Shown here: positions 1 to 64,000 of the stretch, one piece after another | How positions within the stretch are numbered: the stretch's first letter is position 1 | Layout of the letters: each line of letters opens with the position of its first letter | NCBI RefSeq assembly: GCF_054482595.1 | Contig: NZ_CM137008.1 | Reading direction: 5' to 3' (one strand) | DNA: 64,000 bases | Notes under the pieces: generated by a model | What the model saw: the letters and a program-made list of their open reading frames with translations, nothing else | Databases searched by the model: none | Told to the model about the DNA's origin: nothing | Translations under genes and position numbers: made by a program

Positions 1-955
1 GGCGCGCGTCGGGCAATTTGACCCGCAGACCGTACGGATGGTTTTTGAATTAAAGCAAAACGTAAAACCGCAGCTGTTTGCCCTTGCGCCGGTCGCCGGG
101 TTTAAAGAGCGTCTGGTGATGGACCTCTATCCGGCCAATGCACAGGATATGCAGGACCCGCTGCTGGCGCTGCTGGAGGATTACAACAAAGGCGACCTCG
201 AAAAGCAGGTGCCGCCAGCACAAAGTGGTCCACAACCGGGTAAAGCAGGGCGCGATCGTCCTATTGTTATTATGCTTGACCCTGGCCACGGCGGCGAAGA
301 CTCCGGTGCGGTGGGGAAATACAAAACGCGCGAAAAAGACGTGGTATTGCAAATAGCTCGCCGTCTGCGCTCTCTGATCGAGAAAGAGGGCAATATGAAG
401 GTGTACATGACGCGCAATGAAGACATCTTCATTCCGTTGCAAGTGCGCGTAGCAAAAGCCCAGAAACAGCGTGCCGACCTGTTTGTCTCTATCCATGCCG
501 ACGCCTTTACCAGTCGCCAGCCGAGCGGTTCCTCAGTGTTTGCGCTCTCAACCAAAGGCGCAACCAGTACTGCGGCAAAATATCTGGCACAGACCCAGAA
601 CGCCTCGGACTTGATTGGTGGCGTGAGCAAAAGCGGTGACCGCTATGTCGACCACACCATGTTCGATATGGTGCAGTCGCTGACCATTGCCGACAGCCTT
701 AAGTTTGGTAAAGCGGTGCTGAATAAGCTCGGTAAAATCAACAAGCTGCATAAAAATCAGGTTGAACAGGCCGGGTTTGCCGTGCTGAAAGCGCCTGATA
801 TTCCCTCCATTCTGGTCGAAACGGCGTTTATCAGTAACGTTGAGGAAGAGCGTAAACTGAAAACGGCGACTTTCCAGCAGGAAGTTGCGGAGTCTATTCT
901 TGCGGGAATTAAAGCGTATTTTGCCGATGGGGCGACGCTGGCGAGAAGGGGATGA
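1..955 (+). CDS. amiC: N-acetylmuramoyl-L-alanine amidase AmiC, C-terminal part (5' end outside window)
   Basis: ORF track 38..955 is open in frame to the window edge; amidase_3-type motifs ([25 protein letters not shown]); followed by hairpin plus T-run. Confidence 0.85.
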
Positions 956-956
956 T

Positions 957-984
957 AAAAAGGCGCTGAATGGCGCTTTTTTTA
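957..984. terminator. Bidirectional intrinsic terminator shared by amiC (+) and the tRNA-fMet operon (-)
   Basis: aaaaggcgc-tgaatg-gcgcttttttt: GC stem flanked by an A-run on one side and a T-run on the other. Confidence 0.6.
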
Positions 985-1029
985 TGGGAGAGCAGAAACA
1001 AAAAAACACCCGTTAGGGTGTTCAATAAT

Positions 1030-1106
<77 letters not shown>

Positions 1107-1139
1107 TCACCGTATTGCTTTTACTTCATCAAATTTGAT

Positions 1140-1216
<77 letters not shown>

Positions 1217-1249
1217 TCACCGTACTGCTTTACTTCATCAAATTTTAAT

Positions 1250-1326
<77 letters not shown>

Positions 1327-1534
1327 TCCGTGGATGCGCACTATACTCCGCTCGCGTTTTCATGCAACCTTTTTTTTACCCCGATCACGGATTTGGCATG
1401 ATTTTGAACAAAAACAAATCACTAAAGCCTATTTTTTGTGCAAAATTTGCGTCAGGGAGAGGCTGCTCATTTCATTAAACGCGGCGGTTTGTTATCTTCG
1501 TTGCGCCTTATTTTTTAACCTGAAGAAGAGAACA

Positions 1535-2632
1535 ATGAAAGGACGTTGGGTAAAGTACCTTCTTATGGGCACGGTTGTGGCAATGCTTGCCGCCTGCTCT
1601 TCCAAACCAACCGATCGCGGACAGCAATATAAAGACGGGAAATTTACCCAGCCTTTCTCTCTGGTGAACCAGCCAGATGCCGTTGGCGCGCCGATTAACG
1701 CCGGTGATTTTGCCGAGCAAATTAACCATATCCGTAATTCGTCACCGCGTCTGTATGGCAACCAGAGTAATGTTTATAACGCGGTGCAAGAGTGGCTGCG
1801 CGCAGGCGGTGATACCCGCAATATGCGCCAGTTCGGCATTGATGCCTGGCAGATGGAAGGTGCCGACAACTATGGTAACGTGCAGTTTACAGGCTATTAC
1901 ACGCCGGTAATTCAGGCACGCCATACCCGCCAGGGCGAGTTCCAGTATCCTATTTACCGTATGCCGCCAAAACGTGGTCGTCTGCCGTCTCGTGCGGAGA
2001 TCTACGCGGGGGCATTGAGTGATAAATATATTCTCGCTTACAGTAACTCCCTGATGGATAACTTCATTATGGATGTGCAGGGTAGTGGGTATATCGACTT
2101 TGGTGATGGCAGTCCGCTTAACTTTTTCAGCTATGCAGGGAAAAACGGTCATGCCTATCGCAGCATTGGTAAGGTGCTGATCGACCGTGGCGAAGTGAAA
2201 AAAGAAGATATGTCGATGCAAGCGATTCGTCACTGGGGCGAAACACACAGTGAAGCCGAGGTTCGCGAGCTGCTGGAACAGAACCCGTCTTTCGTTTTCT
2301 TTAAACCGCAATCTTTTGCACCGGTGAAAGGGGCAAGTGCGGTGCCGCTGGTTGGCCGTGCTTCTGTTGCCTCTGATCGTTCCATTATTCCGCCAGGTAC
2401 AACCTTGCTGGCAGAAGTGCCGCTGCTGGATAATAACGGCAAATTTAACGGTCAGTACGAATTGCGTCTGATGGTGGCACTGGATGTCGGTGGCGCAATC
2501 AAAGGCCAACACTTCGATATCTATCAAGGGATCGGGCCGGAAGCCGGACACCGCGCAGGTTGGTACAACCACTATGGACGTGTCTGGGTGCTGAAAACGG
2601 CTCCGGGCGCAGGTAACGTCTTTAGCGGCTGA
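1535..2632 (+). CDS. mltA: Membrane-bound lytic murein transglycosylase A (lipoprotein)
   Basis: 365-aa ORF starting MKGRWVKYLLMG with lipobox LAAC; the ORF-track start at 1253 runs through the tRNA gene and is rejected. Confidence 0.9.
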   Translation: MKGRWVKYLLMGTVVAMLAACSSKPTDRGQQYKDGKFTQPFSLVNQPDAVGAPINAGDFAEQINHIRNSSPRLYGNQSNVYNAVQEWLRAGGDTRNMRQFGIDAWQMEGADNYGNVQFTGYYTPVIQARHTRQGEFQYPIYRMPPKRGRLPSRAEIYAGALSDKYILAYSNSLMDNFIMDVQGSGYIDFGDGSPLNFFSYAGKNGHAYRSIGKVLIDRGEVKKEDMSMQAIRHWGETHSEAEVRELLEQNPSFVFFKPQSFAPVKGASAVPLVGRASVASDRSIIPPGTTLLAEVPLLDNNGKFNGQYELRLMVALDVGGAIKGQHFDIYQGIGPEAGHRAGWYNHYGRVWVLKTAPGAGNVFSG

Positions 2633-2720
2633 TGTGATATTCTGTATGCCGTTTTTACGGATATGACAGGGTGAGGGATAACCTCACATCCTGATTATTG
2701 ACTAAGTGCGCGTTGTTCAT

Positions 2721-2818
2721 GCCGGATGCGGCGTGAACGCCTTATCCAGCCTACAAATCATGCAAATCCAAAATATTGCAGGAGTTATGTAGGCCTGATA
2801 AGCGTAGCGCATCAGGCA
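2721..2818. repeat. REP/BIME element (two REP units in inverted orientation)
   Basis: gccggatgcggcgtgaacgccttatccagcctac and gtaggcctgataagcgtagcgcatcaggc palindromic units. Confidence 0.7.
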
Positions 2819-2870
2819 TTTATGCGTTTAGGGTGAGGGATAACCTCGCCCTTTTTAATTCTGAGGTGCT

Positions 2871-3677
2871 ATGTCTGTGGTAATTAGTGATGCATGGCGT
2901 CAGCGTTTTGGTGGCACAGCGCGTCTGTATGGTGAAAAAGCGTTGCAACTGTTTGCTGACGCGCATATTTGTGTGGTTGGTATCGGTGGTGTCGGTTCCT
3001 GGGCGGCGGAAGCGCTGGCGCGCACGGGGATTGGCGCAATCACGCTTATCGATATGGATGATGTGTGCGTCACCAATACCAATCGGCAAATTCACGCTCT
3101 GCGCGATAACGTCGGGCTGGCAAAAGCGGAAGTCATGGCGGAGCGTATTCGCCAGATTAACCCGGAGTGCCGTGTAACGGTGGTGGATGATTTCGTGACG
3201 CCGGATAACGTAGCGCAGTATATGAGCGTGGGTTATTCGTACGTGATTGATGCCATTGATAGTGTACGGCCCAAAGCGGCGCTGATTGCTTATTGTCGGC
3301 GCAATAAAATCCCGCTGGTCACGACCGGTGGCGCGGGTGGGCAGATTGACCCGACGCAGATTCAGGTTACCGATCTGGCGAAAACGATTCAGGATCCGCT
3401 GGCGGCGAAGTTGCGCGAGCGCCTGAAAAGCGATTTTGGCGTAGTGAAAAACAGTAAAGGTAAGCTCGGCGTCGATTGCGTGTTTTCTACTGAAGCGCTG
3501 GTGTACCCGCAGTCAGACGGTACTGTGTGTGCGATGAAAGCCACGGCAGAAGGGCCGAAGCGGATGGATTGTGCATCTGGATTTGGCGCGGCAACGATGG
3601 TGACCGCCACCTTTGGGTTTGTTGCGGTTTCTCATGCGCTGAAGAAGATGATGGCGAAAGCGGCGCGTCAGGGTTAA
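2871..3677 (+). CDS. tcdA: tRNA threonylcarbamoyladenosine dehydratase (ThiF/MoeB-like E1 enzyme)
   Basis: 268-aa ORF with Rossmann motif VVGIGGVGSW; neighbour of csdE/csdA. Confidence 0.9.
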   Translation: MSVVISDAWRQRFGGTARLYGEKALQLFADAHICVVGIGGVGSWAAEALARTGIGAITLIDMDDVCVTNTNRQIHALRDNVGLAKAEVMAERIRQINPECRVTVVDDFVTPDNVAQYMSVGYSYVIDAIDSVRPKAALIAYCRRNKIPLVTTGGAGGQIDPTQIQVTDLAKTIQDPLAAKLRERLKSDFGVVKNSKGKLGVDCVFSTEALVYPQSDGTVCAMKATAEGPKRMDCASGFGAATMVTATFGFVAVSHALKKMMAKAARQG

Positions 3678-3682
3678 ACAAT

Positions 3683-3719
3683 CAGGTCGGATGCGACGCG
3701 AACGTCTTATCCGACCTGG
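3683..3719. repeat. REP element between convergent tcdA and csdE
   Basis: aggtcggatgcgacgcgaacgtcttatccgacctgg imperfect palindrome. Confidence 0.65.
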
Positions 3720-3727
3720 TTCTGTGC

Positions 3728-4171
3728 TTAAACCTGCTTCGCCGCAGCGATAATCGCCTCGCTTAACGCATTCAACCCCTGGCTGCGTGAGGCGCTAAGC
3801 TGTGCACGCAATCCCAGCTCATCAAACAATGCCAGCGGCGACTGTGCCTGCAATTCGGCGGCGGTTTTCCCCTCAACGGCAGTCAACAACACCGCCAACA
3901 GGCCGCGCACAATGCGCCCTTCGCTATCGCCAAAGAAGTGCATTTTACCGTTTTCAGTCACGGTATATCCCAGCCAGACGCGGTTTTCGCATCCGGCAAT
4001 CTCTTTAGCCTGCGCTTTTAACTCGTCTGGCAAAGCCGGAAGCTGTTTCCCCAGCATGATCAACTGGCGATATTTATCTTCCCATTGCGACAACGGAGCG
4101 AAGGTATTGCGTAACGTTTCTGCGGTTACGGTTGTGCCGAACGGATGTCCGGCGAATTGCGGGTTTGTCAT
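3728..4171 (-). CDS. csdE: Sulfur acceptor protein CsdE (SufE-like)
   Basis: 147-aa ORF; its start overlaps the csdA stop by 1 nt. Confidence 0.9.
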
Positions 4172-5376
4172 TAATCCACCAATAATTCCAGCGCGCGGTC
4201 AACGGCATTCACCAGCGCATCCACATCACTCTTTGTATTATATGGCGCAAATGAGGCGCGCAGTGTGCCGGTTACGCCTAATTCTGCCAGTAGCGGCTGA
4301 GCGCAATGTTGCCCGGCCCGCAAGGCAATACCGTACTCCGCCAGCAGCGTCACCATATCGCTATGATGAACGCCAGCAAAATCAAAGGCCAGCAGGCTGG
4401 AATCCTGGCAGCGGAATGAACGAAAGCCTGGACGTTTCGCCAGCGCATCTTCCGCCAGCGTTGCTAAGCTACGGCTCCAGCTTTCGGCCTGGTTGATATC
4501 GTAATCTGCCAGCCATTCCAGCGCCGCGCTTAATCCTATGACACCAGCGACATTTGGCGTTCCAGCTTCCAGTTTCCACGGCGCAGATTGAGTCGTGAAG
4601 CCGTCAAAACTCACTTCGTGAACCATTTTGCCGCCGCCCAGCCAGGGCGACATCGCCTCCAGCAGTTCTGATTTACCATACAGCACGCCGATACCTGTCG
4701 GGCCATACAGTTTGTGACCTGAAAAAGCATAGAAATCAATATCCAGTTGCTGAACATCCGCGGGGAAATGCACTGCCCCCTGAGCACCATCAACCATCAC
4801 CACCATCCCGGCTGAATGAGCAAAGGTAATCGCTCGCGCCAGATCCGGGCAACCGCCAGTAACGTTCGACATCTGACCCAACGCCAGAATCCGACTACGG
4901 GGAGTAATCAGTTCTGGCAACAAATCGACATCCGGCAGTCGCTGCGCATTAAGCGGCAATTTCACCACTTTGGCTCCAGTTTGTTGGGCGACCATCAGCC
5001 AGGGGACGAGGTTAGCGTGGTGTTCTGCCACGCTGACAATAATCTCATCGCCCGGTTGCAGACGCGGACGCGCATAGCATTGTGCCACCATGTTGATGGA
5101 TTCAGTGGTGCCGCGCGTCCAGACGATAGTTTTATCATCCGGTGCATTCAGTAATTGCGCCACTTTCTCTCGTGCAGCTTCATAACGCGCGGTCAGGCGT
5201 TGGGCTTCGGCAAACTGGCTGCGATGGACGTTTCCGGCGCTCAGGCTGTAAAACTGTCGAGTGGCTTCAACCACGGCTTCAGGTTTAAGCGCGGTCGCGG
5301 CGCTATCGAGATAGACGCCCGCATCCTGTAGTGCGGGAAACTGGGCGCGAAACTGCGCGGGATTAAAAACGTTCAT
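4171..5376 (-). CDS. csdA: Cysteine desulfurase CsdA (PLP-dependent class V aminotransferase)
   Basis: ORF 4171..5412; start chosen at [16 protein letters not shown] giving 401 aa; the 12 extra N-terminal codons in the ORF track are probably not translated. Confidence 0.88.
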
Positions 5377-5567
5377 GGTACTCCTCGGCTTGATGCACCG
5401 ATCGTGACGCAAAATTCACTTTGATACAAGGAGAGTGCTAACCATCAGAATTATCTGGATATCCTGGCGAAGCCGCGTAAGTAACATATGCTGAATAGTG
5501 TTAGGCGTTAATTTTAGCCTGTTAATCAATACTATTAAGATTTATTAATCGCTTTAAGGAGAAGATG

Positions 5568-5795
5568 ATGAAAAAGACTGCCGCAATTATTTCTGCCTGT
5601 ATGCTGACTTTTGCCCTGAGCGCCTGTTCCGGTTCGAACTATGTGATGCACACCAATGACGGACGTACCATCGTCTCTGACGGCAAACCACAGACTGATA
5701 ACGATACCGGTATGATTTCGTATAAAGACGCTAATGGCAACAAACAGCAGATCAACCGTACTGACGTGAAAGAGATGGTCGAACTGGATCAGTAA
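5568..5795 (+). CDS. ygdI: Small lipoprotein YgdI (DUF903 family)
   Basis: 75-aa ORF with signal peptide and lipobox LSAC; start could equally be the Met one codon upstream (5565). Confidence 0.8.
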
Positions 5796-5811
5796 TTCGC
5801 GATCGCAAGGT

Positions 5812-6017
5812 AAAAAAAAGCACCGCAATTAGGCGGTGCTACATTAATCACTATGGACAGACAGGGTAAATGTACAGGAAGTGAAAAAAGGTAGCTTTGC
5901 TACCATGGTCTGAATCGCAGACCAATTGCAAACACAACAACACAACATCACAACCGTAAGCCAAAAGTTCACCAGAACACGCATTCCGATAAAACTTTTC
6001 GTTCCGGCTCAGGAAGT
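5812..6017 (-). ncRNA. gcvB: GcvB small regulatory RNA
   Basis: Minus strand reads ACTTCCTGAGCCGGAACGAAAAGTTTTATCGG...GU-rich GTTGTGATGTTGTGTTGTTGTGTTTG...terminator hairpin plus U-run; divergent from gcvA. Confidence 0.88.
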
Positions 6018-6145
6018 GCCGCCACTATAGGTATTTGCTGGTAGAAGCTCAACGGACAATTTATAATGGCTCAGATTAAAAAAACTAATAGGTTACATAG
6101 TGTGATCTAATTGTTAAATTCATTTAACATCAAAGTTTAAAAGCC

Positions 6146-7063
6146 ATGTCTAAACGATTACCACCGCTAAATGCCTTACGAGTTTTTGATGCCGCAGCAC
6201 GCCATTTAAGTTTCACTCGCGCAGCAGAAGAGCTTTTTGTGACCCAGGCCGCAGTAAGTCATCAAATCAAGTCTCTTGAGGATTTTTTGGGGCTAAAACT
6301 GTTCCGCCGCCGTAATCGTTCACTCCTGCTGACCGAGGAAGGGCAAAGCTATTTCCTCGATATCAAAGAGATATTTTCGCAATTAACCGAAGCGACGCGT
6401 AAACTCCAGGCCCGTAGCGCCAAGGGGGCGTTGACGGTCAGTTTACTCCCCAGTTTCGCCATTCATTGGTTGGTTCCGCGACTTTCCAGCTTTAATTCAG
6501 CTTATCCGGGAATTGACGTTCGAATCCAGGCGGTTGATCGTCAGGAAGATAAGCTGGCGGATGATGTTGATGTGGCGATATTTTATGGTCGGGGCAACTG
6601 GCCGGGGCTACGGGTGGAAAAACTTTACGCCGAATATTTATTGCCGGTGTGTTCGCCGCTACTGCTGACTGGCGAAAAACCCTTGAAGACCCCGGAAGAT
6701 CTGGCTAAACATACGTTATTACATGATGCGTCACGCCGTGACTGGCAGACATATACCCGACAATTGGGGTTAAATCATATCAACGTTCAGCAAGGGCCAA
6801 TTTTTAGCCATAGCGCCATGGTGCTGCAAGCGGCTATTCACGGGCAGGGAGTGGCGCTGGCAAATAACGTGATGGCGCAATCTGAAATCGAGGCCGGACG
6901 TCTTGTTTGCCCGTTTAATGATGTTCTGGTCAGTAAAAACGCTTTTTATCTGGTTTGTCATGACAGCCAGGCAGAACTGGGTAAAATAGCCGCCTTTCGT
7001 CAATGGATCCTGGCGAAAGCTGCTGCTGAACAAGAAAAATTCCGCTTTCGTTATGAACAATAA
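6146..7063 (+). CDS. gcvA: LysR-family transcriptional regulator of the glycine cleavage system
   Basis: 305-aa ORF; N-terminal HTH (LSFTRAAEELFVTQAAVSHQIKSLE); divergent from gcvB. Confidence 0.92.
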   Translation: MSKRLPPLNALRVFDAAARHLSFTRAAEELFVTQAAVSHQIKSLEDFLGLKLFRRRNRSLLLTEEGQSYFLDIKEIFSQLTEATRKLQARSAKGALTVSLLPSFAIHWLVPRLSSFNSAYPGIDVRIQAVDRQEDKLADDVDVAIFYGRGNWPGLRVEKLYAEYLLPVCSPLLLTGEKPLKTPEDLAKHTLLHDASRRDWQTYTRQLGLNHINVQQGPIFSHSAMVLQAAIHGQGVALANNVMAQSEIEAGRLVCPFNDVLVSKNAFYLVCHDSQAELGKIAAFRQWILAKAAAEQEKFRFRYEQ

Positions 7064-7081
7064 TTTACGTAGGGTACGACC

Positions 7082-7477
7082 ATGACCAGCCGTTTTATGC
7101 TGATTTTCGCCGCCATTAGCGGCTTCATTTTTGTGGCTCTGGGCGCTTTTGGCGCGCATGTGTTAAGTAAAACCATGGGGGCCGTTGAGATGGGCTGGAT
7201 CCAGACCGGCCTCGAATACCAGGCGTTTCATACGCTGGCGATCTTAGGTCTGGCGGTGGCAATGCAGCGTCGCATCAGTATCTGGTTTTACTGGAGTAGC
7301 GTTTTCCTCGCGTTAGGCACGGTGTTGTTCAGCGGCACCCTTTATTGCCTGGCGCTGTCCCATCTGCGTTTGTGGGCGTTTGTCACTCCGGTTGGCGGCG
7401 TGAGCTTCCTCGCGGGCTGGGCGTTAATGTTAGTTGGTGCTATCCGTTTAAAGCGCAAGGGCGTAAGTCATGAATAA
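7082..7477 (+). CDS. ygdD: Inner-membrane protein YgdD (DUF423)
   Basis: 131-aa hydrophobic ORF; overlaps rlmM start by 8 nt. Confidence 0.85.
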
Positions 7478-8570
7478 GGTTGTATTGCTGTGCCGTCCGG
7501 GCTTTGAAAAAGAGTGCGCCGCAGAAATTACCGATAAAGCCGGCCAGCGGGAAATTTTCGGTTTTGCCCGCGTGAAAGAGAATGCGGGTTATGTCATTTA
7601 TGAATGTTATCAACCTGATGATGGCGATAAGTTAATCCGTGAGCTGCCGTTCAGTTCATTAATTTTTGCCCGCCAGTGGTTTGTGGTGGGGGAACTCCTG
7701 CAGCATTTGCCGCCAGAAGATCGTATTACCCCCATTGTCGGCATGTTACAGGGCGTAGTAGAGAAGGGCGGTGAACTGCGTGTTGAAGTTGCCGATACCA
7801 ACGAAAGCAAAGAGTTACTGAAATTCTGCCGTAAATTTACTGTTCCGCTACGCGCTGCCTTGCGCGATGCCGGGGTGCTGGCGAACTATGAAACGCCGAA
7901 GCGTCCGGTTGTGCATGTATTCTTTATTGCACCAGGCTGCTGCTATACCGGTTACTCATACAGCAACAATAATTCGCCGTTCTATATGGGCATTCCGCGC
8001 CTGAAATTTCCGGCAGATGCGCCGAGTCGTTCCACGCTCAAACTGGAAGAGGCATTTCATGTGTTTATTCCTGCGGATGAGTGGGATGAACGCCTGGCGA
8101 ACGGGATGTGGGCGGTGGATTTAGGCGCTTGCCCTGGCGGCTGGACCTACCAACTGGTGAAGCGCAACATGTGGGTTTATTCCGTCGACAACGGCCCGAT
8201 GGCGCAAAGTCTGATGGATACCGGACAGGTGACGTGGCTGCGGGAAGACGGTTTCAAATTCCGTCCGACGCGCAGCAATATCTCCTGGATGGTATGCGAT
8301 ATGGTTGAAAAACCGGCGAAAGTTGCGGCATTGATGGCGCAGTGGCTGGTTAATGGCTGGTGCCGTGAAACCATTTTCAACCTCAAACTGCCGATGAAAA
8401 AACGCTACGAAGAAGTGTCACACAATCTGGCGTATATTCAGGCACAGCTTGATGAACATGGCATAAATGCTCAGATTCAGGCGCGGCAGTTGTATCACGA
8501 TCGCGAAGAAGTGACGGTGCACGTCCGCCGCATCTGGGCTGCGGTGGGTGGTCGTCGCGACGAGCGATAA
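7470..8570 (+). CDS. rlmM: 23S rRNA 2'-O-ribose C2498 methyltransferase
   Basis: 366-aa ORF, clean six-frame signal, conserved position after ygdD. Confidence 0.88.
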
Positions 8571-8613
8571 CAGGCAAGGCCGGGGCGTCGTCTCCGGCCT
8601 GCTACCCTTTCCG

Positions 8614-9345
8614 TCAGGCTGTTACCAAAGAAGTTGCAACCTGGCGCTCATCAGAAATAATGTGCGTTACCTCATCCAGATGCCCGATGCGGGCTTCCCC
8701 TGAACGATTAAATTTACTTTTATCAATCAATAACAACGATTGCGCGGCACGTTTTAATAGCATCGATTTGTAATCAGCGTTGATCGCATTGGAGTCCCAC
8801 AGTGCGCCGCTGCTATCGATCCCTTCACAAGAAAAAATAAACAGATCGATTTCCAGCGATTTAAGTTGGGAAATCAGCGAGGGATTGACGTAACAGCCAT
8901 ATTTGCGCTCAAGTGTGCCGCCGGAACTGATCAGTTGAATGCGTTCGCGTTTACCGAGTTCATGGCAAATCGGATGGCTATTGGTGAAGACCTGAATGTT
9001 GATGTCAGGCAACTGGCGTGCCAGATACCAGCAAGTTGAACTGGCGTCTAAGGCTATCACCATCCCTTCTTCAATCCACGCGAGCGCCTCGCGCGCGATA
9101 TCTGCTTTATGCGCATAATGGCTTTTCAGCCTGATGTGAAAGGGATCGCCACTGTCTTGATTTTGACGGTGGATATATTTAGCGCGTCCATGATTGCGCA
9201 GAATTTTACCCTGCGTCTGTAATTCATTGAGATCGCGACGAATGGTTTCTTTACTGACCTTTAGCTGTTCAGAGAGAGCTTCCGTGGTCAGGCTGGTATG
9301 GTTCAGCAGCAGGTCGACTATCGCTTGCTGGCGTGCCGCTTTCAT
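8614..9345 (-). CDS. fucR: DeoR-family L-fucose operon activator
   Basis: ORF 8614..9354; start taken at MKAARQQAIVDLL (243 aa); N-terminal HTH and DeoR C-terminal sugar-binding domain. Confidence 0.88.
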   Translation of the reverse strand: MKAARQQAIVDLLLNHTSLTTEALSEQLKVSKETIRRDLNELQTQGKILRNHGRAKYIHRQNQDSGDPFHIRLKSHYAHKADIAREALAWIEEGMVIALDASSTCWYLARQLPDINIQVFTNSHPICHELGKRERIQLISSGGTLERKYGCYVNPSLISQLKSLEIDLFIFSCEGIDSSGALWDSNAINADYKSMLLKRAAQSLLLIDKSKFNRSGEARIGHLDEVTHIISDERQVATSLVTA

Positions 9346-9402
9346 ATTTTTCACCCCATCATTCGATAACCGCCCGCGTCATGCGGGCGTACCGGTATGA
9401 GA

Positions 9403-9825
9403 TTACGGTGTTACCCCTTTTTTTAAAAGAATATTCCCGTACTTCGCTCGTTCGCCTGTGATAACGATCGCAAAGGCTTTTTGCGCCCGTTCATAAAACG
9501 CAAAACGATTGATGCGGATGATGTCAGGACACGGGGCTTGTAGTGAAAGCGCATTACGGTAACGTCGTTCTACTTCAGGATCGAGAGTGTCACCTTCTAC
9601 CGCCGCCATCATCACCAGCGGCGGTGCATAACTGTCCAGTTCAAATAACGGGATAATCGCCTGGAGCAAGTCGCTCACCAACAGGCCATCAGCGCGGATC
9701 ACCTGCGGTCCCATCGAATGGGCGGGAAAGTGAGCATCGGAAAAAATAATTTCATCTCCATGTCCCATCTCTGCCAGCACTTTCAATAGTTCGGGAGAAA
9801 TTAACGGCGAAATTGTTTTCAGCAT
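9403..9825 (-). CDS. fucU: L-fucose mutarotase
   Basis: 140-aa ORF (RbsD/FucU family) directly downstream of fucK. Confidence 0.9.
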
Positions 9826-9826
9826 T

Positions 9827-11275
9827 TCACACTTCCTCTATAAATTCAGGTTCAGTTTGCGGGTAGAAATAACGGTACTGATAATGAATCTGTGCGCGGG
9901 CTTCTTCCGGGCTGTTAAATTCCCCTACGCCATACCAACCGAACAGCGCAGCTCCTGCGACGGTCGTTTCGGCGTCGTCGAGAACTTTTACCGGAATATC
10001 AAGCATATTGGCTTTAATCTGATTCCACAATGTGTTGCGACTTCCTCCACCGACTAACAATAATTCAGAGGCCTTAAAGTGCCCGATTTTTTCCAGCATC
10101 TGTAGATTGCGCTGTAATTGCGCAGTTAACCCTTCCAGCGCCGCGCGATAGAAATGCCCCCGCGTGGTATTAAGCGTCACTCCTTGCCAGCCAGCGTTCT
10201 GACACGACAATAAATCACACTGCATTTTCACGCCATCCGCGCCAGGCGCGATCAGACGAGCCTCTTCAATCAACATTTGCCAGGGTGTTTCAGCCGTCCA
10301 GAACAGTTTTCTCACCCATTCCAGCACGCCGGATGCCAGCCATTGCATACCTGGGTTATACAGCCCTGCCTGGCTATCCAGTTCGCAGGTGGAACCGGCG
10401 TACTGACTTAACAGCGAAGTATCAACCTGGGCGCTACGGACCATTAAAATTTCCCATGTACCGGAAGAGAGCACGGGTTCATTTTGGTCGGCACCAGCGC
10501 CAAAAAGGGCGAACTGGGTATCGTGACCTGCGGAAATCACCGGTATGCCAACGGGTAAGCCGAGCATTGCTGCGGCGCTGTTCTGTAGCGTACCAATCTG
10601 TTCACCCGCTTCCACCAGACGAGGGAAGAGTCGGCGTGGAATACCGGTGGCTTGTAAAATTTGCGGACTGAAATCGCGTTGCTGGATATCCAGCATCTGG
10701 CTGGTTCCGGCCATCGTGATATCAGTAGTGAATTCGCCGGTTAAACGGTGGTTAATCAGCGACGAAATAAAGAGCCAGGCGTGCGCGCGTTCCAGCAGTT
10801 GTGGATGATTTTCTTTCAACCACACCAACTTATATAACGTATTGAAACTAAAGGCTCCGACGCCAGAAATAGCCTGCAACCGCTGTGCGGAGATCAACTG
10901 TTCAATATTGTCCATAACCGCTGCTGTTCGCGGACATTTCCAGCTAATGATCGGATAGAGCAGATTGCCTTGCTTATCTACCAGAGCGCCATCCACACCA
11001 AAGGTGGTGACGGCGATACCGCGGATGTGGCATTCAGTCAGTTCACTATTGATTTGCCGACAGCAATCAGCAAAGCGTTGCAAAATGGCGTCTAAAGACC
11101 ACTGGTGCCAGGTGTTGTTTTCCATCGCGATATCGCTGGCATTAGGCGTTGAGGCGCGGGCAACAATTTTTCCCTGCCGATTAACCGCGATGGCCCTGAC
11201 ATTGGTCGCGCCACAGTCGAGTACCAGGATAACTTCTTGTTTCATAATCGCTCCTGCAATATAGCCGGATAACAT
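9827..11275 (-). CDS. fucK: L-fuculokinase (FGGY carbohydrate kinase)
   Basis: 482-aa ORF; an internal Met at [15 protein letters not shown] (start 11245) is an alternative initiation site. Confidence 0.88.
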
Positions 11276-11353
11276 TGCTTATCCGGCTAACCACTCTTGC
11301 TTGTTCAGGCCCGGTAGCCGGAGCGACCGGGCATCACATCAGGGAGTAATGTA

Positions 11354-13129
11354 TTAACGCTTGTACAACGGGCCGTAGTTCTGGCAAGCGCGGTAATCCT
11401 GGCCTTCAATATCCATGCCGTGCGCAGCCCAGGCAGAAGGACGATACACTTTGGTCTCTTCAACGTTGTGCATACATACCGGGATACGCAGCATGGAGGC
11501 GAGAGTGATAAAGTCAGCGCCAACGTGGCCGATGGTCAGAACCCCATGGTTAGCGCCCCAGTTCGCCATTACCGAGTACACATCCGTAAACGGCCCTTTA
11601 CCGGTGAGGCGCGGTGCAAACCAGGTGGTTGGCCAGGTTGAGTTGGTGCGTTTGTTGAGGATGTCATGCACATCCTTCGGCAATTCCACGCTCCAGCCTT
11701 CCGCGATTTGCAGTACCGGTCCCAGGCCTTTGATGATGTTGACACGAGTCATGGTGAACGGGACGCCGCCTTCGGTAAGGAAGCGGGAAGAGTAACCGCC
11801 GCCACGGAAGTATTCGTGGATCGCCGGGCACCATTCGGTAGCGGCGAGGCAAGCGTCAGCCTCTTTCTGAGAGATTTCCCAGTGCGGCTTCATCGTCGGG
11901 TTACCTTCGCTGTCGCGTTGTTTACAGGAACCGTCCAGCGCAGCAGAACCGGAGTTGATCAAATGGATGATGCCGTGTTCTGCCAGTCCATCGAGTTTAT
12001 GCCCCGTTACACGCTCAATTGCTTCTGGTGACCAGTAGGTACGCACATCGGCAAATACCTGAGCGGTGCCGGTGAGCTGGTGACCCATTAGCATTGCCAC
12101 GCCGTTAAGACTGTCGTTTTCGGTCGCCACGACAAAGGGTTCGCGCACGCCATTCCAGTCAAATGAACTGTTAAGGATCGCTTCGGCGGTGTCACCATTG
12201 GGATATTGATCGGTCCAGTGACGTTGCCCCTGGAAGCCCGCAGCGATGGCGTTGTAGCCAAGTGATTCTTCCACGCGACCAATATCGGCCAGTTTGCTGT
12301 TGCCTTGCATCATGTCGCGGATACACATCGCCATCAGTAAACTTTCGCGCAGAACTGCGCGGCTTTGCTCGGCATTGCGTTGATACTGTTTGTTATTTTC
12401 ATCTTCGCCATAGCGGAAGTTTTTATCAGCCCAGGCCAGTGCCATTTCCAGTTCGGCTTCGTCGTAAATCTTCTGATCGATACGGCGACGCAGTTCGGTC
12501 ATATCCACCGCCTGGACTTTCATTCCCAGCCAGGATTCAAAGAAGTTGTGATCAACAATGGAACCGGCGATACCCATCGAAACGCCGCCCAGCGACAGAT
12601 AGCTTTTACCTTTCATGCTGGCGACGGCCAAACCGGCGCGGGCAAAGCGCAGCAGTTTTTCTTCAACATCGGCAGGAATCGATGTGTCATCGGCATCCTG
12701 AACGTCATGACCGTAAATGGAGAATGCCGGGATGCCTTTCTGGCTGTGAGCTGCCAGAGCCGCTGCCAGGTAAACAGCGCCGGGACGTTCAGTGCCGTTA
12801 AAGCCCCAAATGGCTTTCGGGCGGGTTGGATCCATGTCGATGGTTTCACTGCCATAGCACCAGCAAGGCGTTACCGTAATGGTGAGGCCTACATTCTGAC
12901 TGCTGAATTTTTCTTCGCAAGCAGCGGCTTCAGCCATACCCGCGATACAGGTATCGGAAATGACACACTCGACGGCAGCTCCGCAGGCATGGCGCAGTTT
13001 CTCGGTCAGCAGTGCGGCCGTAGCTTTCGCCATATTCATTGTTTGTTCTTCAAGCGACTCACGAACACCCATGCGACGACCGTCAATAACCGGGCGGATA
13101 CCAATTTTCGGTAAGCTGATTTTTTTCAT
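11354..13129 (-). CDS. fucI: L-fucose isomerase
   Basis: 591-aa [22 protein letters not shown]. Confidence 0.92.
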
Positions 13130-13161
13130 TACAGATTCCTCACTTTATTCGGAAAATATGT

Positions 13162-14478
13162 TCAGTTAGTTGCCGTTTGAGAGCGGAAACGGGCAAAGAT
13201 AAAGATGACCGCGAAGCAGAGTGCGGGGATCAGTTCAGCAGTGGGGATGTTGCCCGCCGCGTCACTGACAAAACCCATGACCGGAGTGACAATACCGCCG
13301 CCAATGATGGTCATAACGATGAAGGACGAACCGTATTTAGTGTCCTGGCCGAGATTCTTAATGCCCAGCGAGAAGATTGTTGGGTACTGAATCGACATAA
13401 AGGCGCTGCATAAAGTCAGGGCTATTAAGCCCACATGACCGCCAGCGAAGGCTGAGATCAGGCACAGTGCCATAGCGATTAATGCGTAGGCGGCCAGGAC
13501 TTTGTGTGGTGCGAAGCGACTGATGAGCCAGGTACCGGTGAAACGACCAATAAAGAAGCACACCATGGTTCCGGTTAAATAGTTAGCGGCAAAGCCTGCA
13601 GTCATACCTGGAATTTCTTCTACAGCGTAGCGAATCAAATAGCTCCAGCAGGCCGTTTGTGCGCCAACGTAGCAGAATTGCGCTAATACTGCCCAGCGCC
13701 AGTGGCGAATACGCGCCAGGCGAGAAAGCGATGCGGAGAACGATCCTTGTTTGGCGTCACTGTGATTATCACTCTGCAATGCCGGGAATTTCGTCAGCAT
13801 GATCAGCAGGGCGACCAGTAACACGATAGCCACGATGATCATATAAGGTGTCTGTACCGATAATACCAGGCTGTGTTTATACGCACTCAATTGCTCTGGA
13901 GACATTTTATCGAGAACGTCTTGCGATTGATGTGGCACGTTAGACAAAATAAGACTTTGCCCAAAGACAACCGCGATAATTGCGCCAAACGAGTTAAATG
14001 TTTGCGCAAGATTTAAGCGGAAGTGACCACTGCTTTCTGGCCCTAATACCGTAACAAAAGGGTTTGCGGCAGTTTCCAGACAACCTAATCCGGCTGCAAT
14101 AATAAATAGGCCAACTAAAAATAAGGTGTAGTTCATTATTTCTGCAGCGGGCCAGAATAATGCAGCGCCCAAGGCATATAAAAATAATCCGGTAATAATC
14201 CCTGCTTTATAACTGAGTTTTTTCATCAATATCCCAGCAGGGATTGGGATAATGAAATAACCAAAGTAAAAGGCCGATTGGATCAGGCCAGCCTGGAAAT
14301 TTGTCAGCGTAAAAGCCTGCTGGAATTGAGGTAATAAAATGTCGTTAAGGTTATTGGCTACCGCCCAAAGAAAAAACAGTGAGCACAGCAGCGCGAATGG
14401 AATAATGTAACTTCTGCTTTGCCCTGCATCTTTATCTACCGCACGGTAACTCTGCGTTTGTATTGATGTGTTTCCCAT
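13162..14478 (-). CDS. fucP: L-fucose:H+ symporter (MFS)
   Basis: 438-aa polytopic membrane ORF. Confidence 0.92.
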   Translation of the reverse strand: MGNTSIQTQSYRAVDKDAGQSRSYIIPFALLCSLFFLWAVANNLNDILLPQFQQAFTLTNFQAGLIQSAFYFGYFIIPIPAGILMKKLSYKAGIITGLFLYALGAALFWPAAEIMNYTLFLVGLFIIAAGLGCLETAANPFVTVLGPESSGHFRLNLAQTFNSFGAIIAVVFGQSLILSNVPHQSQDVLDKMSPEQLSAYKHSLVLSVQTPYMIIVAIVLLVALLIMLTKFPALQSDNHSDAKQGSFSASLSRLARIRHWRWAVLAQFCYVGAQTACWSYLIRYAVEEIPGMTAGFAANYLTGTMVCFFIGRFTGTWLISRFAPHKVLAAYALIAMALCLISAFAGGHVGLIALTLCSAFMSIQYPTIFSLGIKNLGQDTKYGSSFIVMTIIGGGIVTPVMGFVSDAAGNIPTAELIPALCFAVIFIFARFRSQTATN

Positions 14479-15024
14479 AGCATCCTCTTAGGTTCAGAAG
14501 CTTAAGCACGTAATCGGTTATGTTTTCAAAAGTGCAAAACCAGCGAGTTCGGGCTTCATATCAGTGAATATTTGCCTGTCTGAAATGAACTCATGGATTC
14601 ATTTTCAAATAAAAAACGCTCTGTAATATGACGGCGGTCACACTTATTAGCTGGAAGGTGACTTTATGTGACTACCATCACTTTAATAATCGAAATTTCA
14701 TGCCCGTTTCAGAAAATAAATCATAAAAAACACAAACCAGATGACCGTATTAATTGTTTATGCCGAAAACGGGCATTCCTGGCTTGAGTGAATAGAAAAA
14801 TGACCGTTTTGATAAATATTTTTAAGAGCGGTCATTTTTAATGGGGTTATAAAAAGAGAACTTGCAGTTATTTACTGTGATTAGTTGAACCAGGTCACAA
14901 AATATAAGCTTGTGAATTTCTTTCTGGTTAATCAGGAAGAAGATGGTGGGTAATTAAACGGCTAATTCAATAGTGTGAAAGGAACAACATTATTGCCCTG
15001 TTTTGAATCAGAGAGAGGTAGCTA
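14479..15024. promoter_or_regulatory. Divergent fucPIKUR / fucAO control region
   Basis: 546-bp AT-rich gap between divergent operons; contains repeated ATGACCG/CGGTCAT motifs and TGTGA/TCACA half-sites. Confidence 0.6.
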
Positions 15025-15672
15025 ATGGAACGAAATAAACTTGCTCGTCAGATTATTGACACTTGCCTGGAAATGACCCGCCTGGGACTGAACCAGGGGA
15101 CAGCGGGGAACGTCAGTGTACGTTATCAGGATGGGATGCTGATTACGCCTACAGGCATTCCATATGAAAAACTGACGGAGTCGCATATTGTCTTTATTGA
15201 TGGCAACGGTAAACATGAGGAAGGAAAGCTCCCCTCAAGCGAATGGCGTTTCCATATGGCGGCCTATCAAAGCAGACCGGATGCCAACGCGGTTGTTCAC
15301 AATCATGCCGTTCATTGCACGGCAGTTTCCATTCTTAACCGATCGATCCCCGCTATTCACTACATGATTGCGGCGGCTGGCGGTAATTCTATTCCTTGCG
15401 CGCCTTATGCGACCTTTGGAACACGTGAACTTTCTGAACATGTTGCGCAGGCTCTCAAAAATCGTAAGGCAACTTTGTTACAACATCATGGGCTTATCGC
15501 TTGTGAGGTGAATCTGGAAAAAGCGTTATGGCTGGCGCATGAAGTTGAAGTGCTGGCGCAACTTTACCTGACGACCCTGGCGATTACGGACCCGGTGCCA
15601 GTGCTGAGCGATGAAGAGATTGCCGTAGTGCTGGAGAAATTCAAAACCTATGGGTTACGGATTGAAGAGTAA
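15025..15672 (+). CDS. fucA: L-fuculose-1-phosphate aldolase (class II)
   Basis: 215-aa ORF MERNKLARQIIDTCLEM. Confidence 0.92.
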   Translation: MERNKLARQIIDTCLEMTRLGLNQGTAGNVSVRYQDGMLITPTGIPYEKLTESHIVFIDGNGKHEEGKLPSSEWRFHMAAYQSRPDANAVVHNHAVHCTAVSILNRSIPAIHYMIAAAGGNSIPCAPYATFGTRELSEHVAQALKNRKATLLQHHGLIACEVNLEKALWLAHEVEVLAQLYLTTLAITDPVPVLSDEEIAVVLEKFKTYGLRIEE

Positions 15673-15696
15673 TTTCGTAAAGCAACAAGGAGAAGG

Positions 15697-16848
15697 ATGA
15701 TGGCTAACAGAATGATTCTGAACGAAACGGCATGGTTTGGTCGGGGTGCTGTTGGGGCTTTAACCGATGAGGTGAAACGCCGTGGTTATCAGAAGGCGCT
15801 GATCGTCACCGATAAAACGCTGGTGCAATGCGGCGTGGTGGCGAAAGTGACCGATAAGATGGATGCTGCAGGGCTGGCATGGGCGATTTACGACGGCGTA
15901 GTGCCCAACCCAACAATTACTGTCGTCAAAGAAGGGCTCGGTGTATTCCAGAATAGCGGCGCGGATTACCTGATCGCTATTGGTGGTGGTTCTCCACAGG
16001 ATACCTGTAAAGCGATTGGCATTATCAGCAACAACCCGGAGTTTGCCGATGTGCGTAGCCTGGAAGGACTTTCCCCGACCAATAAACCTAGTGTACCGAT
16101 TCTGGCAATCCCCACCACAGCAGGCACTGCGGCAGAAGTGACCATTAACTACGTGATCACTGACGAAGAAAAACGGCGCAAGTTTGTTTGCGTTGATCCG
16201 CATGATATCCCGCAGGTGGCGTTTATTGACGCTGACATGATGGATGGTATGCCTCCAGCGCTGAAAGCTGCGACGGGTGTCGATGCGCTCACTCATGCTA
16301 TTGAGGGGTATATTACCCGTGGCGCGTGGGCGCTAACCGATGCACTGCACATTAAAGCGATTGAAATCATTGCTGGGGCGCTGCGAGGATCGGTTGCTGG
16401 TGATAAGGATGCCGGAGAAGAAATGGCGCTCGGGCAGTATGTTGCGGGTATGGGCTTCTCGAATGTTGGGTTAGGGTTGGTGCATGGTATGGCGCATCCA
16501 CTGGGCGCGTTTTACAACACTCCACACGGTGTTGCGAACGCCATCCTGTTACCGCATGTCATGCGCTATAACGCTGACTTTACCGGTGAGAAGTACCGCG
16601 ATATCGCGCGCGTTATGGGCGTGAAAGTGGAAGGTATGAGCCTGGAAGAGGCGCGTAATGCCGCTGTTGAAGCGGTGTTTGCTCTCAACCGTGATGTCGG
16701 TATTCCGCCACATTTGCGTGATGTTGGTGTACGCAAGGAAGACATTCCGGCACTGGCGCAGGCGGCACTGGATGATGTTTGTACCGGTGGCAACCCGCGT
16801 GAAGCAACGCTTGAGGATATTGTAGAGCTTTACCATACCGCCTGGTAA
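15697..16848 (+). CDS. fucO: L-1,2-propanediol oxidoreductase (iron-containing alcohol dehydrogenase)
   Basis: 383-aa ORF (382 aa if second Met is used); Fe-ADH motifs. Confidence 0.92.
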   Translation: MMANRMILNETAWFGRGAVGALTDEVKRRGYQKALIVTDKTLVQCGVVAKVTDKMDAAGLAWAIYDGVVPNPTITVVKEGLGVFQNSGADYLIAIGGGSPQDTCKAIGIISNNPEFADVRSLEGLSPTNKPSVPILAIPTTAGTAAEVTINYVITDEEKRRKFVCVDPHDIPQVAFIDADMMDGMPPALKAATGVDALTHAIEGYITRGAWALTDALHIKAIEIIAGALRGSVAGDKDAGEEMALGQYVAGMGFSNVGLGLVHGMAHPLGAFYNTPHGVANAILLPHVMRYNADFTGEKYRDIARVMGVKVEGMSLEEARNAAVEAVFALNRDVGIPPHLRDVGVRKEDIPALAQAALDDVCTGGNPREATLEDIVELYHTAW

Positions 16849-16855
16849 ATGCGCT

Positions 16856-17769
<914 letters not shown>

Positions 17770-19137
17770 TTAATCGCAGGCAACGATCTTCATTGCCAGG
17801 CCGCCGCGAGAGGTTTCGCGGTACTTGGCGTTCATATCTTTACCTGTTTCGTACATGGTTTCGATAACTTTATCGAGGCAGACGCGCGGCTCGCTGGTAC
17901 GGCGTAGCGCCATACGTGCGGCGTTCACCGCTTTTACTGCCGCAATGGCGTTACGCTCGATGCATGGCACCTGGACCTGTCCGGCGACCGGGTCACACGT
18001 CAGACCGAGGTTGTGCTCCATGGCGATTTCCGCCGCGATGCACACCTGCGCCGGGCTTGCACCTAACAGTTCTGCCAGACCAGCCGCCGCCATTGAGCAC
18101 GCCACACCAACTTCACCCTGGCAGCCGACTTCAGCACCAGAAATTGACGCGTTCATCTTATAAAGAGAACCAATGGCACTGGCTACCAGCAGGTAACGAG
18201 CCAGTGAGTTAGCGTTCACTTCGCGGATAAACTTATCGTAGTACGCCAGCACAGCCGGGATAATCCCGCACGCACCGTTAGTCGGCGCAGTCACCACGCG
18301 ACCGCCAGCGGCGTTCTCTTCGTTCACTGCCAGTGCAAACATGTTGATCCAGTCAACAACCGCCATCGGGTCAGTGGTGGTTTTATCCTGGCTGACCAGC
18401 ATCCGGCGTAGTGCCGCAGCACGGCGTGGTACGCGCAGTTTGCCAGGCAACACGCCTTCGGTAGAAATACCGCGCTCAATACCGCCGCGCATGACTTCCC
18501 AGACGTTCGCCAGGTGCTGTTCCAGCTCTTCTTTGCTGTGCAGCGCCAGCTCGTTTTTCATCATCAGGCCAGAGAGTGACAGCCCGGTTTCCTGACAATG
18601 TTTTTGCAGATCGGCTGCTGAACTGTACGGATAAGGAACTTCAACCGGTGCGCTATTCTGCTGGCCAAAATGCTCTTCATCAACGATAAAGCCACCGCCA
18701 ATAGAGTAGTAAGTCTGGCTGTAAACGACTTTATCGCCCGCCAGCGCGGTAATGCGCATACCGTTTTCATGCAGAGAAAGGTTGTCTGCATGGAAGTTCA
18801 TGCACTGATCAACCGGGAACTCCACTTCATGCTGACCGTTTGCCAGCATCAGGCGACCATGAGTATTCACATCCTGAATAAAACCAGGGATGGAATCGAT
18901 ATCCACGGTATCCGGCAGGTTACCCGCCAGGCCCATAATAATGGCGATATCAGTGTGGTGGCCTTTACCGGTCAGAGAGAGCGAGCCGTACACGTCAACC
19001 ACCACGCGGGTCACGTCTTTAAGCAGATTACGGGCAATCAGATCGTCGGTAAATTGTTTACCCGCTTTCATTGGTCCAACGGTATGAGAACTGGAAGGGC
19101 CAATGCCGATTTTGAAAATATCGAATACGCTAATCAT
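17770..19137 (-). CDS. sdaB: L-serine dehydratase 2 (Fe-S)
   Basis: 455-aa ORF MISVFDIFKIGIGPSSSHTVGPM. Confidence 0.92.
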   Translation of the reverse strand: MISVFDIFKIGIGPSSSHTVGPMKAGKQFTDDLIARNLLKDVTRVVVDVYGSLSLTGKGHHTDIAIIMGLAGNLPDTVDIDSIPGFIQDVNTHGRLMLANGQHEVEFPVDQCMNFHADNLSLHENGMRITALAGDKVVYSQTYYSIGGGFIVDEEHFGQQNSAPVEVPYPYSSAADLQKHCQETGLSLSGLMMKNELALHSKEELEQHLANVWEVMRGGIERGISTEGVLPGKLRVPRRAAALRRMLVSQDKTTTDPMAVVDWINMFALAVNEENAAGGRVVTAPTNGACGIIPAVLAYYDKFIREVNANSLARYLLVASAIGSLYKMNASISGAEVGCQGEVGVACSMAAAGLAELLGASPAQVCIAAEIAMEHNLGLTCDPVAGQVQVPCIERNAIAAVKAVNAARMALRRTSEPRVCLDKVIETMYETGKDMNAKYRETSRGGLAMKIVACD

Positions 19138-19194
19138 AGGAAATACATCGCGTTAAAACGGAGGAAGCGCCGCCCGAAAGCGGCGCGAAAGGAC

Positions 19195-20484
19195 TTAGCT
19201 GAACAGAGAGTAGAAGATTGCGGAGATTGCAATCAGACCCATCACGACAACGAATACGTTGCTGATGTGACCGCTGTACTTACGCATTGCCGGTACTTTC
19301 TGAATTGCGTACATCGGCATCAGGAACAGGATCATCGCGATGATTGGGCCGCCCAGGGTTTCAATCATACCCAGGATGCTCGGGTTCAGGGTGGCAACAA
19401 TCCAGGTCGTTACCAGCATGAACAGCGCAGTGATACGGTTCAGCTTGTTGATTTCGATAGACTTACCTTTACCACGCAGAGATTTAATCACCATACCGTT
19501 GAAGCCTTCACGTGCGCCCAGGTAGTGGCCGAGGAAGGATTTGGTGATAGCGATAATCGCGATAATCGGAGCCATCCACGCGATAACCGGTGCGTTAAAG
19601 TGGTTAGCCAGGTAAGACAGAATCGAGATGTTCTGCTCTTTAGCCGCAGCCAGGTCTGCCGGAGTCAGGCTCAGTACGCAGCTGAAGACGAAGAACATTA
19701 CGGTCAGCACCATCATGATGTGTGCGAATGCCAGGATCTTCGAGCATTTCTGTTCTGCCATATCGCCGTACTCTTCACGCTTCGCAACGGCGAAAGAAGA
19801 GATGATCGGAGAGTGGTTGAACGAGAACACCATTACCGGAATTGCCAGCCACAGGGTCATCCACAGACCGTTTCCGGTTGCAGATGCAGTGTCCAGAGAC
19901 AGCGTTTCCAGTGCTGCGCCGTTCCACTGCGGGATGAGGTACAGAGCCAGCAGCATCAGTACGCCAACAAACGGGAATACCAGAATACTCATCGCTTTAA
20001 CGATCATCTGCTCACCGAAGCGAACGATGGTCATCATACCCACGATCAGGATCAGCGACAGAATCGCACGCGGCGGTGGCGTCATACCCAGCTGGTGAGA
20101 CATGAAGCTTTCAACTGTATTGGTGATTGCCACGCTATAAACCAGCAGGATCGGGTAGATAGCGAAGAAGTAGAGCAGGGTAATCAGTTTACCTGCGCCA
20201 ATACCAAAGTGTTCTTCTACAACCTCGGTGATGTCTTCGCCCGGGTTTTTACCAGACAGTACGAAGCGAGTCAGGCCGCGGTGAGCAAAAAACGTCATCG
20301 GGAACGCAAGGATAGCCATGATGATCAGCGGGATCATACCGCCAACACCGGCGTTGATTGGCAGGAACAGCACGCCCGCGCCGATTGCCGTGCCGTAAAG
20401 GCCCAGCATCCACATGGTGTCTGTCTTGCGCCAGGCACTACGAGAGTCTTTCGACGCAATCGTGCTGGTTTGAGTCGTTTCCAT
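19195..20484 (-). CDS. sdaC: Serine:H+ symporter (HAAAP family)
   Basis: 429-aa polytopic ORF upstream of sdaB. Confidence 0.92.
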
Positions 20485-21040
20485 CTATTTCTCCTGGAGG
20501 AATGCAAATAATTCAGCTTTTAGCCAGTTCAGCCCGGGAAGGTGCCTGACCGTAAAAATGAAATCTGTCTATCGGCGATGGCTTAATCATTTACCGCCGT
20601 AATAATTTGAGGGCGGAAAGATACACACAAGTTATGTATCTATCAGTGATCTTGATCTCAAATACAATAATCTACTTGGAAGATAGATTATCCCAACGCT
20701 TTACTCTGTAAATCAAAAGTAAAAGAGAATTTAAGGGCAATATTTGCCCATTAAACGACATCTGACTTCTTCCGGGGCGCGCAATATATGTAGGTTGAAC
20801 TGAAAAAATCAATACTTTTAGTTAATCATGGCGATAATTTCTTTTTCATAGCGATAAAATACGGTTTATGAAAATAGGGAAACGTTTGCGTTGCAACATA
20901 AATTGTATGACATATTAACTGTGATGATATTTGTCGCGTGAGGGTGGTAAGAAACATTCATATAACAAATGAAATGAGTTGATGAGTAAGTGACCAAAAA
21001 CGAGAAAACCCGGCAACAAACGTCACCGGGGGAGCGGAGA

Positions 21041-22405
21041 TTACGTGCAGATTTCGTAGCAAGGGATGTAGGCTGAGCCTGGCAACTTCATACGATGCTG
21101 GGCAACAAAACCCTGTAGCAGGTCGTCCATACGACGCATAATCTCTTTATCGCCGTTGATTTTGTAAGGACCAAACTCTTCAATGGCGCGAATACCGACT
21201 TCTTTTACGTTACCCGCCACAATACCGGAGAACGCACGGCGCAGGTCGGCAGCCAGCACTTCAACAGGTTGATCCGGGTAAAGCTTCAGATTAGCCATAT
21301 TCTCGTGAGACGGCTCAAACGGCATTTGCAAATCTGGTGCAATGCGCATTGACCAGTTAAAGCTGTAAGCGTCACCAGTGTCGCGGCGATTTTCTTTCAC
21401 CAGCGGCATCGATTTTTTCATCTGACGAGCGACTTCAGCGGCGTCATCAATGATGATGCGGTAATGGCGGCGCGCGTTTTCGCCCAGCGTATGTACGACA
21501 AACTCGTCCAGTACGCGGAAGTAGTCGGCGCTCTCTTTCGGGCCGGTGAGGATCAATGGTAAAACCTGATCTTTGTTGGCCGGGTTCATTAAAATTCCCA
21601 GCAAATACAGCAACTCTTCTGCCGTACCCACACCTCCAGGGAAGATAATGATGCCGTGAGCGATACGGACAAACGCTTCCAGACGTTTTTCGATATCCGG
21701 CATGATGATCAATTCGTTGACCAGCGGGTTAGGCGGTTCAGCGGCGATAATCGACGGCTCTGTCATACCAATAAAACGACTGTCTTTGTAACGCTGCTGC
21801 GCGTGTCCGACCGCAGCACCTTTCATCGGCGCTTCCATCGCTCCCGGACCACAGCCGGTGCAGATATTCAGCTCACGCAGGCCCAGCTGGTTTCCGACGC
21901 GACGGGCATACAAATACTCATTTTCGTTAATTGAGTGACCGCCCCAGCAGACCACCATATTTGGCGCTTCACCCACATGCAGCGCGCGAGCGTTACGCAA
22001 GATGGAAAAGACCAGGTTAGTGATGTGGACGGAGTTGTCGAGATTCAGGTTGGGAAAACGAACGGTATTATGGATTTGCCCGTAAACGAAGAGAATGTCT
22101 CGCAGAACCGCGAACAAGTTGGCCTGCAAAGCGCGAATAATTCGCCCATCGACAAAAGCCTCTTCCGGGGGATTAATCAGTTCCAGCTTTACGCCGCGTT
22201 CACGGCGCAGGACGTTAATATCGAAATTTTCAAAACGAGACAGCAATTCTTTGCTGTTATCGGTCAAACTACCGGAGTTCAGTACGGCAAGTGAACAGTT
22301 GCGAAACAGTTGATAGAGGTCGCTGCTGGCGGTGCGTTTAAGCATATCCACTTCCAGCTGCGACAACATATCCATGGAGCCAAGCGGGCTAATATGTGTA
22401 ATCAA
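21041..22405 (-). CDS. ppnN: Nucleotide 5'-monophosphate nucleosidase (LOG family)
   Basis: 454-aa ORF; LOG-type PGGxGTxEE motif ([10 protein letters not shown]). Confidence 0.88.
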
Positions 22406-22516
22406 GAAAAACTCCTTATGGGACGAATATCGTCATTCCCTTTGATTACAATAGCCCTGCCTGATGACCTTTCACAACCTTCTGCGTGAATCCAGCACGC
22501 AAAATTGAGAAAAAAT

Positions 22517-23365
22517 TTATTGCCGAACCAGTCTTGTGGTCGATGGGACAAAATCGCTATTACTGCGCCACGGGTTAATGTCCAGACCGCCACGACGGGT
22601 ATAACGTGCGTAAACGCTTAATTTCTCTGGCTGGCAGAAGCGTAACAGGTCATTAAAGATGCGTTCCACGCACTGTTCGTGGAACTCGTTGTGATGACGG
22701 AATGAGACCAGGTAACGCAGCAGTTTTTCTCTGTCAATTTGGCGTCCACGATACTGAATTTGGATCGAACCCCAATCTGGTTGATGGGTGATCAGGCAGT
22801 TTGATTTCAGCAGGTGGCTGACAAGCGTCTCTTCCACTACTTTTTCACCGCTGGTGGCATTCTCCAGATAGTCAGTAGTGAATTCATAGTTATCGATAGT
22901 GATATCCTGGTCATCAATGCAGGTGCCATTGAAATGACCTATCGGCTGGCCTTCCAGTTCATCAAGACGATATAACGCCACGCTAACCTTACCCTGGGCG
23001 CAAGTGCTTAAGTCGCGCTCCAGCGTCTGGCGCACCTCATCCCAGTTATTAAAACGCGTCTGGTTAAAACTGTTGAGATAGAGCTTAAAACTCTTCGACT
23101 CAATCAGATTTACGCTGGTGTAATCAAGTTCAACATGACCGACAGCGACCTGCGGCAAACCTTTCGCATTCAGCCAGGAAAGTTCATACAGCGTCCAGAT
23201 ATCCGTACCGTGAAAAGGCAGGTTATCCGCTTTCAGACCCAGCGGGTCGCGATTCAGGCTGCGTGGAACGCCTTGCAGTAGGCTGGCGTCATAGGTATCC
23301 CGGTAATCGGTTGATTTTCCAAGAGTCAGGCCCGCAAGTGCCTGATGGTTTGCATAAGAAGACAT
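22517..23365 (-). CDS. queF: NADPH-dependent 7-cyano-7-deazaguanine (preQ0) reductase
   Basis: 282-aa ORF, two-domain QueF type. Confidence 0.9.
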
Positions 23366-23432
23366 GTTTCACCGTCATAAACCAGATAAACTAAACGACA
23401 AGTGTATCTGGTTTAAGTGAAGAGAGAAATTA

Positions 23433-23978
23433 GTGGACGATTTGACCGCACAAGCCCTGAAAGATTTTACTGCACGCTACTGCGATGCGTGGCATGAAGA
23501 GCATAAAAGCTGGCCGTTAAGTGAGGAACTGTACGGTGTTCCTTCACCGTGCATTATTTCAACTACCGAAGATGCCGTATACTGGCAACCCCAGCCGTTT
23601 ACCGGGGAACAAAATGTAAACGCGGTTGAACGCGCTTTTGATATTGTGATACAACCCACAATTCATACCTTTTATACGACTCAGTTTGCCGGGGATATGC
23701 ACGCGCAGTTTGGCGATATCAAACTGACATTGCTGCAAACCTGGAGTGAAGACGACTTCCGTCGGGTGCAGGAAAATCTGATTGGTCATCTGGTGACTCA
23801 GAAAAGGCTAAAACTGCCGCCCACGCTATTTATCGCGACGCTGGAAGAAGAGTTAGAGGTCATCTCGGTGTGTAATCTCTCCGGTGAAGTGTGCAAAGAG
23901 ACGCTGGGAACACGTAAACGGACGCATTTAGCCTCAAATCTTGCGGAATTCCTTAATCAACTTAAGCCTCTTCTGTAA
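23433..23978 (+). CDS. syd: SecY-interacting protein Syd
   Basis: 181-aa ORF, divergent from queF. Confidence 0.88.
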
Positions 23979-23997
23979 TCCAAATACCCCATCTGGT

Positions 23998-24015
23998 TGT
24001 GAGAGATCTCTTACA
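23998..24015. promoter_or_regulatory. UvrY (BarA/UvrY two-component) binding palindrome upstream of csrB
   Basis: tgtgagagatctcttaca, an 18-bp near-perfect inverted repeat about 180 bp upstream of the csrB 5' end. Confidence 0.7.
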
Positions 24016-24197
24016 GACTCTGTAGGAGATCGCCAGGAAATAAGCGAATACTTAAAAAGATAAGAATCGTTATTTTCATTTAAAATCAAAATGTTGATTG
24101 TTAATTCTTAACTTTCATATGAAATTTTCCTTAAGGCATTGTCTGTAAGCGCCTTGTAAGACTTCGCGAAAAAGACGATTCTATCTTCGTCGACAGG

Positions 24198-35061: not shown

Positions 35062-37296
35062 ATGGTTGCGGTAAGAAGTGCACATATCAATAAGGCTGGT
35101 GAATTTGATCCGGAAAAATGGATCGCAAGTCTGGGTATTACCAGCCAGAAGTCGTGTGAGTGCTTAGCCGAAACCTGGGCGTATTGTCTGCAACAGACGC
35201 AGGGGCATCCGGATGCCAGTCTGTTATTGTGGCGTGGTGTTGAGATGGTGGAGATCCTCTCGACATTAAGTATGGACATTGACACGCTGCGGGCGGCGCT
35301 GCTGTTCCCTCTGGCTGATGCCAACGTAGTCAGCGAAGATGTGCTGCGTGAGAGCGTCGGTAAGTCGGTCGTTAACCTTATTCACGGCGTGCGTGATATG
35401 GCGGCGATCCGCCAGCTGAAAGCGACGCACACTGATTCTGTTTCCTCCGAACAGGTCGATAACGTTCGCCGGATGTTATTGGCGATGGTCGATGATTTTC
35501 GCTGCGTGGTCATCAAACTGGCGGAGCGTATTGCTCATCTGCGCGAAGTAAAAGATGCGCCGGAAGATGAACGCGTACTGGCGGCAAAAGAGTGCACCAA
35601 TATCTACGCGCCGTTGGCGAACCGTCTTGGGATTGGGCAACTGAAATGGGAGCTGGAAGATTACTGCTTCCGTTATCTCCACCCGACCGAATACAAACGC
35701 ATCGCAAAACTGCTGCATGAACGCCGTCTCGACCGCGAACACTATATCGAAGAGTTTGTCGGCCATCTGCGCGCTGAGATGAAAGCTGAAGGCGTTAAAG
35801 CTGAAGTGTATGGTCGTCCGAAACACATCTACAGTATCTGGCGCAAAATGCAGAAAAAGAACCTCGCCTTCGATGAGCTGTTTGATGTGCGTGCGGTACG
35901 TATTGTCGCCGAGCGTTTACAGGATTGTTATGCCGCACTGGGGATAGTGCACACTCACTATCGCCACCTGCCGGATGAGTTTGACGATTATGTCGCTAAC
36001 CCGAAACCAAACGGTTATCAGTCTATTCATACCGTGGTTCTGGGGCCAGGTGGCAAAACCGTTGAGATCCAAATCCGCACCAAACAGATGCATGAAGATG
36101 CAGAGTTGGGTGTTGCTGCGCACTGGAAATATAAAGAGGGCGCGGCAGCTGGCGGCGCACGTTCGGGACATGAAGACCGGATTGCCTGGCTGCGTAAACT
36201 GATTGCGTGGCAGGAAGAGATGGCTGATTCCGGCGAAATGCTCGACGAAGTACGCAGCCAGGTCTTTGACGACCGGGTGTATGTCTTTACGCCGAAAGGT
36301 GATGTCGTTGATTTGCCTGCGGGATCAACGCCGCTGGACTTCGCTTACCACATCCACAGTGATGTCGGACACCGCTGCATCGGGGCAAAAATTGGCGGGC
36401 GCATTGTGCCGTTCACCTACCAGCTGCAGATGGGCGACCAGATTGAAATTATCACCCAGAAACAGCCGAACCCCAGCCGTGACTGGTTAAACCCAAACCT
36501 CGGTTACGTCACAACCAGCCGTGGGCGTTCGAAAATTCACGCCTGGTTCCGTAAACAGGACCGTGACAAAAACATTCTGGCTGGGCGGCAAATCCTTGAC
36601 GACGAGCTGGAACATCTGGGGATCAGCCTGAAAGAAGCAGAAAAACATCTGCTGCCGCGTTACAACTTTAATGATGTCGACGAGTTGCTGGCGGCGATTG
36701 GTGGCGGGGATATCCGTCTCAATCAGATGGTGAACTTCCTGCAATCGCAATTTAATAAGCCGAGTGCCGAAGAGCAGGACGCCGCCGCGCTGAAGCAACT
36801 TCAGCAAAAAAGCTACACGCCGCAAAACCGCAGTAAAGATAACGGTCGCGTGGTGGTCGAAGGTGTTGGCAACCTGATGCACCACATCGCGCGCTGCTGC
36901 CAGCCGATTCCTGGAGATGAGATTGTCGGCTTCATTACCCAGGGGCGCGGTATTTCAGTACACCGCGCCGATTGCGAACAACTGGCGGAACTGCGCTCCC
37001 ATGCGCCAGAACGCATTGTTGACGCGGTATGGGGTGAGAGCTACTCCGCCGGATATTCGCTGGTGGTCCGCGTGGTGGCTAATGATCGTAGTGGGTTGTT
37101 ACGTGATATCACGACCATTCTCGCCAACGAGAAGGTGAACGTGCTTGGCGTTGCCAGCCGTAGCGACACCAAACAGCAACTGGCGACCATCGACATGACC
37201 ATTGAGATTTACAACCTGCAAGTGCTGGGGCGCGTGCTGGGTAAACTCAACCAGGTGCCGGATGTTATCGACGCGCGTCGGTTGCACGGGAGTTAG
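35062..37296 (+). CDS. relA: GTP pyrophosphokinase ((p)ppGpp synthetase I)
   Basis: 744-aa ORF with RelA/SpoT synthetase, TGS and ACT regions. Confidence 0.93.
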   Translation: MVAVRSAHINKAGEFDPEKWIASLGITSQKSCECLAETWAYCLQQTQGHPDASLLLWRGVEMVEILSTLSMDIDTLRAALLFPLADANVVSEDVLRESVGKSVVNLIHGVRDMAAIRQLKATHTDSVSSEQVDNVRRMLLAMVDDFRCVVIKLAERIAHLREVKDAPEDERVLAAKECTNIYAPLANRLGIGQLKWELEDYCFRYLHPTEYKRIAKLLHERRLDREHYIEEFVGHLRAEMKAEGVKAEVYGRPKHIYSIWRKMQKKNLAFDELFDVRAVRIVAERLQDCYAALGIVHTHYRHLPDEFDDYVANPKPNGYQSIHTVVLGPGGKTVEIQIRTKQMHEDAELGVAAHWKYKEGAAAGGARSGHEDRIAWLRKLIAWQEEMADSGEMLDEVRSQVFDDRVYVFTPKGDVVDLPAGSTPLDFAYHIHSDVGHRCIGAKIGGRIVPFTYQLQMGDQIEIITQKQPNPSRDWLNPNLGYVTTSRGRSKIHAWFRKQDRDKNILAGRQILDDELEHLGISLKEAEKHLLPRYNFNDVDELLAAIGGGDIRLNQMVNFLQSQFNKPSAEEQDAAALKQLQQKSYTPQNRSKDNGRVVVEGVGNLMHHIARCCQPIPGDEIVGFITQGRGISVHRADCEQLAELRSHAPERIVDAVWGESYSAGYSLVVRVVANDRSGLLRDITTILANEKVNVLGVASRSDTKQQLATIDMTIEIYNLQVLGRVLGKLNQVPDVIDARRLHGS

Positions 37297-37299
37297 GCC

Positions 37300-37350
37300 G
37301 AAATTTGCTCGTATCTACAATGTAGATTGATATATACTGTATCTACATAT
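37300..37350. promoter_or_regulatory. mazEF promoter/operator with palindromes
   Basis: atctacaAtgtagat perfect 7-bp-arm palindrome followed by tatactgtatctacatatgata; immediately upstream of mazE. Confidence 0.65.
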
Positions 37351-37373
37351 GATAGCGGTTTGAGGAAAGGGTT

Positions 37374-37622
37374 ATGATCCACAGTAGCGTAAAGCGTTGG
37401 GGAAATTCACCGGCGGTGCGGATCCCGGTTACGTTAATGCAGGCGCTCAATCTGAATATTGATGATGAAGTGAAGATTGACCTGGTGGATGGCAAATTAA
37501 TTATTGAGCCAGTGCGTAAAGAGCCCGTATTTACGCTTGCTGAACTGGTCAACGACATCACGCCGGAAAACCTCCACGAGAATATCGACTGGGGAGAGCC
37601 GAAAGATAAGGAAGTCTGGTAA
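37374..37622 (+). CDS. mazE: Antitoxin MazE (AbrB/SpoVT fold)
   Basis: 82-aa [21 protein letters not shown]; stop overlaps mazF start. Confidence 0.92.
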
Positions 37623-37957
37623 TGGTAAGCCGATACGTACCCGATATGGGCGATCTGATTTGGGTTGATTTTGACCCGACAAAAGGTAGCGAGCAAGCTG
37701 GACATCGTCCAGCTGTTGTCCTGAGTCCTTTCATGTACAACAACAAAACAGGTATGTGTCTGTGTGTTCCTTATACAACGCAATCAAAAGGATATCCGTT
37801 CGAAGTTGTTTTATCCGGTCAGGAACGTGATGGCGTAGCGTTAGCTGATCAGGTAAAAAGTATCGCCTGGCGGGCAAGAGGAGCAACGAAGAAAGGAACA
37901 GTTGCCCCAGAGGAATTACAACTCATTAAAGCCAAAATTAACGTACTGATTGGGTAG
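37622..37957 (+). CDS. mazF: Toxin MazF (ACA-specific mRNA interferase)
   Basis: 111-aa [28 protein letters not shown]. Confidence 0.92.
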   Translation: MVSRYVPDMGDLIWVDFDPTKGSEQAGHRPAVVLSPFMYNNKTGMCLCVPYTTQSKGYPFEVVLSGQERDGVALADQVKSIAWRARGATKKGTVAPEELQLIKAKINVLIG

Positions 37958-38027
37958 TGTTACTAACTCACTTCTATTCTGGTCACAGGTTTCCACCTGA
38001 CAGACCCGCAATTTTCAGGACAATTCA

Positions 38028-38819
38028 ATGAATCAAATCGACCGTTTGCTCACTATTATGCAGCGCCTGCGCGATCCGGAAAACGGCTGCCCGTGGGATA
38101 AAGAGCAGACATTTGCCACCATTGCGCCTTACACCCTTGAAGAAACCTACGAAGTGCTGGACGCCATCGCCCGTGAAGATTTTGACGATCTTCGCGGTGA
38201 ACTGGGCGATCTGCTATTCCAGGTGGTGTTTTACGCGCAAATGGCTCAGGAAGAAGGGCGCTTTGACTTTAATGATATTTGCGCTGCTATTAGCGATAAA
38301 TTAGAGCGTCGCCATCCGCATGTTTTTGCTGATAGTTCTGCCGAAAACAGTAGTGAAGTGCTTGCCCGTTGGGAGCAAATCAAAACCGAAGAGCGCGCGC
38401 AGAAAGCGCAGCATTCGGCGCTGGACGATATTCCTCGTAGTTTACCGGCTTTAATGCGTGCGCAAAAAATCCAGAAACGTTGCGCCAACGTTGGCTTCGA
38501 CTGGACGACGCTTGGCCCAGTGGTTGATAAAGTCTACGAAGAGATCGACGAGGTGATGTACGAGGCACGGCAGGCTGTTATCGACCAGGCTAAACTGGAG
38601 GAGGAAATGGGTGACCTGCTGTTTGCCACGGTCAATCTGGCTCGTCATTTAGGGACAAAAGCGGAAATCGCATTGCAAAAAGCGAACGAAAAATTCGAGC
38701 GTCGTTTTCGCGAAGTGGAGCGTATTGTTGCCGCGCGTGGATTGGAAATGACAGGTGTTGACCTCGAAACAATGGAAGAAGTCTGGCAACAGGTAAAACG
38801 GCAGGAAATTGATCTCTAA
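38028..38819 (+). CDS. mazG: Nucleoside triphosphate pyrophosphohydrolase MazG
   Basis: 263-aa ORF with tandem MazG domains. Confidence 0.9.
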   Translation: MNQIDRLLTIMQRLRDPENGCPWDKEQTFATIAPYTLEETYEVLDAIAREDFDDLRGELGDLLFQVVFYAQMAQEEGRFDFNDICAAISDKLERRHPHVFADSSAENSSEVLARWEQIKTEERAQKAQHSALDDIPRSLPALMRAQKIQKRCANVGFDWTTLGPVVDKVYEEIDEVMYEARQAVIDQAKLEEEMGDLLFATVNLARHLGTKAEIALQKANEKFERRFREVERIVAARGLEMTGVDLETMEEVWQQVKRQEIDL

Positions 38820-39031
38820 GGGAATTACGCGGTCAAGCGCCATTTGTGTCATTTTTTAAATGACAAGCGCTTGATTTGCGTCAAAAACATTTACCCCAAA
38901 GGGGCTATTTTCTCACTCCTGATTTCAATAGTGCGCTGGCGAAGAGGAGGGATAATGAAAGTTTGTGGCACAGGTCATGTTCGGGTATACTGCTTTCCCG
39001 TCCTGGTTATTCCATCGTCTTTTCAACCTAA

Positions 39032-40684
<1,653 letters not shown>

Positions 40685-40756
40685 GTAAAAAAGTTAGAAC
40701 GGCAACGCGTACCCTGGGTACGCGTTGTTTGTCTGGAGTTTCAGTTTAACTAGTGA

Positions 40757-42070
<1,314 letters not shown>

Positions 42071-42088
42071 GACTGACTTTATCTGATT

Positions 42089-42122
42089 TAAAAATGCCAG
42101 CCTCCGGGCTGGCATTTTTTAT
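42089..42122. terminator. Bidirectional intrinsic terminator (eno on +, TPM operon on -)
   Basis: aaaaatgccagcc-tccg-ggctggcatttttt: 9-bp stem with A-run and T-run flanks. Confidence 0.75.
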
Positions 42123-42129
42123 GGTTGAG

Positions 42130-43035
42130 TTACCAGCGGCCGGATGCGCCGCCACCTCCAGAAGAACCGCCCCCGCCGCTAAATCCGCCGCCACTTGAGC
42201 CTCCACCGGAAGAGGATGAAGAAGAACCTTTTCTTGAAGCTCTTTCTTTACTGAGTTTTTTGTATTTGGCGCGTAGCTTTTTATTGACGATAAGCCAAAA
42301 AATAACCAGTGGTACGATCGCAAAAGGCGTTAACATACCGCAGGCAACGATTAAATTGGTCCATGGTCCTGGCTCGGCAACATAGAGGAATACCATCCCG
42401 TAAATGGCGCCAGTGAGAGTGATCCAGGGTAAATTCGACGGATCGGTAAAAACAATAAAATATGAAAGTACCGCCAGCAATATAATTACAGCAAGCGATA
42501 ATGGAATAGGGGGATTGATACTGTAATAATCCCCCCTGTCTTCCGGTAATTCACCATTTAACAGAAGCGCGCCGATATTTTCGCTTGCCAGTGTTAATCC
42601 ACCCATCAGGTCATCACTTTTGAAGGCAGGGATCAATATATCCCTGATAATCTTCGCCGCTTGCAGGTCGGTAACCACCCCTTCCAGCCCGTAGCCAACC
42701 TCAATACGAACAGCATGATCCTCCCAGGCAACCAGAAGTAAAATACCATCGTTTCTCTGCTTATCTCCCAGTTTCCAGCTATCAAAAACCCTTGTAGCAT
42801 ATTGTTCAATGGAATCGTCTCCGGTGGACGGCACTACTAATACAGCGACCTGCGCCCGTGTTTTATGTGTAATATCCTGCAGTTGCTGTGTCAGTGATTG
42901 TTGTTCAGAAGTGCTTAACGTACCAGTAATATCGGTCACCTGTTGGCGCAGTTCCGGCACAGCAATTTGCTGGGCAAGCCCAGGAAGACACCACAAAGTG
43001 AATAGAATAAAGATTAAGCGCATTACGATCACCAA
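42130..43035 (-). CDS. TPM-domain membrane protein (YgcG-like), paralog 3 of a tandem triplet
   Basis: 301-aa ORF: signal peptide, TPM-type region (VAVLVVPSTGDDSIEQYATRVFDSWKLG...LLLVAWEDHAVRIEVGYGLEG), hydrophobic helices, Gly/Ser tail ending SGRW; start may be the internal Met at 43023. Confidence 0.75.
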   Translation of the reverse strand: MVIVMRLIFILFTLWCLPGLAQQIAVPELRQQVTDITGTLSTSEQQSLTQQLQDITHKTRAQVAVLVVPSTGDDSIEQYATRVFDSWKLGDKQRNDGILLLVAWEDHAVRIEVGYGLEGVVTDLQAAKIIRDILIPAFKSDDLMGGLTLASENIGALLLNGELPEDRGDYYSINPPIPLSLAVIILLAVLSYFIVFTDPSNLPWITLTGAIYGMVFLYVAEPGPWTNLIVACGMLTPFAIVPLVIFWLIVNKKLRAKYKKLSKERASRKGSSSSSSGGGSSGGGFSGGGGSSGGGGASGRW

Positions 43036-44177
43036 CGGCCGGATGAACCGCCGCCTCCTGAAGAACCGCCACCACCGCGGAAAGAATTTCTCGACGAAGA
43101 GCGAGAGTGAGCATTACGATTCCCCGTTTTCCTGTTGCTTTTTTCTCCTGATCCCAGCTTAAGATTGCCAGTAAATTTGGCCACAATGATCAGCAGAACG
43201 ATGCCAGCAATGGTTATTGGACCGATAAAATGATCAATTAACCCAATAATTGTTGAGATGAATGCAATATCTTTAATACTGGCGAACACCAGGCACCATC
43301 CCACAATAATTATCAGCATCACGACAAACAATGAATTTCGTCCTGATTCACGAACCTGCGGAGTCTTCTTTTGTTTTTTCACTTTAGCGTTTTTATTTTT
43401 TGGGGCCAGCATCATAGGAAATACGCGGCACAAATTAAAAACTACCGCGAGACGCTGCTTGCAGGTTGTTGCTAACAATAAACTAAAACAAACGATCGAC
43501 ACCCGCCGAATGATGACATCGTCCTGAAAGGAGAAAAACCAGACCATAGGGGTAATCATCGATATCATCCATATGCCACGCCGTGGGCGGCTGGCAAATC
43601 GCCAGAGGACAACGATGGCAACGATCATCAGCAGTGTCCAGGCAAGACATGGCAGCGAACGTTGCGGATTAGCAAACAGATGATTGGCTAAAGCATCCAA
43701 AGGGCTAAGGTTCGCTTTGATATGGGTAAACTGTGCGATGCTTTCAATTCCGCCCGTTAATCCAGCAAAGAGATTGTTTTTTTCGAATTCTGGCTGCATA
43801 TGGTAACGAACAATTTGCGCAGCTTGTTCCGGCGGCAACATCTGTTCCAGTCCATGTCCAATCTTCATTGACGCCAGCCCTTCCGGCCATACGACGAGAA
43901 TTAAGATACCTTCGCCATATCGCTTCTCTCCAACGGGTTTCCAGTGATATACCCCGTATCTCTGCGAGGCTGCAAGTTTAATGTTTTTGCCCCCTGTGGT
44001 CGGCGTAACCAACACGGCCACCTGGAAGTGGTTTTGCTGCTCGAGAGTCTGTAATTGTTGAGTTAAAGCAGTTTGTTCTTCTGTCGTTAATGTCCCGGTT
44101 AAGTCAGTCACTGAAGGCAATCGTTCAGCGAATACCTGAAAACCGCATAGCATCAGAAGTAAGAGAAAAATACGCAT
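43029..44177 (-). CDS. TPM-domain membrane protein, divergent paralog 2
   Basis: 382-aa ORF: signal peptide, TPM-type region (VAVLVTPTTGG...ILILVVWPEG...GHGLEQ), several hydrophobic helices, Lys-rich linker, Gly/Ser tail ending SGRW. Confidence 0.7.
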   Translation of the reverse strand: MRIFLLLLMLCGFQVFAERLPSVTDLTGTLTTEEQTALTQQLQTLEQQNHFQVAVLVTPTTGGKNIKLAASQRYGVYHWKPVGEKRYGEGILILVVWPEGLASMKIGHGLEQMLPPEQAAQIVRYHMQPEFEKNNLFAGLTGGIESIAQFTHIKANLSPLDALANHLFANPQRSLPCLAWTLLMIVAIVVLWRFASRPRRGIWMISMITPMVWFFSFQDDVIIRRVSIVCFSLLLATTCKQRLAVVFNLCRVFPMMLAPKNKNAKVKKQKKTPQVRESGRNSLFVVMLIIIVGWCLVFASIKDIAFISTIIGLIDHFIGPITIAGIVLLIIVAKFTGNLKLGSGEKSNRKTGNRNAHSRSSSRNSFRGGGGSSGGGGSSGRW

Positions 44178-44191
44178 ATCAATTCCTTTTG

Positions 44192-45115
44192 TTACCAGCG
44201 CCCGGAAGCGCCACCGCCACCAGATGAACCGCCACCACCGCTAAAATTGTCATTGTCGAATGAAGAGGATGACGATGATGAATAGTGGGAGAAAGAATTG
44301 CTTCTTGTATGGCGTGATGGCTGGTTGGCATCACGCATCAAATCCCGAACTTTTTTGCCGAAGGGGGTAAAAGCGATGGCGACAGCCAGGAACGGTGTGG
44401 CGAAGCAGAGTAATGTTGTGAGTACTCCCCAGCTTCCGCTGAAACCTGCTATAGGTAAAACAAAGGCCAGTACAATAGCTGCGAAGCAAATTACTCCCAG
44501 CGTTTTGATATATCCTCTGGCAGAAATAAACGTCAGTACTATCGCCCAGGCTAACAAGGCCCACCAACCGCTAAAAGGTAAAGGGTGATCGGCCGGTGCT
44601 ATCGTCGCTAAATTATTCCCTGCCAAACGGTTTTCAATATCGCTGAGTCCCTTTTGCAAGCCGCCAGCAAGATCACCATTTTTAAATGCCGGAATAATAC
44701 TGTTGCGAATAATTTGCCCGGACTGCGCATCCGTAATAATACCTTCCAGTCCGTAACCGATTTCAATACGCACGGTATGATCCTGCCAGGCGACTAACAG
44801 TAGAACGCCATCATCGCTGTCTTTATCACCCGGTTTCCAGCTATCGAATACCCGCGTTGCGTACTGCTCGATGGTTTCATCGCCTGTTGTATCAACCACT
44901 AACACGACCAACTGTGCGTGGTTTTTTTGCGTCAGGGCTTTAATCTGGTTGGTCAGGGTGTTTACTTCGCTGTTTGTTAATGTGCCGGTTAAGTCATTCA
45001 CATACTTGGGGGATTCAGGTACTGGAATTTGTGTGGCAAACACAGATGAACAGAAGAAAGCCATAAGGAAGATAAAATTTCGCACAGAACTTCCCCGCTT
45101 AATGAGCATTAGCAT
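44192..45115 (-). CDS. TPM-domain membrane protein, paralog 1
   Basis: 307-aa ORF very similar to 42130..43035 (LVVLVVDTTGDETIEQYATRVFDSWKPG...LLLVAWQDHTVRIEIGYGLEG), Gly/Ser tail ending SGRW; start codon ambiguous among the first Mets. Confidence 0.75.
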   Translation of the reverse strand: MLMLIKRGSSVRNFIFLMAFFCSSVFATQIPVPESPKYVNDLTGTLTNSEVNTLTNQIKALTQKNHAQLVVLVVDTTGDETIEQYATRVFDSWKPGDKDSDDGVLLLVAWQDHTVRIEIGYGLEGIITDAQSGQIIRNSIIPAFKNGDLAGGLQKGLSDIENRLAGNNLATIAPADHPLPFSGWWALLAWAIVLTFISARGYIKTLGVICFAAIVLAFVLPIAGFSGSWGVLTTLLCFATPFLAVAIAFTPFGKKVRDLMRDANQPSRHTRSNSFSHYSSSSSSSFDNDNFSGGGGSSGGGGASGRW

Positions 45116-45701
45116 TCTGGCTAAAATCTATTGTTGGGGCTTTACTTACTGCGGCGACATCATCCGGTAAATAATTTTTCTTTGGCGTGTAATCCATGAC
45201 CTTTGCGGTTAATACAGCGGGGAATTTGCGGATAGTGACATTATATTGTTCAATGGCTTTAATATATCTTCCTCGCGCAACGGCAATTCTATTTTCACTT
45301 CCTTCGAGCTGTACCATTAAGTTTTGATAGAGTTCCTGAGATTTTAACTCAGGGTAACGCTCACTAATTATCGTTAACTGACCGAGAGTGCGAGTCACCT
45401 GCGCTTGAGCCTGTTGCCAGGCTTGTAATTTTTGTTCATCTCCCGGAGTTTGCTGAAGATCGCTACTGGCGCGATTAGCCTGGCTACGAGCCAATGTTAC
45501 GGCTTCCAGTACATCTCGTTCATGGCTGGAATAACCTTTAATGCTGGCGACAAGATTAGGAATAAGATCGGCGCGACGTTGATATTGATTCAATACCTCA
45601 GACCAGGAGGCGTTAACCTGCTCATCATAGGTTTGAATATCGTTATATCCACAGCCTGATAAATTGAAAATAAATATAATTACGATGAATATTCTGAGCA
45701 T
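45099..45701 (-). CDS. LemA-family protein (predicted lipoprotein)
   Basis: 200-aa ORF; N-terminal hydrophobic segment with lipobox LSGC; LemA-like helical region; first gene of the operon. Confidence 0.75.
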   Translation of the reverse strand: MLRIFIVIIFIFNLSGCGYNDIQTYDEQVNASWSEVLNQYQRRADLIPNLVASIKGYSSHERDVLEAVTLARSQANRASSDLQQTPGDEQKLQAWQQAQAQVTRTLGQLTIISERYPELKSQELYQNLMVQLEGSENRIAVARGRYIKAIEQYNVTIRKFPAVLTAKVMDYTPKKNYLPDDVAAVSKAPTIDFSQNANAH

Positions 45702-45873
45702 GTTTAAATCCCTTTTAATTAATTCCTTAAAACATAATACTCTGCTTCATTTTATTCTTTATGATCTAATCCACTTTTTGCCATAAACCTGCCTGTAACA
45801 GAATGTTAATAAGACATGATTGTTGTGGCAGGATCTGCAATAATTAACAATTATCCACTTCACAGAGAATGCT

Positions 45874-46545
45874 ATGCAGTACCCGATTAACGAGATGTTC
45901 CAGACCCTGCAAGGTGAGGGTTACTTTACCGGCGTCCCCGCCATTTTTATTCGTTTACAGGGATGCCCGGTTGGCTGTGCCTGGTGCGACACCAAACACA
46001 CCTGGGAAAAGCTTGAGGATCGGGAAGTCTCCCTTTTCAGCATTCTGGCGAAGACCAAAGAGAGTGATAAGTGGGGGGCGGCGAGCAGTGAAGACTTGCT
46101 GGCTGTCATTGGTCGCCAGGGATATACCGCGCGGCATGTGGTGATTACGGGTGGTGAGCCTTGCATTCATGATTTGCTGCCACTGACTGACCTGCTCGAA
46201 AAGAACGGTTTTAGCTGCCAGATCGAAACCAGTGGTACTCATGAGGTACGCTGCACACCGAATACCTGGGTTACCGTATCGCCAAAGCTGAACATGCGCG
46301 GCGGCTATGAAGTGTTGTCACAGGCACTGGAGCGAGCCAACGAAATCAAGCATCCAGTGGGGCGCGTACGTGATATTGAAGCACTGGATGAACTTTTGGC
46401 GACGCTGACCGATGATAAACCGCGAGTCATTGCACTGCAGCCGATTAGCCAAAAGGATGATGCCACACGTTTGTGCATTGAAACCTGCATTGCGCGTAAT
46501 TGGCGTTTGTCGATGCAAACCCATAAATATTTAAATATTGCCTGA
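45874..46545 (+). CDS. queE: 7-carboxy-7-deazaguanine synthase (radical SAM)
   Basis: 223-aa ORF MQYPINEMFQTLQGEGYFTGVPAIFIRLQGCPVGCAWCDTK (CxxxCxxC variant cluster). Confidence 0.9.
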   Translation: MQYPINEMFQTLQGEGYFTGVPAIFIRLQGCPVGCAWCDTKHTWEKLEDREVSLFSILAKTKESDKWGAASSEDLLAVIGRQGYTARHVVITGGEPCIHDLLPLTDLLEKNGFSCQIETSGTHEVRCTPNTWVTVSPKLNMRGGYEVLSQALERANEIKHPVGRVRDIEALDELLATLTDDKPRVIALQPISQKDDATRLCIETCIARNWRLSMQTHKYLNIA

Positions 46546-46699
46546 TTAAACATTTATAAGCGTTATAAATGGGTGGAACCTGTAAAGACTTCTACTCATT
46601 TATATTCTTTGTCGTCTCTGAAAAACCTCCATTTTGCCCATCCTGAACTAATCATTATCATTCTCTACAAATTCTGTGGCGTTAATTTTTCGCTGGAGT

Positions 46700-46883
46700 G
46701 AAAATTATTGCGGTAAAGTTTGGTAGATTTTAGTTTGTATAGAGTTATTTTAAATATTTACCTTTTTAATCAATTGGTTAAGTGCTCTTTAACATAATGG
46801 ATGTGTTGTTTGTGTGATACTGTAAAGTTGGTAGATTGTGACTGGCTTAAAAAATCATTAATTAATAATAGGTTATGTTTAGA
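46700..46883 (+). promoter_or_regulatory. CRISPR leader (AT-rich), ending ...aataataggttatgtttaga before the first repeat
   Basis: AT-rich non-coding sequence directly upstream of repeat 1; the degenerate repeat lies at the opposite end of the array. Confidence 0.7.
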
Positions 46884-47339
46884 GAGTTCCCCGCGCCAGC
46901 GGGGATAAACCGGCCTGGCGATTTCTCGTCAGGCCTTGCGGTGTGAGTTCCCCGCGCCAGCGGGGATAAACCGTCAGTAAAGCGGCGCCCACTGATATCG
47001 GATTAGAGTTCCCCGCGCCAGCGGGGATAAACCGAGGGGCAGGGAGTGACGCTGGAGCAGGCGATCGAGTTCCCCGCGCCAGCGGGGATAAACCGGGAAA
47101 TTAGGCAAATGTGAACACGGCGGCCCCGAGTTCCCCGCGCCAGCGGGGATAAACCGCCAGTATTTTGTCGTGGATTGCGGGATCACCAGAGTTCCCCGCG
47201 CCAGCGGGGATAAACCGTTGAGTTTGTTCGTAACAACGCGGGTCATCTGGAGTTCCCCGCGGCAGCGGGGATAAACCGGGTACAAAAGAGGCCCCATTCT
47301 GGCAGGGCTCAAGTTCCCCGCGCCAGTGGGGATAAACCA
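46884..47339 (+). CRISPR. Type I-E CRISPR array: 8 repeats of 29 nt, 7 spacers of 32 nt, no adjacent cas genes
   Basis: Repeat GAGTTCCCCGCGCCAGCGGGGATAAACCG at 46884, 46945, 47006, 47067, 47128, 47189, 47250 (one C-to-G variant) and degenerate terminal repeat aagttccccgcgccagtggggataaacca at 47311; exact 61-nt period. Confidence 0.95.
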
Positions 47340-47809
47340 CCATATAACCCGTTATCTCTTTCTCAAGTTTTTATATTAGCAGTACTCGTAATAAGCAACA
47401 TATCCACGTAACACCTCATGTTCAAAATAGTTCCCCATGCCAGATAAGTTCACAATTATCGATACAAAAAATCAAATTTAATCAAAGTGTTATTTGTATA
47501 ATCCTTAAACCGTTAAGAAATTTTAATGTATTATTTTTTTTAATATTAATTAATGCCTGTTAATTTTTTCTTTAGAATAACAGTGTGTTTTTTAAGCTTG
47601 TTATTCATTGATTAAGTAATAAATCTGGAAATTTGTCTTTGTTTTGAGGCTAATGAGTGGTTTTACATAACCGCCTCTATACGCTGTTGATGAATGGTTC
47701 TTATGAATAAAGATATCCAGTTCATACTTTAAGTGTAAATTGATAAAGTGCGATTCGTATTGTCTTTTATTCTAAAGACATCGAGTGTAGTTAATATTCC
47801 TTGTAAAAA

Positions 47810-47932
47810 CAGGGATAAACCGAACTAGTTAAAGTTTTTATTATGTTCCCTGCATCAGCGGGGATAAACCGGACTTGTTATCATTTTTTAAGTTGTCGAA
47901 CTTATGTTCCCCGCGTCAGCGGGGATAACCAT
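47810..47932 (+). CRISPR. Degenerate remnant CRISPR array (partial repeat, 2 degenerate repeats, one 32-nt spacer)
   Basis: cagggataaaccg (47810..47822), atgttccctgcatcagcggggataaaccg (47843..47871), 32-nt spacer, atgttccccgcgtcagcggggataaccat (47904..47932); a further repeat fragment agttccccatgccag lies near 47429. Confidence 0.75.
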
Positions 47933-47977
47933 TCAGGTATGTTCAGGCCGGGCTGTTTCCCGCCCGGCCTTCCTCAC

Positions 47978-49456
47978 TTACGCATTCGACCAGCTCTGGA
48001 TCGAATCCGCATTTCCCAATTCCCCATGCATCACTTCATACGATTTTTTCAGAATCACATCAGTATGTTTGGTTAGGTCTTTGAAAATGCCTTTATTCAT
48101 CGCGTCGTAGCGTTTGGCATTGCTCTCAATCGGTATAAAGATATCTTTCACGCGAACCATTTTATCGACAGCCGTTGCGTAATCCGGGTATAGCCCCAGA
48201 CCTACCGCTGTATTAATCGCTGCCCCCAGGCTTGCACAACCGTTAATGGCGTTACGTCGTGCCGGAAGGTTGAACACGTCGGCAAAAATCTGCATAAACA
48301 GATCGCTGTTCGAACCGCCGCCAGTAATGATTACATGCTTCGCAAAGTGATTCATTTCATTACACATATTGTCGTAATTGTTCTTCAGCGTCAGCGCCAC
48401 GCTTTCCAGTATCGAACGATATATCCATGCGTAATCCATGCTGGAATCAAAGCCGATCATAATCCCGCGTTTGTACGGTTCCCACGGATTGGTCAGCCAG
48501 TCCAGCACCGTCATCAGCCCATTACAGCCAGGTGGCACACTAGAGGCTTTCTTGTTGAGTAAATCTTCCGGTGAAAGATCCTGCGCCCTGGCATCCTGAA
48601 TTAACGACTCGCCTAACATGTCGCGCAGCCAGCTCACCGTCCACATGCCTTTGCGAATACCGTAACCTTCATACAGCAATGTTTGCGGAATAGAAGACAT
48701 AATCGGCCAGTACGCCACCGGATCTTTCGGCAAGGCTTTGCCGTTCATCATCAATGCGATGTAAGTGCCAAGAGAAATTACCGCAGTTTCATCATCCAGT
48801 AATCCGGCCCCCAGAGCTTCTACCGGTTTATCACTGGTGGTACAAACAACCGGCAGTCCTGCCGGGAAATGTGTCGCCAGTGCGGCTTGTGGTGTGATCT
48901 GTCCAAGGACGGTGCCAGGCATTTGCACATCAAACAGCATATGACGGGGGATATTAAACTTATCCATTACCGCAGCATCTTCACTCCATGCCCAGGTCTT
49001 ATAATCCACCGGCCACTGACCAAAATAGTTGGCGATATTGTCTTTAAACTCGCCGGTTAAGCGATGCGTCAGATAACCCGAAAAAGAGGTGACATAGGCC
49101 ACGTCAGGATTAGTGTGTTCGTAGGGACGCGTTACGCGTGCATCCTGCCAGCTAATCAATGGCGCAGCTGGCGTGCCATCGGCTTTCAATAACGCACGGC
49201 AGCAACGGATGGATCCCAGACCAATACCGACAATATCTTCTTTATTCCCGGCAAACTGACTCATCAAATCGTGACCGGCAAAACATAATGATGCCCATAA
49301 ATCGTCGTCAGGATGTTCTGCGGTATCGGCATCTGGCGTGTGCATCGGCTGCAATAAACCTTTGCCTTCGCAAACCACGTTACCTTCCAGATCGTACATC
49401 ACCACTTTTGTGCTCTGACTTCCGCCATCAATCCCTATGATGTATTTCTTCGACAT
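47978..49456 (-). CDS. ygcE: FGGY-family carbohydrate kinase
   Basis: 492-aa ORF MSKKYIIGIDGGSQSTKVVMYD; FGGY N- and C-terminal domains. Confidence 0.85.
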   Translation of the reverse strand: MSKKYIIGIDGGSQSTKVVMYDLEGNVVCEGKGLLQPMHTPDADTAEHPDDDLWASLCFAGHDLMSQFAGNKEDIVGIGLGSIRCCRALLKADGTPAAPLISWQDARVTRPYEHTNPDVAYVTSFSGYLTHRLTGEFKDNIANYFGQWPVDYKTWAWSEDAAVMDKFNIPRHMLFDVQMPGTVLGQITPQAALATHFPAGLPVVCTTSDKPVEALGAGLLDDETAVISLGTYIALMMNGKALPKDPVAYWPIMSSIPQTLLYEGYGIRKGMWTVSWLRDMLGESLIQDARAQDLSPEDLLNKKASSVPPGCNGLMTVLDWLTNPWEPYKRGIMIGFDSSMDYAWIYRSILESVALTLKNNYDNMCNEMNHFAKHVIITGGGSNSDLFMQIFADVFNLPARRNAINGCASLGAAINTAVGLGLYPDYATAVDKMVRVKDIFIPIESNAKRYDAMNKGIFKDLTKHTDVILKKSYEVMHGELGNADSIQSWSNA

Positions 49457-49482
49457 GATTTTTCTCCTGTAATTTTCCTGGC

Positions 49483-50760
49483 TTACTTGCTGCTAGCCAT
49501 TGCGGGGGCGCTATCAGCAGTACGAATTTTTTGGAACAGCAAAAAGGTAAAGACAATCACCATGGCAAGCGCCGCCATGCCCATCAGCCACATATTGCGG
49601 TAGGCTTCTGCTGCGGGCAGGGTGTCTTGCCAGTGGCCGATAATTGGGTAAACGAAGACATCCGGCAGGAATCCAATCACCGAGCAAATACCTACCGTGG
49701 TGCCCATAATGTAAGACGGTGTTCTCGCTTCGCCAGGGCAGGCCCAGTACAGCCCGCGTGAGGCGTAACAGGTGAATCCCAGCAGTAAAATCAGGCCAAT
49801 CCCCATCGCGACCGATTGCGGGTTAGAGTTCGTGACGAGCAGGGCAGTTAACGCCAGCAGGCCGAGTACGGAAAGGATTTGGATCACGCGGGTAGGGGAT
49901 TTCACTTTGCTGTAGGTGGTGATTATGCCGCCAAGTGGGCCGCACAGCGCGCGGAAGATTTTGTTGATCACAATCCCCATGTAGCTCGCCGCCACCAGCG
50001 ACATGCCGTACATTTCGGTCAGATAGTTGGTGGAGTAACTCAGAATGGCGTAGATGGTGAAGACACCAAAAATCACCATGCTGCAATACCAGGTGGTACT
50101 GATACGCAAAACGGCCAGGATATCGCTAAGCTGGAATGACTGTTTTTCTTCGTTATTGGCACTGCGCAGGTTGTTGTTATCGCTAACAAAAAACCAGCAC
50201 AGAAGCCCCAACAAGATGTAAACCACACTGTAGATGATAATGACCGTTTTCAGGCTGGCGCTGTCATCCGGTGCAAAGCGAGAAAAGACCCACATGGTAA
50301 ACACCGCCAGCGACATTACACCGACGCCGCGCAGCCCTTCCATCCAGCCCATAATTTTCCCTTGCTCGCTATGATCGCCAAGCAACGATGCGGCTTTAAT
50401 CGACACCGACCACAGCATTAAAATCGTCGTTATCGCAAAGGCGACCTGAATACAGAGCATTACCCACAGCGGTGGATACGTTGCCATTAACAGACCCAGT
50501 AATCCGGTAATGATCATCGCGGAAGTAATCATTTTGCGATGTGAGAATTTATCAGCAATAACGCCGCTGGGGGCATAAAGAATAATAGCTGCAATACCAA
50601 AGGTACTCATTATTAAACCTATCTCGGTATTGCTGAATCCCATAAATTTCGCCATGGGAATTTGATAAATATAACGTAAATAAGCCAGGTCGAAACTAAC
50701 GCCGCCGCTAAAACTAATTATCGCGAGGGTTATCCAACGGCGATATGAGTTGTGTTGCAT
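49483..50760 (-). CDS. yqcE: MFS transporter
   Basis: 425-aa polytopic ORF upstream of and co-oriented with ygcE. Confidence 0.85.
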   Translation of the reverse strand: MQHNSYRRWITLAIISFSGGVSFDLAYLRYIYQIPMAKFMGFSNTEIGLIMSTFGIAAIILYAPSGVIADKFSHRKMITSAMIITGLLGLLMATYPPLWVMLCIQVAFAITTILMLWSVSIKAASLLGDHSEQGKIMGWMEGLRGVGVMSLAVFTMWVFSRFAPDDSASLKTVIIIYSVVYILLGLLCWFFVSDNNNLRSANNEEKQSFQLSDILAVLRISTTWYCSMVIFGVFTIYAILSYSTNYLTEMYGMSLVAASYMGIVINKIFRALCGPLGGIITTYSKVKSPTRVIQILSVLGLLALTALLVTNSNPQSVAMGIGLILLLGFTCYASRGLYWACPGEARTPSYIMGTTVGICSVIGFLPDVFVYPIIGHWQDTLPAAEAYRNMWLMGMAALAMVIVFTFLLFQKIRTADSAPAMASSK

Positions 50761-50882
50761 ATCGTATTCCCATTTGTAATAGACAAAAAAAAGAGAAAAG
50801 TAAGCCGCCCTTTCAGGTGGATTACTTTTCTCAGGTCTCTAGTAATTGAAATAATAAATAACATGGAAAGCAGAGGTGTTGT

Positions 50883-50954
50883 GTGAGAGTAATCACGCTT
50901 CTGCTTTTTAAAACTATTTGATAATGCGAATATCACACTGTGATTACGATCACA
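50883..50954. promoter_or_regulatory. Two CRP-like boxes in the yqcE/ygcW divergent region
   Basis: tgtgaGAGTAAtcacg (50883..50898) and perfect TGTGAttacgaTCACA (50939..50954). Confidence 0.55.
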
Positions 50955-51008
50955 TTAGCAGTTATGCCCTTATGCTAAAAATTATCTCCAGTTACCAGAG
51001 ATAATGAG

Positions 51009-51054
51009 AAAGGTAACTTCCCTCTCGCGGGGGAAGTTACCTTTCTTTTTTTTT
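51009..51054 (+). terminator. Strong intrinsic-terminator-like hairpin in the ygcW leader (possible attenuator)
   Basis: aaaggtaacttccc-tctcgcgg-gggaagttaccttt (14-bp perfect stem) followed by cTTTTTTTTT; ends 25 nt before the ygcW start codon. Confidence 0.6.
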
Positions 51055-51078
51055 GCCTTACGGAAATTGGAGCTAACT

Positions 51079-51864
51079 ATGTCAATCGAATCTCTCAATG
51101 CGTTCTCAATGGATTTTTTCTCCCTGAAAGGTAAAACCGCAATTGTTACCGGCGGGAATAGCGGTTTAGGCCAGGCATTTGCCATGGCGTTGGCCAAAGC
51201 AGGCGCAAATGTCTTTATTCCTAGCTTCGTCAAAGATAACGGCGAAACAAAGGAAATGATTGAAAAACAGGGTGTTGAAGTTGATTTTATGCAGGTGGAT
51301 ATCACCGCAGAAGGCGCGCCGCAGAAGATTATCGCTGCTTGCTGTGAGCGTTTCGGAACAGTTGATATTCTGGTTAACAATGCCGGTATTTGTAAGCTGA
51401 ATAAGGTGCTGGACTTTGGTCGAGCCGACTGGGACCCGATGATTGATGTGAACCTGACCGCCGCATTCGAGTTAAGCTACGAAGCGGCAAAAATTATGAT
51501 CCCGCAGAAAAGCGGTAAAATTATTAATATCTGTTCATTGTTCTCTTACTTAGGTGGACAATGGTCACCTGCATATTCTGCCACTAAACATGCTCTTGCC
51601 GGATTCACCAAAGCTTATTGTGATGAACTAGGTCAATATAATATTCAGGTAAATGGTATCGCCCCTGGCTATTATGCAACAGATATTACGCTGGCGACAC
51701 GCAGTAATCCAGAAACCAATCAGCGCGTTCTTGATCATATTCCGGCAAACCGTTGGGGCGATACTCAGGATTTAATGGGCGCAGCCGTGTTTCTCGCAAG
51801 TCAGGCATCGAATTATGTCAACGGGCATTTATTAGTGGTCGATGGCGGTTATTTAGTGCGCTAA
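51079..51864 (+). CDS. ygcW: Short-chain dehydrogenase/reductase (KduD/FabG-like)
   Basis: ORF 51004..51864; start chosen at MSIESLNAFSM (261 aa) after RBS ggag; Rossmann motif TGGNSGLGQA; YxxxK catalytic motif (YSATK). Confidence 0.85.
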   Translation: MSIESLNAFSMDFFSLKGKTAIVTGGNSGLGQAFAMALAKAGANVFIPSFVKDNGETKEMIEKQGVEVDFMQVDITAEGAPQKIIAACCERFGTVDILVNNAGICKLNKVLDFGRADWDPMIDVNLTAAFELSYEAAKIMIPQKSGKIINICSLFSYLGGQWSPAYSATKHALAGFTKAYCDELGQYNIQVNGIAPGYYATDITLATRSNPETNQRVLDHIPANRWGDTQDLMGAAVFLASQASNYVNGHLLVVDGGYLVR

Positions 51865-51933
51865 CCCATAACGGTGGTTTCTGTTTTCTCTTATTAATGA
51901 TTATTCCATTTTTATTATCAGGAAGGAATTACT

Positions 51934-53388
51934 ATGTCTTTATCTCGCGCAGCGATTGTCGACCAGCTAAAGGAAATTGTTGGTGCAGATCGCGTAATTA
52001 CCGATGAAACAGTATTAAAGAAGAACAGTATTGACCGTTTTCGTAAATTTCCGGATATTCATGGCATTTATACTTTGCCGATTCCGGCAGCGGTCGTAAA
52101 ACTCGGTTCCACAGAACAAGTCTCCCGTGTGCTGAATTTTATGAATGCGCACAAAATTAACGGTGTGCCGCGTACCGGTGCTTCCGCCACCGAAGGTGGG
52201 CTGGAAACTGTTGTAGAAAACTCGGTGGTGCTCGACGGCTCCGCCATGAATCAAATCATTAATATTGATATTGAGAATATGCAGGCGACGGCGCAATGTG
52301 GCGTTCCCCTGGAAGTGCTGGAAAACGCGTTGCGTGAAAAAGGTTACACCACGGGGCATTCTCCGCAGTCAAAGCCGCTGGCGCAGATGGGCGGCCTGGT
52401 AGCAACCCGCAGTATCGGGCAGTTCTCCACACTCTACGGCGCAATCGAAGATATGGTCGTTGGTCTGGAAGCAGTATTGGCTGATGGCACCGTCACACGC
52501 ATTAAAAACGTGCCACGCCGCGCGGCTGGCCCGGACATTCGTCACATCATCATCGGCAACGAAGGTGCATTGTGCTATATCACTGAAGTAACAGTGAAAA
52601 TCTTTAAATTCACCCCGAAAAACAACCTCTTCTACGGCTATATCCTGGAAGACATGAAAACCGGCTTCAACATCCTGCGTGAAATCATGGTGGAAGGGTA
52701 TCGTCCGTCGATCGCTCGTTTGTATGACGCTGAAGATGGCACCCAACACTTCACCCATTTTGCCGACGGAAAATGTGTGCTGATCTTTATGGCTGAAGGT
52801 AACCCTCGCATTGCGAAGGCGACGGGCGAAGGGATTGCGGAAATCGTTGCCCGCTACCCGCAGTGCCAGCGCGTGGACAGCAAACTGATCGAAACCTGGT
52901 TTAACAACCTGAACTGGGGACCGGATAAAGTGGCTGCCGAACGTGTGCAAATCCTCAAAACCGGCAACATGGGCTTTACCACTGAAGTGTCCGGCTGCTG
53001 GAGCTGCATCCACGAAATCTACGAAAGCGTTATTAACCGTATTCGTATCGAGTTCCCGCACGCCGACGACATCACTATGCTGGGTGGTCACTCCTCTCAT
53101 AGCTATCAGAACGGCACCAACATGTACTTCGTCTACGACTACAACGTTGTCAACTGTAAGCCGGAAGAGGAAATCGACAAGTACCACAATCCGCTCAACA
53201 AAATCATCTGCGAAGAAACCATTCGCCTCGGCGGTTCGATGGTGCACCACCACGGCATTGGTAAACATCGCGTTCACTGGAGCAAGCTGGAACACGGCAG
53301 CGCGTGGGCGTTGCTGGAAGGGCTGAAAAAGCAATTCGATCCTAACGGCATTATGAATACGGGTACTATCTATCCGATTGAAAAATAA
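51934..53388 (+). CDS. ygcU: FAD-linked oxidoreductase (FAD-binding PCMH type)
   Basis: 484-aa ORF MSLSRAAIVDQLKEIVGADRVITDE. Confidence 0.85.
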   Translation: MSLSRAAIVDQLKEIVGADRVITDETVLKKNSIDRFRKFPDIHGIYTLPIPAAVVKLGSTEQVSRVLNFMNAHKINGVPRTGASATEGGLETVVENSVVLDGSAMNQIINIDIENMQATAQCGVPLEVLENALREKGYTTGHSPQSKPLAQMGGLVATRSIGQFSTLYGAIEDMVVGLEAVLADGTVTRIKNVPRRAAGPDIRHIIIGNEGALCYITEVTVKIFKFTPKNNLFYGYILEDMKTGFNILREIMVEGYRPSIARLYDAEDGTQHFTHFADGKCVLIFMAEGNPRIAKATGEGIAEIVARYPQCQRVDSKLIETWFNNLNWGPDKVAAERVQILKTGNMGFTTEVSGCWSCIHEIYESVINRIRIEFPHADDITMLGGHSSHSYQNGTNMYFVYDYNVVNCKPEEEIDKYHNPLNKIICEETIRLGGSMVHHHGIGKHRVHWSKLEHGSAWALLEGLKKQFDPNGIMNTGTIYPIEK

Positions 53389-53481
53389 TGTGTCAGGCAG
53401 CGTTCCGCGATGATGGGGCGTTGCCTTTTCGGCTTCTCAGGCGAGAAGCCGTTCTTATTACCGGACAATGAAGGGGTAAAG

Positions 53482-54819
53482 ATGAACACTTCACCGGTGC
53501 GAATGGATGATTTACCGCTTAACCGTTTTCACTGTCGAATTGCTGCGCTCACTTTCGGCGCACACCTGACCGACGGTTATGTTCTCGGCGTCATTGGTTA
53601 CGCCATTATTCAACTTACGCCCGCCATGCAACTGACGCCGTTTATGGCGGGAATGATCGGCGGCTCGGCGCTCCTTGGTTTGTTTCTTGGCAGCCTGGTT
53701 CTTGGGTGGATCTCCGACCATATTGGTCGGCAAAAAATCTTCACCTTCAGCTTTTTGCTGATTACGCTCGCTTCGTTCCTGCAATTTTTTGCCACCACGC
53801 CAGAGCATCTTATTGGACTGCGCATTTTGATCGGCATTGGTCTGGGAGGCGATTACTCAGTAGGTCACACCTTGCTGGCTGAATTTTCCCCGCGCCGCCA
53901 TCGCGGTGTTTTGCTGGGCGCATTCAGCGTGGTGTGGACCGTAGGCTATGTGTTAGCAAGTATTGCCGGACATCACTTTATTAGCGAAAGCCCGGAGGCC
54001 TGGCGCTGGCTGCTGGCATCGGCAGCTATGCCCGCGTTGTTGATTACGTTATTACGCTGGGGAACGCCAGAATCGCCACGCTGGCTACTGCGCCAGGGGC
54101 GTTTTGCAGAAGCTCACGCTATCGTGCATCGCTATTTTGGTCCCCATGTTTTACTGGGCGATGAAGTGGCAACGGCGACCCATAAACACATCAAAACCTT
54201 GTTCTCTTCGCGCTACTGGCGGCGCACGGCGTTTAACAGCGTCTTCTTTGTCTGCCTCGTAATCCCATGGTTTGTGATTTATACCTGGCTGCCAACTATC
54301 GCCCAGACTATTGGTCTAGAAGATGCGCTGACTGCCAGCCTGATGCTTAATGCGTTGTTAATTGTGGGCGCGCTGCTGGGATTAGTTCTGACGCACCTGC
54401 TGGCACATCGCAAATTTTTGCTGGGAAGTTTTTTGCTGCTGGCGGCAACGCTGGTAGTAGTGGCCTGTTTGCCTTCCGGCAGTTCATTAACGCTGCTGCT
54501 TTTTGTTCTCTTCAGCACCACCATTTCGGCAGTCAGTAATCTGGTGGGCATTTTGCCTGCGGAAAGTTTTCCTACTGACATTCGCTCGCTGGGCGTCGGT
54601 TTTGCCACCGCCATGAGCCGGTTGGGCGCGGCGGTAAGTACTGGCCTGCTGCCGTGGGTGCTGGCGCAGTGGGGAATGCAAGTTACCTTATTGATCCTGG
54701 CGGCAGTGTTGTTGGTTGGTTTTGTTGTGACCTGGCTATGGGCACCAGAAACCAAAGCACTCCCGCTGGTGGCGGCGGGAAATGTAGGAGGTGCGAATGA
54801 ACATTCTGTTAGCGTTTAA
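53482..54819 (+). CDS. ygcS: MFS sugar transporter
   Basis: ORF 53410..54819; start chosen at MNTSPVRMDD (445 aa); polytopic. Confidence 0.8.
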   Translation: MNTSPVRMDDLPLNRFHCRIAALTFGAHLTDGYVLGVIGYAIIQLTPAMQLTPFMAGMIGGSALLGLFLGSLVLGWISDHIGRQKIFTFSFLLITLASFLQFFATTPEHLIGLRILIGIGLGGDYSVGHTLLAEFSPRRHRGVLLGAFSVVWTVGYVLASIAGHHFISESPEAWRWLLASAAMPALLITLLRWGTPESPRWLLRQGRFAEAHAIVHRYFGPHVLLGDEVATATHKHIKTLFSSRYWRRTAFNSVFFVCLVIPWFVIYTWLPTIAQTIGLEDALTASLMLNALLIVGALLGLVLTHLLAHRKFLLGSFLLLAATLVVVACLPSGSSLTLLLFVLFSTTISAVSNLVGILPAESFPTDIRSLGVGFATAMSRLGAAVSTGLLPWVLAQWGMQVTLLILAAVLLVGFVVTWLWAPETKALPLVAAGNVGGANEHSVSV

Positions 54820-55576
54820 AGCCGAACCGGATGCCGGAATGCTGGCGGAAAAAGAGTGGCAGGCGGCGGCTCAGGGTAATAGCGGACCGGATGTTTCGCT
54901 ACTGCGAAGTTTACTCGGTGCTGATGAACAGGCTGCCGCCGCGCTGCTGTTGGCGCAGAGAAAAAACGGTACGCCGATGTCTTTAACCGCGTTGAGCATG
55001 GGGGATGAACGGGCGTTACACTGGCTGCGCTATCTCATGGCTCTTGGGTTTGAGGAAGCTGTATTGCTGGAGACGGCGGCAGATCTGCGCTTTGCGTCGG
55101 AATTTGTCGCTCGCCATATTGCCGAATGGCAGCGTCAGAATCCGCTGGATCTGATAATTACCGGCTGCCAAAGCAGCGAAGGGCAGAATGGGCAAACGCC
55201 ATTTTTGCTGGCGGAAACGCTGGGCTGGCCCTGCTTCACCCAGGTGGAGCGTTTCACTCTCGACGCGCTGTTTATCACCCTCGAACAGCGTACTGAACAT
55301 GGGCTGCGCTGTTGCCGGGTTCGCTTGCCTGCGGTGATTGCCGTGCGCCAGTGCGGTGAAGTGGCCTTGCCAGTACCGGGAATGCGCCAGCGAATGGCTG
55401 CGGGGAAAGCGGAAATTATCCGTAAAACTGTTGCTGCCGAATTGCCAGCGATGCAGTGTCTGCAACTGGCAAGAGCAGAGCAACGACGCGGAGCGACGCT
55501 GATTGATGGGCAAACGGTAGCAGAAAAAGCGCAAAAGCTATGGCAGGACTATTTACGCCAAAGGATGCAGCCATGA
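54797..55576 (+). CDS. ygcR: Electron-transfer-flavoprotein beta-subunit-like protein
   Basis: ORF 54791..55576; start chosen at MNILLAFKAEPDAG (259 aa); overlaps ygcS 3' end. Confidence 0.8.
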   Translation: MNILLAFKAEPDAGMLAEKEWQAAAQGNSGPDVSLLRSLLGADEQAAAALLLAQRKNGTPMSLTALSMGDERALHWLRYLMALGFEEAVLLETAADLRFASEFVARHIAEWQRQNPLDLIITGCQSSEGQNGQTPFLLAETLGWPCFTQVERFTLDALFITLEQRTEHGLRCCRVRLPAVIAVRQCGEVALPVPGMRQRMAAGKAEIIRKTVAAELPAMQCLQLARAEQRRGATLIDGQTVAEKAQKLWQDYLRQRMQP

Positions 55577-56433
55577 ATATCGCAATTGTGACAATAAATC
55601 AGGAGAATGCCGCAATAGCAAGCTGGCTGGCGGCGCAGGATTTCAGCGGTTGTACCCTGGCGCACTGGCAGATTGAACCTCAGCCCGTAGTGGCGGAACA
55701 GGTGCTGGATGCGCTGGTGGAACAGTGGCAGCGAACGCCTGCGAACGTTGTTCTCTTTCCGCCGGGAACGTTTGGCGATGAACTGTCGACCCGGCTGGCC
55801 TGGCGTTTACATGGTGCAAGCATCTGCCAGGTGACTTCGTTAGAGATTCCAACCGTAAGCGTGCGCAAATCCCACTGGGGAAATGCGCTAACGGCGACGC
55901 TGCAAACAGAAAAACGCCCGCTATGCCTTTCCCTGGCGCGTCAGGCGGGAGCAGCGAAAAACGCCACGTTGCCCTCTGGAATGCAACAACTGAACATTGT
56001 CCCGGGTGCGCTTCCGGACTGGCTGGTTAGCATAGAGAACCTGAAAAATGTTACCCGCGACCCATTAGCTGAGGCCAGACGGGTGTTGGTGGTGGGGCAG
56101 GGCGGAGAGGCAGATAACCAGGAAATCGCTATGCTGGCAGAAAAGCTGGGAGCCGAAGTGGGCTACAGTCGGGCGCGAGTGATGAACGGTGGCGTTGATG
56201 CTGAAAAAGTGATTGGTATTTCCGGACATCTGCTGGCACCTGAGGTGTGTATTGTTGTTGGCGCTTCTGGCGCAGCAGCGTTAATGGCGGGCGTACGCAA
56301 TAGCAAGTTTGTGGTGGCGATTAATCATGACGCCAGCGCAGCGGTATTTTCACAGGCAGATGTTGGCGTGGTTGATGACTGGAAAGTGGTGCTGGAGGCA
56401 CTGGTGACAAACATTGACGCAGATTGCCAATAA
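55573..56433 (+). CDS. ygcQ: Electron-transfer-flavoprotein alpha-subunit-like protein
   Basis: ORF 55540..56433; start chosen at MNIAIVTINQ (286 aa); C-terminal FAD-binding region. Confidence 0.8.
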   Translation: MNIAIVTINQENAAIASWLAAQDFSGCTLAHWQIEPQPVVAEQVLDALVEQWQRTPANVVLFPPGTFGDELSTRLAWRLHGASICQVTSLEIPTVSVRKSHWGNALTATLQTEKRPLCLSLARQAGAAKNATLPSGMQQLNIVPGALPDWLVSIENLKNVTRDPLAEARRVLVVGQGGEADNQEIAMLAEKLGAEVGYSRARVMNGGVDAEKVIGISGHLLAPEVCIVVGASGAAALMAGVRNSKFVVAINHDASAAVFSQADVGVVDDWKVVLEALVTNIDADCQ

Positions 56434-56437
56434 CGTG

Positions 56438-56548
56438 TTGCCGGATGATCCTGCCTACGGTTCTGGACTGGGGACCTGTAGGCCTGATAAGACGCGTTAA
56501 GCGTCGCATCAGGCGCTGAATGTCGGATGTGGCGTGCGGCCTACAAAT
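56438..56548. repeat. REP/BIME cluster between convergent ygcQ and ygcP
   Basis: gccggatgatcctgcctacgg, tgtaggcctgataagacgcgttaagcgtcgcatcaggcgc, gtcggatgtggcgtgcggcctaca. Confidence 0.7.
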
Positions 56549-56580
56549 CAAACCAAATTCAATTGGTTACGATTATCCCG

Positions 56581-57156
56581 TCAAAGCAATTTTTTCGCTA
56601 ACGTCCAGACTCCGGTATTCGTGGTGGAAAGCGCCACGACACCCGCGTTAATCGCATTACGCGCATCTTCTTCATCGCATACCAGCCCGCCAGCAATCAG
56701 CGGTTGGCGGATTTTTTCCGTCACCCAGCCCAGCACTTTGGGCATGCAGCCTGGCAGGATCTCAATACAATCCGGATTCGATTGCGCAACTTGCTTATCA
56801 ATGTTGTGAAACGAAATCGAATCAACAATAAACAGGCGATGAATACAGAAAAAACCTTCCGCTCTTGCCGCTTTCAACATTGAGGCTTTGGTACTGATAA
56901 TGCCGTCCGCCTCGGTCACCAGTTTCAAAAACTGAATCACGACTTCTTTATTTGACGCGCCTTCCAGCAAATCAACATGAATAAAAGCATATTTCCCGGC
57001 GTTCTTAATCTTTTTAACGATATTACTGATGGTGCAGATATTGCCGTACAACACGGAAATAAACTGGCATTCAGAGTCGATTGCCAGTTGTAGGCTGGCA
57101 TTATCTTTAACGGCAGCAATCACCGGATTCTGGCGGAGCAGGTGTAAGAGGGGCAT
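56581..57156 (-). CDS. ygcP: GlpP-like (glycerol-3-phosphate-responsive antiterminator family) protein
   Basis: 191-aa ORF MPLLHLLRQNPVIAAVKDN; last gene of the ygcN-ygcO-ygcP minus-strand unit. Confidence 0.8.
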   Translation of the reverse strand: MPLLHLLRQNPVIAAVKDNASLQLAIDSECQFISVLYGNICTISNIVKKIKNAGKYAFIHVDLLEGASNKEVVIQFLKLVTEADGIISTKASMLKAARAEGFFCIHRLFIVDSISFHNIDKQVAQSNPDCIEILPGCMPKVLGWVTEKIRQPLIAGGLVCDEEDARNAINAGVVALSTTNTGVWTLAKKLL

Positions 57157-57172
57157 AAATTATCCTTATTAT

Positions 57173-57433
57173 TTATCCAAAACGGTAGGTGATGCCGAAT
57201 CCGGAAGGCGGATAGCGCCACTGTTGTAGTGTTGATTCGTCGCACAGCAAACGGCAGGTGCCACACTCCAGGCAACTGCGATAGTCAATACGTAAGTCAC
57301 CTTCCGGTGTGAGCGAAAAAAGACCTGCCGGACAGGCGTTAATCAACCGTTCTGCCGTCTGGCGCTCAACGGAGTCAGCCGGAACAATATGTGGCGCATC
57401 AGCAGCGCGCCAGAGATTACGGGCTACAGACAT
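57173..57433 (-). CDS. ygcO: Ferredoxin-like protein (FixX-like)
   Basis: ORF 57173..57469; start chosen at MSVARNLW (86 aa); Cys cluster CLECGTCRLLC. Confidence 0.75.
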   Translation of the reverse strand: MSVARNLWRAADAPHIVPADSVERQTAERLINACPAGLFSLTPEGDLRIDYRSCLECGTCRLLCDESTLQQWRYPPSGFGITYRFG

Positions 57434-58695
57434 CGCAGACTCCTGATAACGTCGCCCGCCAGATGCCACAGGCCGTGACGACGTAAATGACGCCAGAATA
57501 ACTGGCGCAGCGGTGGAACAGGTTTATCACCCTGATCCCATAAATCGCGGGAAATATCCTGCATTAACGCAGGCCACGCCCAATACCAGCCAGGGCGTTG
57601 CAAAAGCGCCGGAACATGCTGATAACGCTGTAGAACATCCCACAGCAGGCTGCGCTCGACGTTGTGATGATAAAGCGGAAACAGATTTTGCGGCTCGCAG
57701 TGCTGGCAGGCGCTTATCAGCGTTTGTGCCGCCGCCTGTGCGCCAGTCAGCGCCATATCCATGCCGCGCACGGAGATTCCGGTATTGACGCAACTGCGTA
57801 ACGCATCGCCCACCAGCAGCCAGCCGTTACCGGCGTATTGCACTGGCATACTGTGCAAGCCACCTTCTGGCACCAGATGCGCACCATACTCCAGTGATTC
57901 CGTGTTTTTGATAAGCGGGCGCACTGCCGGATACGTTTTAAAGCGAGCCAGCAGCTCGCTTGCCGGAACACGACTTTGCGTAAGGGAAGAGAGCGGGCAA
58001 ACAATCCCTAACGAGAGCGTTTGTTGATTAGTATAAAGAAATGCGCCGCCGGGAAAGTCATCACAGATTCCGCCGCTGAACAGCAACGCTGCGCCTTCGT
58101 TATTCTCCAGATGAAAACGTTCTTCAATAGCGGATGTTTCCAGCGACAGCACTTCTTTGATCCCCAACGCCATCGCTTCGCCAGCAGGACGAGTCACTAA
58201 TCCGTGACGTTCAGCCAGGACGCTGTTGGCACCTTCTGCCAGCACCACATAACGGGCGCGGAGAATATCGTCACCACAAATGACACCACACACTCTGCCG
58301 TTTTCTTCATACAGTGCATCCACCGTCGCTCCGGGGATACATTCGACACCTTCTTTTTCGGCTTCGGCAACCAGCCACGGATCGAACCGTGCACGTAATA
58401 CACTCCAGGATTCACCGCCGGGCTGTAAGCTGGAAAACGTCGTTGCGCCATCCGGCGTTAACAGGGAAAGGCTTTCGTGAGTGATGCGTCGTTCAAGAGG
58501 CGCGGTCAGATGAAACTGAGGGAGGAGTTCCGCGAGTGCATGGGTATATAACCGCCCGCCGGAAAGATTTTTGCTGCCGGGGATTTCAGCGCGTTCCAGT
58601 AACAAAACGGATAAACCCGCTCGCGCGCAGCGTAACGCGCAAGCGGTGCCTGCAATACCGGCACCAATAATAATAATGTCGCAGTCGTCTTCCAT
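57424..58695 (-). CDS. ygcN: FAD-dependent oxidoreductase (FixC / ETF-QO-like)
   Basis: ORF 57424..58725; start chosen at MEDDCDIIIIGAGIAG (423 aa); dinucleotide-binding motif. Confidence 0.8.
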   Translation of the reverse strand: MEDDCDIIIIGAGIAGTACALRCARAGLSVLLLERAEIPGSKNLSGGRLYTHALAELLPQFHLTAPLERRITHESLSLLTPDGATTFSSLQPGGESWSVLRARFDPWLVAEAEKEGVECIPGATVDALYEENGRVCGVICGDDILRARYVVLAEGANSVLAERHGLVTRPAGEAMALGIKEVLSLETSAIEERFHLENNEGAALLFSGGICDDFPGGAFLYTNQQTLSLGIVCPLSSLTQSRVPASELLARFKTYPAVRPLIKNTESLEYGAHLVPEGGLHSMPVQYAGNGWLLVGDALRSCVNTGISVRGMDMALTGAQAAAQTLISACQHCEPQNLFPLYHHNVERSLLWDVLQRYQHVPALLQRPGWYWAWPALMQDISRDLWDQGDKPVPPLRQLFWRHLRRHGLWHLAGDVIRSLRCL

Positions 58696-58772
58696 GTCAT
58701 GCCCCAGATATCCTGAACACAACACCCTAACATAGCGTTACTTAAGGGAAATTGACCGCCGACACACTCTTA

Positions 58773-59138
58773 TCATTCGCCGCGATAGATACAACCAGCG
58801 GTGCAGGTTTCTTTTACCATCACCGCACTTAACAGCGGCACAACGGGTTTAACCTGATCCCAAATCCATTTTGCTAAAACTTCGCTGGTCGGGTTTTCCA
58901 GACCTGGAATATCATTGAGATAATGGTGATCGAGGCGCTCATAAGTTGGCTTAAACGCCGCTTTCAGTTCAGCGAAATCGATAATCCAGCCCGTATGCGG
59001 ATCGACTTCCCCGGTAATTTCCAGTCGCACCATAAAGGAATGCCCGTGCAGGCGACCACATTTATGCCCTTCCGGGACGTGTGGTAAGCGGTGAGCGGCT
59101 TCGAAGGTGAAATCTTTAAATAACGTGGTGGACATCAT
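58773..59138 (-). CDS. queD: 6-carboxy-5,6,7,8-tetrahydropterin synthase
   Basis: ORF 58773..59222; start chosen at [19 protein letters not shown] (about 121 aa); His-motif HGHSF. Confidence 0.85.
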
Positions 59139-59453
59139 AATTTCTCTACAGGACGATAAAACCGCCGTAGAGTACCGGAAAGGCTGTTTTTTCGCATTAT
59201 CTAAAACGACTTTGTTGCGCAAAATCGCTGATTTATCTTAATGATTGGCTAAATTCATTTGTTTTTCATTAGGTTGGTTAATCTATTTTGTTGTTAAAGA
59301 CTATTGCTAAAACAGGTTAGTCGATTTGGTTATTAGTTATCGCTATCCCGTCTTTAATCCACACCGTTCACCCCGTTAACCTTACCTTCTCTTCTGTTTT
59401 ATGGGCGCTGACAGGGCGCAGAAACAGCTTTGCTTACTGGAACATAACGACGC

Positions 59454-61253
59454 ATGACGACACAGGTCCCACCTTCCGCGTTGCTTCCGTTGAACCCGGA
59501 GCAACTGGCACGCCTTCAGGCGGCCACGACCGATTTAACTCCCACCCAGCTTGCCTGGGTTTCTGGCTATTTCTGGGGCGTGCTCAATCAGCAGCCTGCT
59601 GCGCTTGCAGCGACGCCAGCGCCAGCCGCAGAAATGCCGGGTATAACTATTATCTCTGCTTCGCAAACCGGCAATGCGCGCCGGGTTGCTGAAGCATTAC
59701 GCGATGATTTATTAGCAGAAAAACTGAACGTTAAGCTGGTGAACGCGGGCGACTATAAATTCAAACAAATCGCCAGCGAAAAACTGCTCATCGTAGTGAC
59801 GTCAACGCAAGGGGAAGGGGAACCGCCGGAAGAAGCCGTCGCGCTGCATAAGTTCCTGTTCTCCAAAAAAGCGCCGAAGCTGGAAAATACCGCTTTTGCC
59901 GTGTTTAGCCTCGGCGATAGTTCTTATGAATTTTTCTGCCAGTCCGGGAAAGATTTCGACAGCAAGCTGGCGGAACTGGGCGGTGAACGCCTGCTCGACC
60001 GTGTCGACGCCGACGTTGAATACCAGGCTGCTGCCAGCGAGTGGCGCGCCCGCGTGGTTGATGCGCTTAAATCGCGTGCGCCTGTCGCGGCACCTTCGCA
60101 ATCCGTCGCTACTGGCGCGGTAAATGAAATCCACACCAGCCCGTACAGCAAAGACGCGCCGCTGGTGGCTAGCCTCTCTGTTAACCAGAAAATTACCGGG
60201 CGTAACTCTGAAAAAGACGTTCGCCATATCGAAATTGACTTAGGTGACTCGGGCCTGCGCTATCAGCCGGGCGACGCGCTGGGCGTGTGGTATCAGAACG
60301 ATCCGGCACTGGTGAAAGAACTTGTCGAACTGCTGTGGCTGAAAGGCGATGAAACTGTCACCGTTGACGGCAAAACGCTGACCCTGCGCGAAGCGCTACA
60401 GTGGCACTTCGAACTGACGGTTAACACCGCCAATATCGTTGAGAACTATGCCACGCTTACCCGCAGTGAAACGCTGCTGCCGCTGGTGGGCGATAAAGCG
60501 AAGTTGCAGCATTACGCCGCGACCACGCCGATTGTCGATATGGTGCGTTTCTCTCCGGCACAGCTTGATGCTGAAGCGCTGATTAACCTGCTGCGCCCGC
60601 TGACGCCGCGCCTCTATTCCATCGCCTCATCGCAGGCTGAAGTGGAAAGTGAAGTGCACGTCACCGTTGGTGTCGTTCGTTATGACATTGAAGGCCGCGC
60701 CCGTGCGGGTGGTGCCTCCAGCTTCCTCGCGGACCGCGTGGAAGAAGAGGGTGAAGTCCGCGTCTTTATCGAACATAACGATAACTTCCGCCTGCCCGCT
60801 AACCCGGAAACCCCGGTGATTATGATTGGCCCAGGCACCGGTATCGCGCCGTTCCGCGCCTTTATGCAGCAACGTGCTGCCGATGAAGCACCGGGTAAAA
60901 ACTGGCTGTTCTTTGGCAACCCGCATTTTACGGAAGATTTCCTCTACCAGGTGGAGTGGCAGCGCTACGTCAAAGAGGGTGTGCTGACGCGGATCGATCT
61001 CGCCTGGTCGCGCGATCAAAAAGAAAAAGTTTACGTACAAGACAAACTGCGCGAACAGGGCGCGGAGCTGTGGCGCTGGATCAATGACGGTGCCCACATT
61101 TATGTCTGCGGCGACGCTAATCGCATGGCGAAAGACGTTGAGCAGGCACTTCTGGAAGTGATTGCCGAATTTGGTGGCATGGACACCGAAGCGGCGGATG
61201 AATTTTTAAGTGAGCTGCGCGTAGAGCGCCGTTATCAGCGAGATGTCTACTAA
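59454..61253 (+). CDS. cysJ: Sulfite reductase [NADPH] flavoprotein alpha subunit
   Basis: 599-aa ORF with flavodoxin and FNR-like domains; stop overlaps cysI start. Confidence 0.93.
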
Positions 61254-62965
61254 TGAGCGAAAAACATCCAGGGCCTTTAGTGGTTGAAGGAAAACTGACA
61301 GACGCCGAGCGCATGAAGCTTGAAAGCAACTACCTGCGCGGCACCATTGCGGAAGATTTAAACGACGGCCTGACCGGCGGCTTTAAGGGCGATAACTTCC
61401 TGCTGATCCGCTTCCACGGCATGTATCAGCAGGATGACCGCGACATCCGCGCCGAACGTGCTGAACAGAAGCTGGAGCCGCGCCACGCGATGCTGCTTCG
61501 CTGTCGTCTGCCGGGGGGAGTGATTACCACTAAACAGTGGCAGGCGATCGACAAATTTGCCGGTGAAAACACCATCTATGGCAGCATTCGCCTGACCAAC
61601 CGCCAGACGTTTCAGTTCCACGGCATTCTGAAAAAGAACGTCAAACCGGTGCACCAGATGCTGCACTCGGTCGGTCTTGATGCGCTGGCGACCGCTAACG
61701 ACATGAACCGTAACGTACTCTGCACCTCGAACCCTTACGAGTCGCAGCTGCACGCAGAAGCGTACGAGTGGGCGAAGAAAATCTCTGAACATCTGCTGCC
61801 TCGTACCCGCGCGTATGCGGAGATCTGGCTCGATCAGGAAAAAGTCGCCACCACTGATGAAGAACCGATCCTCGGCCAGACCTACCTGCCGCGTAAATTC
61901 AAAACCACGGTAGTGATCCCGCCACAGAACGATATCGATCTGCACGCCAACGACATGAACTTCGTGGCGATCGCCGAAAACGGCAAGCTGGTGGGCTTTA
62001 ACCTGTTGGTGGGCGGTGGGCTTTCTATCGAACACGGCAACAAGAAAACCTACGCCCGCACGGCGAGTGAGTTTGGCTATCTGCCGCTAGAGCATACGCT
62101 AGCGGTGGCGGAAGCCGTCGTGACAACTCAGCGTGACTGGGGTAACCGAACCGATCGTAAAAATGCCAAAACCAAATACACGCTGGAGCGAGTGGGAGTT
62201 GAGACGTTTAAAGCGGAAGTGGAGCGTCGCGCGGGGATCAAATTTGAACCGATCCGTCCGTATGAGTTCACCGGACGTGGAGATCGTATTGGCTGGGTTA
62301 AGGGCATTGATGATAACTGGCACCTGACGCTGTTTATCGAAAATGGTCGCATCCTTGATTATCCGGGGCGTCCGCTGAAAACCGGCCTGCTGGAGATCGC
62401 GAAGATCCACAAAGGTGATTTCCGCATTACGGCGAACCAGAATCTGATCATCGCCGGTGTGCCGGAAAGCGAGAAAGCGAAGATCGAGAAGATCGCCAAA
62501 GAGAGCGGGTTAATGAATGCCGTCACGCCGCAGCGTGAAAACTCAATGGCCTGCGTCTCGTTCCCGACTTGCCCGCTGGCGATGGCGGAAGCGGAGCGTT
62601 TCCTGCCGTCTTTTATCGACAACATCGATAATTTAATGGCGAAACATGGTGTCAGCGATGAGCATATCGTGATGCGTGTAACAGGCTGCCCGAACGGTTG
62701 TGGTCGCGCGATGCTGGCGGAAGTGGGCCTGGTGGGTAAAGCGCCGGGTCGCTACAACCTGCATCTTGGCGGCAACCGTATTGGGACACGTATCCCACGG
62801 ATGTATAAAGAAAACATCACCAAGCCGGAAATCCTGGCGTCGCTTGATGAACTGATAGGGCGCTGGGCGAAAGAGCGCGAAGCGGGTGAAGGCTTCGGCG
62901 ACTTTACGGTGCGTGCGGGCATCATTCGCCCGGTGCTCGATCCGGCGCGCGATTTGTGGGATTAA
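61253..62965 (+). CDS. cysI: Sulfite reductase [NADPH] hemoprotein beta subunit
   Basis: 570-aa ORF; sirohaem/Fe4S4 Cys motifs ([18 protein letters not shown]). Confidence 0.93.
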
Positions 62966-62980
62966 CCATCAGCCCGGTCT

Positions 62981-63018
62981 TGTAGGCCTGATAAGACGCG
63001 TGAGCGTCGCATCAGGCA
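62981..63018. repeat. REP element between cysI and cysH
   Basis: tgtaggcctgataagacgcgtgagcgtcgcatcaggca, nearly identical to the REP unit at about 56478. Confidence 0.7.
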
Positions 63019-63038
63019 AGGCAAACAGTGAGGAATCT

Positions 63039-63773
63039 ATGTCCAAACTCGATCTAAACGCCCTGAACGAACTGCCGAAGGTAGATCGCATTCTGGCGCT
63101 GGCGGAAACTAACGCCCAACTGGAAAAACTGGACGCTGAAGGCCGCGTAGCCTGGGCGCTGGATAATCTGCCCGGTGAATATGTGCTTTCTTCCAGCTTC
63201 GGCATTCAGGCGGCGGTGAGCCTGCATCTGGTGAATCAGATTCGCCCGGATATTCCAGTGATCCTCACCGATACCGGTTACTTGTTCCCGGAAACCTACC
63301 GCTTTATCGATGAGTTAACGGACAAACTCAAGCTCAACCTGAAAGTGTACCGTGCTACCGAAAGCGCAGCCTGGCAGGAAGCACGCTACGGAAAACTGTG
63401 GGAACAGGGCGTTGAAGGCATTGAAAAGTACAATGACATCAACAAAGTCGAACCGATGAACCGGGCGCTGAAAGAACTTAACGCGCAAACGTGGTTTGCT
63501 GGCCTGCGCCGTGAACAATCCGGCAGCCGCGCCAATTTACCGGTGCTGGCAATTCAGCGTGGCGTATTTAAAGTGCTGCCGATTATCGACTGGGATAACC
63601 GAACGATATATCAGTATCTGCAAAAGCATGGCCTGAAATATCACCCATTATGGGACGAAGGATATTTATCGGTGGGCGATACCCATACAACCCGTAAATG
63701 GGAACCCGGCATGGCGGAAGAAGAAACGCGTTTCTTTGGCTTAAAAAGGGAATGTGGGTTACACGAAGGGTAA
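63039..63773 (+). CDS. cysH: Phosphoadenosine phosphosulfate (PAPS) reductase
   Basis: ORF 62886..63773; start chosen at [15 protein letters not shown] (244 aa) after RBS gaggaa; C-terminal ECGLH motif. Confidence 0.92.
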
Positions 63774-63782
63774 ATATTGCCG

Positions 63783-63822
63783 GATAAATTAAACGCCTCT
63801 GTCAGAAATGATGGGGGCGTTT
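63783..63822 (+). terminator. Probable intrinsic terminator after cysH
   Basis: aaacgcctc...gggggcgtttttatttt hairpin plus T-run. Confidence 0.5.
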
Positions 63823-64000
63823 TTATTTTGCGAGCAGCATTCCTGATTTTAAACGTGAACGCCGCTGGAAGAATTATCAGGTATAGAATGGCGTCGGGTG
63901 CTTGAGGCTGTCTGGCGTTAAGCATTCGCGAGGTTCCAGATGGACAAAAGCCCCAGGCGATATTTCTATCAACCTGAGGCTCGCGTTCGAACGTAGCAAT

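What the first reader, a model, noticed from the sequence alone, without database searches (positions are those of the whole stretch)
47340..47977. Second, decayed CRISPR remnant plus an isolated repeat fragment in the AT-rich spacer before ygcE
Downstream of the main array is a 470-bp AT-rich stretch containing a lone fragment agttccccatgccag (about 47429), then a mini-array at 47810..47932 with a truncated repeat, a 20-nt spacer-like segment, a degenerate repeat, one intact 32-nt spacer (gacttgttatcattttttaagttgtcgaactt) and a further degenerate repeat. This looks like a fossil of a once-larger array or a second leader/array unit.
Basis: seen in the sequence. Interest (0 to 1): 0.4.

Follow-up and report, generated by a model that had tools for sequence, protein, structure and literature searches.

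The report
E. coli's known relic mini-array CRISPR2.2
The small degenerate repeat cluster in front of ygcE is real, but it is the already described leaderless "CRISPR2.2" relic array found almost unchanged in about three quarters of E. coli genomes, so it is ordinary.

Summary
After the 8-repeat main array (46884-47339) come 454 AT-rich bases (28% G+C). Then comes a mini-array at 47794-47932: repeat, 20-nt spacer, repeat, 32-nt spacer, terminal repeat. It ends 45 nt before the ygcE stop codon. One correction: the first repeat is full length (47794-47822), not truncated. It is degenerate but still folds into the type I-E hairpin.

This is the published CRISPR2.2 array of the E. coli CRISPR-II locus (queE/ygcF-ygcE). 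[quoted passage not shown] K-12 carries the same units. The 139 nt occur in 4156 of 5426 complete E. coli genomes, at least 99% identical in 3868.

Some strains have a single fused array ending in the same terminal repeat. One strain lost exactly one 61-nt unit. E. whittamii has a leader plus only that terminal repeat. [quoted passage not shown]

The 0.5 kb shows no detectable similarity to a leader. The lone fragment at 47429 is weak and strain-specific. No spacer target was found. The mini-array is not more conserved than its neighbour. Already known; low interest.

The parts
45874..46545 (+). queE (ygcF), the upstream flanking gene of the CRISPR-II locus
   Evidence: RefSeq annotation of the 100%-identical record NZ_CP019359.1, transferred by coordinate offset. 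The stop codon is visible.
46546..46883 (+). Leader 2.3, the AT-rich leader of the main array (30% G+C)
   Evidence: It sits directly upstream of the first repeat. It is nearly identical in K-12, SF-166 and XJ5.2. It is named leader 2.3 in PMC3903273 and PMC3737337.
46884..47339 (+). Main array (CRISPR2.3): 8 repeats and 7 spacers with a 61-nt period. The last repeat is degenerate (AGTGGGG, ending ...ACCA).
   Evidence: Annotated as a CRISPR direct_repeat in RefSeq.
47340..47793 (.). AT-rich 0.45-kb stretch separating the two arrays (28% G+C). No function is assigned.
   Evidence: No ORF that looks like a gene. No Rfam family. Promoter-like and terminator-like sites occur at chance level. No similarity to leaders beyond shuffles. 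No match in true plasmids. Present in about 4150 of 5426 E. coli genomes. The sub-block 47421-47620 is hypervariable, with pi 0.084 among 12 strains.
47429..47443 (+). Isolated repeat-like 15-mer AGTTCCCCATGCCAG. Its status is doubtful.
   Evidence: 13 of 15 to the repeat, and 13 of 1000 shuffles do as well. It has no hairpin. The allele differs among strains. It lies 117 nt after the start of the last main repeat, which is two periods minus 5.
47794..47822 (+). Mini-array repeat R1: full length and degenerate, with the hairpin kept
   Evidence: in register with R2, 22 of 29. (same 7-bp stem and 4-nt loop, with two pairs changed on both sides and one wobble).
47823..47842 (+). Spacer S1, 20 nt (20% G+C), 12 nt shorter than normal
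   Evidence: R1-to-R2 spacing is 49 instead of 61. It varies at one position, in one of the 12 strains. It matches S2 in register at 12 of 20.
47843..47871 (+). Mini-array repeat R2 (24 of 29 to the consensus, intact hairpin and intact 3' handle ATAAACCG)
47872..47903 (+). Spacer S2, 32 nt (31% G+C), invariant across E. coli
   Evidence: 100% identical in 4048 of the 4062 genomes that hold it. No protospacer in phages, plasmids or elsewhere in E. coli genomes.
47904..47932 (+). Terminal repeat R3 (perfect stem, GTCA loop, tail ATAACCA); the ancestral end of the CRISPR-II array
   Evidence: The same repeat-plus-flank closes the fused arrays of SF-166 and XJ5.2. It is the only repeat in E. whittamii.
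47948..47971 (.). G+C-rich hairpin between R3 and the ygcE stop codon. It is not followed by a T-run on either strand.
   Evidence: Sequence. It folds. The terminator scan did not call it.
47978..49456 (-). ygcE (FGGY-family sugar kinase), the downstream flanking gene

Best explanation
The feature is the CRISPR2.2 array of the E. coli CRISPR-II locus. It is a three-repeat, two-spacer, leaderless relic of the type I-E (CRISPR2 repeat) system.

Shown here:
- It sits between queE (ygcF) and ygcE, 454 nt downstream of the active, leader-bearing CRISPR2.3 array.
- Its units are shared essentially unchanged by about three quarters of E. coli genomes.
- Its last repeat, R3, is the true terminal repeat of the locus.
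- It changes only by loss: whole-unit deletion, or repeat-to-repeat recombination that fuses it with the main array.

Inferred:
- It is the old leader-distal (trailer) end of an ancestral array.
- Because new spacers in type I-E systems are inserted only at the leader-repeat junction, a block cut off from any leader by about 0.45 kb of AT-rich DNA cannot grow. It just persists and slowly decays.
- R2 and R3 keep the Cas6e hairpin and handle. If transcription from the CRISPR2.3 promoter reads through, one 61-nt crRNA carrying S2 could still be cut out in strains that have Cas6e. There is no evidence that this happens or that it has a target.
For: Identity and position:
- Searches give the layout queE, leader, 8-repeat array, 454 nt, three repeats and two spacers, ygcE.
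[quoted passage not shown] - K-12 MG1655 has the same mini-array and the same spacers.

Species-wide invariance:
- The 139 nt are found in 4156 of 5426 genomes, at least 99% identical in 3868.
- S2 is 100% identical in 4048 of 4062 genomes.

R3 as the terminus, and loss-only dynamics:
- Fused arrays ending in R3 occur in SF-166 and XJ5.2, matching the two-repeat CRISPR2.2-3 reported for B2 strain LF82 (PMC2941450).
- Strain 118 has an exact 61-nt unit deletion.
- E. whittamii has a leader plus a single R3-type repeat.

No leader.

Hairpins retained.

cas genes: a complete type I-E cas operon lies about 16 kb away in the genome that is 100% identical over the finding's coordinates.
Against: The direction of the event is not resolved. 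Two histories remain possible: an array split by inserted DNA, or two arrays fused by deletion in B2 strains and E. whittamii. The only outgroup obtained lacks the 0.5 kb.

Both mini-array spacers are AT-rich (20% and 31% G+C), like the adjacent 0.5 kb and unlike the visibly G+C-richer main-array spacers (their G+C was not computed). A simple old-trailer model does not predict this.

R1 keeps its hairpin through paired changes. That could hint at selection rather than free decay, although the chance probability is 0.13-0.16 if only transitions occur.

Transcription and processing of the mini-array were not tested.
Confidence: 0.85

Rival explanations
1. CRISPR2.2 was an independent second array with its own leader, and the AT-rich 0.45 kb is that leader, now decayed and inactive.
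For: The stretch has the same G+C content as the real leader (28% against 30%). It lies directly upstream of R1 in the correct orientation. The alignment test is weak, because even the two genuine leaders, 2.3 and 2.1, do not align above shuffles.
Against: No similarity to either leader beyond chance: 98 of 300 and 65 of 300 shuffles do as well. No promoter-like site on the + strand within 47342-47793. The spacers never vary among more than 4000 genomes. Published descriptions list leaders for CRISPR2.1 and 2.3 only. At 454 nt it is longer than the 338-nt leader 2.3.
Confidence: 0.12
2. The 0.45 kb is itself a run of about 7-8 decayed repeat-spacer units, and the lone fragment at 47429 is the last recognisable repeat. 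On this view the whole 47311-47932 stretch was once one continuous array.
For: The fragment matches the repeat at 13 of 15, with p about 0.013. It lies 117 nt, about two periods, after the last main repeat. The 532 nt from the last main repeat to R2 is close to 9 periods once the 12 nt missing from S1 are added back.
Against: No other position in the 452 nt exceeds 12 of 29 matches to the repeat on either strand. The fragment has no hairpin. It reads AGCTCTCCATATATG in 5 of 12 strains. R2 and R3 next door are nearly intact, so such uneven decay is unlikely. The stretch has 28% G+C, whereas the main-array spacers are visibly G+C-richer (their G+C was not computed).
Confidence: 0.08
3. The mini-array is kept by selection for a function of its own. 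Candidates are a conserved crRNA from S2, or structured RNA or DNA hairpins acting on transcription at the end of the array or of ygcE.
For: All three repeats fold into the same hairpin, and R1 does so through two double changes and one wobble. Only 0.5% of random-substitution trials keep all pairs. Among 12 diverse strains the mini-array has the lowest diversity of the region, pi 0.009 against 0.050 in the 0.45 kb. The 5' handle, S2 and the 3' hairpin of a potential crRNA are intact.
Against: With the consensus allele as query, the neighbouring 139 nt of the 0.45 kb are about as conserved across the database (89% of genomes at 99% identity or more) as the mini-array (93%). Under a transitions-only model the hairpin retention has p of 0.13-0.16. 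About a quarter of E. coli genomes lack the mini-array, and it is lost cleanly in single strains. No target for S1 or S2 was found in phages, plasmids or E. coli genomes.
Confidence: 0.06
4. The resemblance to CRISPR repeats is a chance feature of the sequence.
For: This can be argued only for the lone fragment and for R1 taken alone.
Against: R2 lies within 3 mismatches of a 27-nt core where 0.00 matches are expected. R2 and R3 are exactly 61 nt apart and in register. The hairpins are retained. The literature identifies the array.
Confidence: 0.01

Closest known systems
CRISPR2.2 array of the E. coli CRISPR-II (ygcE-ygcF/queE) locus (Diez-Villasenor et al. 2010, as cited in PMC4489801, PMC3903273, PMC3737337 and PMC11251922)
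   Same: It has the same genomic position, the same make-up (3 repeats, 2 invariable spacers) and the same 0.5-kb separation from CRISPR2.3. It lacks a recognised leader in the same way. It is the same sequence as in K-12 MG1655.
   Different: Nothing substantive differs. This window is one more strain carrying it. Two details may or may not be in the 2010 paper, which I could not read: R1 is full length with its hairpin kept, and S1 resembles S2.
CRISPR2.3 (CRISPR-II main array) and CRISPR2.1 of the E. coli type I-E system
   Same: They share the same 29-nt repeat family and hairpin, the 61-nt unit (R2 to R3), the same orientation and the same locus.
   Different: Those arrays have leaders, strain-specific spacers and variable length. 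The mini-array has none of these. Its repeats are degenerate, and S1 is only 20 nt.
Fused CRISPR2.2-3 array (for example B2 strain LF82, PMC2941450; SF-166 and XJ5.2 here)
   Same: It has the same terminal repeat R3 and the same flank towards ygcE.
   Different: The fused form lacks the 0.45 kb and the R1-S1-R2-S2 units. This window carries the two-array form.
Orphan or degenerate CRISPR remnants in general (arrays without an adjacent leader or cas genes)
   Same: It is non-acquiring, with degenerate terminal repeats and conserved trailer-end spacers.
   Different: Here a complete type I-E cas operon of the matching type exists about 16 kb away in the 100%-identical genome. The remnant is therefore orphaned from a leader, not from cas genes.

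Membership tests
CRISPR2.2 of the E. coli CRISPR-II locus | Located between ygcE and ygcF (queE) | tested here: met
   queE is at 45874-46545 (+) and ygcE at 47978-49456 (-). The definition comes from PMC3903273.
CRISPR2.2 of the E. coli CRISPR-II locus | Three type-2 repeats and two spacers that are the same in all strains | tested here: met
   R1-S1-R2-S2-R3 at 47794-47932. Identical in K-12. At least 99% identical in 3868 of 4156 genomes. S2 is 100% identical in 4048 of 4062. The definition comes from PMC4489801.
CRISPR2.2 of the E. coli CRISPR-II locus | Separated by about 0.5 kb from the leader-bearing CRISPR2.3 array | tested here: met
   454 nt lie between 47339 and 47794. The figure comes from PMC3903273.
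Functional type I-E CRISPR array | 29-nt direct repeats of the I-E consensus with the Cas6e stem-loop | tested here: met
   R2 matches at 24 of 29, R3 at 23 of 29 ungapped, and R1 at 18 of 29. All three fold into the 7-bp stem and 4-nt loop.
Functional type I-E CRISPR array | Regular 61-nt period with 32-nt spacers | tested here: inconclusive
   R2 to R3 is 61 nt with a 32-nt spacer. R1 to R2 is 49 nt with a 20-nt spacer.
Functional type I-E CRISPR array | Adjacent AT-rich leader with promoter and integration signals | tested here: not met
   No similarity of 47342-47793 to leader 2.3 or 2.1 beyond shuffles, though the test has low power. No + strand promoter-like site there. The literature lists no leader for CRISPR2.2.
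Functional type I-E CRISPR array | Spacer content varies between strains through leader-end acquisition | tested here: not met
   The same two spacers occur in all strains examined, and the only variants seen are losses. Partial-coverage matches were not inspected one by one.
Functional type I-E CRISPR array | Spacers match mobile-element protospacers | tested here: not met
   The best phage hits have E of 0.3 or more. In the plasmid collection the only strong hits are three E. coli chromosomes filed as plasmids, and all others have E of 1 or more. There are no extra sites in E. coli genomes, and none on plasmids.
Functional type I-E CRISPR array | Transcribed and processed into crRNA by Cas6e | not testable with these tools
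   This needs RNA data. A cas6e gene is present in the 100%-identical genome XH990.

The most novel reading that the evidence does not exclude
The mini-array is not a passive fossil but is kept because its three hairpins, or the single invariant crRNA it could yield from S2, do something. Possibilities include ending read-through transcription from CRISPR2.3 before it runs antisense into ygcE, or providing a conserved guide with a non-defence role. The structure-preserving paired changes in R1 would be the trace of that selection.
Probability: 0.06. Interest if true: 0.45.

Novelty: already known. Interest (0 to 1): 0.08.

Why it matters
It matters little. The locus has been described since 2010 and is used routinely in E. 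coli CRISPR typing.

The practical point is for annotation. In every RefSeq record inspected here, only the main array is marked as CRISPR and the mini-array is left unannotated. An automatic or naive reader will therefore keep rediscovering it.

If the minority reading were true, and the hairpins or the S2 crRNA were under selection, it would be an example of a CRISPR remnant taken over for a host function. The conservation control run here does not support that.

Tried and rejected
1. Second-leader idea. I aligned the 0.45 kb locally against leader 2.3 and the K-12 leader 2.1. The scores equalled those of shuffles. It is rejected as unsupported, with the caveat that the test has low power.

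2. Hidden repeats in the 0.45 kb. A full-length scan against the repeat on both strands found nothing above 12 of 29 apart from the lone fragment.

3. RNA families, ORFs, promoters and terminators in 46400-48100. There was no Rfam hit of note, only short ORFs running through repeats, and site counts at chance level.

4. Mobile-element origin of the 0.45 kb. The only plasmid-collection matches are three E. coli chromosomes filed as plasmids. No terminal inverted or direct repeats of note were found. The 10-mer AAGTTTTTAT that occurs twice is at the level expected by chance for AT-rich DNA, by my own estimate.

5. Protospacers for S1 and S2 in phages, plasmids and all complete E. coli genomes. 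None was found.

6. Special conservation of the mini-array. A 12-strain sample suggested five-fold lower diversity. Two database controls seemed to agree, but they were misleading because the window carries private SNPs there. Repeating the control with the consensus (K-12) allele removed the contrast: 89% against 93% of genomes at 99% identity or more. Rejected.

7. Compensatory evolution in R1 as proof of selection. The probability is 0.005 under any-substitution but 0.13-0.16 under transitions only. This is suggestive only.

8. S1 and S2 as duplicates. They match 12 of 20 in register, p about 0.01-0.02, and 2% of neighbouring AT-rich 20-mers do as well. This stays a possibility only.

9. 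Outgroups. Other Escherichia species and Salmonella were not reached.

10. Literature. The primary 2010 paper is not held. A literal search for the spacer and repeat sequences found no paper. The "CRISPR2.2" of PMC4524480 uses a different nomenclature and is not this array.

Full report
**What is in the sequence**

The window carries the E. coli queE (ygcF)-ygcE intergenic region (annotation of the 100%-identical record NZ_CP019359.1). Its layout is:
- queE ends at 46545.
- An AT-rich leader runs to 46883.
- A regular type I-E array of 8 repeats and 7 spacers occupies 46884-47339, with a 61-nt period.
- 454 AT-rich bases follow at 47340-47793; 47342-47793 has 28% G+C.
- A mini-array lies at 47794-47932.
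- A G+C-rich hairpin lies at 47948-47971.
- ygcE is on the minus strand at 47978-49456.

**Checking the observation**

The mini-array consists of five units:
- R1, 47794-47822.
- S1, 47823-47842, 20 nt.
- R2, 47843-47871.
- R3, 47904-47932.

R2 lies within 3 mismatches of the 27-nt repeat core, where shuffles of the window give 0.00 expected matches. R2 and R3 are in register with the main array family and 61 nt apart. This is not chance.

One correction is needed. The first unit is not a truncated repeat beginning at 47810. It is a full-length 29-mer from 47794, ATATTCCTTGTAAAAACAGGGATAAACCG, which matches R2 at 22 of 29.

All three mini-array repeats fold into the same 7-bp stem and 4-nt loop as the consensus repeat. 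They do so both alone and within a 201-nt transcript. R1 keeps the stem through two pairs changed on both sides (C-G to U-A) and one wobble.

**The lone fragment**

AGTTCCCCATGCCAG at 47429-47443 matches the repeat at 13 of 15. A match this good appears in 13 of 1000 shuffles of the 452-nt stretch, so it is nominally significant in this strain.

Several points weaken it:
- It has no hairpin.
- Nothing else in the stretch exceeds 12 of 29 matches to the repeat.
- In 5 of 12 compared E. coli strains the site reads AGCTCTCCATATATG.

It lies 117 nt after the start of the last main repeat, which is two periods minus five. I treat it as a doubtful remnant at best.

**What it is**

The feature is already described. 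Three passages apply:
[quoted passage not shown] It places leaders next to CRISPR2.1 and CRISPR2.3.
- PMC3737337 says that K-12, O157:H7 and BL21-AI all harbour CRISPR2.2 and CRISPR2.3-leader2.3.

These papers cite Diez-Villasenor et al. 2010, which I could not read.

K-12 MG1655 has the same R1-S1-R2-S2-R3, base for base, in the same place.

**Distribution across E. coli**

- The finding's 638 nt match in 4542 of 5426 complete E. coli genomes, always on the chromosome. In 4123 genomes the match covers at least 80% of the query.
- The 139-nt mini-array is found in 4156 genomes, at least 99% identical in 3868.
- S2 alone is 100% identical in 4048 of the 4062 genomes that hold it. It matches no plasmid, and no more genomes than carry the mini-array itself.
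- In every RefSeq record inspected, only the main array is annotated as CRISPR.

**How the locus varies**

- Strains SF-166 and XJ5.2 have one fused array whose last repeat carries the R3 tail and flank...GGGGATAACCATTCAGG. This matches the two-repeat CRISPR2.2-3 reported for B2 strain LF82 (PMC2941450).
- Strain 118 lacks exactly 61 nt, which is R2 plus S2.
- IS1 copies interrupt the locus in three further strains.
- A scan of one genome per species with the R3-plus-flank 20-mer found only E. whittamii. There the leader, with an internal deletion, is followed by a single R3-type repeat and then ygcE.

R3 is therefore the ancestral terminus of the locus. The mini-array behaves as an array only in that it loses units by repeat-to-repeat recombination. 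No strain with extra spacers in the mini-array was seen.

**The 0.45 kb**

- It does not align to leader 2.3 or to the K-12 leader 2.1 better than shuffles do: 98 of 300 and 65 of 300 shuffles score as well. The two real leaders also fail this test against each other, so its power is low.
- It has no convincing ORF, no Rfam match of note, and promoter-like and terminator-like sites at chance level, none of them on the + strand inside it.
- It has no source in true plasmids.
- Its middle part, 47421-47620, is hypervariable among strains, with pi 0.084.

**Is the relic under selection?**

In 12 strains chosen across the identity range, the mini-array had the lowest diversity in the region. Its pi was 0.009, against 0.050 for the 0.45 kb and 0.02-0.05 for the 3' end of ygcE.

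Two database controls seemed to confirm this. They were artefacts, because the window carries private SNPs in the control segments.

With the consensus (K-12) allele as query, the neighbouring 139 nt of the 0.45 kb are at least 99% identical in 3700 of 4152 genomes. The mini-array figure is 3868 of 4156. There is no meaningful contrast.

The hairpin retention in R1 has probability 0.005 if any substitution is allowed. It rises to 0.13-0.16 if only transitions occur, and all five stem changes observed are transitions.

S1 and the start of S2 match 12 of 20 in register, with p about 0.01-0.02. This may mean an old unit duplication, but it is not conclusive.

Neither spacer has a detectable target in phages, in plasmids or elsewhere in E. 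coli genomes.

**Most likely mechanism**

What is shown is the identity as CRISPR2.2, the invariance across the species, R3 as the terminus, and loss-only dynamics.

The rest is inferred. It is the old leader-distal end of the CRISPR-II array. It is separated from the only leader by AT-rich DNA, so it cannot acquire spacers, because type I-E integration takes place at the leader-repeat junction (established knowledge of the system). It therefore persists as a slowly decaying relic.

R2 supplies an intact 5' handle, ATAAACCG. R3 supplies an intact hairpin. The genome that is 100% identical over the finding's coordinates has a full type I-E cas operon about 16 kb beyond ygcE, although its cas1e is frameshifted. 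One S2 crRNA could therefore still be made if transcription reads through. This is untested.

Whether the two-array form arose by insertion, or the fused forms arose by deletion, is unresolved.

**Verdict**

The feature is already known and ordinary.

Noticed in passing
window 47421-47620: The middle of the AT-rich stretch is hypervariable among 12 E. coli strains: pi is 0.084 and 43 of 200 sites segregate, several-fold above the flanks. The variation includes a clustered 4-nt allele, GCCA versus ATAT, at 47439-47442.
   Followed up: partly
window 47823-47842 vs 47872-47891: The two mini-array spacers resemble each other in register at 12 of 20 (p about 0.01-0.02), and both are AT-rich. This may reflect an ancient duplication of one repeat-spacer unit followed by a 12-nt deletion in S1.
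   Followed up: partly
L009 2957-3260 (E. whittamii, minus strand): The E. whittamii locus is a leader with an internal deletion followed by a single R3-type repeat directly before ygcE. There are no spacers at all.
   Followed up: partly
L012 (E. coli strain 118), aligned to window 47843-47903: This strain has a clean 61-nt deletion of R2 plus S2, showing that the relic still loses whole units by repeat-to-repeat recombination.
   Followed up: yes
L005, L006, L007, L014, L015: IS1 copies lie in or next to the locus in XJ5.2, LR-24 and OkiPb01688. In M6 and Z1323HEC0009, ygcE is truncated and joined to queD, implying a deletion of about 10 kb covering ygcE to ygcN.
   Followed up: no
window 47794-47932 and RefSeq records L001, L003, L011, L013-L018: In every RefSeq record inspected, the queE-proximal main array is annotated as CRISPR where it is annotated at all, and the mini-array is never marked.
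   Followed up: yes
L019 16924-26805 (strain XH990); window end at 64000: The genome that is 100% identical over the finding's coordinates has a complete type I-E cas operon and a CRISPR2.1 array about 16 kb beyond ygcE, with cas1e annotated as frameshifted. By coordinate offset the window stops about 130 nt before cas3.
   Followed up: no
window 47684 and 47724: The window strain carries two SNPs here that none of the 11 other aligned strains shares: G in aatGgtt and T in gtgTaaa. Consistent with this, only 21 of 4152 genomes match 47640-47778 at 99% or more. These SNPs made window-based conservation controls misleading (versus 53).
   Followed up: yes
window 47250-47339: The last two repeats of the main array each carry a point change. 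One is a loop change, GCCA to GGCA, at 47263. The other, GCGGGG to GTGGGG at 47327, leaves a G-U wobble in the stem.
   Followed up: no
window 47948-47971: The G+C-rich hairpin between R3 and the ygcE stop codon has no T-run on either strand and was not called as a terminator. It is polymorphic among strains, mostly by changes that keep pairing.
   Followed up: no

Follow-up and report, generated by a model that had tools for sequence, protein, structure and literature searches.

A conserved ygc gene cluster of Escherichia coli with candidate GlpP-type antitermination leaders and an AGPS-like flavoprotein

The ygc cluster occupies positions 47978-58695 of the window, i.e. the whole 64-kb stretch of DNA analysed. 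The gene identities and orientation proposed by the first-pass annotation were confirmed: an ORF check returned ten ORFs, all intact, with exactly the same limits and strands; RefSeq carries the names ygcE, yqcE, ygcW, ygcU, ygcS, ygcR, ygcQ, ygcP, ygcO, and ygcN in this 13-kb stretch, which matches E. coli chromosomes at 100% identity; and the family-level matches agreed. The gene order is that of strain K-12. At least 80% of the ygc region is held by 5031 of 5426 complete E. coli genomes (about 93%), and the cluster is missing from 363 to 395 of them; its genes are real and conserved in E. coli. They are the following:

47978-49456, minus strand: ygcE, FGGY-family kinase of 492 aa, following yqcE in the yqcE-ygcE operon
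49483-50760, minus strand: yqcE, MFS transporter of 425 aa
51079-51864, plus strand: ygcW, KduD/gluconate-5-dehydrogenase-like SDR of 261 aa
51934-53388, plus strand: ygcU, AGPS-like flavoprotein of 484 aa
53482-54819, plus strand: ygcS, MFS transporter, K-12 start used
54797-55576, plus strand: ygcR, ETF beta-like protein of 259 aa, accessory
55573-56433, plus strand: ygcQ, ETF alpha-like protein of 286 aa, accessory
56581-57156, minus strand: ygcP, GlpP-family antiterminator of 191 aa
57173-57433, minus strand: ygcO, FixX-like ferredoxin of 86 aa, accessory
57424-58695, minus strand: ygcN, FixC-like flavoprotein of 423 aa, accessory, first gene of ygcN-ygcO-ygcP

The family-level assignments stand for the FGGY kinase, the two MFS transporters, the KduD-like SDR, the FAD_binding_4/FAD-oxidase_C protein, and the ETF beta, ETF alpha, FixC-like, and FixX-like proteins. 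None of the ygc-cluster proteins reached an NCBIfam equivalog cut-off, indicating that none is an orthologue of a characterized enzyme. For YgcE, the scores for XylB (145 bits) and LsrK (139 bits) were both far under the cut-offs; among solved structures LsrK is the nearest, followed by glycerol kinases, the latter counting for glycerol-type chemistry. The family score of YgcW was 350.7 bits versus a cut-off of 369. YqcE weakly resembles anion-type (galactonate/phosphoglycerate) carriers, and the MFS-FGGY adjacency of yqcE-ygcE recurs in Photobacterium, Bacillus DNRA2, and L076. The RefSeq annotation of a matching strain starts ygcS at 53410; the K-12 start at 53482, which is preceded by a Shine-Dalgarno sequence, is most likely the true one. 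A catabolic character, as proposed earlier, is supported by the CRP sites, the transporters, and the kinase. Also in line with the first-pass annotation, no published substrate assignment was found in the literature searched. To our knowledge, a growth phenotype has been reported nowhere.

The conserved core consists of ygcP, ygcW, ygcU, and ygcE (plus yqcE) and extends as far as Listeria, Bacillaceae, Sporomusa, and Photobacterium. It is under strong purifying selection and kept across phyla, with dN/dS values of 0.01-0.04 for ygcP, about 0.02 for both ygcW and ygcU, and 0.03-0.04 for ygcE. YgcU is 70-75% identical across phyla, YgcW is 77-79% identical to its Listeria orthologue, and both YgcP and YgcW are 97% identical between E. 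coli and Citrobacter. Over the latter distance YgcQ is only 61% identical, and dN/dS of the ETF/FixCX genes amounts to 0.08-0.34 (ygcR, 0.12-0.34; ygcQ, 0.17-0.23), i.e. 5-10 times higher than that of the core. The family scores of YgcR (45 bits) were far under the cut-offs, those of YgcO and YgcN being 82 bits (cut-off 166) and 374 bits (cut-off 466), respectively. The reading frames of ygcN and ygcO share 10 nt, and the gap between ygcO and ygcP measures 16 nt. ygcR is missing from many lineages; ETF/FixCX genes are absent from several Serratia species, Pantoea, Erwinia, Izhakiella, Listeria, and some other lineages that keep ygcP, ygcW, ygcU, and ygcE. In relatives, the ETF genes adjoin a second, dehydrogenase-type flavoenzyme (FADox2), which E. 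coli lacks. YgcRQ and YgcNO are best read as an accessory module for electron transfer whose partner is uncertain, and the ETF and FixCX proteins, which the first-pass annotation had placed at the centre, do not belong to the pathway core. Of the self-contained oxidative pathway suggested there, the components (ETF, FixCX, kinase, and transporters) are present, but a central place of ETF and FixCX is not upheld.

The region between the divergent genes yqcE and ygcW is made up of two paralogous modules, each consisting of a CRP site, an extended -10 element, and a leader in which a weak antiterminator hairpin overlaps a strong terminator. Together with a hairpin pair further downstream, the elements are:

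50939-50954, plus strand: first, perfect CRP site, TGTGATTACGATCACA, centred 41.5 bp upstream of the predicted ygcW start
50882-50897, minus strand: second, CRP-like site, CGTGATTACTCTCACA, centred 41.5 bp upstream of the predicted yqcE start
50783-50852, minus strand: yqcE leader, with 5' arm AATTACT (about 50847-50841), loop AGAGACCTGAGAAA, and second arm AGTAAT (50826-50821)
50832-50793, minus strand: stem of the yqcE leader terminator, then U8 (50792-50785), about 25 nt before the yqcE ATG
50985-51057, plus strand: ygcW leader, with 5' arm AGTTACC (50990-50996), loop AGAGATAATGAGAAA, and second arm GGTAACT (51013-51019)
51006-51047, plus strand: 19-bp stem of the ygcW leader terminator, with a U-run to about 51054, about 25 nt before the ygcW ATG
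53395-53451, plus strand: tandem stem-loops, 53395-53426 followed by UUUUC and 53430-53451 followed by UUCUUAUU

Transcription is predicted to start at about 50988 for ygcW (extended -10 TGcTAAAAA at 50973-50981) and at about 50848 for yqcE (extended -10 TGtTATTTA at 50863-50855); the -41.5 promoter geometry at both sites is an inference from sequence. The first CRP site, already predicted in 2007, is occupied by CRP according to ChIP-seq (PMC4287617) and footprinted with a Kd of about 1.7 nM by Footprint-seq (PMC12871828), and the second aligns with it in the leader-versus-leader alignment. The earlier statement that regulation had not been established is therefore outdated, as CRP binds the first site and the two leaders are candidate RNA targets of the GlpP-like protein.

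The yqcE and ygcW leaders can be aligned over about 140 nt, CRP sites included. The yqcE leader folds at -20.5 kcal/mol (z = -5.0) and the ygcW terminator at -30.6 kcal/mol (z = -7.8), the ygcW antiterminator by itself reaching -6.7 kcal/mol; the covariance-model scores are 71.6 and 82.2 bits for the yqcE and ygcW leaders, respectively. Across 61 distinct leaders, pairing in the antiterminator helix reaches 91.6%, and three of its pairs show compensatory changes, a covariation matched by no shuffle. Pairing in the terminator helix is 86.4%, both partners having changed in 8 pairs of the leader alignment. These counts are drawn from related sequences, with an alignment and model seeded with E. 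coli-type leaders. Strong matches number exactly two per Enterobacterales locus, and the element occurs at two places per genome in 5063 of 5426 E. coli genomes. The covariance-model search found no copies in the 64-kb window beyond these two, and neither it nor the sequence itself revealed a leader element upstream of ygcN-ygcO-ygcP. The element covaries across phyla: its architecture recurs, with arms that differ in sequence yet remain complementary, in Listeria, Bacillus, Thalassobacillus, Lachnoclostridium, Faecalibacterium, Sporomusa, Photobacterium, and metagenomic Firmicutes. It is unannotated and has no Rfam entry. Every examined locus that encodes a GlpP homologue carries it, the six new ones among them, and all of six loci with the enzyme triad but without GlpP lack it. 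Furthermore, in L064 and L065 it is flanked by a canonical glpP on one side and a glycerol-3-phosphate oxidase-like gene on the other. Its architecture is that of the B. subtilis glpD 5'-UTR, a portable leader responding to GlpP and glycerol (PMC9604022, Table S4).

YgcP, the only GlpP-family protein seen in the window, matches PF04309 (G3P_antiterm) over its full length (E = 1.6e-62) and has 3KTS and 1VKF as solved relatives. Control of the ygc cluster by cAMP-CRP together with GlpP-type antitermination at the two leaders is therefore highly probable. The divergent operons yqcE-ygcE and ygcW-ygcU(-ygcS-ygcR-ygcQ) would have class-II-type, cAMP-CRP-dependent promoters, and by default each leader would fold as a strong intrinsic terminator just ahead of the first gene. 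YgcP loaded with a phosphorylated pathway intermediate may bind the GAGA-rich loop and stabilize the weak 6-7-bp antiterminator hairpin, which would sequester the terminator's 5' arm and let RNA polymerase read through, as B. subtilis GlpP does with glycerol-3-phosphate on the glpD, glpFK, and glpTQ leaders. Directly 3' of the ygcU stop codon, the tandem stem-loops (-36 kcal/mol, z = -3.6) are possibly a partial terminator; a hairpin occupies this position in most Enterobacterales, with differing sequences. Hence, of the three transcription units proposed at first, the orientation holds, but ygcW-ygcU may be separable from ygcS-ygcR-ygcQ.

A cryptic or decaying state of the cluster in E. coli, with hairpins that are ordinary terminators or repeat elements unrelated to YgcP, is very improbable. 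The lack of a reported phenotype or substrate, the genomes without the cluster, and the fast-evolving ETF/FixCX genes would fit decay, but the core dN/dS, the intact ORFs, and retention in most genomes contradict it, as do hairpins that lie between predicted promoter and start codon in both operons, covary across orders and phyla, and perfectly track the presence of a GlpP homologue. Alternatively, YgcP may sense glycerol-3-phosphate itself, the cluster being an auxiliary route for glycerol, glycerol-3-phosphate, or glycerophosphodiesters induced when glycerol-3-phosphate accumulates. The full-length family membership, the segments shared with Listeria GlpP (for example IAGGL and C-terminal ST..N..W), and a leader of the glpD type agree with this. 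However, it is improbable, as YgcP is only about 46-49% identical to canonical GlpP proteins, its ygc-type homologues consistently pair with the SDR/AGPS-like/FGGY triad and not with glpK/glpD, canonical GlpP homologues adjoin glycerol-3-phosphate oxidase genes, and the glp genes of E. coli are already controlled by GlpR.

Concerning chemistry, the first-pass annotation regarded YgcU as a FAD-linked oxidase, and a 2026 paper names it 'FAD-binding oxidoreductase'. The best hit of the YgcU family profile is AGPS (199 bits, versus 134 for glycolate oxidase), and the invariant R262, Y398, and H438-440 of YgcU occupy the alignment positions of AGPS R419, Y578, and H615-617, dehydrogenase-type relatives having xEHG in place of HHH. 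This signature does not support a GlcD/oxidase-type enzyme; YgcU retains the Arg, Tyr, and HHH active-site residues of AGPS (alkyl-DHAP synthase, an ether-lipid synthase), although it lacks the N-terminal, lipid-gating part of that enzyme. The substrate of AGPS is a C1-substituted DHAP and its chemistry is redox-neutral overall; Arg352 and Tyr508 of the Dictyostelium enzyme, corresponding to guinea-pig R419 and Y578, are important by mutagenesis (PMC3509576).

The triad may, as a tentative proposal from this analysis, convert a 1-substituted glycerol into DHAP by phosphorylation, oxidation, and displacement of the substituent. A substrate with a glycerol-like end (X-CH2-CHOH-CH2OH) would be phosphorylated by YgcE at the free primary hydroxyl, yielding a substituted glycerol-3-phosphate as the likely inducer. 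YgcW would oxidize C2, before or after the YgcE step, to give 1-substituted dihydroxyacetone phosphate. Finally, YgcU would expel X and add water by AGPS-type covalent flavin-N5 chemistry, releasing DHAP into glycolysis. We know of no AGPS-like hydrolase. The homology of YgcP to a glycerol-3-phosphate sensor was counted for glycerol-type chemistry, and the usual substrates of KduD-like SDRs, i.e. unphosphorylated sugar acids, against the model. The model also gives no role to the ETF genes, yet these directly follow ygcU in many genomes, so YgcU could be a true dehydrogenase.

In line with the ETF-centred pathway of the first-pass annotation, YgcU may be a GlpD-like or LctD-like dehydrogenase of a phosphorylated polyol or 2-hydroxy acid, passing electrons to the ETF YgcRQ, the FixCX-like YgcNO, and quinone, while YgcW and YgcE add a redox step and a phosphorylation, as in the erythritol (EryA/EryB) or glycerol (GlpK/GlpD) pathways. 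In Bacillus DNRA2, Sporomusa, Photobacterium, Desulfobacula, and several MAGs, ygcU is directly followed by ETF beta and alpha genes, a pair matched by YgcR and YgcQ of E. coli; the ETF-dependent LctD belongs to the same FAD_binding_4/FAD-oxidase_C superfamily, and purifying selection on ETF/FixCX persists (dN/dS < 0.35). We nevertheless consider it rather unlikely, given the AGPS signature in place of the xEHG of GlcD, LctD, and D-LDH enzymes, the many triad-keeping lineages without ETF, and the 5-10-fold relaxed constraint on ygcR, ygcQ, ygcN, and ygcO. Moreover, the order EtfB-EtfA-FADox2 equals LctB-LctC-LctD, so that ETF may serve FADox2, and two oxidations plus a kinase, with no aldolase or isomerase, leave the route of a polyol into central metabolism unclear.

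For the displacement chemistry, X in many other bacteria appears to carry a trimethylammonium-type group, with glycerophosphocholine or a dihydroxypropyl-trimethylammonium compound as examples. Outside Enterobacterales, 11 of 13 lineages have BCCT, OpuA-type, or MttB genes adjoining the triad, and in Sporomusa and L074 the associated transporters stand behind their own leader copy. Against this, the MttB proteins found with the cluster do not form a single orthologous group (34-52% identity). L071 contains a parallel triad of a GlpD-like dehydrogenase, an FGGY kinase, and a second AGPS-like protein, which was counted for the displacement chemistry. The contexts in other phyla point to a glycerol-type moiety joined to a trimethylammonium-type group, making the 'sugar or polyol' suggested at first too generic. 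The E. coli ygc cluster contains no BCCT, OpuA, or MttB gene, so the trimethylammonium link may not hold there. Regulation and displacement chemistry together are the best explanation overall and have, in our judgement, an even chance of being correct. The substrate of the ygc pathway is now open to direct search.

The ten open reading frames of the ygc cluster were all found intact in the window at 47978-58695, in the order and on the strands given by the first-pass annotation. A sequence search matched the region at 100% identity to several E. coli chromosomes, and RefSeq names the genes of the matching strain ygcE and yqcE (minus), ygcW, ygcU, ygcS, ygcR, and ygcQ (plus), and ygcP, ygcO, and ygcN (minus). 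It is flanked by queE and a CRISPR array on one side and by queD-cysJIH on the other side. The same gene arrangement occurs in E. coli K-12, and 5031 of 5426 complete E. coli genomes carry at least 80% of the 13-kb query. The family-level assignments proposed earlier were upheld by NCBIfam and Pfam matches. This is the case for the GlpP-like label of YgcP, a full-length PF04309 protein, and for the ETF-like and FixCX-like labels, YgcRQ and YgcNO being paralogues of FixAB and FixCX that all score under the FixA/B/C/X cut-offs. As none of the ten proteins reached an NCBIfam equivalog cut-off, no substrate name could be taken from equivalogs, and their PDB neighbours yielded family-level information only, without a substrate. 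Similarly, literature searches for the ten gene names, GlpP homologues, FGGY with ETF, MttB with FGGY and BCCT, and bacterial enzymes resembling alkyl-dihydroxyacetone-phosphate synthase (AGPS) returned no functional assignment; one match to 'ygcO' was a misprint of ycgO. In a 2026 paper, YgcU is still an unassigned FAD-binding oxidoreductase, and it had no effect when tried as a candidate D-serine enzyme in published work. The ygc finding is real, and the cluster remains an orphan. The earlier statement that substrate and regulation had not been established holds for the substrate, for which the literature searched gives none, but not for the regulation, as CRP binding has been published.

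Some features of the locus deserve mention in their own right. The start of ygcS lies at 53410 in RefSeq (matching strain), within a hairpin loop, and at 53482 in K-12, where a good Shine-Dalgarno sequence (AAGGGG) precedes it; the RefSeq start, the longer one, is probably an error. A REP/BIME-like palindrome (56481-56554), with weak sub-threshold Rfam matches to naRNA4 on both strands, separates the convergent ygcQ and ygcP genes. The CRISPR array lies between queE and ygcE (window ~46884-47339; 5885-6340 in L001, the locus of the matching strain), with cas3 beyond cysH, and in this stretch the window is only ~90.6% identical to K-12. The queE-eno interval (window ~42100-45701; L001 1131-4702) contains LemA and three TPM-domain genes, compared with only yqcG and ygcG in K-12 (L066 13558-14584), and is a variable segment adjoining the ygc cluster. 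Finally, a sequence titled 'Chryseobacterium sp. 18061' (L025) contains a typical Enterobacteriaceae cysJ-queD-ygc locus, its proteins being 87-93% identical to those of E. coli, and this assembly is probably contaminated or mislabelled.

The 318-bp divergent region contains on each strand a long hairpin followed by a U-run, just 5' of the first start codon. Its elements are the following:

51006-51047, plus strand: stem of the ygcW leader terminator, U-run to ~51054 (-30.6 kcal/mol, z = -7.8)
50832-50793, minus strand: stem of the yqcE leader terminator, followed by U8 (-20.5 kcal/mol, z = -5.0)
50973-50981, plus strand: predicted extended -10 motif of ygcW, TGcTAAAAA, with a start near 50988
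50863-50855, minus strand: predicted extended -10 motif of yqcE, TGtTATTTA, with a start near 50848
50897-50882, minus strand: second CRP-like site, CGTGATTACTCTCACA, aligned with the site on the ygcW side

Both leaders possess a short upstream segment that can pair with the beginning of the terminator 5' arm, enclosing a purine-rich loop (AGAGA-N3-4-GAGAAA), AGTTACC pairing with GGTAACT in the ygcW leader and AATTACT with AGTAAT in the yqcE leader. Folded alone, the 5' part forms a weak hairpin (-6.7 kcal/mol for ygcW and -1.4 kcal/mol for yqcE); the full leader folds into the terminator in both cases. The two regulatory halves align over ~140 nt, including the second CRP-like site, indicating a duplicated module. 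No Rfam family matched either E. coli leader at E <= 1. No third copy was found 5' of ygcN or ygcP, leaving the ygcN-O-P unit without an element, and a covariance model run over the 64-kb window gave no match beyond the two ygc leaders. These leaders occupy a median of two places per E. coli genome and have never been annotated; by sequence similarity, no further YgcP targets were found elsewhere in the E. coli chromosome.

Binding of CRP to TGTGATTACGATCACA in the ygcW/yqcE intergenic region has been reported by ChIP-seq in ETEC (PMC4287617) and by in vitro footprinting, with a Kd of ~1.7 nM (PMC12871828), and the site had been predicted computationally in earlier published work. Given starts predicted from the extended -10 motifs, each CRP site would be centred at -41.5, as in class II CRP promoters, and each predicted transcript would begin 0-2 nt ahead of the 5' arm. 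Conservation of the TGnTA… motif in other Enterobacteriaceae is consistent with these promoters, as are, for the starts, the clear promoters of Listeria, Sporomusa, and locus L074, in which the arm follows the -10 by 7-9 nt.

A scan of one genome collection with YgcP returned 64 loci, and nearly all Enterobacterales loci among them have the element ahead of both the ygcW and yqcE orthologues, the covariance model giving exactly two strong matches per Enterobacterales locus. Across an alignment of 61 distinct leaders, 91.6% of the cells of the antiterminator helix were paired, with compensatory changes at three pairs (for example, G-C in 46 and A-U in 11, or U-A in 39 and C-G in 14), compared with 17-54% when the helix was slid and with none of 500 shuffles as high as observed. 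Similarly, 86.4% of the cells of the terminator helix were paired, eight pairs being altered on both sides. For the base in column 40, the antiterminator provides a pairing partner in 57 of the 61 leaders, the terminator in just 21. As the leader sequences are related, these covariation counts support the structure rather than prove it. In other phyla, the same layout was recovered from weaker model matches and direct reading, with arms that differ and yet remain complementary around a conserved GAGA…GAG loop: GTTGCT/AGCGAC in Listeria and Bacillus DNRA2, GTTACT/AGTAAC in Thalassobacillus, TTGC/GCAA in Lachnoclostridium, TGTTTGTTTC/GAAACGGACA in Faecalibacterium, AATTACT/AGTAATT in Sporomusa, and E. 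coli-like arms in Photobacterium. The Firmicute leaders were matched by no Rfam family at its gathering score.

Repeats have entered some of these regions. In Citrobacter youngae and Klebsiella spallanzanii (L010 ~16322-16481 and L011 ~12668-12827), an ERIC-like repeat (…CCCGATGAGCTTACTGTAGTAAGTGATTCGGGTGAG…GAAGTATGAAGGGTATA) separates the terminator of the yqcE leader from the start codon of yqcE, and in Enterobacter sp. 10-1 (L013), the spacer from ygcU to ygcS is taken up by a similar repeat. Serratia microhaemolytica (L045) contains a ygcP homologue without other ygc genes within ±7 kb, and a YgcU homologue (P0130) is present on another contig; the covariance model reported no leader match at this locus.

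Residues 12-184 of YgcP match the G3P_antiterm model (PF04309) over positions 1-173 of 173 (E = 1.6e-62), its solved relatives being 3KTS and 1VKF. The leader tracks the presence of this protein family. Among twelve further loci, the leader model matched each of the six that encode PF04309; the other six, which contain the YgcW-type SDR, FGGY kinase, and YgcU triad without it, gave no match. In two Clostridia loci, a canonical glpP lies on one side of the element and a gene resembling glycerol-3-phosphate oxidase on the other. The B. subtilis glpD 5'-UTR, which retains GlpP- and glycerol-dependent control behind other promoters, contains …GGTCC-TGAGA-TGAG-GAGAGACC…, and the 5' arm of the terminator behind it begins at the second GAGA (PMC9604022). 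The ygc leaders share with it the succession of promoter, short 5' arm, GAGA…GAG(A) loop, arm' coinciding with the start of the terminator 5' arm, and U-run. Both systems further have a PF04309 regulator, several leader copies per regulon, and catabolite control on top of antitermination, exerted by CcpA in Bacillus and by CRP in ygc. They differ in the arms (GTTACY/RGTAAC in ygc versus GGTC/GACC in B. subtilis), in the host, which is a proteobacterium in the case of ygc, and in the controlled genes, which encode an FGGY kinase, an SDR, and an AGPS-like flavoenzyme instead of being glpK/glpD; the ligand of YgcP is probably not glycerol-3-phosphate itself. The leader terminators, the antiterminator alternative, the tie to the GlpP family, and the binding of CRP are each demonstrated or strongly supported. 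Judging from the sequence comparisons, both ygc leaders are likely targets of YgcP, and expression would need cAMP-CRP plus YgcP with its inducer. As the literature searched describes no GlpP-type system in proteobacteria, ygc is, on this reading, the first proteobacterial example found of GlpP-type attenuation.

The genes under this control are not equally conserved. The ygcP, ygcW, ygcU, and ygcE genes, usually accompanied by an MFS gene resembling yqcE, have been retained from Escherichia to Serratia, Pantoea, and Erwinia, and this core also occurs in Listeria sensu lato, Bacillus, and Thalassobacillus, YgcW being 77-79% identical between E. coli and Listeria. The ygcR, ygcQ, ygcN, and ygcO genes are missing from several Serratia species, Pantoea, Erwinia, Izhakiella, and Listeria. 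In comparisons with close Escherichia and Citrobacter genomes, dN/dS amounts to 0.01-0.04 for the core (ygcW, ygcU, ygcP, and ygcE) and to 0.08-0.34 for ygcR, ygcQ, ygcO, and ygcN; these accessory genes are still constrained, 5-10 times less than the core. Hypervariability of the ETF/FixCX genes within E. coli was ruled out, as the window and K-12 are uniformly 97.3-98.8% identical per gene, and the low identities seen in the cluster comparison are those between species. Two stem-loops follow the ygcU stop codon, a hairpin recurring at the same position in other Enterobacterales, and may mark the boundary between the ygcW-ygcU core pair and ygcS-R-Q.

An oxidative pathway centred on the ETF, as the first-pass annotation had envisaged, is only partly supported. 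In such a pathway, YgcU would be a true dehydrogenase, the electrons of which pass via ETF and FixCX to quinone. The ETF/FixCX genes are patchily distributed and evolve 5-10 times faster than the core in terms of dN/dS, and YgcU lacks the dehydrogenase motif: the signature …G/x-E-H-G-[IV]-G… of D-2-hydroxyacid dehydrogenases, present as G-E-H-G-V-G in glycolate oxidase 9QGZ, is replaced by V-H-H-H-G-I-G. A dehydrogenase role for YgcU is the main rival explanation and is given a fairly low probability. The four accessory proteins score under the FixABCX cut-offs (YgcR, 30 bits versus a cut-off of 219; YgcQ, 61 versus 549; YgcN, 358 versus 610; YgcO, 82 versus 166) and are paralogues of that system, not its orthologues. 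In anaerobes, a second, dehydrogenase-type flavoenzyme (FADox2; 467-542 amino acids), with the xEHG motif in all eight cases, is encoded directly after EtfB-EtfA and is missing from E. coli. This order equals that of LctB-LctC-LctD in the lactate dehydrogenase/ETF complex, suggesting that the ETF may primarily serve FADox2.

YgcU itself is best described as AGPS-like. A profile of 17 family members (62-84% identity), scored against solved structures, gave the highest score with guinea-pig AGPS (199 bits), compared with 182 bits for Dictyostelium AGPS, 134 bits for glycolate oxidase, and 97 bits for LctD. YgcU and AGPS both have the FAD-binding PCMH domain, and a match through mere FAD-domain similarity was ruled out, as the profile aligns the C-terminal catalytic residues too. 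In guinea-pig numbering, R419 (located via mutant entry 4BC7, R→H) corresponds to YgcU R262, Y578 (located via mutant entry 4BCA, Y→F) to Y398, and the HHH loop H615-H617 to H438-H440, all invariant in the 17 family members. According to the review PMC3509576, the catalysis of AGPS is redox-neutral with oxidised FAD as electrophile, whereby a Tyr base leads to a flavin-N5-DHAP adduct, the C1 substituent leaves, and a nucleophile then adds; R352 and Y508 of the Dictyostelium enzyme are important by mutagenesis and, given a +3 chain offset, are the same aligned residues as R262 and Y398. The alignment begins at AGPS residue 192 (guinea pig) or 137 (Dictyostelium) and at YgcU 36-50, and YgcU counts 484 amino acids versus 658 and 584, respectively. 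Hence, the N-terminal ~135-190 residues of AGPS, including the lipid-gating domain, are missing, and YgcU is AGPS-like in its catalytic core rather than an AGPS. Furthermore, AGPS acts in ether-lipid biosynthesis with a fatty alcohol as nucleophile, whereas YgcU belongs to a CRP-controlled catabolic operon with transporters, its proposed nucleophile being water.

Concerning the other two enzymes, YgcE scored below all equivalog cut-offs of characterised FGGY kinases (XylB, LsrK, GlpK, GntK, AraB, FucK, and RhaB), the best scores (XylB, 144.6 bits versus a cut-off of 380; LsrK, 139 versus 528) indicating family membership only; among solved structures, LsrK and glycerol kinases are closest to it. 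The YgcE proteins of Yersiniaceae, Erwiniaceae, and Budviciaceae (L033-L055) are 43-50% identical to that of E. coli, and the Firmicute kinases (L056-L063) are 54-59% identical to it. As YgcW and YgcU do not display this inversion, the kinase seems to have followed a course of its own, through replacement or transfer. YgcW came close to the KduD cut-offs but stayed under them (NF005390, 350.7 bits versus 369; TIGR01832, 277.7 versus 338.9).

Outside the Enterobacterales, the neighbourhood sample comprised 13 independent lineages only. In 11 of these, Listeria and L077 being the exceptions, the triad shares an operon or strand block with BCCT, OpuA-type, or MttB genes. A BCCT gene was found in Bacillus DNRA2, Thalassobacillus, Sporomusa, Photobacterium, Alkalihalobacillus, L072, and L076, an OpuA/OpuAC-type ABC importer in L074/L075, and an MttB-family methyltransferase in Desulfobacula, L070, and L071, once with corrinoid and pterin-binding partners. 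The Sporomusa BCCT gene has its own leader copy and the OpuA-type operon of L074 comes first behind the leader, placing these importers in the same regulon. YgcU is 70-75% identical in Sporomusa, Desulfobacula, Alkalihalobacillus, and Photobacterium. The BCCT, OpuAC, and non-pyrrolysine MttB families are known for trimethylammonium or dimethylsulfonium compounds, and the cai/fix genes of E. coli resemble the ygc relatives in other taxa in their link with BCCT transporters of the trimethylammonium type. The literature search found no paper tying BCCT, OpuA, or MttB to the triad. A single dedicated MttB orthogroup was not supported, the linked MttB proteins being only 34-52% identical. In L071 (349-5317, minus), genes for a GlpD-like (DAO/DAO_C) dehydrogenase, an FGGY kinase, and a 561-amino-acid AGPS-like protein with HHHG diverge from the ygc-type operon; this second operon seems to encode an analogous pathway in which another dehydrogenase acts at C2. 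As single cases, a weak zinc phospholipase C (phosphatidylcholine-type) domain after the BCCT gene of L076 (17459-18109), an APH/choline-kinase-like gene after YgcU in L073 (10836-11732), and formaldehyde-handling genes (GFA and Fae) upstream of the BCCT gene of L072 (2888-6390) hint at choline or methylamine chemistry.

Taken together, a substrate with a glycerol-like end, X-CH2-CHOH-CH2OH, is proposed. YgcE would phosphorylate the primary hydroxyl, YgcP would sense the resulting substituted glycerol-3-phosphate, YgcW would form the C2 ketone, and YgcU would expel X and add water to give DHAP. Oxidation of the penultimate hydroxyl of a terminal diol is typical of the KduD/gluconate-5-dehydrogenase type, to which YgcW belongs. 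Ether-lipid pathways comprise an alkylglycerol kinase, an alkyl-DHAP reductase (an SDR), and AGPS, and by analogy the ygc pathway would mirror these three synthesis steps in reverse. In the lineages with BCCT, OpuA, or MttB, X might be phosphocholine, the substrate then being glycerophosphocholine, or trimethylammonium itself; E. coli has two MFS carriers instead. The model would account for a pathway of three enzymes that needs neither aldolase nor isomerase, for a sensor homologous to a glycerol-3-phosphate sensor, and for transporters that vary by lineage while the enzymes stay 60-80% identical; it leaves the ETF genes unexplained. Its kinase-first logic is that of the Brucella erythritol pathway (EryA kinase and EryB FAD dehydrogenase) and of GlpK/GlpD, in which the phospho-intermediate is the signal and oxidation of the neighbouring carbon delivers a keto-phosphate to central metabolism. 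Unlike in those pathways, C2 oxidation is assigned to an SDR, and the flavoenzyme belongs to another family than EryB/GlpD and has a non-dehydrogenase signature; unlike in Brucella, EryC/H/I-type isomerases are absent in E. coli. The enzyme core hence looks like a new form of kinase/dehydrogenase catabolism around an AGPS-like flavoenzyme. Tentatively, YgcE, YgcW, YgcU, and YgcP could constitute a widespread, unrecognised pathway (E. coli, Listeria, Sporomusa, Photobacterium, and sulfate reducers) that recovers DHAP from the glycerol part of 1-substituted glycerols by a catabolic, water-accepting form of covalent-flavin chemistry, for which ether-lipid synthesis is the only known setting so far, with trimethylammonium-bearing glycerol derivatives such as glycerophosphocholine among its substrates.

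The ten K-12 y-genes have been without function for decades, forming an orphan cluster in the best-studied bacterium. With leader reporters and a small set of candidate compounds, the substrate question can now be put to a direct test, as the two leaders offer a specific read-out, and a leader reporter with cAMP-CRP in an inducer-accumulating ygcW or ygcU mutant would allow a substrate screen. If YgcP works as proposed, GlpP-type antitermination would reach Proteobacteria and a non-glycerol pathway, and an RNA element that Rfam and genome annotation lack would be defined. If the AGPS-like reading of YgcU is true, it would represent a new catabolic use of non-redox flavin chemistry. The recurrent link with BCCT, OpuA, and MttB points to a route, so far overlooked, for an abundant compound derived from osmolytes or lipids, which may matter for how choline and trimethylamine are turned over in the gut, and a salvage pathway, if real, would connect the ygc cluster to choline/TMA metabolism in gut and marine bacteria.

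Follow-up and report, generated by a model that had tools for sequence, protein, structure and literature searches.

The 319-bp gap between yqcE (ATG 50760, − strand) and ygcW (ATG 51079, + strand) probably houses two divergent CRP-activated transcription units, each opening with a GlpP-type antitermination leader that is switched by YgcP. Our window, the whole stretch of 64,000 nucleotides that was analysed, is the E. coli ygc island, and the gene for YgcP, a GlpP-family protein, shares the locus with the leaders (Table 1). No other gene of the island is regulator-like, and the protein matches the antiterminator family PF04309 over its full length (E = 1.6e-62; model positions 1-173 of 173). 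If, as is most likely, the leaders are governed by the GlpP-like YgcP, a Bacillus-type antitermination switch appears to work in E. coli and in many other bacteria. An earlier, sequence-only reading of this DNA had described a terminator hairpin, two CRP-like boxes and a palindrome ahead of ygcW, and had proposed an antitermination switch. Its observations hold overall, with coordinates 1-2 nt off, and its interpretation was largely right but incomplete.

Table 1. Coordinates of the two leaders, their promoter elements and the genes they are proposed to control
Feature	Position	Strand	Details
Intrinsic terminator, ygcW leader	51006..51054	+	19-pair hairpin 51006-51047 and U9 tract 51046-51054
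P1 5' arm, ygcW leader (AGUUACC)	50990..50996	+	Pairs with 51012-51018
P1 loop, ygcW leader	50997..51011	+	Purine blocks AGAGA 50997-51001 and GAGAAA 51006-51011; proposed YgcP recognition surface
P1 3' arm, ygcW leader (GGUAACU)	51012..51018	+	Same bases lie inside the terminator 5' arm
CRP site 1, TGTGAgagtaaTCACG	50882..50897	.	One mismatch to TGTGA-N6-TCACA; centre 50889.5, ~41.5 nt upstream of the predicted yqcE start (− strand)
CRP site 2, TGTGATTACGATCACA	50939..50954	.	Perfect TGTGA-N6-TCACA; centre 50946.5, ~41.5 nt upstream of the predicted ygcW-operon start
Putative extended −10 (TGcTAAAAA), ygcW-operon promoter	50973..50981	+	Predicted start ~50988-50991
Putative extended −10 (TGtTATTTA), yqcE-ygcE promoter	50855..50863	−	Predicted start ~50848-50849
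Palindrome ATTATCTC-N9-GAGATAAT	50981-50988 / 50998-51005	.	Perfect, 8/8
ygcW-ygcU-ygcS-ygcR-ygcQ operon, proposed as controlled	51079..56433	+	SDR, FAD-linked oxidase, MFS transporter, ETF beta and ETF alpha subunits
yqcE-ygcE operon, proposed as controlled	47978..50760	−	MFS transporter and FGGY-family kinase
ygcP, GlpP-family protein, proposed trans-acting antiterminator	56581..57156	−	Pfam PF04309 G3P_antiterm
Intrinsic terminator, yqcE leader	50785..50832	−	Hairpin 50832..50793 and U8 tract 50792-50785; −20.7 kcal/mol
P1 5' arm, yqcE leader (A-AUUACU)	50841..50847	−	Pairs with AGUAAU at 50826-50821

Terminators and proposed antiterminator helix of the two leaders

The hairpin of the ygcW leader is built on a perfect 16-bp inverted repeat (51007-51022 / 51031-51046) and folds into 19 pairs at −31 kcal/mol (z = −7.7), with none of 200 shuffles folding as well; the full leader folds with z = −6.7. 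The sequence-only reading had seen here a 14-bp perfect stem with a 9-T tract at 51009..51054, ending 25 nt before the ygcW start. The hairpin and its nine T stand, the stem is 16 bp long, and the gap is 24 nt because the T run spans 51046-51054 and the ygcW ATG lies at 51079. It was also correct that no plus-strand gene ends upstream, the neighbouring yqcE being on the − strand, and the hairpin had accordingly been taken for a leader attenuator rather than an operon-end terminator. Published Term-seq data from MG1655 bear this out, with a 3' end inside the hairpin at 51041 (K-12 2900311, −; 40,640 reads in LB) that has a Rho score of 0.50 and an intrinsic-terminator score of 15.8 and is not Rho-dependent (PMC7815308). 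Folds, a consensus scan and the published 3' ends together place an intrinsic terminator in the 5' UTR, downstream of the promoter and ahead of the first gene.

A second, paralogous terminator hairpin followed by a U8 tract, on the − strand upstream of yqcE, had been overlooked. It too lies 24 nt ahead of its start codon, and the full yqcE leader folds with z = −4.0. Alignment of the two leaders extends from the P1 arm through the U tract, and the stem base GAGAAARGUAA is common to both. The yqcE leader likewise has a Term-seq 3' end, at 50796 (K-12 2900556, +; 1,557 reads), with a Rho score of 0.61 and an intrinsic-terminator score of 11.4, which is not Rho-dependent; in the table of that study both 3' ends appear without a noted regulatory element (PMC7815308). 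Both ends fall inside the 3' arm of the hairpin and outside the U tract, so that 3' trimming is needed to explain them. A covariance model of the leader (R1) finds just two sites in the 64-kb window, the two leaders themselves, at 75.3 and 72.3 bits, and E. coli genomes hold a median of two places matching the leader. A third copy was considered upstream of ygcNOP, and was rejected: the queD-ygcN gap has neither hairpin nor motif, and R1 gives nothing further in the window.

Each leader opens with a conserved element consisting of a 6-7 nt arm (GUUACY or AUUACU), AGAGA, 3-4 nt, and GAGAAAR. By pairing with GUAAC in the 5' arm of the terminator, this first arm forms a helix, P1, which is therefore assigned as the antiterminator helix. 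The sequence-only reading had suggested RNA folding as a way of finding an alternative antiterminator pairing, and P1 is such a pairing, complete with compensatory changes. It is the minimum-free-energy fold of the nascent ygcW RNA (−6.7 kcal/mol), whereas the full leader folds into the terminator. In the yqcE leader AUUACU/AGUAAU stands in place of GUUACY/RGUAAC, which is a compensatory change. In the model-based alignment A4, 93.9% of P1 cells are paired, as against at most 55.6% in slid registers; pair counts were taken from A4, the MAFFT alignment A3 having the 5' arm misplaced in five rows. Three of the seven P1 pairs show compensatory changes (GC:67/AU:25, AU:88/GC:5 and UA:71/CG:18), and the covariation score of P1 was reached by none of 500 shuffles, where the covariation counts refer to individual sequences, many of them closely related, and not to evolutionary events. 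The model that built the alignment left the P1 columns unpaired, so that the alignment was not fitted to P1; the P1 3' arm also pairs in the terminator, and part of the covariation signal is therefore common to both helices. In divergent copies from glycerol loci the helix is kept with wholly different arms (GCUAU/AUAGC, UUUGC/GCAAA and GGUC/GACC). Within the loop, G19, A20, G21, A23 and G26 (first-row numbering) are invariant in 77 sequences, and G11, A12 and G13 are nearly so.

CRP sites and proposed promoters

Both CRP boxes had earlier been placed in the ygcW leader. Each lies instead about 41.5 nt, measured from its centre, upstream of a different start, the starts of both units being predicted from promoter geometry; the two sites are spaced by 57 bp. 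The box given as 50883..50898 does exist, with one mismatch, although at 50882-50897, and the perfect TGTGA-N6-TCACA had been located exactly at 50939..50954. The latter is the single match to the perfect consensus in the 64-kb window, where boxes with at most one mismatch number 6 against 1.74 expected. According to the available passages of two studies, TGTGATTACGATCACA is bound by CRP in ETEC ChIP-seq (PMC4287617) and in vitro by Footprint-seq, with a Kd of ~1.7 nM (PMC12871828); box 1 is not among the CRP sites given in those passages.

Every copy of the motif in Enterobacterales and Vibrionaceae has a CRP site 40-42 nt ahead of it. In other genera, the yqcE-side counterpart of CRP site 1 is CGTGATTATTCTCACA, with the distance conserved. 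An extended −10 of the form TGnTAnnnT precedes every Enterobacterales copy of the motif at a fixed distance, and Firmicute copies have TTGACA-17-TATACT at the matching position. In K-12 coordinates the predicted starts lie at about 2900361-2900364 (ygcW operon) and 2900503-2900504 (yqcE-ygcE); the supplements of the Cappable-seq and Adams studies list no starts at the expected coordinates.

With these elements one may propose a sequence of events for both units. Each would be transcribed from a CRP-cAMP-activated, class II-type promoter with an extended −10, the two being arranged as mirror images, and the leader element would begin within the first few nucleotides of each transcript. By default, the leader of ~65 nt would fold into the strong terminator, and transcription would stop 24 nt ahead of the start codon, leaving a short RNA. 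Alternatively, the first 30 nt would form the weak hairpin P1, with a 6-7 bp stem and the purine-rich loop AGAGA-N3-4-GAGAAAR, the 3' arm of P1 being the middle of the terminator 5' arm. Inducer-loaded YgcP, which judging from the comparative data is most likely the protein holding P1, would bind and stabilise this hairpin on the nascent RNA. As long as P1 is held, the base of the terminator would be blocked, and RNA polymerase would read into ygcWUSRQ and yqcE-ygcE. By analogy with GlpP, whose effector is glycerol-3-phosphate, the inducer is presumably a phosphorylated compound made by the YgcE kinase.

Distribution of the element and competing explanations

Model R1 yields 101 copies, distributed over 57 loci that were anchored on ygcP/glpP homologues and span Enterobacterales, Vibrionaceae, Firmicutes and Actinobacteria. 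By regular expression the motif occurs in 57 of 80 glpP-anchored loci, and the model or a relaxed scan brought in divergent copies from Sporomusa, Listeria and clostridial loci. In four major groups the element is located just ahead of ygc structural genes, at 20-100 nt from their start codons, and some loci have it twice; the layout of the B. subtilis glpD leader recurs at clostridial glpK and glpD-like loci. Searching metagenomes in the opposite direction, from the motif, all 82 contigs retrieved were ygc loci. YgcP is present in 28 of these 82, and many of the others are too short to reach ygcP at its E. coli distance. Most loci were gathered by glpP anchoring, and the motif-anchored control is made up mostly of E. 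coli and its relatives. The link that had been drawn between the leader and the GlpP-family protein YgcP gains support from this strict co-occurrence across phyla and from the glpD leader layout.

A cmscan of positions 47000-60000 (E <= 5) assigned the leaders to no curated Rfam family or riboswitch; for this region rliE alone came up, at chance level, with 24.4 bits against a gathering threshold of 90 (E = 2). The remaining cmscan matches between 47 and 60 kb were a sub-threshold, REP-derived naRNA4 at 56481-56554 and three at chance level.

It is conceivable, though unlikely, that the terminated transcripts of ~54-65 nt are themselves the functional product, as CRP-dependent small RNAs acting in trans, and that read-through is incidental or a leak. 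The abundance of the ygcW-leader 3' end in LB would agree with this, as would the stable hairpin and U tail of the leader RNAs, and the title and abstract of the Term-seq paper concern the regulatory roles of 5' UTR-derived RNAs (PMC7815308). However, the element is always found directly upstream of ygc structural genes in the four major groups, its conservation is centred on the overlap of P1 and terminator rather than on a free seed region, and a role in trans would be compatible with a switch in cis. Quite improbable, in our view, is a protein-independent riboswitch in which P1 and its purine loop themselves bind a metabolite and so keep the terminator from forming, and YgcP is an enzyme or an unrelated regulator. 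The alternative-structure layout is indeed typical of transcriptional riboswitches and the loop sequence is strongly conserved across phyla, but the candidate sensor would be just ~29 nt long and have one 6-7 bp helix, Rfam contains no match to it, and the motif co-occurs strictly with a GlpP-family gene. Moreover, the similarly laid-out glpD leader of B. subtilis is uninduced in a glpP deletion (PMC9604022).

Control at the DNA level, with the palindrome as a transcription-factor operator and the hairpins as plain insulating terminators, we regard as very improbable. The 8-bp-arm palindrome reported earlier at 50981..51005 is indeed present, is perfect in the window and overlaps the predicted start; it does not belong to the conserved element and is degenerate in Citrobacter and other Escherichia. 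Its left arm, which coincides with the −10/start-site DNA of the putative promoter, is unconserved, reading ATTATTCC or ATTATCCC in other Escherichia and TTTATTCC in Citrobacter, while its right arm falls within the conserved P1 loop and is explained by it. The yqcE leader has no palindrome counterpart, the island holds no gene for a DNA-binding regulator, and no gene on the + strand ends upstream that would require a terminator. The palindrome is probably incidental, and for lack of conservation it was rejected both as an RNA hairpin and as a DNA operator. Hardly credible, finally, is attenuation by ribosomes that translate a leader peptide, or a YgcW extended at its N terminus, with the ATG at 51004 as the start. 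This ATG is in frame with ygcW and no stop intervenes, but the yqcE leader lacks it, and so do many orthologous leaders, with CGAAGAG, CCTGAG or CCAGAG in its place; it has no Shine-Dalgarno sequence at the proper distance, and the frame would cross the terminator and its U tract. The leader peptide was rejected in the absence of a conserved small ORF.

If YgcP-dependent antitermination is indeed what operates here, it would be the first GlpP-type antitermination system in E. coli K-12, and would provide a mechanism for an orphan regulator and for two operons of unknown function. Literature on ygcP, ygcW, the other ygc genes and the motif sequence came down to CRP-site lists and incidental mentions, with nothing on the function of YgcP. 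The PDB relatives of YgcP, 3KTS and 1VKF, are both described just as protein, and neither of these two solved structures gives the RNA-binding mode of the GlpP family; the comparative data would supply the RNA determinant, P1 with its GAGA/GAG loop, of recognition by this family. The leaders also account for two orphan Term-seq 3' ends.

One may go further and speculate, in a proposal that we see as evenly balanced between right and wrong, that the ygc leaders define a widespread, uncurated class of cis-regulatory RNA, 'GlpP-RAT', a 5'-terminal GAGA...GAG-loop hairpin overlapping a terminator, which the entire PF04309 antiterminator family would recognise in Proteobacteria, Firmicutes and Actinobacteria. 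According to this proposal, the highly conserved ygc subclass and YgcP would sense a new phosphorylated metabolite made by YgcE, and the abundant terminated leader may at the same time be a CRP-dependent small RNA. Sensing of a YgcE-made metabolite would, if true, lead directly to the substrate of an orphan E. coli catabolic island. A leader-reporter fusion would make a simple screen for the inducer, and through it for the ygc pathway substrate. Being compact and under positive regulation, the element could become a portable expression part; the B. subtilis glpD leader has reportedly been put to such use already.

Comparison with known antitermination and CRP systems

In B. subtilis, GlpP acts by leader antitermination also at glpFK and glpTQ, with glycerol-3-phosphate as the effector, and to our knowledge this is the only species in which GlpP-type antitermination has been shown experimentally. 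Induction through the B. subtilis glpD 5' UTR requires GlpP and does not occur in a glpP deletion (PMC9604022). Our comparison is with this one GlpP-dependent leader (5' UTR from Table S4 of PMC9604022); judged by eye and from folds of the published sequence, its elements follow the same order as in the ygc leaders and its loop is similar. In both systems the regulator is a PF04309 protein, an intrinsic terminator occupies the 5' UTR right after the promoter, and a short upstream helix (GGUC/GACC in glpD) has its 3' arm within the terminator 5' arm. The loops carry GAGA/GAG blocks, CUGAGAUGAGGAGA in glpD and AGAGAUAAUGAGAAAG in the ygcW leader, and termination by default under positive control, as in B. 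subtilis, is what we propose for ygc. The ygc system differs in residing in a proteobacterium, in serving an SDR/FAD-oxidase/FGGY-kinase/ETF/transporter cluster rather than glp genes, and in its distinct and very conserved consensus, GUUACU-AGAGA-N3-4-GAGAAAAGUAAC. It also has two divergent leader copies, and its promoters are of the CRP class II type, whereas those of B. subtilis are sigma-A promoters with CcpA control. The ygc effector is probably not glycerol-3-phosphate.

In the BglG/SacY/LicT systems (E. coli bgl, B. subtilis sac and lic), a RAT hairpin that overlaps the leader terminator is stabilised by protein. The logic proposed for ygc is the same, with a weak hairpin overlapping the 5' arm of the terminator and its stabilisation by protein leading to read-through. 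However, YgcP is unrelated to these proteins, and the ygc island contains no gene for a CAT-PRD protein, no RAT sequence and no Rfam match, which sets it apart from RAT antitermination. There is also no sign of control by the PTS.

The promoters resemble CRP class II divergent promoters in that the CRP sites take the place of the −35, upstream of the predicted starts, in the presence of an extended −10, and CRP binding has been published. They differ in that the two adjacent sites appear to serve one back-to-back promoter each, and in that each promoter would then be gated by the proposed RNA switch.

Divergent terminated leaders of the ygc island

The window carries the E. coli ygc island, with the gene order cysJIH, queD, ygcNOP, ygcQRSUW, yqcE-ygcE, queE by K-12 annotation. 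A 501-nt query from the leader region matched 5,067 of the 5,426 complete E. coli genomes, flanked by annotated ygcW (SDR oxidoreductase) and yqcE (MFS transporter), whose intergenic distance is 319 bp. The median number of leader sites in these genomes is two, and the leader matches listed for complete RefSeq genomes overlap no annotated feature. About 360 of the 5,426 are without the region; at least one of these, NZ_CP080133.1, retains at 1026933-1026976 only a 44-nt remnant, equivalent to window 50870-50913 around CRP box 1 and free of annotated features, which suggests deletion of the island.

All features that the sequence-only reading listed in this gap are present, with coordinates shifted by 1-2 nt. 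Its terminator hairpin before ygcW is real but larger than the 14-bp stem described, as the perfect repeat spans 16 bp and 19 pairs form on folding (-31 kcal/mol, z = -7.7); nine T follow directly, and a consensus terminator scan also detected it. A repeat search revealed a second hairpin with a U8 tract on the minus strand, overlooked before, 24 nt upstream of the yqcE ATG. The two hairpins have the stem base GAGAAARGUAA in common, and the leaders align from ~18 nt upstream of the hairpin through the U tract, beginning CCAGUUACCAGAGAUAAUGAGAAAGGUAAC... in ygcW and UCAAUUACUAGAGAC-CUGAGAAAAGUAAU... in yqcE. Without mismatches, the 11-mer GAGAAARGTAA occurs in the whole window only in these hairpins; tolerating one mismatch raises the count to 6, versus 1.6 expected.

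Transcripts begun upstream end within both hairpins. Short terminated leaders had been anticipated, and published Term-seq 3' ends fall inside each stem (Adams et al. 2021, eLife, PMC7815308, supplementary tables; MG1655, LB, OD 0.4). The ygcW-leader end, K-12 2900311(-), has a mean of 40,640 reads and lies 38 nt upstream of ygcW, and the yqcE-leader end, 2900556(+), has 1,557 reads and lies 36 nt upstream of yqcE. Both are classed as "orphan" and are outside Rho termination regions (Rho scores 0.50 and 0.61, respectively), with intrinsic-terminator scores of 15.8 and 11.4, where at least 3 suggests intrinsic termination; the "characterised regulatory element" column is empty for both (PMC7815308). 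Placed on the window through the printed 61-nt sequences (-50 to +10 around each end), they give leader RNAs of ~54 nt each from the inferred starts. Their positions within the 3' arms likely reflect 3' trimming of the terminated RNAs, proceeding through the A/U-rich base of the stem.

Features of the yqcE/ygcW gap, in window coordinates
Feature	Position	Strand	Basis or remark
ygcW start	51079	+	
ygcW-leader 3' end	51041	+	inside 3' arm, 5 nt before U tract
P1 5' arm, ygcW leader, AGUUACC	50990-50996	+	partner GGUAACU at 51012-51018
ygcW-operon inferred start	near 50988	+	promoter geometry; box 2 at -41.5
ygcW-operon putative extended -10, TGcTAAAAA	50973-50981	+	conserved spacing
CRP box 2	50939-50954		perfect
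CRP box 1	50882-50897		one mismatch
yqcE putative extended -10, TGtTATTTA	50863-50855	-	conserved spacing
yqcE inferred start	near 50848	-	promoter geometry; box 1 at -41.5
yqcE leader hairpin	50832..50793	-	repeat search
yqcE-leader 3' end	50796	-	inside 3' arm, 3 nt before U tract
yqcE leader U8 tract	50792-50785	-	after hairpin
yqcE start	50760	-	

Two further repeats lie elsewhere in the island. A REP-like palindromic element, GCCTGATAAGACGCG...CGCATCAGGC (56478-56545), occupies the convergent ygcQ/ygcP gap and scores below threshold against Rfam naRNA4 (32.8 bits; gathering score 59.5). A short CRISPR-like array between ygcE and queE (47128-47278) consists of a 61-nt unit in 2.5 copies; the unit includes GAGTTCCCCGCGCCAGCGGGGATAAACCG, which we take to resemble the type I-E repeat of E. 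coli. A few kb from this array in K-12, at 2904041, 2904075 and 2904326, orphan Term-seq 3' ends fall in sequences with CCCCGC-GGGGA-type repeats.

Conservation of the element, its promoters and its genes

YgcP is a full-length PF04309 protein ("glycerol-3-phosphate responsive antiterminator", E = 1.6e-62 in Pfam) with solved relatives 3KTS and 1VKF. A profile made from the two E. coli leaders was run on 80 genomic regions surrounding YgcP/GlpP homologues. Each Enterobacterales locus that was complete enough contained two divergent copies of the element; among these loci are those of Escherichia, Citrobacter, Klebsiella, Raoultella, Enterobacter, Yokenella, Pluralibacter, Mixta, Cedecea, Ewingella, Serratia, Rahnella, Budvicia, Limnobaculum, Pantoea, Erwinia and Enterobacillus. 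The element was also found in Vibrio and Photobacterium, in Firmicutes (Geosporobacter, Halobacillus, Gracilibacillus, Salibacterium, Salsuginibacillus) and in Actinobacteria (Streptomyces, Arthrobacter and relatives), with the consensus AGUUACU-AGAGA-N3-4-GAGAAAAGUAACUUCC ... terminator ... U8. With R1, a covariance model of the element, the copies in the window score 75.3 and 72.3 bits and the 64 kb holds no other significant match; the model gave 101 matches at E <= 1e-4 in 57 sources. R1 also picked up a copy in Sporomusa (44 bits), and Listeria copies that are weak but positionally identical. As a control independent of any protein, a metagenome collection was scanned for GTTACYAGAG-N3-5-GAGAAARGTAAC: ygc genes adjoin the match in 82/82 contigs, a sample mostly of E. 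coli and close relatives. A YgcP homologue is present in 28 of these, many others stopping short of the distance at which E. coli ygcP lies.

The alternative antiterminator pairing envisaged earlier was found by folding in both leaders. In this helix, P1, a short arm at the 5' terminus can pair with the centre of the terminator 5' arm; AUUACU pairs with AGUAAU in the yqcE leader, and the arm differences from ygcW are compensatory. When the nascent RNA is folded only as far as the terminator loop, P1 is the minimum-energy structure (-6.7 kcal/mol in ygcW, -1.4 in yqcE), and the full leader folds as the terminator (-31.2 and -20.7 kcal/mol). Because P1 alone cannot outcompete the terminator, the default is termination, in agreement with the Term-seq data.

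In A4, the alignment derived from the model, P1 columns were modelled as unpaired and the alignment is hence unfitted to P1; even so, 93.9% of cells are paired, versus 15.7-55.6% with the partner shifted by 1-3 columns. Two-sided changes occur at three pairs (G-C 67/A-U 25, A-U 88/G-C 5, U-A 71/C-G 18), counted per sequence and not per evolutionary event. The P1 covariation score, for a helix whose 3' arm is common to the terminator, was reached by 0 of 500 shuffles, and an anchor-based, alignment-free count gave 94.5% pairing in register. The terminator helix has 91% of cells paired and 11 covarying pairs. Column 34 (C or U) is paired in P1 in 92/93 sequences yet unpaired in the terminator in 56/93, which suggests that P1 pairing is itself under selection.

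Both CRP boxes exist, box 2 being the sole perfect TGTGA-N6-TCACA in 64 kb, but they probably do not jointly serve ygcW as had been assumed. Every Enterobacterales and Vibrionaceae copy has a CRP-like site (0-2 mismatches) centred 40-42 nt upstream of a reference point 2-3 nt before the P1 arm, and an extended -10, TGnTAnnnT, at -15 to -7 of that point; Firmicutes copies have a canonical TTGACA-17-TATACT promoter at the matching position. From this conserved spacing, each box appears to serve a different promoter, and P1 would sit right at the 5' end of each transcript. Box 2 appears for ygcW/yqcE in the site list of an ETEC CRP ChIP-seq study (PMC4287617), and a preprint on in vitro footprinting lists it among novel sites of high affinity, with an estimated Kd of 1.7 nM (PMC12871828); the intergenic region also ranked near the top of an early phylogenetic CRP-site scan (PMC1794230). 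The leaders differ 26-fold in Term-seq reads, which would fit a perfect versus an imperfect site.

In Enterobacterales the element precedes a yqcE-type MFS transporter and a ygcW-type SDR, and in other groups varied subsets of SDR, FGGY kinase (YgcE-like), FAD oxidase, ETF subunits and transporter. Between E. coli, Firmicutes and Actinobacteria, YgcU-like FAD oxidases share 63-70% identity (loci L047, L050, L057, L060, L070), and the entire cluster with its leader RNA looks, from such comparisons, horizontally mobile across phyla. YgcP is 55-63% identical to Firmicute homologues. In Listeria (L053 8349-8405) and Vibrio (L049 6871-6944) the element-led operon contains the glpP/ygcP homologue, implying autoregulation; E. 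coli ygcP lies in the separate ygcNOP operon, without the leader motif. NCBIfam gave no specific function for the element-controlled E. coli proteins, all matches being below curated cut-offs, with KduD-like, GlcD-like, FixABCX-like and xylulokinase-like families nearest.

Proposed antitermination by YgcP and its alternatives

We consider it likely that CRP-activated transcription is gated by YgcP-dependent antitermination. According to this model, CRP would activate each ygc operon and YgcP would stabilise P1, resulting in read-through of the terminator; the inducer is probably, by analogy, a phosphorylated product of the YgcE kinase. A riboswitch could in principle perform the same switch without protein, but this is unlikely, as the element is very small and is always found with a GlpP homologue, and as its B. 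subtilis counterpart needs GlpP. The abundant terminated leader may also act in trans, a role that could coexist with the switch.

Attenuation through a leader peptide is not supported. ATG 51004 is in frame with ygcW and stop-free, potentially adding a 25-residue N-terminal extension encoded through the terminator and U tract (51004-51078); it is not conserved in orthologous leaders and is probably unused. Nor is there support for the palindrome ATTATCTC-N9-GAGATAAT as a DNA operator: it is perfect in the window, as the sequence-only reading had noted, but we regard it as incidental. Its left arm, covering the end of the -10 element and the inferred start site, is unconserved (ATTATTCC or ATTATCCC in other Escherichia, TTTATTCC in Citrobacter), the yqcE leader has no counterpart, and its right arm is the conserved AGAGAUAAUGAG of the P1 loop.

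Comparison with the glycerol loci of B. subtilis

In B. subtilis, GlpP with glycerol-3-phosphate relieves terminators in the glpD, glpFK and glpTQ leaders (PMC9604022; see PMC10573289), and the glpD 5' UTR confers on foreign promoters a glycerol induction that is lost in a glpP deletion (PMC9604022). This 5' UTR reads ...C-GGUC-CUGAGAUGAGGAGA-GACC-ACAGC... (PMC9604022 Table S4). Its nascent RNA folds as a GGUC/GACC helix, and GACC forms part of the 5' arm of a terminator of -40 kcal/mol. The E. coli leaders share this layout, and the loop is related (GAGAU..GAG.A). A relaxed pattern (arm, GAGA-N-GAG, complementary arm, T run) matched 95 times in real versus 3 times in shuffled loci and placed such elements in clostridial loci, before glpP-glpK (GlpK above the NCBIfam cut-off) and before glycerol-3-phosphate oxidase/dehydrogenase-like and GlpQ-like genes. 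One loop among these, UGAGAUGAGGAGA in locus L077, is identical to that of B. subtilis, with different arms. A helix kept while its sequence changes, around constant loop purines, is as would be expected of a protein-recognised hairpin.

No Rfam family matched the yqcE/ygcW leader region, and no publication on the element was found in the literature searched. The system is of interest because it is directly testable. The class of mechanism is already known from B. subtilis; new here are its proposed presence in E. coli, paired, on an orphan catabolic island and combined with CRP, and a precise, covariation-supported RNA determinant conserved across phyla.

Follow-up and report, generated by a model that had tools for sequence, protein, structure and literature searches.

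A conserved sense-strand hairpin at the ygcU–ygcS junction of Escherichia coli and two conserved leader RNAs upstream of it

Organization of the ygc locus

The 64-kb stretch of DNA analysed here (contig NZ_CM137008.1; hereafter the window) is from E. coli, with 100% identity to strain Combat11I9 and ~98% to K-12; its plus strand is the reverse of the K-12 orientation, a K-12 coordinate being 2951352 minus the window position. The plus-strand operon ygcWUSRQ is bordered upstream by the divergent yqcE–ygcE genes and downstream by the convergent ygcP–ygcO–ygcN genes (Table 1). Within it ygcS, ygcR and ygcQ overlap one another, and there are only two sizeable gaps, of 69 nt between ygcW and ygcU and of 93 nt between ygcU and ygcS. 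Folding detected no significant structure in the ygcW–ygcU gap (z −0.7), and the literature on ygcU, ygcS, ygcP, ygcW, ygcQ and ygcR yielded nothing on the ygcU–ygcS junction.

Table 1. Features of the locus, in window coordinates except where a homologous locus is named
Feature	Position	Strand	Remarks
Leader motif, yqcE copy	50782-50858	−	yqcE–ygcW intergenic region
yqcE leader terminator	50793-50832	−	17 bp + T8 run; d +31.7
Leader motif, ygcW copy	50980-51057	+	yqcE–ygcW intergenic region
ygcW leader antiterminator helix	50990-50996 with 51012-51018	+	7 bp; covarying
ygcW leader terminator	51006-51022 with 51031-51047	+	17 bp + T8 run; d +39.8 to +41.7
ygcW	51079-51864	+	SDR
ygcU	51934-53388	+	FAD-linked oxidase; FAD_binding_4 and FAD-oxidase_C domains; annotated ygcU
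ygcU stop codon TAA	53386-53388	+	End of ORF 51934-53388
Hairpin 1	53395-53426	+	Arms 53395-53407 / 53414-53426, loop 53408-53413; from folding; d +1.3
ygcS start ATG, PGAP model	53410-53412	+	469 aa; in hairpin 1 loop; unsupported
Hairpin 2	53430-53451	+	Arms 53430-53438 / 53443-53451, loop AGGC 53439-53442; d +2.0
Hairpin 2 T-rich tail, TTCTTATTA	53452-53460	+	Interrupted; T-tract weight 2.94
ygcS Shine-Dalgarno AAGGGG	53471-53476	+	Read directly; 5 nt before ATG
ygcS start codon, K-12 model	53482-53484	+	445 aa; supported by tblastn alignments
ygcS	53482-54819	+	MFS transporter
ygcR	54797-55576	+	ETF beta subunit
ygcQ	55573-56433	+	ETF alpha subunit
ygcP	56581-57156	−	PF04309, 210 bits
ERIC/MITE-like insertion sites, orthologous to window 53389-53429	L007 7455-7641; L009 3688-3800; L011 7455-7709; L054 7455-7629		

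Two hairpins in the ygcU–ygcS gap

A sequence-only reading of the window had placed a hairpin, ggcttctc-aggc-gagaagcc, at 53431-53450, within a 93-nt gap spanning 53389-53481. The hairpin (hairpin 2) lies exactly there, with one further C–G pair closing its base, and the gap length holds for the K-12 start of ygcS, ATG 53482. Its perfect 9-bp stem (six G–C pairs) and 4-nt loop fold alone at −15.6 kcal/mol (z −5.2), a stability matched by 0 of 200 shuffles, and the element is also picked up by a terminator-pattern scan; eight places in the window have a perfect inverted repeat of 9 bp or more with a loop of 3–8 nt, compared with ~1.4 register counts in shuffles. Hairpin 2 is thus not a product of chance. 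The sequence 3′ of the stem, UUCUUAUUA, has six U in nine positions and is interrupted.

Overlooked by the first reading, a second hairpin (hairpin 1) of 13 bp, including four G–U pairs, is followed by UUUU and folds at −20.4 kcal/mol (z −4.2) on the plus strand, as against −11.1 kcal/mol (z −1.9) on the minus strand. The gap as a whole folds as two independent hairpins (−39.7 kcal/mol, z −3.6), with no helix competing with hairpin 2. In Escherichia the two begin 6 and 41 nt after the ygcU stop, respectively, the latter distance arising because hairpin 1 is inserted before hairpin 2, and 30 nt separate hairpin 2 from the ygcS ATG.

Hairpin 1 occurs in all Escherichia loci, with G–U/G–C exchanges, and is absent from other genera. 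Its identification as a repeated or mobile element was rejected, as it is single-copy in every E. coli genome; likewise, searches for REP/BIME, ERIC or another repeated intergenic element in the gap returned one place per genome in 5,092–5,093 E. coli genomes. An Rfam search of the gap came nowhere near a gathering score (its best hit, sroE, reached 16.8 bits versus the required 51) and gave no REP/naRNA4 match.

Conservation of the hairpin across Enterobacterales

Scanned with YgcU, the GTDB species genomes gave 65 loci. In more than 40 Enterobacterales loci, essentially every one, a sense-strand hairpin with compensatory changes follows the ygcU stop, and wherever ygcS comes after ygcU in this order the hairpin is GC-rich and stands just 3′ of the stop. 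Most Enterobacteriaceae have a gap of 52–62 nt, composed of an 8–10-nt spacer, a single hairpin and 20–30 nt that contain the Shine-Dalgarno (SD) sequence; the length of the spacer is maintained despite its unrelated sequence, and ranges from 7 to 22 nt in more distant genera. The stem CGGCTTCYC/GRGAAGCCG is common to the Escherichia–Citrobacter–Klebsiella–Pluralibacter group, and stems unrelated to it are found in Cedecea, Buttiauxella, Serratia, Rahnella, Budvicia and Limnobaculum. Stems that differ from genus to genus include GGCTTCCC../..GGGAAGCC, GTCGGCTC../..GAGCCGAC, GCCTTCCCC../..GGGGAAGGC and CCGGGTCCGTCTG...

Across 33 Enterobacteriaceae sequences, 92.8% of the cells of hairpin 2 are paired, against 38–61% when the partner strand is slid, and double changes occur in five of the nine pairs (11 double-change cells), a level of covariation reached by none of 500 shuffles. 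RNAalifold run on a MAFFT alignment recovered only four pairs, with five sequences out of register, for which reason the explicit pair count is the more informative. Throughout the Escherichia species pairing of the stem is complete, the loop and one stem pair having changed compatibly (CTCAACCGGGAAG to CTCAGGCGAGAAG), and the sampled E. coli strains show no variation in the hairpin.

The fold is more stable on the plus strand in ~26 loci, equally stable on both in ~9 and more stable on the minus strand in one, a comparison that is biased in that the hairpins were picked on the plus strand and the loci are phylogenetically related. Because plus-strand folds are favoured both across loci and for hairpin 1, the junction element appears to be RNA rather than DNA. 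That it should instead be a DNA-level palindrome, either a transcription-factor operator or part of an internal ygcS promoter, is scarcely credible: the 9+9 repeat of the window strain is perfect and equally stable on both strands, but between genera it is the pairing and not the sequence that is kept, the U–G wobbles of other species are asymmetric in favour of the plus-strand RNA, and promoter-like hexamers are absent nearby.

Whether or not a U tract or a downstream ygcS is present, hairpins of −12 to −32 kcal/mol stand after ygcU. Such a hairpin is kept even in Erwinia, Pantoea and some Serratia, where ygcS does not lie downstream, as would suit an element that bounds the ygcWU unit.

The interval that separates the conserved hairpin from the ygcU stop also holds ERIC/MITE-like palindromic elements of ~50–200 nt, flanked by TATACGC...GCGTATA, in Klebsiella spallanzanii, Citrobacter koseri, Enterobacter sp. 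10-1 and Raoultella terrigena (Table 1). As Escherichia hairpin 1 shares this spot, the site after the ygcU stop qualifies as an insertion hot spot. An ERIC-like element is present in the yqcE leader region of two loci as well (L007 and L012).

Twin leader motifs upstream of ygcW and yqcE

The yqcE–ygcW intergenic region contains two copies of a further RNA motif, one in the leader of each divergent unit. Among 91 aligned sequences, the 17-bp helix of the terminator is 91.9% paired with 65 double-change cells, and a 7-bp helix upstream of it (RTTACY/RGTAAY), which overlaps the 5′ arm of the terminator, is 84.5% paired with 51 double-change cells; both helices covary, and 0 of 500 shuffles reach the observed values. 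One column covaries with both of its partners, as expected for mutually exclusive helices, and the loop GAG-N-GAGAAA is invariant. With the terminator at −34 kcal/mol far outweighing the antiterminators at −6.7 and −1.4 kcal/mol, a factor would be needed to stabilise the antiterminator.

No Rfam family matches the leader region. Covariance models R1 and R2, defined in the present analysis, match only the two leaders in the whole window. Two candidate copies inside the ygcU–ygcS gap were rejected: UUACC-GGACAAUGAAGG-GGUAA (53458-53479) as a copy of the leader antiterminator, which the covariance models miss and whose helix folds at −3.7 kcal/mol (z −1.4), and the minus strand of the gap as a degenerate inverted leader copy (8.4 bits, E 0.75).

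Elsewhere, copies of the motif were detected with the covariance model in a Firmicutes MAG, Enterococcus canis, Salsuginibacillus, Alkalicoccus, Vibrio hannami, Clostridium sediminicola and Fodinisporobacter, each copy lying beside genes for a PF04309 (GlpP-family) protein, an SDR, an FAD-oxidase and an FGGY kinase; no copy was found in six Firmicutes loci that have no PF04309 gene within the fetched locus. The twin leader attenuators are thus strictly tied to a GlpP-family gene from the Enterobacterales to Vibrio, Bacillales, Enterococcus and Clostridia. In C. sediminicola a full copy (L069 2265-2337, minus strand) is situated inside an operon, between the FGGY kinase and FAD-oxidase genes, so that other lineages do have regulated terminators inside operons of this gene module.

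In the ygc locus, the GlpP-family gene is ygcP. B. subtilis GlpP acts on the leader terminators of glpD, glpFK and glpTQ (PMC9604022, PMC10573289), which makes YgcP-dependent antitermination the natural hypothesis for the leaders, and they are likely to constitute such a switch. In operon context, and in that alone, the ygc locus resembles the B. subtilis glp system, having a full-length GlpP-family gene and leader terminators with mapped 3′ ends; the ygcU–ygcS hairpin does not carry the ygc leader motif, and binding of YgcP is putative. The motif offers a handle on the inducer and function of the uncharacterised ygc catabolic cluster.

With the E. coli proteins as queries against the homologous loci (L003–L070), YgcP shows higher conservation than its ETF and ferredoxin-like neighbours, its identity in Citrobacter and Klebsiella being 95–97% versus 55–78% for YgcR, YgcQ and YgcO, and ygcP stays linked to homologues of ygcW, ygcU and ygcE even where gene order is rearranged. 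B. subtilis GlpP is not among the best 120 YgcP homologues.

Terminator quality and mapped 3′ ends

The d'Aubenton-Carafa discriminant d, computed by script with zero as the threshold, places the two junction hairpins ~30–40 units under the leader terminators (Table 1), which do have mapped 3′ ends. Across genera, d of the junction hairpin varies from −44 to +44. Canonical U7–U8 tracts directly after the stem are found in Citrobacter sedlakii (d +44.5), a Pluralibacter MAG (+34), Limnobaculum (+38 and +24) and another MAG, L015 (+28), and among loci in which ygcU is not followed by ygcS d is negative in eight of nine. What is conserved, as far as the alignments tell, is the hairpin and not the U tract, and because the tract is not conserved canonical termination does not appear to be the universally selected function.

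Term-seq of cells grown in LB to OD 0.4 (Adams et al. 2021, PMC7815308, supplementary files 1 and 3) located one 3′ end 38 nt upstream of ygcW, at K-12 2900311 (minus strand), which had ~40,640 reads and an intrinsic score of 15.8 and was not Rho-dependent, and another 36 nt upstream of yqcE, at K-12 2900556 (plus strand), with 1,557 reads and an intrinsic score of 11.4; independently, termini in the 5′ UTRs of both genes are listed in the TRS dataset of 2023 (PMC10687069, file 4). These 3′ ends fall in the two leader copies. The main control of the operon lies upstream, in these two conserved leader RNAs.

Mapping of 3′ ends had been suggested as the check on the junction hairpin, and neither dataset lists an end at the ygcU–ygcS junction, which was barely transcribed in them. 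Since under those conditions the operon is already stopped at the ygcW leader, the missing end says little. The notion of a weak internal terminator or attenuator gains from the conserved sense-strand hairpin, its compensatory changes and the canonical U tracts of several genera; it is tempered for E. coli, where the tract is broken and d is borderline. Going by its sequence, the E. coli hairpin can be at most a leaky terminator.

Role of the junction hairpins

The junction element appears to belong to an ordinary kind, that of intercistronic hairpins or weak terminators, and its comparative support is good. E. coli operons contain well-known examples of intercistronic partial intrinsic terminators, namely the rplL–rpoB attenuator of rplKAJL-rpoBC and T1 of rpsU-dnaG-rpoD. 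Like these, the junction element is a GC-rich hairpin with T-rich sequence after it, set in the short space between two genes of an operon that run in the same direction, and the genes downstream have no evident promoter of their own and are reliant on readthrough; unlike these, which have good U tracts and measured termination efficiencies, its U tract is interrupted, its d is borderline and no 3′ end has been mapped to it. A second class of intercistronic structures, represented by the malE–malF REP and the stem-loops of the Rhodobacter puf operon, comprises barriers to 3′ exonucleases that give rise to segmental mRNA stability. The ygcU–ygcS hairpin shares with them a stable stem-loop directly 3′ of the upstream cistron, kept independently of a U tract, as expected if 3′-end protection is selected. 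It differs from malE–malF in being single-copy, without a REP/naRNA4 match, and an effect on segmental stability is putative.

We consider it somewhat better than an even bet that the element is a leaky intrinsic terminator, a 3′-exonuclease barrier or both, which marks the boundary between ygcWU and ygcSRQ and lowers ygcSRQ relative to ygcWU. The sense-strand structure would mark the 3′ boundary of the ygcW–ygcU part of the ygcWUSRQ transcript. RNA polymerase that had passed the leader terminator would meet a stable stem, which in hairpin 2 is GC-rich, 9 bp long, closed by a 4-nt loop and on the plus strand after ygcU, followed by an interrupted U tract at which a fraction of transcripts might end. 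The stem or stems would shield transcripts that had ended there, or been cleaved downstream, from 3′–5′ exonucleases, the same boundary structure terminating where a U tract exists and elsewhere blocking exonucleases. The net effect would be more ygcW–ygcU (dehydrogenase) message than ygcS–ygcR–ygcQ (transporter/ETF) message. The promoter scan found no sigma-70-like site in 52100-53480, and with only 30 nt from hairpin to ATG ygcSRQ should depend on readthrough from upstream; the hairpin thus argues for different expression levels of ygcWU and ygcSRQ from one transcript. Termination, stabilisation and an effect on the expression ratio, including the earlier idea that the site sets the dehydrogenase to transporter/ETF ratio, are what we infer from a structure whose strand bias, positional conservation and covariation are observed.

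Considerably less probable, if still to be reckoned with, is that the hairpin is a relic: a terminator in decay, inherited from an ancestor in which ygcW and ygcU formed a two-gene unit, which persists through inertia and has no measurable effect on ygcSRQ expression in Escherichia. Such a history is consistent with the degradation of the Escherichia U tract relative to several other genera (d ~+2), with the Enterobacterales that have ygcWU without a downstream ygcS, with the lack of a mapped junction 3′ end in the two datasets and with the tolerance of the site to insertions, Escherichia hairpin 1 among them. A decaying element would, however, not be expected to remain perfectly paired in Escherichia and all sampled E. 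coli while its loop and one pair changed, nor to have its stems preserved by compensatory changes over family-level distances, and Escherichia has gained a second, strand-specific hairpin instead of losing the first.

Improbable, to a greater degree than decay, is a link to translation, by which the hairpins would modulate initiation at ygcS or couple termination to translation of ygcU. Ribosomes standing at the ygcU stop would cover a hairpin that begins 6–10 nt downstream, so that termination would take place only when ygcU is poorly translated. Li et al. 2016 (PMC4824070) found, in a synthetic reporter, that the lambda tR2 terminator was almost fully repressed when a stop codon lay 8–9 bp away and had full activity at distances above 30 bp. 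The spacing in most Enterobacteriaceae, kept without conservation of spacer sequence, falls within this masking range, and in Escherichia hairpin 1 holds the corresponding position; hairpin 2 of E. coli, on the other hand, is beyond the shielded range, distances of 7–22 nt occur in more distant genera, and the weak helix that would touch the SD sequence, 53458-53462 paired with 53475-53479, lacks significance at −3.7 kcal/mol (z −1.4).

We give even less credence to a combined scheme in which the tandem hairpins are a regulated second checkpoint, a translation- or YgcP-sensitive internal attenuator, or else the terminator of a small RNA derived from the ygcU 3′ UTR. Were the former true, the checkpoint would decide on the transporter/ETF half once the leader had been passed, and Escherichia, by acquiring hairpin 1, would have rewired it adaptively; were the latter true, the small RNA would be made of hairpins 1 and 2.

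Taken by itself, a second YgcP-dependent antitermination site of the GlpP type inside the operon is very doubtful. The operon is flanked by ygcP, both leaders of the locus contain the conserved terminator/antiterminator motif, and C. sediminicola provides an intercistronic copy; yet with filters off the motif covariance models have no plus-strand match in 51100-58000, the best match in these 6.9 kb being on the minus strand (8.4 bits, E 0.75), the hairpin faces no competing alternative helix, and the invariant GAG..GAGAAA loop is missing.

The start codon of ygcS

In the RefSeq/PGAP annotation of the window strain, ygcS begins at ATG 53410, which places hairpin 2 within the CDS. PGAP uses this long start in many E. 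coli genomes and the short one in others, an inconsistency of annotation. That the gap is coding, contributing the N-terminal 24 residues of a 469-aa YgcS, can be given hardly any weight, even though ATG 53410 is in frame with ygcS without an intervening stop. This ATG is confined to the Escherichia-specific insertion; in most non-Escherichia loci an in-frame upstream start is absent, none is conserved, and several loci have a stop four codons upstream. In most loci with ygcS after ygcU the YgcS tblastn alignments open at K-12 Met1 (in the most distant ones a few residues past it), which is preceded by the conserved AAGGGG, part of a block, TTACCGGACAATGAAGGGGTA, kept across the Escherichia/Citrobacter/Klebsiella clade. 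In E. coli SCU-102 a 1-nt deletion breaks the long frame, and ygcS is annotated there from the K-12 start. The 24-aa extension has no Pfam match. Given the alignments from Met1, the Escherichia-only ATG, the conserved AAGGGG and the SCU-102 deletion, the gap is best read as non-coding; on this comparative evidence the PGAP start is wrong, 24 codons too long, and the supposed extension corresponds to the two RNA hairpins.

A mini-ORF, ATG AAG GGG TAA, at 53468-53479 overlaps the ygcS SD sequence and stops 2 nt before the ygcS ATG. Its form (ATGAAGGGGTAG/TAA) is kept in the Escherichia–Citrobacter–Klebsiella clade, C. amalonaticus having lost it through a 5-nt deletion; lacking an SD sequence of its own, it is probably incidental.

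The rare E. coli 2015C-4136CT1 (locus L073) has a deletion orthologous to window ~53380-53530, which removes the 3′ end of ygcU, the entire gap and the start of ygcS, and its ygcU is annotated as a pseudogene missing the C-terminus. Between ygcQ and ygcP, a weak Rfam naRNA4 (REP-type) match on both strands of 56481-56554 (32.8 bits versus a gathering score of 59.5) is probably a REP/BIME where the two operons converge.

Follow-up and report, generated by a model that had tools for sequence, protein, structure and literature searches.

Two look-alike REP units lie in the window, by which we mean the whole 64,000-nt stretch of DNA that was analysed. The first, copy 1, occupies the gap between ygcQ (55573-56433, + strand) and the convergent ygcP (56581-57156, - strand); the second, copy 2, occupies the gap between cysI (61253-62965, + strand) and cysH (63039-63773, + strand), which is internal to the cysJIH operon. 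An earlier note on this DNA had placed REP units at about 56478 and at 62981 and had named these flanking genes; it was right on both counts. The features of the two gaps are the following.

56478-56514, + strand: copy 1, a z1-class REP (palindromic unit), with GTAG at 56478-56481, an imperfect palindrome at 56482-56514 and the loop GTTAA
56521-56544, - strand: decayed y-type REP, inverted, TGTCGGATGTGGCGTG^CGGCCTAC, recognised by alignment with other REP units
62963-62965, + strand: cysI stop codon TAA; the GTAG of the REP follows after 16 nt, its core stem after 20 nt
62982-63017, + strand: copy 2, a z1-class REP, with GTAG at 62982-62985, a palindrome at 62986-63017 and the loop GTGA
63029-63041, + strand: Shine-Dalgarno sequence (GAGGA) and ATG of cysH, 21 nt downstream of the copy 2 REP and outside its hairpin

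Copy 1 reads TGTAGGCCTGATAAGACGCGTTAAGCGTCGCATCAGGC (56477-56514) and copy 2 reads TGTAGGCCTGATAAGACGCGTGAGCGTCGCATCAGGC (62981-63017). A repeat search found exact runs of 21 nt at a spacing of 6504 nt and of 15 nt at a spacing of 6503 nt, so that the two differ by one substitution and a 1-nt indel in the loop. They are direct repeats, each with GTAG first on the + strand.

REP classes were assigned by blastn-short against three consensus sequences, z1, z2 and y (consensus and class definitions from PMC3333891 and PMC11208160). The alignment of copy 1 with the z1 consensus is 37 columns long and contains a single mismatch and a single gap, and copy 2 was identical to this consensus at 35 of 36 positions; the y and z2 consensus sequences gave just 14-nt partial matches to both copies. 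The conserved GTAG on the 5' side of the palindrome's foot, a defining feature of REPs (PMC3333891), is present in each, and both units are extragenic, copy 1 lying between the stop codons of ygcQ and ygcP, and copy 2 between the stop codon of cysI and the start codon of cysH. The K-12 REP between ygcQ and ygcP has the same structure as copy 1, with the loop TCAA instead of TTAA, and the K-12 cysI/cysH REP has one extra A relative to copy 2. An Rfam search with the two copies returned no family at the gathering threshold. The decayed y unit, 6 nt (GCTGAA) from copy 1, falls about 11 nt short of the y consensus; it is also kept in K-12 and in strain AR_0006, and together with copy 1 it makes up a degenerate, atypical BIME.

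Further REP or BIME copies, given in the earlier note at 2721, 3683 and 30791, are also present.

2721-2817, unstranded: BIME in the mltA/tcdA gap, made of a y REP (2721-2754), a 34-nt linker and a z2 REP (2789-2817)
3688-3713, - strand: atypical REP-like palindrome GGTCGGATGCGACGCGAACGTCTTATCCGACC in the tcdA/csdE gap, with CCAG replacing GTAG
30792-30825, + strand: single y REP in the gudD/barA gap, found by consensus match

Of the sites, ygcQ/ygcP, tcdA/csdE and gudD/barA answer to the earlier note's description as convergent or inter-operon gaps; cysI/cysH, which is inside its operon, and mltA/tcdA, where the two genes are co-directional, do not.

The resemblance of copies 1 and 2 goes far beyond what chance would give in random sequence, and is still expected, because both belong to the REP family. 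The REP is a dispersed, high-copy element, with about 600 copies in every E. coli genome: at E <= 0.01 we found at least 40 similar places per genome in 5,388 E. coli records, and the published count of REPs is 584 for K-12 (PMC3333891). In XH990, the strain from which the window comes, a word of at least 28 nt of copy 1 recurs exactly at 5 places, that is, at four besides copy 1 itself. The longest exact run common to copies 1 and 2 is 21 nt, and each of these four other places thus resembles copy 1 more closely than copy 2 does. The two copies are ordinary, independently placed z1 REPs, alike through the homogeneity of the family and with neither locus copied from the other, and their near-identity carries no special meaning.

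Direct repeats 6.5 kb apart could nevertheless function as a recombination pair, giving rise to deletion or tandem duplication of ygcP-ygcO-ygcN-queD-cysJ-cysI, and the earlier note had called such copies potential substrates of recombination. Apart from the geometry of the pair (direct orientation, with 21 nt and 15 nt of exact identity), this idea can draw on the REP-REP recombination documented for F'128 amplification and for lambda bio junctions, as cited in PMC1525189, and on the varying number of cysI/cysH REPs among Escherichia lineages, a pattern compatible with recombination between REPs that lie about 100 nt from one another. However, among 5,426 complete E. coli genomes we found neither the deletion junction, searched for with a chimeric ygcQ-REP-cysH query, nor the duplication junction, searched for with the reciprocal cysI-REP-ygcP query (0/5,426 for each). 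For RecA-dependent exchange to be efficient in E. coli, a minimal length of about 23-27 bp is generally cited, and the longest perfect run available here, 21 nt, is at or below it. A deletion between the copies would also entail the loss of sulfite reductase (cysJ, cysI) and of queD. The single large deletion nearby (window 48435-58629), by which the ygcQ/ygcP REP is absent along with about 10 kb in roughly 300 E. coli genomes, ends within ygcE and ygcN and is bounded by a 6-bp microhomology with no REP; a REP-mediated origin of this ygc deletion was thus rejected. We conclude that copies 1 and 2 are not recombination partners, and consider the contrary extremely improbable. There is no need to follow the pair further as a hotspot of rearrangement.

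What does happen at these loci, in natural strains, is insertion. Three sites in the two units are concerned.

56495-56501, unstranded: hairpin loop of copy 1, into which IS1397 has inserted in other strains; the target duplication in AR_0006 is TCAA
56478-56488, - strand: exact IS621 bridge-RNA target motif ATCAGGCCTAC in copy 1, found by motif search
62982-62992, - strand: exact IS621 target motif ATCAGGCCTAC in copy 2, found by motif search and occupied in strain 7.1994/NIST0056

The junction of IS1397 within the loop of the ygcQ/ygcP REP was found in 285 of the 5,426 genomes, and in AR_0006 the interrupted unit reads ...GACGCGTCAA|IS1397|TCAAGCGTC... The insertion conforms to what is known of this IS3-family element, whose target is the central loop of the palindromic unit, with a duplication of 3-4 bp. 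Since the ygcQ/ygcP REP is split by IS1397 in these 285 genomes and absent from the roughly 300 that carry the deletion, it is dispensable. IS621 is a bridge-RNA recombinase element. Its natural 11-nt target, with a CT core, is ATCAGGCCTAC (IS110 family; PMC11208160). One genome (NZ_CP116241.1) carries IS621 at the CT core of the cysI/cysH REP, on the GTAG side (ATCAGGC|CT|AC), and the core dinucleotide AG, which is CT on the opposite strand, is found at both IS621 junctions in copy 2. REP-targeting insertion sequences thus land specifically at both REP loci, IS1397 in the loop and IS621 at the GTAG/CT core. The presence of an exact natural IS621 target in both copies, one of them occupied in nature, is relevant to the mapping of natural and off-target sites of bridge recombinases.

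As RNA, both copies are predicted to fold into stable hairpins, of -22.0 kcal/mol (z = -4.9) for copy 1 and -21.9 kcal/mol (z = -5.0) for copy 2. The form is the same in each, 7 bp, an internal loop and 5 bp, in keeping with the 30-40 nt imperfect palindrome of a REP. At copy 2 the stem is predicted to be extended by 5 bp, 62977-62981 pairing with 63018-63022, which would place its start 11 nt past the cysI stop. The letters downstream of copies 1 and 2, AAGGCAAACAG and GCTGAATGTCGG respectively, hold no U-tract, and the hairpins are therefore not intrinsic terminators; no terminator-like site was found at either REP gap, and one lies after cysH, at 63791-63822. Published roles of REPs comprise mRNA stabilisation, attenuation, binding of gyrase, IHF and Pol I, and service as IS targets (PMC3333891, PMC1525189). 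By analogy with the family, each copy, co-transcribed with its neighbouring genes, may act as a barrier to 3'-5' exonucleases, and possibly as a partial attenuator of transcription. The cysI/cysH REP would then shield the cysJI portion of the message, which lies upstream of it, more than cysH, and the ygcQ/ygcP REP would shield the 3' ends of ygcQ or ygcP messages. It is likely, on this analogy, that each hairpin affords a modest protection of mRNA 3' ends.

Alternatively, the elements could work mainly at the level of DNA, as sites for gyrase, IHF or Pol I or as topological insulators. Such activities have been described for BIMEs (PMC3333891), and at ygcQ/ygcP two transcription units converge, a setting in which positive supercoils build up. 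Gyrase cleavage and IHF binding are, however, properties of full BIMEs, the former of BIME-2 repeats and the latter of the L linker of BIME-1 (PMC3333891), whereas the cysI/cysH gap holds a single REP, and in the ygcQ/ygcP gap a linker of 6 nt, lacking the L motif, joins a z1 unit to a truncated y unit. We regard this alternative as quite improbable, and retain 3'-end protection as the putative effect.

For the cysI/cysH gap, the comparison can be carried further. The single-REP form was found in 5,419 of the 5,426 E. coli genomes. Two or three REPs occupy the gap in other lineages of Escherichia, the three-REP form occurring in a divergent 'E. coli' and in E. albertii; among the matches listed for RefSeq complete E. 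coli genomes there was no three-REP form, all of them spanning 151 nt, as in the single-REP form. Across 80 species of Enterobacteriaceae, the gap between cysI and cysH exceeds 30 nt in 72. It contains REP/BIME types of the species' own, tagged by GTAGG/CCTAC, in 46 of the 80, and many of the remaining long-gap species have there a second, unrelated family of GC-rich palindromic repeats. In this 80-species comparison, the unit adjacent to cysH, where a REP is present, is always GTAG-first on the sense strand. The gap is empty in the other 8 species (15 nt, without a hairpin; CTACGAGAGGTAATT in Enterobacter). Because these eight species manage with a hairpin-free gap, the cysJIH operon is functional without a REP, and any effect of the REP is modulatory. 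Our literature search on a REP within cysJIH specifically found no report.

This distribution raises the question of whether selection maintains the cysI/cysH hairpin as a regulatory element, as opposed to a merely tolerated selfish repeat. It would set the CysJI:CysH ratio by protecting mRNA 3' ends, by attenuation, or by stalling ribosomes at the nearby cysI stop codon, with tmRNA tagging as the sequel. The near-universality of the single-REP gap in E. coli speaks for selection, as do the long gap of most species, filled by tagged REPs or BIMEs in 46 and by unrelated palindromic repeats in many others, and the constant sense orientation of the unit beside cysH. Liang, Rudd and Deutscher reportedly found in 2015 that REPs near stop codons have an effective range of about 15 nt or less, and the start of the predicted extended stem, 11 nt past the cysI stop, falls inside it. 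Against selection stand the structureless 15-nt gap of eight species, the free turnover of REP type and number between lineages, and the one natural strain in which IS621 has inserted between cysI and cysH. The recurrent occupancy could also reflect the sole permissive non-coding site in the transcribed region, combined with an insertion preference of the REP machinery. On balance a selected role in E. coli is possible, and we hold it to be doubtful. One might speculate, beyond E. coli, that a cysI-cysH hairpin has been repeatedly selected in Enterobacteriaceae, the position being filled independently by lineage-specific REPs or BIMEs or by unrelated GC-rich palindromes, as a convergently maintained tuner of the ratio of sulfite reductase to PAPS reductase, acting by mRNA 3'-end protection or by stalling close to the stop codon. 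This wider proposal is unlikely. Whatever its outcome, the cysI-cysH gap occurs in nature in a clean series of states (empty; with one, two or three REPs; with another repeat family) on which the effect of an intercistronic REP on an operon can be studied.

Taken as a whole, we are highly confident in a reading of copies 1 and 2 as members of the z1 family that serve as IS landing sites, have a proposed effect on mRNA 3' ends and do not form a recombination pair. REPs, their classes, their targeting by IS1397 and IS621, and the polymorphism of BIMEs among strains are already known, from textbooks or from publications. The closest known system is the E. coli z1 REP class itself (nomenclature of Bachellier, Gilson and Hofnung; Ton-Hoang et al. 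2012, PMC3333891), with which both copies share length, the 5' GTAG, a mismatched palindrome, a near-perfect consensus, an extragenic position and a high copy number; there is no substantive difference, the loops of copies 1 and 2 being 1-2 nt off the consensus and K-12. BIME-1 combines z1 and y REPs with a long L linker that holds an IHF site. At ygcQ/ygcP, too, a z1 REP is accompanied by an inverted y-type unit, but the linker is 6 nt long and without the L motif, and the y unit, about 11 nt short, can form no hairpin; the cysI/cysH gap has one REP only.

A REPtron consists of a single tnpA_REP gene with flanking BIMEs, and the sole REPtron of E. coli adjoins fhiA, in another part of the chromosome (PMC3333891). 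Copies 1 and 2, with their GTAG and stem mismatch, look to be of the kind that TnpA_REP (RAYT) binds and cleaves in vitro, as single-stranded DNA. The window contains no annotated tnpA_REP (Y1 transposase) gene, and of the 60 features annotated on the identical stretch of XH990 none is a transposase; the locus is thus not a REPtron, a REPtron in the window is ruled out, and the term REPtron substrates, used in the earlier note, was loose wording.

The REP between malE and malF, an mRNA stabiliser (Newbury/Higgins 1987, Khemici & Carpousis 2004, both as cited in PMC3333891), is like that of cysI/cysH a hairpin free of a U-tract between two cistrons of one operon; the latter REP lies downstream of genes for complex partners (CysJ/CysI). 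At malE-malF, however, there are two REPs and a measured effect, whereas at cysI/cysH there is one REP, with an effect proposed by analogy. The IS621 and IS1397 insertions, finally, lie exactly where the published specificities predict and do not differ from those already described; they are further natural examples of both.

Strain XH990 (NZ_CP019359.1) is identical to the window (100%) across the 7.8 kb tested, and the window represents E. coli chromosome. XH990 positions were converted to window positions by subtracting 1,027,792, which gives the following genes.

Genes around the two REP units (XH990 annotation)
55573-56433, + strand, ygcQ
56581-57156, - strand, ygcP
57173-57433, - strand, ygcO
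57424-58695, - strand, ygcN
58773-59135, - strand, queD
59454-61253, + strand, cysJ
61253-62965, + strand, cysI
63039-63773, + strand, cysH

Judged by sequence identity, this ygc-cysJIH haplotype is uncommon, since just 18 of 5,431 records reach at least 99% over 55800-63600 (7.8 kb), most E. coli lying at 96-97.7%. A CRISPR array is annotated at 46884-47339 (queE/ygcE interval) and cas3 (type I-E) begins just beyond the window end, past 64131; both REP copies fall between these two CRISPR-associated loci. In the cysH/cas3 interval, an Rfam match to the sok antitoxin (CssrC) at 63896-64000 is interrupted by the window end; a Hok/Gef protein is annotated at this place in other strains, with no such CDS annotated in XH990. 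Directly after the ygcP stop, an AT-rich hairpin (AACCAATTGAATTTGGTT then TGATTTGT, 56550-56567, - strand), below the GC criterion of our terminator scan, could terminate ygcP transcription weakly.

The earlier note had placed two near-identical REP units 6.5 kb apart, and both positions are correct: copy 1 at 56478-56514, in the convergent ygcQ/ygcP gap, and copy 2 at 62982-63017, in the cysI/cysH gap within the cysJIH operon. They share exact runs of 21 nt (spacing 6504) and 15 nt (spacing 6503), differ solely in the loop (GTTAA versus GTGA) and, both being GTAG-first on the + strand, are direct repeats. Classes were assigned by blastn-short against the E. coli y, z1 and z2 REP consensus sequences. 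The alignment of copy 1 to the z1 consensus has 37 columns, of which 1 is a mismatch and 1 a gap; copy 2 matches it at 35 of 36 positions. No other z1 units were found in the 64 kb. The classes are defined in PMC3333891; the published wording of the consensus sequences is in the methods of PMC11208160. The further REP/BIME copies noticed earlier are equally real; all units other than the two z1 copies are listed here.

Other REP units in the window
2721-2754, y REP, in the mltA/tcdA BIME
2789-2817, z2 REP, paired with the preceding y REP in the mltA/tcdA BIME
3688-3713, atypical unit, tcdA/csdE gap
30792-30825, single y unit, gudD/barA gap
56521-56544, decayed inverted y unit, 6 nt downstream of copy 1, about 11 nt lost

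With this decayed y unit, also kept in the K-12 and AR_0006 strains, beside copy 1, the ygcQ/ygcP site is a degenerate, atypical BIME, not a BIME-1. The REP density of the window is ordinary: 7 units at 5 sites (decayed y included) versus about 8 expected from the 584 REPs reported for K-12 (PMC3333891). An Rfam match to ES036 (CssrF sRNA) at 2754-2796 covers the mltA/tcdA BIME linker, beginning at the final base of the y REP and extending into the first bases of the z2 REP; the "sRNA" of this family may be nothing more than a BIME linker. In K-12, the ygcQ/ygcP REP has loop TCAA versus TTAA in the window, and the cysI/cysH REP (8680-8721 of the extracted K-12 locus versus window 62979-63019) is longer by one A (GATAAGAACGCG), leaving an additional base unpaired in the hairpin.

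A sensitive search with copy 2 turned up 40 or more similar places per genome, across 5,388 records. Copy 1 was searched stringently, so that a match had to include 28 identical consecutive nt, and 5 places in XH990 qualified; at least 4 other XH990 loci are therefore closer to copy 1 than is copy 2, whose longest run in common with it is 21 nt. The resemblance of the two copies is a family resemblance and nothing special. Plasmids also carry such places (7 in the stringent search, 299 in the sensitive one), among them an exact 37-nt z1 REP copy at 123553-123589 of the 155-kb NZ_CP074792.1.

The pair had also been proposed as a potential recombination substrate, and this part of the proposal is not supported for the pair. 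Two junctions were built and sought in 5,426 complete E. coli genomes, the one that a REP-to-REP deletion would leave (ygcQ end, REP, cysH start) and its reciprocal, which a duplication would leave (cysI end, REP, ygcP side); neither occurs in any of them. Their absence is expected: perfect identity between the copies extends over no more than 21 nt, and sulfite reductase and QueD are encoded in the interval. Another deletion is common: window 48435-58629 (10.2 kb), with one end within ygcE and the other 66 nt into ygcN, is missing from about 300 E. coli genomes (e.g. P393-F10), and copy 1 goes with it. Its ends share only 6 bp of microhomology, with no REP there, and we rejected it as a REP event.

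Both copies have been entered by insertion sequences. In AR_0006 (1134-2716 of the extracted locus), IS1397 (IS3 family) lies in the copy 1 loop (window 56495-56501), with junctions ...GACGCGTCAA / IS1397 / TCAAGCGTC... and a 4-bp duplication of TCAA; this junction occurs in 285 of the 5,426 genomes. In strain 7.1994/NIST0056 (2700-4010 of the extracted locus), IS621, an IS110-family element with a bridge-RNA recombinase, parts cysH from cysJI, its transposase being annotated as frameshifted. The junctions are ...CTTGTAG/ATACTGT... and ...ATAATACAAG/GCCTGAT..., and the insertion point in copy 2 (window 62982-62992) is the CT core of ATCAGGCCTAC (ATCAGGC-CT-AC, read on the other strand), the natural IS621 target (PMC11208160). 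In a motif search, exact occurrences of this 11-mer in the window numbered 3, one in each z1 copy and the third in the z2 unit at 2789. REP targeting by IS1397 and IS621 is established (PMC1525189; PMC3333891), and these cases add natural examples of a known behaviour, not a new one.

Of 5,426 E. coli genomes, 5,419 have the single-REP form of the cysI/cysH gap. Within Escherichia the content of the gap differs: one z1 unit is present in the window, K-12 and E69; SCPM-O-B-8794, a divergent "E. coli", carries z1-y-z1, E. albertii z2-like, y and z1, and two other genomes z2-like and y only. The single-REP form shares its left flank with the first REP of the three-REP form and its right flank with the last, a pattern consistent with recombination of direct REPs about 100 nt apart, or with the reverse via amplification. 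The three-REP form is absent among the matches listed from RefSeq complete E. coli, each spanning the 151 nt of the single-REP form. Between-strain variation in BIME number is a published feature (PMC3333891).

One CysH scan of species-representative genomes gave 80 Enterobacteriaceae loci. GTAGG/CCTAC-tagged REP/BIME units of their own lineage type occupy the gap in 46 species, and in 8 species (Enterobacter cloacae, E. wuhouensis, and Lelliottia, Leclercia, Huaxiibacter and others) the gap measures 15 nt and contains nothing but the ribosome-binding site. Many remaining gaps contain a GC-rich palindromic repeat of another kind, CCCTCTCCC...GGGAGAGGG...GGGTGAGGG, found where a REP would otherwise be in Kluyvera, Pseudocitrobacter, Phytobacter and others, sometimes in 2 copies (loci L008, L014, L021, L022, L033, L034, L080, L085, L087). 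The gap of L008, a locus labelled "Escherichia sp. E1V33", is almost the same as the Pseudocitrobacter faecalis one, and L011, which carries the label "Pseudocitrobacter vendiensis", combines an Escherichia-type BIME with cysH DNA 95% identical to the window; mislabelling or exchange is possible for both. This recurrent, lineage-specific filling by palindromic repeats could reflect a selected intercistronic hairpin or a plain permissive landing site, and is the only, mildly interesting, residue of the analysis.

Each copy is predicted to fold into a hairpin of 7 bp plus 5 bp (about -22 kcal/mol, z about -5). No U-run follows the hairpin at either copy, and the terminator scan found no terminator-like site in either gap; one lies after cysH (63791-63822). 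Copy 2 starts 16 nt past the cysI stop and, since it ends 21 nt ahead of the cysH ATG, leaves the cysH Shine-Dalgarno free. Liang, Rudd and Deutscher (2015) reportedly found that a REP near a stop codon can reduce expression of the gene before it by way of ribosome stalling and tmRNA; a predicted 5-bp stem extension would put the stem base of copy 2 at 11 nt past the cysI stop, a borderline spacing for such an effect. By analogy with the roles that PMC3333891 gives for the family, the hairpin in the cysJIH transcript would block 3'-5' exonucleases and perhaps act as a weak attenuator, which would favour cysJI over cysH, and that in the ygc gap would protect the 3' ends of the convergent transcripts. 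Any such role is modulatory and dispensable, because 8 species do without the hairpin and natural strains tolerate IS insertions at both sites.

Compared with known systems, the copies are neither part of a BIME-1 nor intrinsic terminators. They do not form a REPtron (a tnpA_REP gene with flanking BIMEs), a term raised in the earlier note: no transposase is annotated in the window, and the single tnpA_REP of E. coli adjoins fhiA, elsewhere on the chromosome (PMC3333891). Both show all the testable defining features of a z1 REP, and the pair is real, rightly described at the outset and already known.

Follow-up and report, generated by a model that had tools for sequence, protein, structure and literature searches.

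The last 227 bases (positions 63774-64000) of the window, by which is meant the whole 64,000-nt stretch of DNA under analysis, begin directly after cysH, the gene that closes the cysJIH operon. cysH ends with a TAA stop codon at 63771-63773, with cysJ and cysI upstream. A hairpin begins 18 bases 3′ of this stop, spans 63791-63822 and is followed by TTTTTATTTT. This site (63791-63830) has the make-up of a Rho-independent terminator: a GC-rich hairpin and a T-run placed directly after the last gene of an operon. It was the sole terminator-like site that a terminator scan returned in the last kilobase, its predicted fold reaches -20 kcal/mol (z = -4.57 against shuffles), and an alignment of K-12, IAI1 and XH990 leaves it unchanged. 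Several weak Rfam matches at 63729-63831 (ctRNA_p42d, Spot 42, PyrR and PyrG leader) all fell far under their gathering scores and were rejected because they reflect the terminator hairpin only. Further upstream, the cysI-cysH spacer holds a REP-type palindrome, GCCTGATAAGACGCG...CGTCGCATCAGGC, at 62985-63026, where Rfam naRNA4 scores 33.6 and 23.2 bits on the two strands, below its gathering score of 59.5.

The initial annotation described the last 180 bp after the cysH terminator as non-coding. The roughly 170 nt 3′ of the terminator do lack a protein-coding gene, since they carry only mechanical open reading frames (ORFs) of 40-42 amino acids and no RefSeq coding sequence is annotated there in genomes that are 100% identical. 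These frames (42 amino acids on the plus strand, 40 on the minus strand), as well as one of 94 amino acids antisense to cysH, were discarded as unannotated in identical genomes. However, the segment is occupied by the leader of a hok-family toxin mRNA, hokX, and by a small RNA gene, sokX, so the description holds for proteins and fails for RNA. The features are collected in Table 1.

Table 1. Features at the 3′ end of the window, with the CRISPR array discussed in the text
Feature	Positions in window	Strand	Basis
cysH (PAPS reductase), last gene of cysJIH	63039-63773	+	ORF and RefSeq annotation in identical XH990 (L001 13640-14374)
cysJIH intrinsic terminator: 14-bp hairpin (63791-63822) and T-run	63791-63830	+	Terminator scan, RNA fold
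Putative hokX -10 box, TAGAAT	63884-63889	+	Alignment; 7 nt upstream of leader 5′ end
hokX mRNA 5′ leader (tac element GGGTGCTTGAGG, mok-like start, Sok target hairpin), cut by window end	63896-64000	+	Rfam RF01794
mok-like short frame, 18 codons, then TAG (63994-63996)	63940-63996	+	Sequence reading
sokX small antisense RNA gene (orphan antitoxin), ~58 nt	63940-63997	-	K-12 b4701 (2887353-2887411), mapped via alignment
Type I-E CRISPR array, queE-ygcE, 8 repeats, 7 spacers	46884-47339	+	Pattern search, TRF

The hokX leader was recognized by an Rfam scan, in which family RF01794 matched with 67.5 bits (gathering score 59, E = 2.4e-14) up to the window end, which cuts the match. The element is complete in strain XH990, whose segment L001 corresponds to the window as window x = L001 x + 49399, identity of the overlap having been checked base by base; at full length (L001 14497-14652) it scores 97.5 bits. 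The leader opens on the plus strand with the typical GGGTGCTTGAGGC, contains the tac element and Sok target hairpin of a hok leader, and runs on to a hok ATG at window-equivalent 64037-64039, 39 nt beyond the window end. As a control for strand, the K-12 hokC/sokC locus was scanned as well. There, the RF01794 match lies on the same strand as hokC and mokC, stops at the start codon of hokC and is antisense to sokC as annotated, so the family is a model of the hok mRNA leader. RF01794 is named 'sok antitoxin', yet its matches (L007 502-654; window 63896-64000) represent the hok sense strand, antisense to sokC and sokX, and strand calls taken from the family name are therefore misleading. Within the leader, the mok-like frame closes early at its TAG in the window allele and does not couple translation into hok; in IAI1 the frame runs on to a TGA that overlaps the hok ATG.

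On the opposite strand lies sokX, which the K-12 MG1655 annotation lists as an ncRNA gene (b4701) between cysH and cas3. The predicted SokX fold comprises a free 5′ tail, a long terminator hairpin and a U-run (-23.7 kcal/mol, z = -4.05). By this fold and the mapping from K-12, SokX has the form of a Sok RNA, namely an antisense RNA encoded in cis, in which a single-stranded 5′ tail precedes a terminator hairpin. We know of no target of SokX. A sigma-70 consensus scan of 63000-64000 and of the full spacer found no convincing promoter on the relevant strands, so the promoters of both RNAs are proposed from alignment with hokC and from reading of the sequence. For hokX, the TAGAAT at 63884-63889 aligns with a TATAAT upstream of the K-12 hokC leader and may serve as its -10 box. 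A candidate sokX promoter lies just past the window end (TTGCCT, a 17-nt spacer and TAACAT on the minus strand of L001). SokX would be expected to be expressed in the source strain; in K-12 it was detected in all tested conditions, without differential expression (bioRxiv 10.1101/2024.06.20.599902).

Complete genomes that match the window were used to follow the locus past position 64000. Window positions 44000-64000 are matched at ~100% identity by 12-14 complete genomes, among them XH990 and THO-010. It is this 20-kb match, strain-specific CRISPR spacers included, that ties the window to the XH990 group, the last 601 nt being insufficient for the purpose. Those 601 nt are also 100% identical in FDAARGOS_944, a more distant genome with an intact hok and without adjacent cas genes. 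In FDAARGOS_944 (L010 870-3217), an intact Hok/Gef gene (WP_000956460.1) comes after the 601-nt stretch, and then two IS4-family elements and lysS; the cas region is missing there or has moved, probably through an IS-mediated rearrangement. A 1400-nt probe, made of 400 nt common to the window and XH990 and the next 1000 nt of XH990, was 100% identical in 13 genomes, and all 13 carry cas3 directly downstream.

In XH990 and THO-010, cysH is followed by a 357-nt spacer and a type I-E CRISPR-Cas locus in the order cas3, casA, casB, cas7e, cas5e, cas6e, cas1e, cas2e, CRISPR array and iap. The cas3 ATG falls at window-equivalent 64131, which is 357 nt past the cysH stop and 131 nt past the window end. 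The proposal that a type I-E cas operon begins just beyond the window, to be checked by extending the sequence, is thus borne out in these genomes, where the sequence past 64000 holds cas3, casA-E, cas1e, cas2e, the array and iap. Judging from the genomes identical over the last 20 kb, the source genome would likewise carry cas3 after the window end, and its expected continuation is of the XH990 type (...TTCGGATGTTAGTCTCTTCTTTGCAGGGAGGCAAGACATGTGTATATCACTGTAA..., with the cas3 ATG at 64131).

Between the leader and cas3, the spacer changes character abruptly. When the spacers of the window, XH990, K-12 and IAI1 are aligned, near-identity extends to ...GGCAAGACATG (...GGGAGGCAAGACATG), after which there is no similarity. 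Homology ends with the last base of the hok ATG (window-equivalent 64039), and cassette-specific sequence starts at 64040. In XH990 and K-12, which represent the window type, only four codons separate the ATG from a stop (MCISL*), and no Hok/Gef toxin ORF of ~50 amino acids (PF01848) is found or annotated 3′ of the leader. In IAI1, O157:H7 DEC4E and PMV-1, the same ATG opens a 50-amino-acid ORF that encodes one identical Hok/Gef protein, WP_000956458.1, which matches Pfam PF01848 with E = 5.7e-10 in IAI1. Beyond this hok gene lies a different cas3 gene in IAI1 and O157:H7 DEC4E, and no cas genes in PMV-1 (B2). The HokX protein (L003 12265-12417, L004 4265-4417, L006 4264-4416) is thus identical across three differing downstream arrangements, which suggests that the chromosomal toxin is under purifying selection where it survives.

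The loss extends to the 3′ end of the toxin mRNA. In hok mRNAs, tac-fbi pairing is the complementarity of the 5′ and 3′ ends. IAI1 has a corresponding inverted repeat, GGGTGCTTGAG / CTCCTGCACCC, which matches the leader 5′ end with a 3′ element 332 nt apart. Within the window-type spacer, no such partner for the leader 5′ end was found. With both the toxin ORF and fbi lost, SokX is left as an antitoxin RNA without its toxin.

These arrangements differ greatly in frequency among complete E. coli genomes. The cysH 3′ end, terminator and leader occur together in 5,414 of 5,426 genomes. The K-12-type junction with cas3 is found in 1,092 of 5,425, K-12 and the window lineage included. The hokX ORF region is present in 4,221 genomes, with ~4,200 of the 5,426 carrying an intact 50-amino-acid Hok gene, and a few genomes have IS insertions at the locus (e.g. 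IS1 in PSJ-42). The literature already places a sixth hok locus, hokX (hok-5/hokX), in the cysH-iap region (PMC7232551), and hok and sokX have been reported to adjoin cysH in 90% of UPEC strains, K-12-like strains having only sokX there (PMC12736100).

The Sok 5′ region and target loop come in two main alleles, CTCGCGTTCGAACGTAG-CAATTCGG in the window versus CCAGCGTTCGAACCCAAACAATTCGA in K-12. The window allele (CGTAG-CAATTCGG; window 63975-64000, L001 14551-14640) occurs exactly in ~1,005 genomes, some of them O157:H7 strains whose hok is intact, and the allele shared by K-12 and IAI1 in ~4,170. The TAG of the window allele closes the mok-like frame also where hok is retained. The features that set the Sok 5′ region apart from K-12, this TAG among them, could be read as decay that set in once the toxin was lost; this reading was discarded because the same 90-nt allele is found exactly in ~1,005 genomes, many with an intact hok. 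That the window combines this O157-like sokX allele with a K-12-type cas cassette suggests recombination within the spacer.

Positions 63774-64000 very probably belong to a K-12-type E. coli chromosome and make up the first 227 nt of its 357-nt spacer between cysH and cas3; we hold this explanation with high confidence as a whole. The terminator hairpin ends cysJIH transcription, and the next element is a hokX/sokX relic without its toxin. Because hokX is present, with an identical protein, in lineages that carry the other cas variant as well as in those that lack cas genes, it would be the ancestral occupant of the site. The K-12-variant cas cassette would then have replaced the toxin ORF, fbi and whatever came after, this direction of replacement being one that we infer, and SokX would persist as an orphan antisense RNA. 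The arrangement itself is ordinary and is already described in the literature and in the K-12 annotation.

One elaboration of this history is co-option of the relic. Read-through from the hokX promoter into cas3 would give the nuclease gene a long, structured 5′ UTR that pairs with SokX, so that SokX and RNase III could modulate cas3. As no terminator-like site is predicted on the plus strand from the leader start to the cas3 ATG, hokX-promoter transcripts could, speculatively, reach cas3 and pair with SokX. For the 244-nt RNA from leader to cas3, folding predicts strong structure (z = -3.85), K-12 contains SokX constitutively, and the promoter and leader are equally conserved in hok-less and hok-bearing genomes. 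Yet conservation over so short a distance is expected anyway from within-species identity, and a study of the cas3 promoter puts the promoter and its CRP site close to the ORF (PMC7019758). Overexpressed SokX also had no effect in a screen for biofilm and motility phenotypes, in which CRISPR was not among the traits scored (PMC4606813). Co-option is accordingly considered very unlikely; if true, it would connect the level of the CRISPR nuclease with an orphan antitoxin RNA.

Another proposal, made in the initial annotation, is that the window ends in the cas3 promoter region, the last 180 nt being plain spacer with a regulatory role for that gene. It is true that the first gene beyond the window is cas3, which starts 131 nt past its end, and that no terminator is predicted from 63831 to the cas3 ATG. 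However, published data point to a promoter elsewhere. A footprinted CRP site, TATGAGCAGCATCGAA, and a predicted promoter occupy -38 to -66 relative to the cas3 ORF (PMC7019758). The CRP site corresponds to L001 14665-14680, or window-equivalent 64064-64079, and with the predicted promoter takes up ~64064-64094, so both lie outside the window. They belong to the 91 nt from 64040 to cas3 that are specific to the K-12-variant cassette. If a GATAAT at window-equivalent 64101-64106 serves as the -10 box, cas3 transcription would start at about 64113. The sequence up to 64039 is, by contrast, 93-100% identical in genomes without a K-12-type cas3 or without any cas genes, where it precedes hok, and both a curated RNA family and an annotated ncRNA gene map to 63896-64000. 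A promoter role for these 180 nt is thus very unlikely. Least tenable is the idea that hokX/sokX still works as a toxin-antitoxin pair in the source strain. In its favour, the leader, the Sok target hairpin and sokX show no damage, and O157:H7 and ~1,000 other genomes carry this allele together with an intact hok. In all 20-kb-identical genomes, however, a stop comes only four codons after the hok ATG, the annotation lists no Hok/Gef ORF and fbi is missing, so that this idea, for which we see almost no chance, is refuted for an XH990-type continuation.

The cas genes beyond the window also bear on the CRISPR array within it, which lies between queE and ygcE. Its repeat, GAGTTCCCCGCGCCAGCGGGGATAAACCG, gave eight matches in a pattern search, with none expected by chance. 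The last two repeats (47250-47339) are degenerate, with one and three mismatches; degenerate repeats are usual at the leader-distal end of an array. The array had been placed ~16 kb from its cas partner, across the ygc island and cysJIH. Both points agree with the genomes inspected, as 16.8 kb separate it from the cas3 ATG and ygcE, yqcE, ygcW/U/S/R/Q/P/O/N, queD and cysJIH lie between. The accompanying view of the array as an orphan does not hold in a functional sense, because it carries the same type I-E repeat as the cas-adjacent array.

The adaptation gene cas1e is damaged in the genomes closest to the window. Relative to K-12, cas1e of XH990 (L001 22179-23095) has a 1-nt deletion after nt 440, and the gene is annotated as a frameshifted pseudogene in all three genomes inspected: XH990, THO-010 (L008 8468-9384) and 88COLEC (L009 9702-10618). 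No intact cas1 was found in these three. The window lineage can probably not acquire spacers, and its interference genes look intact. In 88COLEC, which over the last 20 kb of the window scores 36924 bits versus 36930 for exact matches, an ISVsa5 (IS4-like) element lies inside cas3 (L009 917-4921).

For annotation, the correct label for 63774-64000 is therefore the cysJIH terminator followed by a hokX/sokX relic, not the cas3 promoter. More broadly, the comparison shows that the type I-E cas cassette, which is exchangeable in E. coli, has its left border precisely at the start codon of hok, so that presence or absence of the Hok ORF provides a simple marker of which cas variant, or none, a strain carries. 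In K-12-type strains cas3 sits directly behind a constitutively transcribed antisense pair.

The locus can be compared with several known systems. Intact hokX/sokX loci, as in IAI1, O157:H7 and B2 strains such as PMV-1, share the terminator, promoter region, leader and sokX at 93-100% identity up to the hok ATG. They differ in keeping the 50-amino-acid Hok ORF (PF01848), a mok-like frame that ends at the hok start, and fbi, whereas the window lineage lacks all three. Plasmid R1 hok/sok and chromosomal hokC (gef)/sokC have the same leader architecture (tac element GGGUGCUUGAGGC and Sok target hairpin), a cis-encoded antisense RNA with a terminator hairpin, and membership of the same Rfam family. 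Unlike in these systems, post-segregational killing or control of a toxin cannot operate in the window lineage, as no toxin is present. The K-12-variant type I-E locus (cysH-cas3-casABCDE-cas1-cas2-array-iap) has the same gene order and repeat in the closest genomes; it lies outside the window, and cas1e of those genomes is frameshifted by the 1-nt deletion. A close counterpart is sokX (b4701) of K-12 MG1655, which has another allele than the window in the Sok 5′ region and target loop and resembles it in position, in strand relative to cysH and cas3, in the breakpoint after the hok ATG and in the 91-nt segment upstream of cas3.
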